41,808 nt of DNA from Vairimorpha necatrix (lineage: Eukaryota), in contig CP142728.1 of assembly GCA_036630325.1 (NCBI GenBank), positions 1,426,001-1,467,808 on the forward strand, read 5' to 3'. The notes beneath the pieces were generated by a model. That model saw only the letters and a program-made list of their open reading frames with translations. It did not search any database and was not told where the DNA came from. A program made the translations under genes and the position numbers. Positions 1-41,808 of the stretch are shown piece after piece. Every line of letters begins with the position of its first letter. Position 1 is the first letter of the stretch.

Positions 1-120
1 TTGATTGGCAATAATTAGGTATAAATGCGATTATTAAAATCATTATTTTCTACGGACTAAAAATATATGACCGGAGAAACCTTATGTTTATCAATAGATT
101 ATATGACTAAATTTAGTAAA

Positions 121-620
121 GCACATGTAGCGGAAGAGCTTTTTTATAATTATAGTAAAAAGCTGCGATTACAATTCTTGTGACAGCCCGTGTTTTTTCA
201 CTGTTAATGTAATTTTTTTTTACTTTATGCTCATGATCTTATTTATCAGCTAATGATTTTTATACAATTTAATACTTCGGAAATTTGAGTATACATCTGT
301 ATTCCAACTTTTCAACTTCTCGCGACACGTGGGATGCGCAAGCGCTATAAGGTCTTGTCCATTGAAGTTGGTATAACTAACGGTACTCAAATTTCTGAAG
401 TATATAATTCGTATAATAATCATTTGTTGATAGAAGATCATGAGCATAAACTATAGAGATTATTACACTATCAGACAAAAAATTGACTGTCTTGTGATGT
501 GATATTGTATAATACTCTATTTATAGTAGTATTAATTTCACAAAACTTCATTGTCATTCCAAACTTGTCTTATCTCTTTATTGCACCAATCCAATCTTTG
601 ATTTCTCATTGCCCATAAAC
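121..620 (+). pseudogene. Degenerate restriction-like endonuclease (RLE) domain of an R2/R4-type non-LTR retrotransposon
   Basis: The + frame from 271 reads NTSEI*VYICIPT...RKRYKVLSIEVGITN, followed by FHKT (~538) and IAPIQSLI (~580) remnants. This matches the recalled RLE-clade C-terminal order EIRVDTRI..T / IEVGIT / FHK / AYIQS. Stops and frameshifts are present; boundaries are approximate. Confidence 0.65.
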
Positions 621-1048
621 AAAAAAATTTTATTTAATATTTTAGGAGGGAAATTTAAAATAAACAAAAATTTAAAAGAGCGTAGATTTTGAATTTAAAG
701 GATTTAATAGCAAAAATAAAACAAATTTTTGTTATAAATTAATTAAAAATATACAATCAAAAACTAAACAAATATGTTAATTACTCTTTATTCAATGATC
801 TTTATTTGAAATTTATTATTAATTTTTCTTTGTCTATAGAGTAACAACTCAATTAAAAAGATGACCAGATAATATTTTTTGAAATTTAATACGGCCTTTA
901 AATTTTTTAAATTCTCTGGCATTTTTGAAGAAATTCAAAATTTAATTAAATTTTTTCTAAAAATCAATCGTAATGTCAAACTAAAATATTTTTTCCATAA
1001 TAATAGTTACAGTTGTAAAATTTTAAGAGTTTAGGAATTCATTATTTC

Positions 1049-1888
1049 GGCTGAAGATGCCCAAACACCCCCCCCTCAGAGGGTGTTCACTTTATTTTTT
1101 CGAACCCCAAAATTGAAGTGCAAAATAAAGGAGGAGCAAAGAAGAGACAAAAATTACTAAGTACTTATTACATTAAAAACAAAAAATAAACATACGTTTA
1201 TGTACAGAATTATATTTTAATTTAAGTTTGTATATTTATAACAATTGATAAGCAGTTTTTACCCTTCTGATTTATTAGAATTGGGGACCAAAATGCCTTC
1301 CTCTGAGGGTGTTCACTTTATTATTTTAAACCCCAAAAACGAAGTGCAAAATAAAGGAGGAGCAATCATTAGCATTCAAATTACTTGCATCTTTAAACAG
1401 TAAAAATACCAAATAATTATATATTTGTATACGAAATTTAATTTAAAAAAAGAATATAATCATAAAACTACAAAATTCTAAATAACTTGGCATCTTTCAA
1501 ATTAATTTTTTTGATTTAACAATCTGTATAGATCGTTGAACATTTATTTAAATTTTCTTATATAAATAATATTTATAATTTTAATTACTGGTTTATTATA
1601 AAAGTAGATTTTTGAAGAAAATCTACTTTTATAATAAACCAGTAATTAAAAAAAAATTTAGAAAAATAAGAAGGGCAAAAAAGATACAACACTTTAAATG
1701 ATTATTAGAACTACATTTAAAATTAATTTTTGTATACAAGCATATATTTATTTGTTATTTTTAATGTAATAAGTACTTAGTAATTTTTGTCTCTTCTTTG
1801 CTCCTCCTTTATTTTGCACTTCGTTTTGGGGGTTCAAAAAAATAAAGTGAACACCCTCTGAGGGGGGGGTGTTTCGGATCCTTCCTCC
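1049..1888. mobile_element. Non-autonomous DNA transposon (MITE-1), Merlin/IS1016-like
   Basis: Long imperfect TIRs (~180+ bp) with GG...CC termini. 8-bp TSD ATTATTTC at 1041-1048 and 1889-1896 (a 9-bp CATTATTTC reading is also possible). The paralogous site at ~29837 has one ATTATTTC and no element. No coding capacity. Superfamily inferred from GG termini plus 8-bp TSD. Confidence 0.93.
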
Positions 1889-1974
1889 ATTATTTCTAAA
1901 CTATATTATTATTGTGTACATATATATTTATATTTTAAAATCTTATTTGATTCTGCAGGAATCTTTTCATTTCT

Positions 1975-2275
1975 TTAAGCATACATCCAGTCTAATGTGA
2001 TGAAGAAAACTCCAGAGTCCATCTCCTTGGAACGACGAACAAGATACGATAAAGATTATGCAGAAGAAGAAGTAGTGTTAGAGCTATAAGCGCACTAGCG
2101 AATATGGCGACTGTTGAACAAGCGATGTCGGTATAGGAGAATGAAGCTAAAAATGTGGAGTTGAAAAACATAAATAATTCCACATAAACCAAAGTCTATG
2201 GAGAGCCGAATCTAGTGAGCGATACCGGGGGAACTGTGCTGATCTAACTTACATGATAAATTAACTCAATAAATC
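1975..2275 (+). mobile_element. 5'-truncated 3' fragment of an RLE-type non-LTR retrotransposon (subfamily with ...ESISLERR tail)
   Basis: The + strand from 1979 reads AYIQSNVMKKTPESISLERRTRY, matching the recalled RLE C-terminus EAYIQSxVLKKTLESIS. The 3' boundary is approximate. Confidence 0.75.
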
Positions 2276-3031
2276 TTTTATATGTTGTCAACACATGATA
2301 CAAACATTGAGGTACTTACGAATGTAGTAACGACCATGCAACTTTCGTTTGATTGTGTGACCCAACTTGACATGCCTTTCAAAACGGTTGACATATTTTT
2401 GACATCTGTCCATGTGTTATAGTAATGTACATCACAGTATCTAAGAAAAACAAAATCTCAATAAAGAATATTAGTTAAATCATATAAACATGTTTTTATT
2501 ATTTTTTAGTTGAAATTCTTAAAAGAATGTAGTTCATATATAGTTGTAGCAGATCAAATACATATTAAACATATTCTTACAAATGACAGTTTTAACTTGT
2601 TGAAAAAATTATTTAAAAAAATCTACTTTAGAGGGTATGGAAAATAAGAATAACAAAATTACCAGATATAATAGAGAGATTGAAATACGATGCCACTAAA
2701 TCTTAAAATGTGCGGTCACATATGAAAGTATTTTGTATATAATTAGGACATATACTTGTTTTTGCCGTGTAAAATGTTTATTATTTTTTAGTATAACAAG
2801 TATATATATATTAGAAAGGTATATTTGGATCAAGATAATCTTATATAATTTAATTTCCCAAAAGAAAGCATAGAACTAATATTGTAAATTGTTTATTATT
2901 TGGTTAAATCGTTTAATGATCTTTCAATCTGACTAATTTGAAATTTTTCTTTATGTATAGAAAGAAAACAAAAAATTAAAGGAAGTTGAAAATATAATTG
3001 GTTTTCTTAAAGGATAACAAAATTAAAATAC

Positions 3032-3170
3032 GTGTGCTTGGCAGAATGGTTGCACCTTGATTTGATATCGAAGGTCCAAGGTTCGATTCCCGGTGGCAAT
3101 AAAATTAAAATTTATATTCGCTGTGTAGAAATAGATGCTGTTGGGCATACAGACGTCACTAAATATAATA
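3032..3170 (+). other. tRNA-derived sequence (SINE head or tRNA pseudogene) with Pol III A and B boxes
   Basis: A box TGGCAGAATGG at 3039-3049 and B box GGTTCGATTCC at 3080-3090, with tRNA-like spacing. Acceptor and T stems do not pair properly. A GC-richer tail ends in ...acagacgtcactaaatata. Confidence 0.65.
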
Positions 3171-3799
3171 TTTCAAATTGAATGACTAAACAAATATTAT
3201 GAAAATAATTCTTGAAATGAATTGATTAGTAATTTCTGAAATATATTCACAATTCGAATTTAAATACATATAATTTGTCATTCTGTGTTTCAAAATACCA
3301 TGACTGTGTATTTTATAAGGATCTAAAAGCCAATTATGGCACTCTTGATGTAGAAATTTATGAAGTTTGTTTTTATACAAACAAGATTAGTATAAGATGG
3401 AGATCTGTTCAATTATTTTATTAAAGACAAAGAAGTTTAATAAGTTTGCTTTTAGTGTTCTGTGTAAGAGAAAGGGCCATCTGAATTCTAGATGATTTAT
3501 TTTTATATAGACATTATATTAATCTGATAAATCTATACAGAAGTTATAAAACCTTTATTTTAATATATTTATTGATTTAATGATGCGATTAGAGGCTTGT
3601 ATATAAAAATATTCTTAATTAAAAAAAATGGTTACGTCGGAGATAGTGAAGCGCAAGTATTCGGTAATAGTTAAGTGAGTAGAAATACCCTATATCAATT
3701 GGATTGTTAACTTAATTTCTTTTGAGTTCATGTATAAGATTTCATCTTCTCTTCTACTCGCCAAGAATACGAAATTTTAAATTAAATAAAGGCTATAAG

Positions 3800-4230
3800 T
3801 CAAAATTATGTTTTTTGAACTTTTAAATTTTTAATTATTCAAAGATGACAAGTATATATATTCAAACACCAAGAATAAGAATAAAATCATAAAAAAAAAA
3901 TTATCTAAAATGACATAATTTTGATTTGTTTTTTTCATTGATGAAAAGAATTTATACACATTTATAAAAAATAAGAAGTTGATAAAAATCATAAAAAAAT
4001 TTTGTCTAAAATGCAATAATTCTAATTTTAGAGTTTTGAAATTTTCATTTTTTAAATGAGGAAAATTCTATATACATATATATATATACAATAAGACTGA
4101 AAAGAAAATCATGAAAAAATAATTAGTCTAAAATGCAATAATTTCTAATTTAAGAGATTTAAATTTTAGATTTTCCAAACTTGACAATATATATACAAAT
4201 GTAAAAAGAAAGAGAAGAAAATCATGATAA
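3800..4230. repeat. Degenerate tandem repeat, ~100-120 bp unit, about 4 units (paralog ~31750-32185)
   Basis: Anchor aaaatcat recurs at 3883, 3985, 4105 and 4218; the first three are followed by tctaaaatg. Confidence 0.6.
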
Positions 4231-7200
4231 TTAATTGATGAAAATAATCACCCCAAAATAATTCATTACAAAAGAACTCAGCTATATCATGAATGTTTAA
4301 AAGTAATTATTCTTGACATTTTAAACGATCAACTAATTATTAAGAAGAGATGCACTTGTATATGTATATATATATTTAAGAAGAGATAATAATATTGACA
4401 AGACAAAAATAATCTGATATTAAAATTTGGAATAAACAGTATTGTAAGTACCAAACTTCAAAAGTAGACTTAATATTCTTTGCGATTAAAAAATTCTAAT
4501 TCTATCTATAGCTTGCAAACAAAGTAAAGTTAGTATACATACTAGAGAAACATTAAAAATTAGTTTAATCATTTTTTCAACAAACACTGTTAAATACATT
4601 GTTTTGGAGCTATTTATCTTAACAACCGAACTAGATGATTTAAGAAATTTTTATTTCGAACAGATTCCAATTAATACTACATAATTGAATAATCTATGTG
4701 TGATAAATTATTTGCACACTGAGACGTGGCCTGCCCTGAGGATTAGCTATTATTGACTTGCACATCGATAGACTGAAGAAATGATTGACTTTATATGGCA
4801 AAATGAGCAGGTATATATATGTAATAAAGACAAATAAAGATTTAAATAACAAATGTTTTTTGTGTTTTAAATAATTCCAATTAGTCATTAGCATTTTACA
4901 TAAACAAGACACTTTTATTGAAAGACTAGGAAAGATTAAATATTAAGGATCGAAATCGCAGAAAAAATAGACAAAAAAAAAAAACATTCTTTTTTAGGGC
5001 GTAAATCAACCATGAAATCTATATATAAAATAAAATAAAAATTATATAATACTAGAAATTCAAAATGCCAACAAAATTTATAAATTTACACTAAGATATG
5101 TGTAGATATAATAAACATGGCAAGTACTTAATATAAATATACATAAATATACTAAGAAATAAAAATCGTATTAATAAGAGCATATTTATTGCAACATTCA
5201 GATGTATCTATGTATAAAAGAATGAAATACCCCAGAATCAATTACATCATATATTTTATTCGTACAGACTTGACATAATGAACAAAAACGTATTTTAATA
5301 ATATAACATAAGATAATTTTATGTTTCTGAGTTATGATAATTTCGACAAATTAATAAAAAAAAAAATATTCCGTATGTAAAAAGAATAAACAAATTATAT
5401 TAAAGAACCCAATCGATGAAAATTAAGTATTGTAAACATTCAAACTATTGTTCTTTTTGGCAAGACAGATAGCCCAAACCCCCAAAAATTAAATAAAAGA
5501 CAAATTAAAAAAAAATTTTACGTATCTTATATATTCTAAAAATATAATGTCAGTGTAAATATACTATTATTAATATTCTGTAGACTGATTATAGAGATTT
5601 TGACCTACAATAAATGATATAAGAGAAATAATATTTTTATTAAAGGGTAAAATGAACAAAAGTTGAAAAATAAAAGAAATATACATTGGGAATAACGAGA
5701 TTATTATTATTTTTGATTTTAATTACAAGAAAAAATATTTTTTTACGCCATACATACAATAAAATAAAAGAAATCTGCAAATTTATATTTGATATGTTTA
5801 GATTTCATTACGTTAACATTTTTTTTTAAATTATATAATCTTAACAATGAAAAATTTATATTTTATGATACTATATTTTTTGAATATTCCAGGGATGAAA
5901 ATATTTTTCAAATATGGGGTGAATGGTCATTTAAATATAACATTTCTAAAAAATAATTAAATTGATATATTTTTGAATTACACCCCTAATAGATATACTT
6001 TTTGTTTTCATATAATTAGACTATCTAAATCATACACAATTCAAATAGAGAAGAGAACGATATATAAATAGAAAAGAAAACAAATAAAAAGATTACATAT
6101 CTAACAATAGTTATAAAACTGTACACTAAATCAAATTTATTGTTCACATTAGAAATTATACCATGGATTAAATAATTGCAGACATAAATTTTGACTGAAC
6201 CTTCCTGGGATTGATTTGGTTGTAAATTAAATTTTTATAAAAATGCACATATTTTATTTATGTTCTATAAAAAAAGGAAAAAGACATTATATTCACATTA
6301 TAAGTTACTTTAAAAATATTTGACACAAAATAAACAATGCATAGAACAAATTAACTCGTTTCATCCTTATTTCTAAAACCAAATTCCGTACACAATTTTA
6401 ATTTGGCAGAAAAACAAATCCCTAGATGAAAGATTATCGAAATGTCATTTCTTACAATAAAAATTTTGATGTTATGTTCAAGCCATTTATAATATTAAAG
6501 GCGAAAATATATATATGCGAGAAATTAATATTTACAAAATAAAAGAAACATTTTCTTTGAAAAACAGTCCAACATTTATTTTAGATGAATCAATAGCTTT
6601 CATTCCTCGTATAAAGGACAAGGATCATATATATCATTATTAAAATAGAAATACTGTCATTATTATTTGTTTGTTCCGTAAATCCGAACCAAATCCTCTA
6701 TCGTATAACAAAACATAAGGTTACACATTTGATAATCTTTATGAATTTTTAGATTGTAATTTAGTACTGTTTCCTTAATAGAGATGTATTGTTTTTTTTT
6801 TAAAATATCAGTTGTTGATAAAATCTAGACAAGAAATTAATATGAAAATTACCTTATAAAACAAAGATGAAATACGCTTAATACGTACAATTCATGTCGA
6901 ATTAATATAATCAACTTGTTATAAATTAAGAATATTTTGTCAAGCAACATGATTCAATGTATCTGTGTAAAATCAAAAAATAAATTCTTACTCAAAAAAT
7001 AAATTATATAAAATATAATAATTTGAAATATTTATATTTTTCAATTATTATTTTTAAATGACAAGAAACGTACCTATATTAAAAAGATAATACAAGCGTT
7101 AAAATGATGTGAATCTAATACACTCTTTAAAAATCAAGACAACTTGCATTTTAGACATAAAACTATGTATGTAGAAATTTTTAAGTTAAAAAATTTGTAT

Positions 7201-7499
7201 TAAAACTTGCATCAGCAATATATATAGAATGGATCAAAAATATTATGTTCAAAACATAAAACTTTTCGTTTTTTTTTTACAATTTATAATCAATAGTGTA
7301 ATATAAGGAAAATTTACATATAGAGTATTAATAAACTGAAAACGAATGTTCCTTATATAAATTAGAGATGATTATTGTATAAAAAATAATAAGTAATATT
7401 GTATAAAGTAGCTTTTAAAAACTATTTTTAAATTTTTAATTTTTGTAGTAGACACTGAATATGTAGAACATTTTGAAAATACTTATGATATATAAAATG

Positions 7500-8700
7500 A
7501 ATATCCAGTCCTTTTTGTTTAAGATTAACGTCGCTAGAAAAAATTATTGTAACTAAGCCCTTTCCATAATGACTATTAAGATTTACTTTTTTTGAAAAAA
7601 CTTTTTTGTTCTCCGCACGACGAAGTTTTTTTTGGAAATCATTAATAAATTTTATATAACAATGAGCTTAAAAAAATACAAAAATAGAACTTTACTATTA
7701 ATGAACAACTTCACTTACAACTAGAAATAAAATTGATGTTTACATCGACCGTGTATTCAAAGAGAGGCCAGTTTTTTAAAAAAACATTATTGATGCAGTG
7801 TTTAATGAAATTTGTTAATGGTGAATTTACGATTAGAAGAATTTATCTAGGAGCATCATCTTTTCTTTTATACGATTCTATATCCCCATTTTTAAAATTC
7901 AAATAACTGGTGGTCAAAGAAGTCCGTAGAAAGCAGGATCGAATATTAGAAATGTTAGAAGTCGCGTAAAAGATTCATGTAATGATAAGTGACATTCTTG
8001 TAAGTTAATATTGTACATTGTTTAGCAATTTAGAAATTATTTAAATCTTAGTTTCTTATCAGCAGTGAATCTTGACGATGTAACATAAAGATAGATAAAA
8101 ACATATGTTCTGAAACGAAAAATTATACAATATGCCCTTTCTGTAAAGGATATGAGAATTCAAATTGGTATTTATCAATAAACTACTTCACTAAACGTAT
8201 GAGGTTAAATTTATTGTTAACAAAATTCTATGTAATGGTTCTCTCTTATTTTACATTGAAAAAAAATAAAAATTAGGAAGAGAGTAATATAATGAGCAAA
8301 ATAGAGAATGTCTAGAAATAATATCTAATGAAGGATCATTAACATTTTGAAAAATTTATTTCAATCGAAAAGCGAAATTATTAGATAAGAAATTTAGCAT
8401 ATAATAAAATTTGAAAGTTTGTGCATACACTAAATGATTGCAATTACATATCTGTCATATAAAGTATATATTGACACTGATTCAGACAAAGTTTAATATC
8501 AGCTTTAAAAGTCTTTATTAGTAAACATTCAACTTTAGATAATATAATAGTAATAAATAGATAGTGTATTATCATATAAACTGTTTACAGTTATAATTAA
8601 GATGAATCAGTAGAACAAAATATTTTAAATGTAAAGTCATAAATAATTAGAACATTATATTAACCATATTAAAGACTTATATTCTATTATAATGAATAAT
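7500..8700 (+). pseudogene. Possible heavily decayed leucine-rich-repeat-like gene remnant (paralog ~36310-37530)
   Basis: Scattered short + strand peptides (RLEEFI, LEMLEV, FSNLEI, LNLSFL, NLKV) resemble LxxLxL repeats. There is no continuous frame and these could arise by chance in AT-rich DNA. Confidence 0.25.
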
Positions 8701-8779
8701 TAAATGAGTTTAATAAAATAATATATTATAAAAACGTATATATGATATAAATTTCTATAAAGTATGAGAATGATTATTT

Positions 8780-8802
8780 TATATATATATATATATATAT
8801 AT
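8780..8802. repeat. (TA)n microsatellite (paralog 37597-37621)
   Basis: Perfect TA run. Confidence 0.9.
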
Positions 8803-9214
8803 CAGTAAAAATCTAGAGTTTAGTATAAAAAAAAATATATTTAGAAAAAACATGTTGGCCATGTAAAAGAAGGTGTGTAGTAATTTGGTTGTCGGTAATG
8901 AAGTTTGTTTTTTTTAATAATAAAGATAATTAAAACAACGGATTATATTACAATAAATACTAAATGAAGGATAAATCATCAGATCAAGCCTTGTAGAACC
9001 TAATATTTTTTATCGATGTAAGGTTCATATTAATCTTGTCTATTATATTTAATAAAACTAATCTTTTTGTAATATTTAATTTATATATTTAGGGATCTGA
9101 AATTATCTTCATTTAAGGAAAATATTTAAAAAAAATATTTTAAATATATTATGATTAAACAAAAATGATATATTAAAAATTTAAATAAGATAACTTATAG
9201 AGTATAATAAAAAG

Positions 9215-9240
9215 ATATATATATATATATATATATATAT
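9215..9240. repeat. (AT)13 microsatellite, much shorter in the paralog at ~38034
   Basis: Perfect AT run. Confidence 0.9.
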
Positions 9241-9299
9241 TTGAATAAAAAAATAATCTAATAATAATATTGTTGTGTTATATAATATAAAAAATAGGT

Positions 9300-9525
9300 T
9301 AAACTATCAAATACTCTAAGAATTTAATAGCGTACATCAAGATGATTAACAGAAGACAAACTAAAGCATTCCAATAGACTACAAAAGAGGTGTGAAGGTT
9401 CTGATTTAAAAAGGACTAAGAGCCGAGAAGCTGCCCACAAACAGGAGACGCTAATGCGGAAACTATTCAGAATATACTAGAATATAAAACACCATTAGCA
9501 TATCCTGTATTAATTCATTTTTATT
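9300..9525 (+). mobile_element. Degenerate 3' fragment of RLE non-LTR retrotransposon (ACAAACAGGAGACGCTAA subfamily)
   Basis: Aligns to 21090-21290 through gcgtacatc.agatgat, acaaacaggagacgctaa.gcgga and attcattt. Confidence 0.8.
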
Positions 9526-9646
9526 AGAATAATAATAATAATTATGTTTTATATATTTATAAAGATTGTTAATATATATTATAACAATGGTATTTATTAT
9601 GTTATTTTCTGGAATAAACTATATTTTTCCATATTAAATATGAATT

Positions 9647-9932
9647 TGTGGTATTATTTACCACATTATTATATTTTCCCTCCAAATGAATTTTCTAGAA
9701 TTTATTTTTCTATAAATATTTTCTTTTTATTTTTACCCCCACCAAAATATGTCAAGAAGAACAGAGGAGTCTAGAAATCAGCAGTATCAATCACTGCATC
9801 CCCAGAAGAGGAAGATAAAGCCCAGAGAGGCAGATTTAATAATACAACTTTAATTATAATAAAACTTCAATACTTGGCAGAAGCATTATAGAATGGTATC
9901 TGAGGAGCGGCCAACTCCTGGGTAATACCTAA
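9647..9932 (+). mobile_element. Solo LTR (286 bp)
   Basis: Starts TGTGGTATTA and ends TAATACCTAA (CA in the paralogs). 5-bp TSD GAATT at 9642-9646 and 9933-9937. Homologous to both LTRs of 38452-40429. Confidence 0.93.
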
Positions 9933-12900
9933 GAATTAAACATAAAAACAAGAAATAAATATATGACAAATTAATAATTTTTTTTTCTTTAGGGAGTATC
10001 TACACATCTTATATCCGGCATGAAGCCTGATCCGAAGTTGAAGTGATGAGTCTAAATTTACATATTGATTTATATTATTTGTTTGTTTTGCTGCTCATCG
10101 GAATTGTAGGTCAGGGGTAAATTCCGTTTAAATAGTCAATCAGATTAACTGTCAAACTCTTTGAGATGTAATCAAACAAACATGAAACCGAAGTTCTACT
10201 GAATTAGTAGTACTTCATGTGACATGCACTTGTCTTACTTTTAGTTTGTGAATGTCAAACATGTCTAATGTTTATTTACAATACTCTTAGACGTTTGACA
10301 GTACCAACAAAAATTGTTTAATTATAAGCAAGATTCGCCAGTGCAGGTCTGCAGCCTCACACATCTGAATAAATATTAATATTGTTATTTCGAAAATTAT
10401 TTCTTGCACAATTAAGTACATTTTTTTTAGAGGTTTCCAACGTATGTATCTGTATAATTAATATTTTAAGAAATTTTGATTTATTTGTCTTTTCGTATGA
10501 GTACGTAAGTAGATAATTTGCTGTTCAAAAAATAATTATGGAACGCATCATGTGCAGAATCGACATAAAAATAAAAAATTGAAGTAAAGTTAAACATATT
10601 AATTCGGCTTTGGACAAATACGTTAATTAAACGATATATTTATTTCTTTTTGCAAGATAAAAACATATTTTTCAAAACAAGTAAATTAGATTCTTTCAAA
10701 AAGAAATGAAAACACAATCATTGAGTGATTTAATTACAAGAAATGTCTGACACTATATATTAATCATTTAAGACATATAATTTAGTATAAAAATATATTT
10801 GTTGAATAAATTAGGATATATTATATACAAGAAATAAGATTCTAAATTTATCTAAAATAATTTAGGTATATGCATTAAAGTATTTTAATAAATGTTAAAA
10901 CCAAAACTTGATAAACTAAATAAAAAATTTCATGGAAGTGTGTATTAACGATTACATCATAAGAACAGTTGTCAAAGTTTACTCTGTTAAATATTCACCA
11001 ATAATACAACAAAAAAAAAATTTACAATATGTTTATCCATTCAAAATAATAAACCTTTTACTTACGTGGCTAAAAAAAAATTACAATAAAAATAAAATTT
11101 AAATTGGAATTTTGTATATGAAGGGCTGAATATCTATGAAGCAAGTACACAATCATAAAGTTATTAATAGCGAAATATTTTTAGCATTCTAACTTAGAAG
11201 TACCAAAGTTTTATTCATGAAGAACAGAGAAATAAAGAAAAAATAAGAACGAGCATATTGGTAGAAAAAAAAAATCTTTTAAAATTTAAAACGAATTCTA
11301 CACTCTATCTAAATTTACATCATAGGTAATAACAAGATAATTGAAATTTGATCTTTCCCTTTTTCTTTTGGTATAAGTACGAAAGCAAACAAATAAAATT
11401 ATTTTACGATCATTATAGCACTGTTTTAGAAGTGATACAAATAATATTCAATTATTACAACTAGAAAATAAAGAGATTATAAAGAAAAGATATTCATATG
11501 ATTTATACATATTGCTCAGCAACATAAATACATAAGAATTTAAAATAAAGATATACGATCAAGATATTAGATGAAATACAATTTTCTTTTATATTAAAGT
11601 TACGCTAAGATGAACAAAAATTAATCCCAATGTTGCATATAGTATATATAGATAAAATTAAAACAAGCAATAAAGTTTTTTAATTATCTAGAACATATCA
11701 GACGATTTTATAAATGAAAATTATACTAAAAATCAACTATATAATATTTATATATGACCAATATGTGCACGTTATTAAGTATAATAATTACTAATGGTAA
11801 AAAAACGAAAACAAATATTATATAAAAGTTTTAAACAAATTTCGATTAACCTCGTATATTACATTTTTTTGGTTTATAGAATTCTAAAGAAGTTTCAGTT
11901 ATAAAACATTGTAGACTTTTGAAATAGAAGTTGGTAAAAAACTAATGTCACAAATATTAATTTGTTGTTTACAATCATATTGACCACACAAAATTAGAAA
12001 TTATGACCAAAAAATTCTAAAAAGTAAAATCATCAATACTTTTTATATTTATAAAAATATATTATTTTATTATTAATTTCAAATAAATAAGAACAAATCA
12101 ATTCAAAAATCTATCGGTTAAATATTTGATAATCGCTCTTTTGTTATATATAATACTTTCTAAGTCCGTTAAGTATAATATTTTTATATAATAATTAGAT
12201 CAAAATTTAAGTATGAAGATCAAAATATTATAAAAAAAGTTTATATACGAAAGAAAAATTTAAAATATAATTAACAATTATCGTAAAATTATATATTCAT
12301 TGGAAAATCATTTATTTAATGTATAATTAGACGCCTTGAAGAAATTTATTTCAAATTAACAATATAAAAACAGACCTATTCATAGTAAAATCGTTTAGTA
12401 AAGGTAAAAGGAATTTTACTCAGAAACAAAATTTATGTTATTGATTTTAAGAAATCTTAGGGAAAACCCCTACTTGAATACATTTTCCATATTATAATAT
12501 AATAAGAAATAATAAGTAAATTTTTAATTATGAATAATTAAATAAAAACAATAGCACGTACAATTTAATACAAGGTTGTTGTAAATAAAACGTTTTCGAG
12601 ATTTTCAAAAAGGCATCGCATATTCAAAAAAATAAAACCAAAAATACGGGGGGAATAGAAATGCATATAAATCAAATACAGTTAATAACAATAATAGAAT
12701 TAATTATGAAATGCTATATTTATTGAAAAATCTTATATAGCATAGTTACACGCAAAAGGAATATATACTTCTAAATTTATATATTTAAGCAGAAAATAAT
12801 TTCAATTAATATAAAGAGTAATAACTTAAAATAAACATGATTAACACTAGCTTAATTTAAATTTAAAAACTTACAAAAAACATCATCATATATATAAAAG

Positions 12901-12945
12901 AATTTTATTTAATTTTTTACCCCTCTTTTTTGTGATTTTGTAAAA

Positions 12946-13404
12946 TCTAAACTTCTTATTATAGCTTTTTGTGTCATTGTAATATCAAATGTAAACTCAT
13001 TGAAGGATTTTGACTATCATATGTGTGTGTACTGTATGTTAATACGTTTCCATTTTAATTCTTTGTTTTGTAAAACTCAGTTCCAAAATATCGTCAGAAT
13101 CGTTTTTTAGAATTTATTTAACCCTTCCAGGAAAAATTGCAAAAATAATTAACAATAAAGATTTTAAATATAAGCGTCAAAATTTGAGCTTAGAAGTTCC
13201 CAAAACTATCTCATTATAATTATTAAATGTTTTAAACTCAACTTTATTCCTTATATGTTACTAAAAAGTATTTTTAAATATTATGCATTTTCCTTTTCAA
13301 ATTCATTCATCGCAAAATGGAAACTTAAAAAATTTACCGATCAGGGACATATTATAAAACTAAACATTCAAATCCCGTTTTCAAAACGGGAAAGCATACG
13401 CTAG
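12946..13404 (+). mobile_element. Putative non-autonomous Helitron
   Basis: 3' signature: palindrome TCCCGTTTTCAAAACGGGA (13373-13391), then 9 nt, then CTAG (13401-13404) followed by T. Candidate A|TC 5' end at 12945/12946 (TCTAAACTTCTTATTATAGC); the 5' end is less certain. Confidence 0.55.
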
Positions 13405-16400
13405 TGTTAATATAAGATAAATATTTTTCAATAATAATACTATATAATATTTCACCTGGACGTTTTCAAGATTATTTACAAAAAAATAAAAGAAAGTCTA
13501 AAAGTTAGAATTGGATATATTAAATATTAACAATATGGTAATACTTCGAAACAAATAAGAATTTTAGAAAAAACACCTAAATAATATTTATATATCGTTA
13601 GTCTCGAAAATTTAAAAGTATTCTTAAGAAATTAAATTTTTTGAATATATAAGAATTTATTTACACATATTTAGATAAAAAATAAAAATTTTATTTATTT
13701 AGCAAAAAAATGAAATATTATTAGTTAAAAGACTTAACTTAAAAATTTTTCGTATAAAGTAAAAAATTTCGTTCTTTGTCTTATAATTATCAGATATTTA
13801 AATTTTTTGAATCAAAAATTTTAATATAACCGTTATAGTCAATATTTTTATGAAGAAATTAAAATTTAATTTTGATATTATATATTGTCTATAGTTCAAT
13901 AAAATGCGTTAGATTAAATCTAAGTATGAAAAGGTAAAGAAAATTTTATACTTTAATATAAATTTTTAATACACAAAGATTTATCAACAAGTAAAATAAA
14001 CATAATGCCAATAAAAATCTTTAAAAAAAATTATATTTCAAAATGAAATTGTAATAAAGATAATTGAGGTTAATATTACAAAAATAATTTTTTAAAGAAA
14101 ATATATTTAAAGTAGTAGGATAACTTTTTTAAAAAAACATATTGGACTAAAACTCGTTTTGAAAATAAATATTTTCATCTAGAATAGTTAATAAAAACAT
14201 TCAAACTTAACGTTCAAATAATTTTAGATTAGTAAAAAGAAGGAAATTTTGATACAATTAAATTTTCACGACTAATTAAGCTAAAAGTTTCAAAACTAAA
14301 ACGAAAAAAATAAATTTTCTCCACATTAAATATAATTTTTTATTTTCAAATTTCGCTCTTAATAATGTACATACGACTGATTAAAATAAGTAATAGTTTT
14401 AGAACATACAACGACTTTTTTTTATAAAAAATAATATATCAATCGAAAATTTAAAATGCAATATATTACACCTACATATTAAACATGATTATATATACAA
14501 CCTACATGAGAAACATATGATTCAATAACGAAAAATTTATAAAAATAAAAAATAATCTATTGTAATTTTTCTATATTTGTATTTCAAAAGAAATAATATC
14601 ACGGGGGGTTTTAAAATTGTAAATTAAAGTTATTAAATTACAATCAATATTTCATAAAGTATATAAATAATTTAAATCATTCTAAAAGTAAAACATTCGA
14701 TACTATTTATCGCAAGGAATCATTAGAAAGTTCTTCATCTCTAAAAACTCATTTTTTTATGCTTAACTTAAGTTTTTAAAATTATTATAAAAATGCAGCA
14801 TATATAAACCAAATAATATCAAGAAAATTCATAAATAAAAATTTAAGTCTCAAAGAAACAAAAAGACATACAACGAGAATAAAATATAAACATATATAGA
14901 GGAATACAACGAACGGCATTTTATTCTGTTAGTATTTATTACAACAGTATTTTGAAATTTTTGGGTTATAATCTGTAAAAATATTATAAAATACAAAAAA
15001 TTATTTCAATGGAAATATTGATGAATATCTAAGAAATAAAACTAATAATGGTCAGAAAACATGTTAAAAAAAAATAAAAAGATAAGATATATAATATTCA
15101 TACAAATTGTAAATTTATACACAGAACTGAACTGACATGAATTTCGTATTTCTTCATGTGGATTTTTATAGTAAATATCATATATTCCACGTATTTTACA
15201 TAAATACTGTAATTATAGTTAAAAAAAAATTAAAATAAATACAGAAGTAGTTAATTTATATAAAAATATCTTGCACTAACCGAAGAATTAAAACATATAA
15301 ATCAATAAGAGCTAAGAAGAGTTAATAAAAAGTATATACAAACCCCAATGCAACTAATTAATAGATATTTATATAAATTTAAGAAAAATTTAATGTAAGA
15401 ACATATAAATTAAAAAACAAATCTTATCTTTAATAATGACAGAAAATATTTTAATGCATTACCCCGATTACATTATAAATATAGATGCAGTAGACGATTT
15501 CTAATAATTATAAAATTTAATTTAATTTAAATATTAATTGATTAAAAAAATATAATAATATATTGATAAATTAAATTCTAAATATGAAAACAAAAAAATC
15601 TTTATGAATTTTTTTGAATAAACATTTTGATTTTTAAAGAATGAAATCAATCTAATGATTTAATAAAAAAATTAAAATTTTTTAATAATACATGAATACT
15701 TTTATTCATAAAAAATAACATTTTAACATAACACATTATGTAAAACATTTTTATAGATAATGATAGGTTACTTTTAAACTATTCGCAATTTTTTACGCAA
15801 AAATTTAACAATTTTAACTGGTTATAAAATATATCAAACTAGTTCTCTTCATAATTGAAATTATATGAAGATCAAGCATGAAGTAAATCTTACGGTTATA
15901 AAAGAAAATTTATAAGTACAAACAAAACATATCTAGGGAATATGATAACATATCAAATATAATTTTTATAGGATTTATTTTTCAATTATCCAATATTTTC
16001 ACTCCCCCTTACTTTTAAAATATAATATTTTCTACCATAGAAAATTTGAATCCCAAAGAGAACATAAAAAATAGACACAATAACATTTGTAATTATAAAA
16101 GACTTCCTGGACAGTTAGGCAAATACATAGATAAATAGAATTGTACATTAGAAGAAGCCTCATCCCTATGCAGCAGCCAAGTAGATATAAATATTCATAA
16201 AAAATTCAAAAAAACAAATTTTTGCGAAAATATTTTATTTTATAAAAATTAATTAAATCATATTAATCTGATAAATCTTAAGTACTTTCATTGATCTATT
16301 TTAATATCACATAATTTTATACTGAAATATTCAAATGTAATTAGTTATTTCTATTGAATTTTCAAACAAACACTGGAATCAAGTCCTTAATGTTTCCAAG

Positions 16401-16733
16401 TTATAAAGTCCTTTTACTTTCTTGGAATAATGATCCAATTTTTTTTCAAAGTCATTATCATAAGTTTTCCTAAAGAGTATAAGTTTCTGTTTCTGTATAT
16501 ATGCGTTAGTACAGCTTTCGAGATTTAAGTTATTTGTAAAATATCCCCAAAATATTATTTTTTAGAGTATAATACGATTTTTTTAAGTAAAAAATATGTT
16601 AAAACACAAAAATGACCTTTTTTACAATAATATATATTACAAATTAAAGAAGTAATTTCATTTTTTTACAATATATTATTACATAAATTTATTCGCAGAA
16701 AAACATTAAAAATACTTTAAGTATTAATTATAA

Positions 16734-16771
16734 TATTAAAGTCGAACCTATTATTAAATAAATGTATAACA
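16734..16771 (+). repeat. 5' LTR (38 bp)
   Basis: tattaaagtcgaacctattattaaataaatgtataaca. The last 20 nt are identical to the 3' LTR, and it is directly followed by TGGCG. Confidence 0.85.
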
Positions 16772-16899
16772 TGGCGAACACAAAATACGAAAGTTTAACA
16801 CAAGTGTGACCTGTATTTAAGAGAAGAAAAAAATACTAAAAGAAGCTCGGAGAGTGAGACAATCATCATAATGCAGAAAGATGTACAAGATGTGACAAC

Positions 16900-17485
16900 A
16901 TAAAAAGGAAACAAGTAAGTACTGAACTTCAAAATTTTAATATTGATAAAAAACTACTTAGTATGATAAATTGGAATGATATTATTGATGAAATTGATAA
17001 ATTAGTTGTGAAGAGAAAGAGAATAAGAACAAGAAAAAAATAAGGTGTAGAGAACTTGAAGATATGGTAGAGGGTATGAAAGAAAAATTAAAAAGAGAGA
17101 AAAAAAAGATCTCACTAGAACTGTAGCAGTGCCAGGAAGTTACTTATAATATCAAAGACGAAAAAAAAAAAATTGTTTTATATGTGTAAGAATTATACAT
17201 ATAGCTGTAGGTTGTATGGAACGTAAAGGAAGACATGAAGAGAATAATGAAAATAAAAGTGTTAAATATTTATGCATTCGTGGTAATAGTAAAATGAAAA
17301 TATTAAAAGGAATTGATTTCAAATTGAGACTACCAGTGGAGGTAGAAAGAGAGAACTCAAGAAACAGTTTTTATGTAAAAAATTCAAACCAAGATAAAAG
17401 AAGAAAAAATATTAATAAATATGAAGAATTAGAAGGAAAATTTTCGAAGTATTGTGAAAAGACGAAGGGAAAAGAAAATACTTAA
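16900..17485 (+). pseudogene. gag: gag remnant with CCHC zinc knuckle; protease active site apparently missing
   Basis: 17174-17215 encodes CFICVRIIHIAVGC (CX2CX4HX4C), in frame with ORF 17216..17485. No D(S/T)G motif is seen before RT. The start is approximate. Confidence 0.7.
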
Positions 17486-17589
17486 CAGGGGGAAAATGTT
17501 CTATCAAAACAAAACAAGGAGTGAAAGTAGTTATAAAAAGACAAAATATTTCTTTTAATTCGAGAAAATTTTGAAAAGAATATTAATTT

Positions 17590-19800
17590 AGGAGAAAGTA
17601 GAGGTATTATCAGAAGGACAAAGAGCAAATGGAAAAGCCTAATAAAGCCCATAGAAAAACCAAATGGTAAAGTACAATTGAGAAGCAATTTGATGGCTTA
17701 TAATGAACTGGAATAAAAAGATCCGTATGAATTGCCATTGATTAGAGACATATTAAAGCAACGCAAGGTTCTAAAGTATTTATGGTTATAGACCTAAAGG
17801 AAAGATTCTATCATATAGAAATTGAGAGAGCTTACAAACATAAGACAGCTTTTAAGATAAATGGTAGAGTTTACGAATGGAATGGCATGGTAAAGGGATT
17901 AAAAAATGCTCCCCATATTATGCAAAGAGTGATGAACGGAGTTTTAGATAAGTTTAGAGGCAAGAGTGTTGAGGTGTACATGGATGATATTATTATTTAT
18001 GCATGAGATAGTAATATACAAGAAAATTTTTTAAAACAAGTAATTCGAAAATTTAACGAATGTGGATTTAAAGAAACTTAAAAAAGATACAATATAAAGG
18101 AGAAGTAAAACTACTGGAGTAACAATTAACTGAGAAGACATTAAACCGAAAAAATATATAGGAGTAGACATTAGAATACAGAAAGCCTAACAACATAAAA
18201 GATCTTAGAAGAGTTGAGGAGCGGGCAGGCTGGTTAAGAGATTTTATTCATCATTATGCTTATCGGTCTGCGCTTCTTACAGAACCACTAAAAAAAGATG
18301 TTAAATGGGAATGGTCCGAAGATATAGAAAGAGCTTTTATGGATATCAAAGAGGGTTTAAAGAAGTGAAAAAGTTAAAAATAGTTAGTAGTGAAAAAATC
18401 TATAGAGTAAGAACGGATGCATGCGATACGACAATTGGAGCCATACTTCTGCAAGAAGACAAGGAAGATAGGTGGATTTGAAACAATGGGCATCAAAAAT
18501 GATAACATTAACAGATAAAAAGTATAAGATTAGTGAAAAAGAGATGTTGGCAGTGTTATTCGGAATAAAGAAATTTGAGTCAGATTTGTGAGGAAGAAAA
18601 ATTCATTTAATAACAGATCATTAATCACTGGCCGAGATTAGAAACAAACCGTTTTTCAATAATTACATAATTAAGAGATGGATAGAATATATACAAGAGT
18701 TCGATTTTATTTTTGAATATGTAAAAGGAGAATTGATCACGTATTTATATGCATATAGTAGACAATTTAAAAAAACGAAGTGAAAGTAAAAAAGCGAAAG
18801 TAGAAACGGCCCCAAAACAGATGAAAGAAAAAGAAATAAAGCGCATGGTTAATAGAAAAGGTAAAAAATATTGGAAGTTTTCAACAGGAGAAATTAATAA
18901 ATACAACACAAAGAAATAAGTGAGAACAGAAATTCGTAGAGTTCATGAGGAATTAAATCATCGAAAAGTTAAGGGAACACATTATAAGATTATACAAAGA
19001 TGGTACTGGCCAGGTATGAAGGACCAGATAACCACATCGCTAAAAAATTGTTAAGTATGTAGCATTAATAACAGAAAAACGATCGGAGGTGGCAATTTTT
19101 TTTGGCATTTAAGAAATTAGAAAAGTAGCTTATGACGTAATGGATATTGGGGAAATAGAAAGATACGTGCTATTAGGGATGGACTACTTAGAACAAGAGT
19201 ATGTCACGCAAAGATGGAATTTAAGGGATGTGATTTTATTACTAAAATTTTAGAAAAATAGATGCCCAGATGAATATATTACGGATAACGGCAAAGAATT
19301 TTCAGTGAGAAGTTTGTAACTTGGTGTAAAGAAAACGAAATTATGCAATGGAGAGTATGTTTGGAAGCTCATAGGAGTAATGGAAGAATAGAACAATGTA
19401 TTTGAACAATAAGGGAATCGATGATCCATGAAAAAGAAGGAAACCCAGAGGAAAAACTAGAACAAGCTGTAAGAACTAATAATTCTTACACACAGCGATT
19501 AATTCAACACAATTGAAGCATGGAAAGAACAAGGAAAATAAGTCTTTATTGAAAACAATAAAAAGGGTGTGTATTAAAGTAGTTTTAAATTAAGGCATAG
19601 AGAAAAATTTGAAGTAGATCAGGCTGTGAGAATTGCATTAAGAGAAAACAAGGGTAAATAGATGAAAAGTATGAAAGGAAGATTTACAAATGTTGATAAA
19701 AGGAGGGGAAAGTCTGAGAATAATTCTTATATTGTAAGGACTGATAGCTGAAGATACATTAAGAAACAACATTATGACCTAAAAGATTATAAAAATGGAA
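17590..19800 (+). pseudogene. pol: pol remnant: reverse transcriptase, RNase H, integrase (many stops and frameshifts)
   Basis: RT: RGIIRRTKSKW..PIEKPNG, KDPYELP, IDLKERFYHI..KTAF..GLKNAP..YMDD (ORF 17782..18006). RNase H: RVRTDACD..IGAILLQ, SEKEMLAV, ITDH, RWIEYIQEFDF. Integrase: HEELNHR..WYWPGM..C*VC, ITDNGKEF, SNGRIE. Confidence 0.95.
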
Positions 19801-19843
19801 AATTAGAAGCTTGTAACGTGCGACTACCCGTTTAGAGGGATGA

Positions 19844-19882
19844 TGTTATGGTTGAACTTTCCTATTAAATAAATGTATAACA
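19844..19882 (+). repeat. 3' LTR (39 bp)
   Basis: TGTTATggttgaactttcctattaaataaatgtATAACA, with TG..CA ends, 6-bp terminal inverted repeats and an internal AATAAA. Confidence 0.85.
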
Positions 19883-20979
19883 TATAATCATGAATTTGAA
19901 AAAAAATAATTGAATTATAAAGATAGTTAGATAAATTTTATCAACAAATTTTAAATTTTTATTTATTTTAGTTACATATTGATTTAACTAATAAATTTTT
20001 TAAACAAAGGATTCAGGAAGTTTTGAGGGTTAAAAGCTTACGTGTTAGTTAGGTAGGTTAGGTAGGAGTATCTGTTATATTAAAAAATGTAAAGTTTGAA
20101 ATAGAGAAAAACTAAATTCTAATTTATTTTTGAATTCTAGCCACAAAATTAGAATATGTTGTACCGAAAGCATTATATACCTTTTCTATATTCTTTAAAT
20201 AGACTATATATCGACTCTTTAACATAAATCAAAAATTTATCTAGAGAAGCCTAATAAAGAATAGAAAGAAACAAATAGTAAGTATAATCATACAGTAAAA
20301 TATACTATGACAATTTTTCGGCAAATCAATTTTTAATTTTATAATTACGCACTTTTATTCGAACATAAAATGTTATTTGAAAACATTTAAAAAAGAAAAA
20401 TAATCTAGTAATTTTTATCCAACACATGACAAGAACAATATTTGTTTTGTTCTTCGTTCCATAGAGTCATATACCAAGATCTAAAAGATCTATCAATTTT
20501 ATGAAAAATTTGTAATATATTAAAATAAATATTAAAAAATAAACTTATCGCAAATTGTTTATAAATTTAGCATTTAGAACTTCATACTATAGGCATAATT
20601 TCTCAAAGTCAAAAAATGATGTTTATACAAAAAGGTTTACAATTAATAATTATTAGAAAATTATTTAGAATTAAAAGCAATTTTTTTAGATTAAAGTTTT
20701 CTTCTTAGAAAATGAGTTTAGTTTTTTATGTAAAAGCTATTTAAATATAAAAATTAATATTTTTTTATTAAAAAATTTCAGTCATACGAAAATATTAAAA
20801 TATACAAATTTTAATAATTTAATAATAGTTATCAATAAAACTATTAAAGAATCAAATCATTTAGAAAAAAAGAACCTTCTAATATGTTTAATTTGATATC
20901 ATTAGTCAAAATTCAATATTTTATAAATGATCAAGCTTATTATCATAAATAAACTAAAATGAAAAATATAAAATAAGAT

Positions 20980-21292
20980 TTAATATATGGTTTTATAACT
21001 GAGAAATTTTCTACTTAATCACTTGGGACGGTATCGTGACTAAGTTCCATAAATCATATACCACAAGACTTGGAATCCTTAAGAAGGTAGAAGCGTACAT
21101 CCAGATGATAACGCCAAAAAAGACACTAGAAAGCATTCTCTGGACTACCAAATGAGAGGTGACGAAGCCGTTGTGGAAAAGACTTTGGAGCCACAAAGCT
21201 ATTTACAAACAGGAGACGCTAACGCGGAACCTACCCCTGTTAAACTATAAATATAAACTACAATAAGCATACCCTAATTATATTCATTTATT
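20980..21292 (+). mobile_element. 5'-truncated RLE non-LTR retrotransposon with 11-bp TSD
   Basis: Encodes LIYGFITE/(frameshift)YLITWDGIVTKFHKSYTTRLGILKKVEAYIQMITPKKTLESI. Flanked by TAAAATAAGAT at 20969-20979 and 21293-21303. Confidence 0.88.
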
Positions 21293-24200
21293 TAAAATAA
21301 GATGAATATTTATCAAAATAATTAGATTAATATAATGAAATTATGAATCAAACGAATTACAAAATATAATTTAATATTATAATAAACGGTAAATATATAA
21401 AACAAGACACGGAATAAATTTAATTAACGTAAAAAATTATGCTTATGATAAAGTATTATTAATAAAGATGAATTTTAGAATTCCAGATTTTGTTATGTAT
21501 ATAACGTTAGAACTATAAAATAAAACAGATTCCTAATGAAGGATATTTTAGATCTACCAATAAATTATAATCGATTTGACAAACAAAGCTGTTCTAGCAC
21601 ATCTATCAAATAAATTCTTTAAACCTAAAAATATTTTTATGTAAAATTTACAGAATATCTTAAAAATTCAGAGTTAATTAAAAATAAACAACCAAGATCC
21701 AACGATGATAATGCAAACTGAAATCGATAGAATTTAAAATAACTTATTCTAGTACCACAATTAATCTTTTGATATTATTGACAAGTCTAAATATATTCAA
21801 ATATTTCGGTTATACATAAATCAGATAGAATACTTATTTTGTATTAAAATAACAAATCCCAAATATTAATATATTTAGTTCTGCTTGAGATCCATCTTAT
21901 CATCAAATTAAACGTGAATATTAAATAGAATCCTAAAAATATAAATCAAGCGCCCTAAATTTATGTTATTTTTTGATTCTACTAATATTTTAACAAAATC
22001 ACATTAAGACTCAACTATTTCGCAATTAGAAGCAAAGTATCTATTAATTATCGCCTTGTTTGTGAATTTAATATTTTTAAAAAATGAATCTGTTACTAAA
22101 ATATGATCACAAAGATCTTATTTATATTTATTAAATTTATTTGATTCAAAATAGAAAAATTTTAAACATTCAATATAATGGTATAAATTATATATAAAGC
22201 TGAAGAATATATAATATTCAAAAACAAAACTTTTATCAAAAATTTTATTACAAAACAAAAAAAACTAGTTACTTACAAAAAGAAATTTATAGATTTGTTT
22301 AAGCTATCACGAAAAATATTAGAAATGTCAACTAAAAGATTTAATAGGTATTATTAGATATATATTGCTTTTTTTAGGTTAATGCGATCATATTCAACAA
22401 ACTATAATTAAAGTTATATAAAAATTCAAAATTCTACATTTAAATTTCTCTTATAAAACCGAATCATTTTTACGTACTATCATGATTGACACACCTCAGG
22501 CTTTCCAAAATCCTATCAACTATAGATACGTATTCACAGCTTTACGGTTCTCACATATAGGTCCATAAAATAATATATCCAACAAATTACATCATAATAA
22601 TAAAAAACTAAATTAAATAATGTTTGCTAAAACTTGTTATTATGATTTTTTTACAATAAGAATTAGTTCAAATTTATAAAATAAAGTTTTTAATACTTTA
22701 ATAAGACATAAGATTTTAAGAATTTAATTGTTTAACGAAATAGTGTAATGAAGTAAATCATAATGAACATTGTGTAATGAACATAAACCTTACATAAAGA
22801 AATATATATTTAATAAATATATTAAAGATAGATAAATATATTATGCTCATGTAATGATAAAATAATATAGACCACAAAGTAGTGCTTTAAATATAACTTT
22901 AGTATGTGATAAGCATACAATTGATAATGTATTTTTTTTCCTTAAGATGAAGTTAATTACAAATACAAAAACCTACGTAGTTAGAATTTGGAGAATTAGT
23001 TTAATGATGAGATAGGTAAATGACTGCTATAGATAAACATTTTAGATTTAAGATTCTTATTTAATAATTTGATTGATCCAACAAAATTTAAAATAAAAAG
23101 CAAAATCAATATCATATGCTGCATTTTATAATTTATTTTAGTTATCCATATAAATTTTTAATAGCAAAAGATATACTACAACTATACATTTAAATACACC
23201 TTACCTTCTAGTTCATGTTACTGTGTAAATACAAAGAATCAAAAAGTAGAAGATCTCATTATTTAACTTTATTATATTGAAATTCCTTAAGTTTTCTAAT
23301 ATAATCATTTAAAAGACAAATAACTATATAGATACAAGTTAGGGAAATAAAAAAAATATTTTTGAAAAACAATGTGTTCTAGGAAATAATTAACAATAAA
23401 TTTATAGAAAATGTAATAATAAATTATCCTTCTCATAAATCTAAATTACAAAATAAAATTTTTCTGATTCAGATATAGCTTACATATATATATATTAATA
23501 ATAAAATACTTTACAAATGTTATATATGCTTGTCTTTGCAATCGTTTACTGGGAGTTTGAACAAATTTTTAAATTTATCCCATAAAGAGTAATTTCTTTG
23601 CATATCGAACACCAAACTAATTCTTTTAAAAGTTTTATTATCGAAGGATAGTATTGTCGAACATTTTATAATTTCTTGTATAACATTGGTCTGTATAGAT
23701 GACACAGTCCAAAATTTAGCTTGGGTCTATTGCATATATTCTCAAATATTACATTATTTAGATTTTAAATTACGTTTCCTAAATAAATAGTTGTAAACTA
23801 GTCGACAGAACCTTTGATCATAGATTATATTGCATTGTTTTCATAATATCATAATTTATTAAATACAACGTATGTTTGAATAATATTTATATTAGTTTAA
23901 TCGAAACAAGAATTTAACTTAGCAAACAATTATGAGTATACTTTATAACTAAGTGATATGATAATATAATAAAAAAAAAGGGATGGAATTTAATTTTGTA
24001 TATTAAGTCAATTTTAGAGTTAACTAAAAAAAACTTTATTGAGAATCGTTTTTCTTGTAGGTAAGGTAAGTATGTTAGGTATTTTTTATTTAGAAAAAGA
24101 CCAATTCTTAACTTAAGAAACAATTTAAGTCCGCAAAACAAAGCAATGCAAAGTATTTTCTATTTATTTATATTTTTGTATATTTAGATCATTAATTATG

Positions 24201-24707
24201 GTTTGTTAGCCCTTTAAGTTTTTAGATGATCGATGTATGAAGAAGTTGTGCCAAAGAATTAACCATAATTTTTAATAGTGTAAATATAGAAATTCAACCT
24301 TTTAAATTGTACTTATAAAACAATAATATACTATATACACTATGAAGCCAAATTATTAAAAAAGCTTTAACATAACGTATTTTAACAACAAACAGAAACA
24401 TACTGTATCGAAATATTGGTTAATATATAAAAATCATTGGGGTACTAAGAAAAACAGAACTTATACTCTATTTAAGAAATCAATTGTAAAGATGTATATG
24501 TATATATAAGAAGGATAATGAACTTAAACGAAGAAGAAAAAACTTTACTTCTGAACAAAATATAATTATTATTTATAGTATATGTATGTCAAGTTAGAAG
24601 TATTGGTTTTCTTGATGATATTTTTAAGAGAAAAATAATTTCAAATGTTTTTTATAGATAGTTAACTATAACTTTATAAACATATAAGAAGGAAATAACA
24701 ACGTCGT

Positions 24708-26043
24708 AAAATTAAGAACATCTAAGACTACATATAAATATATATTATTGGTATATAAGTGAACGTTGTGTGTCTTTTTTTGTTTTTGAGCCATATAAAA
24801 GATTTGTTATTTTTCCATCTCTTTCTTGTATATATATATATATATATATAAGAAGACAAATCTTGCAAAATATGAAAAAATTAAGAACAGCTGAAAATGC
24901 ATATAAATTTATATATTTGTTATATAAGTACTTTTTTGTATCTTTTTTTGTTTTAAAGCATTTATGAAATTTGCCATTTTCCATCTCCTTCTTGTATATA
25001 TATATAAGAAGACAAATCTTGCAAAATATGAAAAAATTAAGAACATCTAAGACTACATATAAATATATATTATTGGTATATAAGTGAACTTTGTGTGTCT
25101 TTTTTTGTTTTTGAGCCATTTAAAAGATTTGTTATTTTTCCATCTCTTTCTTGTATATATATATATATATATAAGAAGACAAATCTTGAAAAATATGAAA
25201 AAATTAAGAACTTCTGAAAATGCTTATAAATTCATATTATTGTTATATAAGTGACACCTGGGTACTTTAAATGTTTTTAAAGCATTTATGAAATTTGCCA
25301 TTTTTCATCTCCTTCTTGTATATATGTATATAAGAAGACAAATCTTGAAAAATATGAAAAAATTAAGAACATCTGGACTACATATAGATTCATATTATTG
25401 TTTTACAAGTACTTTTTGTATATCTTTTTTTTGTTTTTAAAGCATTTATGAAATTTGCCATTTTCCCATCTCCTTCTTGTATATATATATAAGAAGACAA
25501 ATCTAGAAAAATATTAAAAATATGAAAAAATTAAGAACATCTAAGACTACATATAAATTCATATTATTGTTTTACAAGTACTTTTTGTATATCTTTTTTT
25601 TGTTTTTAAAGCATTTATGAAATTTGCCATTTTTCCATCTCCTTCTTGTATATATATATAAGAAGACAAATCTAGAAAAATATTAAAAATATGAAAAAAT
25701 TAAGAACATCTAAGACTACATATAAATTCAAATTATTGTTTTACAAGTACTTTTTAACATTCTTTATTTGTTTTTTTAGCATTTATGAAATTTGCCATTT
25801 TTCATCTCCTTCTTGTATATATGTATATAAGAAGACAAATCTTGAAAAATATGAAAAAATTAAGAACTTCTGAAAATGCTTATAAATTCATATTATTGTT
25901 ATATAAGTGACACCTGGGTACTTTAATTGTTTTTAAAGCATTTATGAAATTTGCCATTTTCCATCTCCTTCTAGTTTACATATATATGAAGACAAATCTT
26001 GAAAAATATGAAAAAATTAAGAACAGCTGAAAATGCATATAAT
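24708..26043. repeat. Minisatellite, 156-169 bp unit, 8 units plus a partial one
   Basis: Anchor aattaagaac at 24710, 24879, 25035, 25202, 25361, 25529, 25698, 25858 and 26015. Each unit contains a variable TA tract. Confidence 0.95.
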
Positions 26044-27413
26044 TGTACGGTCTTATGTGATAACAAGGAATGTATTTATATATATGCGCACTTATTAGTT
26101 TATATGATTTATTTTTTCTTTAAGTAAATCAAAGTATGTTATTATTATGAAGATTTTGAAACAGAATGATTCTAAAAATTTCTAGTGTAAACGTGGTTGT
26201 TTTACGATTTAACATTCTAACATAAGAATAAAATTGAAAATGAATACTAATTGGTAAAAAATCTTATTATAATGATTAAATATTTTAAAAACTCCCAGAA
26301 ACAATCTCTATTTTAATTACAATTACATCTAAATATATATACAAGTCTTTAAGTATCAGCAATATTTCTAATTTTTTTGGCTAATGGAAAGTATTTATGT
26401 ATATTTGTACATGAGAGAGATAATGAACACGAAAAAAGAGAAATTGACATCTCATAAAAACTAGTAAAAATAACATTGTATATATGTAAGTAGATTGTAA
26501 AGTTTTTATTCTAATTAAAACCTTTATTATATACATGATTTAAATTTTTTTAAAGGGTATCTATCTGCATATATATATATATATAAAAGTACAAAATAAA
26601 AACTTTAAATTCAAGAAAAATATGCATAAATATTAGTGCAGTGAATTTAATTGTATTGAAATAATAGAACATTCATTTGGTAACAAATAATATATAAGTA
26701 TTTTTATGTAATTAAAATATATAATTATATAATTTTTGCCGGTATCAACACATAGAATAAATAGATTTTGAATTAAACAAATCAGAATATAATTTGTGTA
26801 TAAATCAAGAAAAAAGATTTTTTGAATTTTAAGATGAATTTTTATTATTGGAATATATCGAGGTGCATTAGAAAGAATAGAATCGTGGATAAAAAACAAC
26901 CAATACCCCATTGGAAAACAATAGTGTATAAAAATACAACACTTTAAAAAAATATAAAACGAAATTTAAATATAATGAAGATTTTATATTTTATTTATTT
27001 AATACGAGGGAGCGATTATATAAATGTATCGTAAATAAACACAATTTCTATTAAGAATAATAGAAAAATCTCATATGTACGTATATATGAATTTAACATT
27101 GAAATTTTCTAAAAATTATAATTTTCATACTTAATGTAGATAGTATCGTAGCCAATTAAATACTGATCAATCATATTCTCACAAATTGGCAGATTTAATT
27201 GGCTTCAAAAAGTATTAAGAAAAATTCCAAAAGGGGGAATGGAAAATAAGAATAAAGAAATTGACATATTTCAAATAAATAAGATCTTATAGAATCATGT
27301 AATTATATTATATATTTATATATTATTTTTTGCATAATTCAATGAGAATTTCTAAAAAAAATAAGCTTGAATAAGAATTGTCATATTTACAAAAATTATG
27401 TTATGTCTAAATA

Positions 27414-27599
27414 ACATCCAGATGATCACGCTACAAACCATTTCTCTGGACTAATGAAGGAGAGAATACGAAGCTGATGTGGAAAGGACTATGGAGATAA
27501 GAAGCAACCTACAAACAGGAGGCGCTAACGCGGAACCTATCCTTGTCAAACTATAAATATAAATTACAATAAGCATACCCTAATTAGATTCATTTATTT
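27414..27599 (+). mobile_element. Severely 5'-truncated RLE non-LTR retrotransposon with 13-bp TSD
   Basis: Homologous to 21097-21292. Flanked by TTATGTCTAAATA (27401-27413) and TTATGTCGAAATA (27600-27612), one mismatch. Confidence 0.85.
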
Positions 27600-28919
27600 T
27601 TATGTCGAAATATAACTATATTCCAACGATATCTTATGGTAGTATAACATAGAATTTTGCGACCCAATATAGGATATTATAAAATTAGTTACAACATCTT
27701 GATCTTAAGATATCTCATGATTTTACGAGATCAAAATTACTTTTAATAAAGGATAGTTTTTAAAAAACTTACTTTCAATATATGAATATATTGGCAAACC
27801 TGTTCGGAAATGATTAGACCACCTAGAATTAAAACGAAATATATATGTTGGAAATAGCAGACGAGTCTGAATGAAATTGCATGTTTATTAAGAAACTTTC
27901 TCTTTTATATTTAATTCTGAAACACTGATTAGTGATAACCATATTCAATTGGACCAGCTTGTGATGAAACAGTTTGATGATTGATAAAGAGCAATGATTT
28001 GTATTTAGAGTTACAACAATATATATATATATATATCTGATTGTTATGTTAGTATCTTTCTATTAAAGAAAATATTTTATATCTGATCGTATAATATATA
28101 CTCGTAAAATCAGTAGTAGATCAAAAAAAAGTAAAAAGGATTCATTTTAAACTAATATTTTTTGTATATCTTTTATATAGAAACCTTATTAATAACAATT
28201 TCATATATATATATATAAAATACTTTTTTGTTTAATATTTTGTTTTCGATATTTCTAAAATTTTATCCTTATACATCTATTTTAAATTAAAAGTCAATAG
28301 ATAATTAGGGATATTTATGCATACTTCTTAATTAAAAATATGAATTGTTAATCGTATAGTGTTATAACACTAAATATGATAACGTTTTGAATTTTATCAT
28401 TTATATCATTATATGTAAGGGACACATAAAATATTAAGCATTCTAAAGTTTTCATAAATTATCTTTTAAATTCTTATAATCATTAATTAAATACTAGAAT
28501 AATCATCAAAATATTCTTGTTTTTACATATCACACAATTCAATGTTATGTATCAAATTCATCAGACTGATGTTCTATGAATAATATTAGTAAGTAGGATT
28601 ATTTAAATAGTCGAAATGTCTAAAATTGCCCTTTATTCTACGTAAAACTGTTTCTAAATAGTCTATATTTATAATTTGATCTTAATTCTAATATCCCTTT
28701 TAATAATTGAATTATTTATTCAGATAATGCTAAACTTATATCTATAGAAGTTTTCGCATACATTCATCACAATGATTATGTAATAATCATACTTATGTTT
28801 GATTGGCAATAATTAGGTATAAATGCGATTATTAAAATCATTATTTTCTACGGACTAAAAATATATGATCGGAGAAACCTTATGTTTATCAATAGATTAT
28901 ATGACTAAATTTAAGTAAA

Positions 28920-29410
28920 GCACATGTAGCGGAAGTGCTTTTAAAAATTATAGTAAAAAGCTGCAATTACAATTCTTGTGACAGCACGTGTTTTTTCACT
29001 GTTAATGTAATTTTTTTTTACTTTATGCTCATGATCTTTTTTATCAGCTAATGATTATTATAAAATTTAATACTTCGGAAATTTGAGTATACATCTGTAT
29101 TCCAACTTTTCAACTTCTCGCGACACGTGGGATGCGCAAGCGCTATAAGGTCTTGTCCATTGAAGTTGGTATAACTAACGATACTCAAACTTCAGAAGTA
29201 TATAATTCGTATAATAATCATTTGCTGATAAAAAAGATCATGAGCATAAAATATAATGATTATTACACTAGCATAAAAAAAATTGACTGTCTTGGATTAT
29301 AAATTATGTAATACTTATTTTTATAATACTATATTCCACAAATCTTTTGTCATTCCAACTTAACTTATCTCTTTATTGCACCAATCCAATCTTTGATTTA
29401 TCATTGCCCA
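28920..29410 (+). pseudogene. Paralogous copy of the degenerate RLE retroelement remnant
   Basis: Duplicate of 121-620; IEVGITN begins at 29159. Confidence 0.62.
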
Positions 29411-29914
29411 TAAACAAAATTTTTTTTTTAATATTTTAGGAGGGAAATTTAAAATAAACAAAATATAGAAAAGAGCGTAGATTTTGAATTAAAAGGATTT
29501 AATAGCAACAATAAAACAAATTTTTGTTATAAATTAATTAAAAATATACAATCAAAAACTAAACAAATATGTTAATTACTCTTTATTCAATGATCTTTAT
29601 TTGAAATTTATTATTAATTTTTCTTTGTCTATAGAGTAACAACTCAATTAAAAAGATGATCAGATGGTATTTTTTGAAATACAATACGGCCTTAAAATTT
29701 TTTAAATTCTCTTGACATTTTTGAAGAAATTCAAAATTTAATTAAATTTTTGCTAAAAATCAATCGTAATGTCAAAATAAAATATTTTTTTTAAAATAAT
29801 AGTTACAGTTGTAAAATTTAAAAAGATTAGGAATTCATTATTTCTAAATTATATTATTATTGAACAAATATATTAATATTTTAAATTTTATTTGCATTCT
29901 TCAGAAATCTAAAC

Positions 29915-30222
29915 ATTTCTGGAAGCATACATTCAGTCTAATGTGATAAAGAAAACTCCAGAGTCCATCTCTTTGGAACGACGAATAAGATATGATAAAG
30001 ATTATGCAGGAGAAGAAGAAGTGGTTAGAGCTTTTAACTTCTAGCGAATATGGCGACTGTTGAACAAGCGATGTCGGTATAGGAGAATGAAGCTAAAAAT
30101 TTGGAGTTGAAAAACATAAATAATTCCACATAAACCAAAGTCTATGAAGAGCCGAATCTAGTGAGCGATACCGAGGGAAACTGAACAATCTAACTTTAAT
30201 GATAAATTTACTCAATAAATCT
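29915..30222 (+). mobile_element. Paralogous RLE non-LTR 3' fragment
   Basis: Reads FLEAYIQSNVIKKTPESISLERR; duplicate of 1975-2275. Confidence 0.75.
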
Positions 30223-30980
30223 TTTATATGTTGTCAACACTAAACACAAACATTGGCGTACTTACGAATGTAGTAACGACCATGCAACTTTCGTTTGATT
30301 AAGTGACCCAACTTGACATGCCTTTCAAAACGGTTGACATATTTTTGACATCTGTCCATGTGTTGTAGTAATGTACATCACAGTATCTAAGAAAAACAAA
30401 ATCTCAATAAAGAATATTAGTTAAATCACATAAATATGTTTTTATAATTTTGTATTCGAAATTATTAAAAGAATGTAGTTCATATATAGTTGTAGCAGAT
30501 CAAATATATATTAATCATATTCTTACAAATGACAGTTTTAACTTGTTGAAAAAATTATTTAAAAAAATTTACTTTAGAGGGTATGGAAAATAAGAATAAC
30601 AAATTTGCCAGATATAATGGAGAAATTGAAATACGATGCCAGTAAATCTTAAATTGTGCGGTCACATATGAAAGTATTTTGTATATAATATAGGACATAT
30701 ACTTGTTTTTGCAGTGTAAAATGTTTACTATTTTTTAGTATAACATGTATATATATATAGAAATGTATATTTGGATCAAAGAAAATCTTATATAATTTAT
30801 TTTCCAAAAGAAAGCATAAAACTAACATTGTAAATTGTTCTATTATTTGATTCATTCAGATTAATGATCTTTTAATCTGACTAATTTGAAATTTTTCTTT
30901 ATGCATAGAAAGAAAAACAAAAATAAATAAAGTTGAACTATAATTGGTTTTCTTAAAGGATAACAAAAAATTAAAATAAT

Positions 30981-31115
30981 CGTGCTTGGCAGAATGGTTG
31001 CACCTTGATTTAGGATTTCGAAGGTCCAAGGTGAGATTCCCGGTAAGAGAAAATTTAAATTTATTTTAAGTATAAAGATATCTACTGGCGGACATATAGA
31101 CGTCACTAAATATAA
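30981..31115 (+). other. Paralogous tRNA-derived element with degenerate B box
   Basis: A box intact (TGGCAGAATGG); B box mutated to GGTGAGATTCC. Confidence 0.55.
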
Positions 31116-34100
31116 TATTTCAAAATTGATAGACTAAACAAATATTTTGAAAAGTATCTCTTGTATGAATTGATCATTAATTTCTTAAATACATTCACAC
31201 TTTAAATTCTTATTACATATAATTTGTCCTTCTGTGTTTCATAATACCATAGCTGTATATTCTATAGGGACCTAAAAGCCAATTATGGCACTCTTGATGT
31301 AGAAATTTATGAAGTTTGTTTTTATACAAACAAGATATAGTATAAGATGGAGATATGTTCAATTATTTCATTAAAGACAAAGAAGTTTAATAAGTTTGCT
31401 TTTAGTGTCTTTGTAGTTGAAGAGCCATCTGAGATCTAGATGATTTATATATATAATATCGACACTAGATTAAAACGATAAATCTATACAGAGGTTTTAA
31501 AATCTTCATTTTAATATATTTTTTGATTTAATGATGCGATTAGAGGCTTGTATATAAAAATAAACTCATCAAATCTAAATGGTTACGTCGGAGATAGTGC
31601 AGCGAAAGTATTTGGTAGAAGTTAAGTGAATAATAATACCCTATATCAATTGGATTTTTAACTCAATTGCTTTTGAGTTTATGTTTAATATCATCTTCTC
31701 TTCTCCTCGCCAAAAATTTGAAATTTTAAAGTAAATAAAGGCTATAAGTCAAAATTATGTTTTTTGAACTTTTAAATTTTTAATTATTCAAGGATGACAA
31801 GTTAAATTATTTAAACAGCAAGAATAAGAATAAAATCATGAAAAAATAAATTATCTAAAATGACATAATTTTGATTTGTTTTTTTCATTATTGAAAAGAA
31901 TTTATACACATTTATAAAAAATAAGAAGTTGATAAAAATCATGAAAAAATATTTGTCTTACTTGCAATAATTTCTAATATAAAGTTTTTAAATTTTCATT
32001 TTTAAAATAAGGAAAATTTTATATACATATATATATATATATATACAATAAGACAGAAAAAAAATTATGGAAAAATAATTAGTCTAAAATGCAATAATTT
32101 CTAATTTAAGTGATTTAAATTTTAGATTTTCCAAACTTGACAATATATATACAAATGTAATAAGATGATGAAGAAAATCATGATAATTATTTGAGGAAAA
32201 TAATCACCCCAAAATATTTCATTACAAAAGAACTTAGCTATATCATGAAGGCTTGAAAGTAATTATTCTTGACATTCTAAACAACTAACTAATTATTAAG
32301 AGTAGATTTATTTGTATATGTAAATATATTTAAGAAGAGATAATAATATTGACAAGACAAAAATAATCTGATATTAAAATTCAGAATAAACAGTATTGTA
32401 AGTACCAAACTTCAAAAATAGATTTAATATTTTTTGCGACTGAAAAATTAAAATTATATCTATCGCTTGCAAACAAAGTAAAGTTAGTATGTATAATATA
32501 GAAACAAAAATAATAAAGTTTAATCGTTTATTCAACAAACACTGTTAAATACATTGTTTTGGAGCTATTTATCTTAACAACCGTACTAGATGATTTAAGA
32601 AATTTATATTTTGAACAGATTTCCCATAAATACTACTAAATTGAATAATCTATGTGTTACGAGTCATTTGCATACTAAGACGTGCTCTCCCTAAAGGAAT
32701 AGCTATTATTGCCAAGTATATTGAAAGACAAAAACAAGGATTGACTTTAAATGGCAAAATGAGCATTAAATATATGTAATAAAGACATATAAAGATTTTT
32801 TCAACAAATGTTTCTTGTGTTTTAAATATCTTCAATTAGTCATTAGCATTTTACTTAAACAAGACACTTTTAGGAAAAGACTAGGAAAGATTAAACATTA
32901 AGGATCGAAAAGCGCTGAAAAAACACATTAAAGAAAACAACAATATTCCTTCTTTAGGGCGTAAATCAACCTCAAAGTCTATATATAAAATGAAATAAAA
33001 ATTATATGATACTAAAAATTCAAAATCTCAGCAAAATTTATAAGCTTTTACGAAGATATGTGTAGATATAATAAACATGGCAAGTGCTTAATAAAAATAT
33101 ACATAATATACTAAGATATAAAAATCTTGGTAATAAGTTCATATTTATTGCAACAACCAGATGTATATATGTATAAAAGAATGAAATACCCCAGAAATAA
33201 TTGCATCAAATATTTTAATCGTACAGACTTTACATAATCAACAATAACGTTTTTAATGATATATAATAAGAAATAATGTTTGTTTCTGAGTTATTATAAT
33301 ATCGATTAATTTATAAAGAAAAAATATTCATATGTAAAAAGAATAAACAATTTATTATAATGAACCTAATCGATGAAAATTAAGTATTGTAAACAATTAA
33401 ATGATTGTTCTCTTTGGCAATATAATAGTTAAAATCTAAAAACAAAATTAGAGAAAATTAAAAAATAAAATTCACGTTTCATTTATCCTCTAAGAATAGA
33501 AAGTCAGTGTGAATATACTATTAACTTTATTCTATAGGACTGATATAGTAATTTTGACTTACAAAACCAAAAATAGAAGACAAATAATCAGTTATTTAAG
33601 ATAGTAAAATGAACAAAAGTTGAAAAATAAAGGAAATATAAAGTCAGAAACACGATATTATAATTATTTGTGCATTTGAATATAAATAAAATCATTTTTT
33701 ACAACATATATACAATAGAGTGATATAATTCCGCAATTTAATATTTGATATGTTTAGATTTCATTACGTTAACATTTTTTTTTAAATTATATAATCTTAA
33801 CAATGAAAAATTTATATTTTATGATACTATATTTTTTGAATATTCCAGAGGTTAAAATATTTTTCAAATATGGGGTGAATGATCATTTAAATATAACATT
33901 TCTAAAAAATAATTAAATTGATATATTTTTGAATTACACCCCCTAATAGATATACTTTTTGTTTTCATATAATTAGACTATTTAAATCATACACAATTCA
34001 AATAGAGAAGAGAAAGATATATTGTTTAGAAAAGAAAACAAAAAAAAAGATTGTAGATCTTAAAATAGTTATAAAACTGTACACTAAATCAAAATTATTC

Positions 34101-34218
34101 TTCACATTAGATATTATACCATGGATTTAATAATTGCAGACATAAATTTTGACTGAATTTTTCTGGGATTGATTTGGTTGCAAATTAAATTTTTATAAAA
34201 AATGCACATATTTTATTT

Positions 34219-35053
34219 GGCTAAAGAGAACTTACAGCCCCCGCATTTGAGGCGCTACGATTTTTTTTTCCGAACCCCAAAAATGAAGTGTAAAAAAAGG
34301 AGGAGCAAAGAAGAGACAAAAATTACTAAGCACTTATGACATTAAAAACAATAAATAAATATATATTTATGTACACAATTATATTTTAATACAAGTTTTT
34401 ACAATAATATAAACCAATAAGCATTTTTTGCCCTTCTGATTTTTTAGAATTGGGGACAAAACCGCTCTCTCTGAGGGTGTTCACTTTATTATTTTGAACC
34501 CCAAAAACGAAGTGCAAAATAAAGGAGAAGCAATCATTAGTACTCAAATTACTTGCATCTTAAAACAGTAAAAATACCAAATAAATATATATTCTTATAC
34601 GAAATTTAATTTAAAATAAGAATATAACCATAAAACTATATAATTCTAAATAACTTAACATATTTTAAATTAAATTTTTTGATTTAACAATCTGTATAGA
34701 TCGATGAACATTTATTAAAATTTTCTTATATAAGTAATATTTATAATTTTAATTGTTGTTTTATTATTAAAGTAGATTTTTGAAGAAAATCTACTTTCAT
34801 AATAAAACAACAATTAAAAAAAATTGAAAAAATAAGAAAGGCGAAAAAGACACAATACTTCAAATGATTATTATAACTAAATTTAAAATTAATTTTTGTA
34901 TAAAATTAAATATTTATTTGCTATTTTTAATGTAATAAGTGCTTAGTAATTTTTGTCTCTTCTTTGCTCCTCCTTTTTTTACACTTCATTTTTGGGGTTC
35001 GAAAAAAAAAATCGTAGCGCCTCAAATGCGGGGGCTGTAAGTATCCCAGCTCC
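34219..35053. mobile_element. Non-autonomous DNA transposon (MITE-2), same family as MITE-1
   Basis: GG...CC termini and long TIRs. 8-bp TSD TTTTATTT at 34211-34218 and 35054-35061. Empty paralogous site at ~6252-6259. Body collinear with 1049-1888. Confidence 0.93.
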
Positions 35054-38000
35054 TTTTATTTATGTTCTATAAAAAAAAGTAAAAGGACATTATATTCACA
35101 TTATAAGTTTCTTTAAAAATAATTAGACAAAAAATAAAGTATGCATGAAACAAATTAACTCGTTTGTTCCTTATTTCTAATTTCTAAAACCAAATTCCGT
35201 ACACAATTTTAATTTGGCAGAAAAACAAATCCTTTTAAGAGAGATTATCGAAATGTCGTTTCTTACAAAAACAATTTTGATTTTAAGTTCAAGCCATTTA
35301 TAATATTTAGGGCGAAAATATATATATGCGAGAAATTAATATTTAAAAAATAAAAGAATAAATTTCTTTGAAGAAACAGTCCAATATTTATTTTAGATGA
35401 ATCAGTGGTTTACATTCCTCGTATAAAAACCAACGATCAAATATATCATTACTAAATTAGTAATACTGTCATTGTTTTTTTTGTTCCGTAAATCCTAACC
35501 TAGTCTTCTATCGTATAACAAAACATAAGGTTACACATTTGATAAACTTTATGAATTTTGTGTTGCTAAAGTATTTCTGATTTTTAAATAGAAATGTAAT
35601 CTTTTAATAAATATCAGTTGTAGATAAAATTTTGACAAGAAATAAATATGAAAATTACCTTATAAAACCTAGATGAAATGCGCTTAATACGTACGATTCA
35701 AGTCGAATTAATAAAATCAACTTGTTATATTCAAGAACATAAGTAAAAGCCGCCTAATTCAATGTATCTGTGTAAAATCAAAAATAAGATAAATTCTTAG
35801 TTAAAAAATGCATCATGTTAAATATAATAATTCAAGTATTTATATTTTTTAATTATTATTTGAAATGACAAGAAACGTATCTACAATAAAAATATAATAC
35901 AAGGATCAAAATGATGCAAATCTAACACACTCGTAAAAATCAAAAACAACTTGCATTATAGTATAAAACTATCTATGTAGAAATTTTTAAGTTAATAAAT
36001 TTGAATAGAAAACTTGCATCAGCAATACATATAGAGTGGATAAAAAAATATTAAAATTAAAACAAAATAACAAACCGTTTTTTAAAACAATTTTATAATC
36101 AATAGTGTAATATAAGGAAAATTTACATATAGAGTATTAATAAACTGAAATCGAAAGTTCTATATATAAATTAGAGATGATTATTGTATAAAAAATAATA
36201 AGTAATTTTGTATAAAGTAGCTTTTAATATTTAATTTTAAAATTATATTTTTTGTAGTAGATACTAAATATGTAGAACATTTTGAAAATATTTATGAGAT
36301 ATAAAATGCATGCCCAGTCCTTTACCTTTAAGATTAACGTCGCTAGAAAAAAACATTGTAACTAAGCCTTTTCCATAATGACTATTAAGATTTACTTTTT
36401 TTGAAAAAACTTTTTTGTTCCCCCCACGACAAAGTTCTTTTTGGTAATCATAAAAAAGTTTTATGTTCCACTGAGCTTTAAAAAATGAAAAAATGGAACT
36501 TTACTATAAATGAACAACTTCACTTACAACTAGAAATAAAATTGATGTTTACATCGACCGTGTTTTCAAAAAAGGCAAGTTTTTTTTAAAAAAAACATTA
36601 CGTAAGCAGTGTTTAATGAAATTTGTTAAAGGCAAATTAACGTCTAAAGAATTTATCTAGGATCATCTTTTTTTTCTTTTATACGATTCTATATCCCCAT
36701 TTTCCAAAATTCGAATAACTGGTGGTCAAAGAAGTTCGTAGAAAGCAGGATCGAATTTTAGTAATGTTAGAAGTAGCGTAAAAGATTCATGTAATGATAA
36801 GTGTTATTCGTGGAAGTTAAATATGTACATGGATTTGCAATTTAGAATTTATTTAAATCCTAGTTTCTTATCAGCAGTGGATCTTGACGATGTAATATAA
36901 AGATAGATAAAAACATATGTTCTGAAACGAAAAAATTGTACAATATGTACTTTCTGTAGTTTGTATACAAATTCAAATTGGTATTTATCAATAAACTCTA
37001 TACACTAAACGTATGAGAACAAATTCATTGTTAACAAAATTCTAAGTAATAGTTTTCTCTTACCTTTCATGGAAAAAAATAAAAGTTAGGAAGAGAGTAA
37101 TATTATGAGAAAAGAAGAGAATGTCTAGAAATATTATCTAATGAAAGATCATTAACTTTACGAAAAATTCAATACAATCGAAAGCGAAATTATTAGATAA
37201 GAAATTTAGCATATAATAAAATTTGAAAGTTTGTGCATGCACTAAATGATGATAATAGTATATTTTTTTCGAATAACAACATTGTAATAGCATGCTGACA
37301 AAGCTTATATATCGGTTTTTGTAAGCCCTTATTAGTTATCATACAATTCTAGATAATATATTAGCAATAAATAAATTCTGAATTATCATATAAACTGTTT
37401 ACAGTTATAATTAAGATGAATCAGTAGAACAAAATATTTCAAATGTAAAGTTAGAAATAATTAGAACATTATATTAATACCAAATTAAAGACTGTCATTC
37501 TATTATAATGAATTATTTTAATGAGTTTAATAAATAAAAATATCATAAAAACGTATATATGATATAAAATTCTATAAATAAAAAGAATAATTATTTTATA
37601 TATATATATATATATATATATCAGTAAAAATCTAGAGTTTAGTATAAAAAAAATATATTTAGAAAAAAATGTTGGCCATGTAAAAGAATGTGTGTAGTAA
37701 TTTGGTTGTCGGTATTGAATTTTGCTTTTTTTTTATGATAAAGATAATTAAAACAACTGATTATCTTACAATAAATACTAAATGAAGGATAAATCATCAG
37801 ATCAAGCGTTGTAGAATTCTAATATTCTTTATCGATGCTAGGTTCATATTAATCTTGTCTATTATATTTAATGAAACTAATCTTTTTGTAATATTTAATT
37901 TATATATTTTGGAATCTGAAATTATCTTCATTTAATGAAAATATTTGAAAATTTTTTTTTAAATATATTATGATTAAACAAAAATGATATATAAAAAAGT

Positions 38001-38100
38001 AAATAAATTAGTTTATAGAGTAAAATAAAGAAGATATATATACATTTGAATAAAAATATAATATAATATTAATATTGTTGTTTTATATAAAATAAAAAAT

Positions 38101-38327
38101 AGGTTAAACTATCAAATACTCTAAGAAAGTAGAAGCGTACATCAAGATGATTACAGAAGACAAACTTAAGCATTCCAATAGACTACCGAAGAGATGTTTG
38201 GGTTCCGCTTTGAAAATGACTAAGAGTCGATAAGCTGCCCACAAACAGGAGACGCTAACGCGAACCTATTCAGAATATACTAGAATATAAAACATCATTA
38301 GCATATCTCGTTATAATTCATTTTTAT
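38101..38327 (+). mobile_element. Paralogous RLE non-LTR 3' fragment
   Basis: Reads KVEAYIKMIT and has the same 3' UTR motif; duplicate of 9300-9525. Confidence 0.8.
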
Positions 38328-38451
38328 GTGAAAAATAATAGTAATTATGTTGTATATATTTGTAAAGATTGTTTATATATATTATAACAATGATATTTAT
38401 TATGTTATTTTCTGAAATTAAACTATATTTTTTTTATATTAAATATGAATT

Positions 38452-40429
38452 TGTGGTATTATTTACCACATTATTATATTTTCCTCCAAATGAATTTTCT
38501 AGAATTTATTTTTATATAAATATTTTCTTTTTATTTTTACCCCCACCAAAATATGTCAAGAAGAACAGAGGAGTCTAGAAATCAGCAGTATCAATCACTG
38601 CATCCCCAGAAAAGGGAAGATAAAGCCCAAGGAGGCAGATTTAATAATACAACTTAAATTATAATAAAACTTTAATACCCGTCAGAAGCATTATAGAATG
38701 CTATCTGAGGAACGGCCAACTCCCGGGTAATACCTCAATGAGCTCATTAGTATTAGAAAAAAGTAATAATACTGAGAAATAAAATGATGATGAAGCATAT
38801 ACCACATTTGATAAAACCATAGAAGGAACTACAATAGTGGTTAAAGAAAAAATTGAAAAATGTAAAACTTGACTGCACCATAAAGCATCTCGAGCTGTTT
38901 GAAGAGCTAGGAACGGCCATTAAATGGACTGATGAGCAGATGGGACTCATCTACTAACCTTTGATTGAAGATTCTAAGGTGAAAGATAAGCTAAATAAGA
39001 AAAGCTTCAAAAAACAAAAAAAAAAAGAACTACTAGAATTTAGATATCCAAAAAATGATGTAGCTTTATTATTAACAGAGATGGAAACTGTAAAACAGGT
39101 AAATTATAGAAGTATAGCAGATTACTACGAGAAAATAGAGTCGATGATTGAAATATACGGAATATCTATGAACTTATCGAAAAGGAATTTGATGTTAGAT
39201 TGAAACAGATTTTTGAGAGAGGATTAGGCAGATCAACTGCCATTGAAGTTTTAAAATCAGGAATGAAAAACAAGGGAACAAACAAGCTATTAAAATATTC
39301 ACAAGATCTGGAAGAAATGATTATTTTATAGGCGAAACTGTTGGGACACGATATCGCAATTTATATCTAAGAAAGAGCTTTATGAAAGACCTGAAGAAAC
39401 AGGAAGATACTTTAAATGTGATAATGGTGCTCTATACATCGAGCAAGATCACATGATACACGAGATTGTCGTCTAAGAAAACCAAAAGCCAACGATAGTG
39501 AAATAAAAAAAGAAGAAAAATCGTTAATGATAAAAAAAAAATTCCTACGATGAATTGGATATAAAACATAAAAAACCGACTGCCTATTAATTCAGAAACA
39601 AAAAGAAAATAAAATCATCAATAAACAGAAAAGTATAAATGAAAGAATAAATAATATAGATAATTGTATTAAAAGGAATTTGAATAAAAAATAGACAATC
39701 TTCTAGCTAAAGTCTTAACTAATATAGTTGACTTTGTGAAAAGGACAGGGAATACGATACCATCAGATGATATATATTCAAGAAATATTAAAATAAATAA
39801 CAAAGAAAGAAGCAAGCCTCGTGATAAAATTAAAGATAACCATGCACATGTAAAAGATTTGGCAACATCTAAATATGATAGTTATTAGAATAAAAATAAA
39901 TTAAATCTTGGAACTTTCAGAAAACATTGCCTCAAAAATAAAATGCAGCAGTTGCCATTTAGCATATGTAGATATGAAATAAACGGTGAATTTGAGAGCT
40001 CAAATATGATAAGTTGAACTCATACCTTGATTTGAGGTTTAAAATATCCTACCCAGCTATTACTAGGAAACGGCGGAAAGAACTATATGATGATTTCGGA
40101 GGAATCCGTATTCTAATTTGCTGACCCTTTAGAGAAGGTAGTATGTGGCATTATTTACCACATTATTATATTTTCCTCCAAATGAATTTTCTAGAATTTA
40201 TTTTTATATAAATATTTTCTTTTTATTTTTACCCCCACCAAAATATGTCAAGAAGAACAGAGGAGTCTAGAAATCAGCAGTATCAATCAATGCATCCCCA
40301 GAAAAGGGAAGATAAAGCCCAAGGAGGCAGATTTAATAATACAACTTAAATTATAATAAAACTTTAATACCAGGGAGAAGCATTATAGAATGCTATCTGA
40401 GGAATGGCCAACTCCCGGGTAATACCTCA
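38452..40429 (+). mobile_element. Non-autonomous (gag-only, pol-less) LTR retrotransposon, 1978 bp
   Basis: 286-bp LTRs at 38452-38737 and 40144-40429, both TG..CA. TSD GAATT at 38447-38451 and 40430-40434. Purine tract AGAGAAGGTAGTA before the 3' LTR. Confidence 0.93.
38780..39500 (+). pseudogene. gag: gag remnant with CX2HX4HX4C knuckle
   Basis: Interrupted frame including ORF 38961..39203. 39425-39469 encodes WCSIHRARSHDTRDC. Confidence 0.75.
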
Positions 40430-41808
40430 GAATTAAACATAAAAACAAGAAATAATTATATGACAAATTAATAATTTTTTTTTCTGAATGGAGTATCCAC
40501 ACATCTTATATCCGGCATGAGGCCTGATCCGAAGTTGAAGTGGTGAGTCTAAACTAACATATTGATTTATATTATTTGTTTGTTTTGCTGCTCATCGGAA
40601 TTGTAGGTCAGGGGTAAATTCCGTTTAAATAGTCAATTAGATTAACTGTCAAACTCTTTGAGATGTAAACAAACAAACATGAAACCGAAGTTCTACTGAA
40701 TTAGTAGTACTTCATGTGACATGCACTTGTCTTACTTTTAGTTTGTGAATGTCAAACATGTCTTATGTTTATTTACAATACTCTGAGATGTTTGACAGTA
40801 CCAATAATCATTGTTTAATTATAAGCCGTATCGTCAGTGCAGGTCTCAGGCTTCAAGACATCTGAATAAATATTATAATTGATATTTCGAAAACTATTTC
40901 TTGCATAATTTAGTACATTTTTTTTTAGAGGTTGCCAACGTATGTATCTGTATAATTAATATTTTAAGAATTTTAGATTTATTTGTCTTTTTTGTATGAG
41001 TACGTAAGTATATAATTAGCTGCATATAAAATAATTATGAAACGCATTATGTGCAGAATCGACATGTAATTAAAAATTGAAGTAAAGTTTAACATATTAA
41101 ATCGCCTTTGGACACAATACGTAAATTAAACGATATATTTATTTCTTTTTTCAAGATAAAAACATATTTTTCAAACAAGTAAATAAGATTCTTTCAAAAA
41201 GAAATTAAAACACAATCATTGAATGTTTTAATTACAAGAAATGTCTGATACTATACATAAACTATTTAAGACATATAATTTAGTCTAACAATCTATTGTT
41301 TAATAAATTAGGACGTATTTATATACAAGAAATAAGATTATACATTTATCTAAAATAATTCTGGTATATGCATTAAAATATTTAAATAAATGTTAAAAAA
41401 CCAAAACTTGATAAACTAAATACAAAGGTTTCATAGAAGTGTGTATTAATGATTACTTAATAAGGACAGTTGTCAAAGTTTACTCTGTTAAATATTCACC
41501 AATAATACAACAAAAAATGAAAAATTTACAATATGTGTTTATCCATGCAAATTAATTAACCTTTAACTTACGTGGCTAAAAATCATTACAATAAAAATAA
41601 AATATAAAAAAGAAGTTTGTATATGAAGGGCAAAAAAAAAATCAATGAAGCAAGTACACAATCATAAAGTTATTAATAGCGAAATATTTTTAGCCTTCTA
41701 ACTTAAAAGTAGCAAAGTTTTATCTATGAAGAACAGAGAAATACAGGAAAAATAAGAACGAGCATACTGGTTGAAAGAAAAAAAAATCTTCTAAAATTTA
41801 AAACGAAC

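Follow-up and report, generated by a model that had tools for sequence, protein, structure and literature searches.

A dead Ty3/gypsy copy with 38- and 39-bp terminal repeats and its protease-less microsporidian relatives

The analyzed window, a stretch of 41,808 nucleotides from Vairimorpha necatrix contig CP142728.1, contains a dead Ty3/gypsy retrotransposon. We consider it likely that this element is a full-length copy of a microsporidian type and that its lineage is minimal by design, with long terminal repeats (LTRs) of 38–49 bp and a single, protease-less open reading frame (ORF). The assignment to Ty3/gypsy, already made in the initial annotation, was backed by the order of reverse transcriptase (RT), RNase H, and integrase in Pfam searches and by an RT tree.

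The element lies on the + strand, and its total length is 3149 bp. Sequence comparison located the claimed 5-bp target-site duplication TATAA at 16729..16733 and 19883..19887; given TATAA on the left, the probability of the 5-mer match on the right flank is about 0.008–0.010. The 5′ LTR (16734..16771, 38 bp) has AATAAA at LTR position 24 and an ATG at position 29, in the same frame as the junction ATG described below, and the 3′ LTR (19844..19882, 39 bp) has AATAAA at position 25. Our recount agreed with the repeat lengths and the 31 of 39 identical columns reported previously, as well as with the identity of the last 20 nt (columns 20–39 are identical throughout), and the shared 20-mer has a chance expectation of 2.7e-5 occurrences in the window. 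The inverted ends TGTTAT...ATAACA were confirmed for the 3′ LTR only: the 5′ LTR begins TATTAA, with TA in place of TG, and the outer left end is therefore without TG. All eight differences between the repeats fall within the first 19 columns (P 0.001 under a uniform spread); when the seven substitutions were weighted by the G/C mutability taken from the window's own duplication, P was 0.026. This clustering is a post hoc observation and is not fully explained.

The core of the primer-binding site (PBS), TGGCG (5 nt, 16772–16776), adjoins the 5′ LTR, and the polypurine tract AGAGGGATGA (19834..19843, 9 of 10 purines) adjoins the 3′ LTR, both as initially annotated and both in the same place as in relatives, which share a PBS core of only 3–5 nt. 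Upstream of the purine tract lies a conserved 10-nt motif, GACTACCCGT (19822..19831), which is unchanged in the window and in the related loci L003 and L004 and has one mismatch in the Anncaliia algerae element retro L. In L003 and retro L it comes after the stop, in L004 it falls within the ORF, and it is a probable cis element. Hairpins across this motif were predicted at −4 to −12 kcal/mol, values without a shuffle control, and 5′-end pairing was weak. CATGGCG and GACTA.CCG occur once each in the window, both at the element ends. The final LTR base and the PBS core together form ATG-GCG (16771..16776), which is likely a start codon or second start codon; 24 of 25 full-length relatives begin with M[AGV] or M-x(1-6)-[HNYD]-M-[AGV]. 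The window contains no solo LTR of this family, and no empty insertion site was found among the joints listed (15, with 12 not shown).

The coding region is collinear with the single ORF of relatives, in which gag and pol together encode about 1000–1050 aa, but numerous stops and frameshifts interrupt it, and its stop-free stretches do not exceed 111 codons. The decayed mini-Gag (16762..17215) was matched by the relatives' Gag profile starting at 16765 (E 3.5e-4 and 1.6e-4), with about 134 codons between the junction ATG and the degenerate CCHC zinc knuckle (17174–17215). A short linker (17216..17442) occupies the usual place of the protease. It is followed by a decayed RT (17443..18362; Pfam RVT_1, E 2.6e-21) with YMDD at 17977–17988, a decayed RNase H (18332..18768; Pfam RT_RNaseH, E 2.2e-12), and a decayed integrase (18845..19784; Pfam Integrase_H2C2, E 3.7e-9) comprising the HHCC domain (18911–19075), the core, and the C-terminal part; all three were also detected by tblastn. 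The L004 protein aligned with the window in seven frame-shifted pieces (tblastn), and over 105 RT codons the two differ at 57 third positions and 15 second positions. An internal deletion in the window copy was ruled out by spacing that agrees with relatives (254 codons from knuckle to YMDD vs 218–297), and Ginger or another DNA transposon was ruled out by the RT, the RNase H, and the direct repeats. The initial annotation was silent on the death of this copy and on the absence of a protease from the lineage.

As judged from their protein sequences, the relatives lack an aspartic protease of their own. A custom protease profile matched none of 33 whole proteins (maximum −1.4 bits) and none of 30 N-terminal parts (maximum 0.6 bit, or 1.0 in leave-out runs), the latter scan leaving out P0047, P0061, and P0065, which the whole-protein scan took in; three sister proteins held out of training scored 29–44 bits. 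The same profile detected no protease in the six frames of the window, where the best score was −0.3 bits, and the linker gave no protease signal. In Pfam, which detected only two of four sister controls, there was no aspartic protease family among the matches listed for the 33 proteins (25 of 61 families), and Peptidase_A17 matched 3 of the 33 (best E 0.047). The distance from the knuckle to the RT start in relatives is 31–110 aa (median 50). Furthermore, the AlphaFold model of P0019 proceeds from helices through the knuckle and a low-confidence linker (pLDDT under 50) to the RT, with no beta-rich domain between. All Foldseek matches listed for the full model were RTs, including the Ty3 RT structure 4ol8, and are uninformative on Gag.

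The Gag part ahead of the knuckle is also small, at about 130 residues in the lineage and 121–167 aa in most full-length members. The roughly 125–150 aa were modeled as three short helices and one long helix. No Pfam capsid family was among the matches listed for the 33 proteins, and hhalign of the Gag profile against sister Gags gave a probability of 1–2%, with significance for the knuckle only. In the ESM Atlas, the neighbors of the Gag part were Gag/coat clusters with scores of at most 0.85. The mini-Gag and knuckle are retained across Nosema, Vairimorpha, and Enteropsectra proteins, and the catalytic residues of RT, RNase H, and integrase are invariant in the 33 proteins, whose mean identity is 45%.

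Short LTRs were also found in relatives. L004 carries a 38-bp 3′ LTR downstream of an intact ORF; the 3′ LTR of L003, bounded by the purine tract, and the 5′ LTR of L002, bounded by the PBS, are 49 bp each and near-identical; and the 5′ LTR of L006 is 47 bp. Four of the seven sequencing runs listed were compared, all four in the form of contigs (X3 and X5 are small-share runs, uninformative on habitat), and three of the four contained contigs matching from 16751 onward. On the X1 and X5 contigs, the nearest 17 of the loose letters ahead of the match begin TGT, giving a sister LTR of 38 bp, and the X2 contigs display only the last 8 of these letters. Similarity beyond the target duplications, which the initial annotation had named as a counter-sign, was absent from run X2 on the left, with a depth of 0 over the flank (16308–16615) and 142–1662 over the element. 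On the right, it was present in a low-depth X1 contig that continues past the 3′ junction and matches the flank with about 89% identity, and the X2 depth there was 155 and 83 in two bins. We read the X1 contig as a duplicate of the locus of this element and the X2 right-hand depth as a neighboring repeat. Among the loci retrieved, no protease-less member has both LTRs, and none has an LTR pair with a target duplication; the protease-bearing L009 (58 bp) and L019 (75 bp) have identical LTR pairs with no matching target duplication. The viral contigs searched for the lineage gave no match.

The possibility that long LTRs had been reduced by deletion, raised in the initial annotation, did not hold, since the LTRs of close relatives are 38–49 bp long; comparison among the loci supports the short LTR as a lineage trait. 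A broader form of this explanation, in which the repeats are what erosion has left of long LTRs or match merely by chance on either side of a truncated element, would suit an old, broken copy whose repeat differences are concentrated in the 5′ halves, and LTRs reach 272 bp in other microsporidian families and 286 bp within the window. However, both LTRs would need an identical internal deletion, the total of 3149 bp agrees with the 3127 bp of retro L, intact L004 carries the 38-bp 3′ LTR, and a shared 20-mer is scarcely expected by chance (2.7e-5). This explanation is largely refuted, and we regard it as highly improbable.

The LTR had been described as holding hardly anything beyond attachment ends and AATAAA, with an internal or read-through promoter suggested. 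This description does not fit the less decayed LTRs of relatives, which hold CCC, AT-rich signals, and ATG (all three in L003, L004, and L019; CCC in L009), as do the LTRs of the A. algerae elements retro L, S, and CK. These LTRs resemble the compact microsporidian promoter, which consists of an AT-rich tract and CCC (PMC2803860), although in the 38-bp LTR type CCC precedes the AT-rich tract, opposite to the host order. Because the relatives' LTRs hold promoter-like signals, a start codon, and AATAAA, the element probably needs no internal or read-through promoter, and an LTR-borne promoter would be the simpler reading. The alternative, that the LTR provides attachment ends and a poly(A) signal while transcription comes from a promoter of downstream elements inside gag or by read-through from the flank, draws on the absence of CCC from four of the eight distinct LTR sequences inspected (both window LTRs, L002, and L006) and on the read-through transcription common in E. 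cuniculi (PMC2803860). We consider it unlikely: three separate lineages have CCC, AT-rich, and ATG signals in their less decayed LTRs, the sole in-frame start of L002 and the P0011-type families lies within the LTR, and an upstream start would be expected to add flank to the strong-stop DNA and impede strand transfer.

With an LTR-borne promoter, the transcript's 5′ end would lie at or beyond AATAAA in the latter half of the 5′ LTR and its 3′ end close to the right edge of the 3′ LTR, with roughly 10–25 nt remaining for R and U5 together; R would be minimal because the LTR is so short. Host promoters are short (AT-rich tract plus CCC, within ~25 bp of the ATG), and the LTR may be this short because they are. 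The ORF of the lineage starts at or inside the 5′ LTR, encodes mini-Gag, zinc knuckle, RT, RNase H, and integrase in that order, and ends near or inside the 3′ LTR. Ordinary LTR reverse transcription would follow, with tRNA priming at TGG, purine-tract priming, and two strand transfers, and integrase would insert the product with a 5-bp duplication. As for polyprotein maturation, persistence as an uncut fusion has, in our estimate, nearly an even chance; a protease borrowed from co-resident sister elements is a reasonable possibility, and a host protease is improbable.

We tentatively propose that the lineage is old, widespread, and self-sufficient, and is close to as small as its class allows. 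It would have lost the protease and part of the capsid and would produce one uncut Gag–RT–RNase H–integrase protein. For both strand transfers it would make do with an LTR of 38 bp, comprising an R of about 10–20 nt and hardly any U5, and with a 5-nt PBS that the conserved 3′ motif at the purine tract would assist. It may also be, and we hold this just as tentatively, that the lineage is semi-autonomous, with its own RT, RNase H, and integrase but with capsid and protease supplied by sister elements of that genome that do encode a protease. Bin G001 indeed contains L004, of the protease-less group, together with the protease-bearing L009, L013, L015, L017, and L019, but this bin, if contaminated, may mix hosts. 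The small Gag without a capsid family match and the low-confidence linker ahead of the RT are consistent with such dependence, whereas the linker shows no conserved cleavage motif and the mini-Gag and knuckle have been kept across three genera.

The nearest named RTs are those of Nosema granulosis (59–68%). In a quick tree of 106 columns, the window RT was nested among N. granulosis RTs (SH-aLRT 97%), and the protease-less side of the tree had 81% support.

The short-LTR lineage has been on record since 2014 in a supplement, as the A. algerae element "Aalg retro L" with a 50-bp LTR and a length of 3127 bp (Parisot 2014, PMC4202319 Table S1, File S1), placed beside the label "Microsporidia Group 1" (Fig. 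S1). By direct reading, both of its LTRs are 49 bp. The sequences of that study were set beside the window lineage by eye only. Like the window element, retro L is about 3.1 kb long with one ORF beginning within the 5′ LTR, an LTR of the form TGTTAT...AACA with TATTAAATAAAT, a TGGCG PBS, GACTA.CCGT ahead of the purine tract, and a knuckle leading straight into the RT; it differs in its LTR length (49–50 vs 38–39 bp) and in the CCC immediately ahead of its ATG. The figure given in the initial annotation for the shortest LTRs, about twice the size of those described here, is not supported, as Table S1 holds this 50-bp LTR of the same lineage and a 45-bp entry. Among the complete A. algerae families, 4 of 50 have LTRs under 100 bp (range 45–272 bp; PMC4202319). 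Word searches of its main text found neither "protease" nor "retro L," nor any comment on the shortness of LTRs. Searches of the open literature found no paper on microsporidian LTRs of 38–50 bp or on a protease-less gypsy lineage in microsporidia.

Other microsporidian Ty3/gypsy groups share the single polyprotein, the RT–RNase H–integrase order, and short LTRs, but "nearly all" are described as Gag–protease–RT–RNase H–integrase (PMC4202319; for the Nbr elements of Nosema bombycis, the summary in PMC2474625), and they are larger, most measuring 3.6–4.3 kb. L009, L015, and L019 likewise differ in having a DTG protease, with LTRs of 58, about 176, and 75 bp. Ty3 and Ty1 of Saccharomyces share the RT fold and the short PBS core with the lineage. 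The PBS of Ty3 is bipartite with a 3′ part, and gag of Ty1 starts within the LTR; both have LTRs of about 330–340 bp, their own protease, a two-domain capsid, and frameshifted gag/pol. Mag of Bombyx has an LTR of about 77 bp and encodes a protease, and TRIM/SMART elements have short terminal repeats and are non-coding. These elements and TARE1, whose 194-bp LTR was termed "very short" (PMC3701649), resemble the window element in combining short repeats with a PBS and a purine tract, but their repeats exceed those of the window element two- to fivefold in length.

The lineage brings the practical lower bound on LTR length down to 38 bp. LTR finders have a default floor near 100 bp, and with such a floor they would undercount microsporidian elements of this kind. 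As a coding lineage that has lasted long with no protease of its own, it is a natural case of how small the element class gets. It makes two old questions testable, namely the least terminal redundancy with which LTR reverse transcription can work and the need for polyprotein processing and a complete capsid. It also suggests that LTR size may track host promoter size. These points are bounded by one member having already appeared in the 2014 supplement, by the window copy being dead, and by the mechanism being a proposal.

ARAGORN and Rfam gave no tRNA or Rfam family matches in the window. A six-frame Pfam search of 1–14400 found no families, and beyond 14400 the window was checked by the ORF list and by tblastn with retroelement proteins only; no host gene was found by these searches. 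Contigs of the lineage occur as contamination in bacterial bins. The window also holds an LTR of 286 bp. Its second LTR family, with the host-type CCC signal, and its Merlin-like inserts fit a microsporidian host.

The target-site duplication TATAA (16729-16733 and 19883-19887) was found to enclose a 5′ long terminal repeat (LTR) of 38 bp (16734-16771) and a 3′ LTR of 39 bp (19844-19882), with TGGCG adjoining the 3′ side of the former and AGAGGGATGA lying immediately 5′ of the latter. The two repeats were identical in 31 of 39 columns, including all of the last 20. These features of the initial annotation were all confirmed; of the TGTTAT...ATAACA inverted ends that it described, the TGTTAT start holds for the 3′ LTR and not for the 5′ LTR, which starts with TATTAA. 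The 20-mer common to both repeats is expected by chance 2.7e-5 times in the window, and a chance match of the TATAA duplication has a probability of about 0.01. All eight differences between the LTRs fell in the first 19 columns (16734-16752 versus 19844-19862), and G/C mutability accounts only partly for this clustering. The element is 3149 bp long, with 30% GC and 65% purine, compared with 20-22% GC in the 2-kb flanks. Pfam analysis detected RT, RNase H, and integrase zinc domains in shifting frames, and the domain order was that of Ty3/gypsy. By RT and structure the element belongs to Ty3/gypsy; its gene is dead, and the copy makes a poor specimen.

The best named matches of the RT were Nosema granulosis proteins (59-68% identity). 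A profile search for relatives returned 151 proteins, and among the best 120 of these the named close relatives listed came from Nosema, Vairimorpha, Enteropsectra, Nematocida, and Pseudoloma, together with bacterial bins that were taken to be contaminated. Two such bins, G001 and G002 (loci L004-L036), are labelled Clostridium and Turicibacter and contained, on contigs of short length, 49 and 16 eukaryotic gypsy polyprotein matches, a sign that DNA of a microsporidian-like eukaryote had contaminated them. When an RT tree was built by a quick method (79 rows, 106 columns), the window element grouped with four N. granulosis proteins and the relatives P0001, P0006, and P0037 (97% SH-aLRT), and this group was nested in a 99% clade that includes protease-bearing sisters. 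No gene diagnostic of the host was seen in the window; the host-type CCC signal of a second LTR family and two Merlin-like inserts are compatible with a microsporidian, though not proof of one.

The absence of a protease, which the initial annotation missed, was revealed by a protease profile and by the spacing between the zinc knuckle and RT. In 33 close relatives, this gap was 31-110 residues (median of 50), and the window element had the same spacing. Across 30 of 30 N-terminal parts scanned, a profile trained on 16 protease regions peaked at 0.6 bit (at 1.0 in the leave-out runs), and across all 33 complete proteins at −1.4; by contrast, three sister proteins held out of training scored 29-44 bits. 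Pfam agreed on the absence, although this is a weak test, detecting the protease in two of four sister controls; Peptidase_A17 was reported in 3 of the 33 relatives with a best E value of 0.047. The AlphaFold model of the relative P0019 (mean pLDDT of 79) ran from helices through the knuckle and a low-confidence linker to RT. In most full-length members, Gag upstream of the knuckle comprised 121-167 aa, which is about half the typical size of a two-domain capsid. Furthermore, the RT, RNase H, and integrase catalytic residues were invariant among relatives at 45% mean identity, so the lineage has undergone selection for function without a protease. The window element is a variant rather than a standard Ty3/gypsy member, because the protease feature of that group is missing.

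The polyprotein of this lineage could well work as an uncut fusion, at somewhat short of even odds. Cleavage by a protease borrowed from sister elements is proposed more tentatively, and bin G001 does contain both protease-less and protease-bearing kinds; cleavage by a host protease appears unlikely.

The possibility that the short repeats are remnants of long LTRs, raised in the initial annotation, failed because the relatives' LTRs were 38-49 bp; as judged from these sequences, the short LTR is a real lineage trait. L004, a locus of the protease-less group that matched the window over 1.9 kb with 66% of nucleotides identical, contained an intact ORF of 911 aa with its 5′ part missing. This ORF crossed the purine tract and reached its stop codon within a 38-bp 3′ LTR, which has TATTAAATAAATG and the AACA end in common with the window. 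The L003 3′ LTR and the L002 5′ LTR were near-identical 49-mers delimited on different sides, by the purine tract and the PBS respectively, and L006 had a 5′ LTR of 47 bp. Contigs in three of four sequencing runs examined matched the window from 16751 on, and in runs X1 and X5 the 17 unmatched letters ahead of this position started with TGT, giving a sister family an LTR of 38 bp. Short LTRs exist outside the protease-less group too. At the loci L009 (229-3592) and L019 (262-3851), the elements were intact and encoded a protease, and in each the two LTRs were identical, at 58 bp in L009 and 75 bp in L019; their flanks were unmatched, probably because copies were merged in short-read bins.

Both LTRs together were seen in none of the protease-less loci retrieved, and no empty target site was found among the listed contig joints. 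Similarity beyond the target-site duplication, which the initial annotation had set against its own reading, was seen on the right, where one low-depth X1 contig of about 89% identity spanned the 3′ junction and coverage in run X2 extended for about 270 bp, but not on the left, where X2 coverage was zero at 16308-16615. Since duplications of 87-93% identity are abundant in the window, the right-flank similarity is likely a duplicate of the element's locus.

Table S1 of Parisot et al. 2014 (PMC4202319) lists the Anncaliia algerae family 'Aalg retro L' with an LTR of 50 bp, an ORF at 32-3049, and a total of 3127 bp, and the retro L sequence has both LTRs, the PBS, and the pre-PPT motif of the lineage. 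LTRs below 100 bp occurred in 4 of the 50 complete families of that source. A word search of its main text returned no mention of protease or retro L and a sole, irrelevant use of 'short'; the short-LTR architecture was already in the 2014 supplement, uncommented. Neither the 38-bp LTR size nor the missing protease was found in the literature searched, which covered neither Repbase nor subscription papers. The lineage is surprising to specialists and testable, though partly published.

Ends and enzymes of this kind belong to ordinary LTR replication, by which the lineage would be copied. Transcription may start near the in-LTR ATG; in the protease-less group AATAAA lies 5′ of this ATG or overlaps it, so AATAAA would be excluded at the 5′ end and used at the 3′ end, with R plus U5 predicted at roughly 10-25 nt. 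PMC2803860 describes 5′ UTRs shorter than 7 nt in E. cuniculi, and AAATTT-like and CCC signals right ahead of ATG in E. cuniculi, A. algerae, and N. ceranae; the small LTR size fits such compact host promoters. CCC was present in the LTRs of L003, L004, L009, and L019 and of retro L, S, and CK, usually with an ATG shortly 3′ of it, and absent from those of L002, L006, and both window copies. In the window LTRs decay may be the cause, as six of seven substitutions between the copies are at G/C sites. Full-length proteins started with M-x(1-6)-[HNYD]-M-[AGV] in 16 of 25 cases and with M[AGV] in 8 of 25, both being the translated LTR end and PBS, and the pre-PPT motif was read through at the C-terminus in 12 of 33. 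This 10-nt motif upstream of the purine tract is conserved in coding and non-coding settings alike and is thus probably a cis element. One candidate role is the second half of a split PBS, which Ty3 has.

Within the short-LTR group (window, L002, L003, L004, L006, and a sister contig), four of four 5′ flanks ended with A and three of three 3′ flanks began with T, a possible target preference, but one seen in small numbers and in AT-rich DNA. An inverted 49-bp 5′ LTR with PBS (L002 1055-1103, minus strand; same in L001) adjoined RNase H-like coding sequence continuing into a long ORF, reflecting either nested insertion or chimeric assembly.

Elsewhere in the window, a repeat with a short TTAGG-like tract (about 19890-20150) lay to the right of the element and varied in length between contigs, and a tandem array had units of about 160-170 bp (24667-26042). 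A segmental duplication of about 11 kb (1-11295 versus 28799-41807; 87-93% identity) differed five times as often at G/C as at A/T columns. A second LTR family (38452-40429 and 9647-9932) comprised an element with 286-bp LTRs of 97.9% identity and a gag-like remnant of about 1.4 kb without a pol match, flanked by GAATT at either end, and, in the duplicated segment, a solo LTR that also lies between GAATT copies. The 286-bp LTR contained a T-rich tract, CCCCC, and ATG, resembling microsporidian promoters. Two related inverted-repeat inserts of about 840 bp (1049-1888 and 34219-35053), with GG...CC ends and 8-bp duplications, are presumably Merlin-like MITEs; each was missing from the opposite duplication copy, so that both empty sites were visible.
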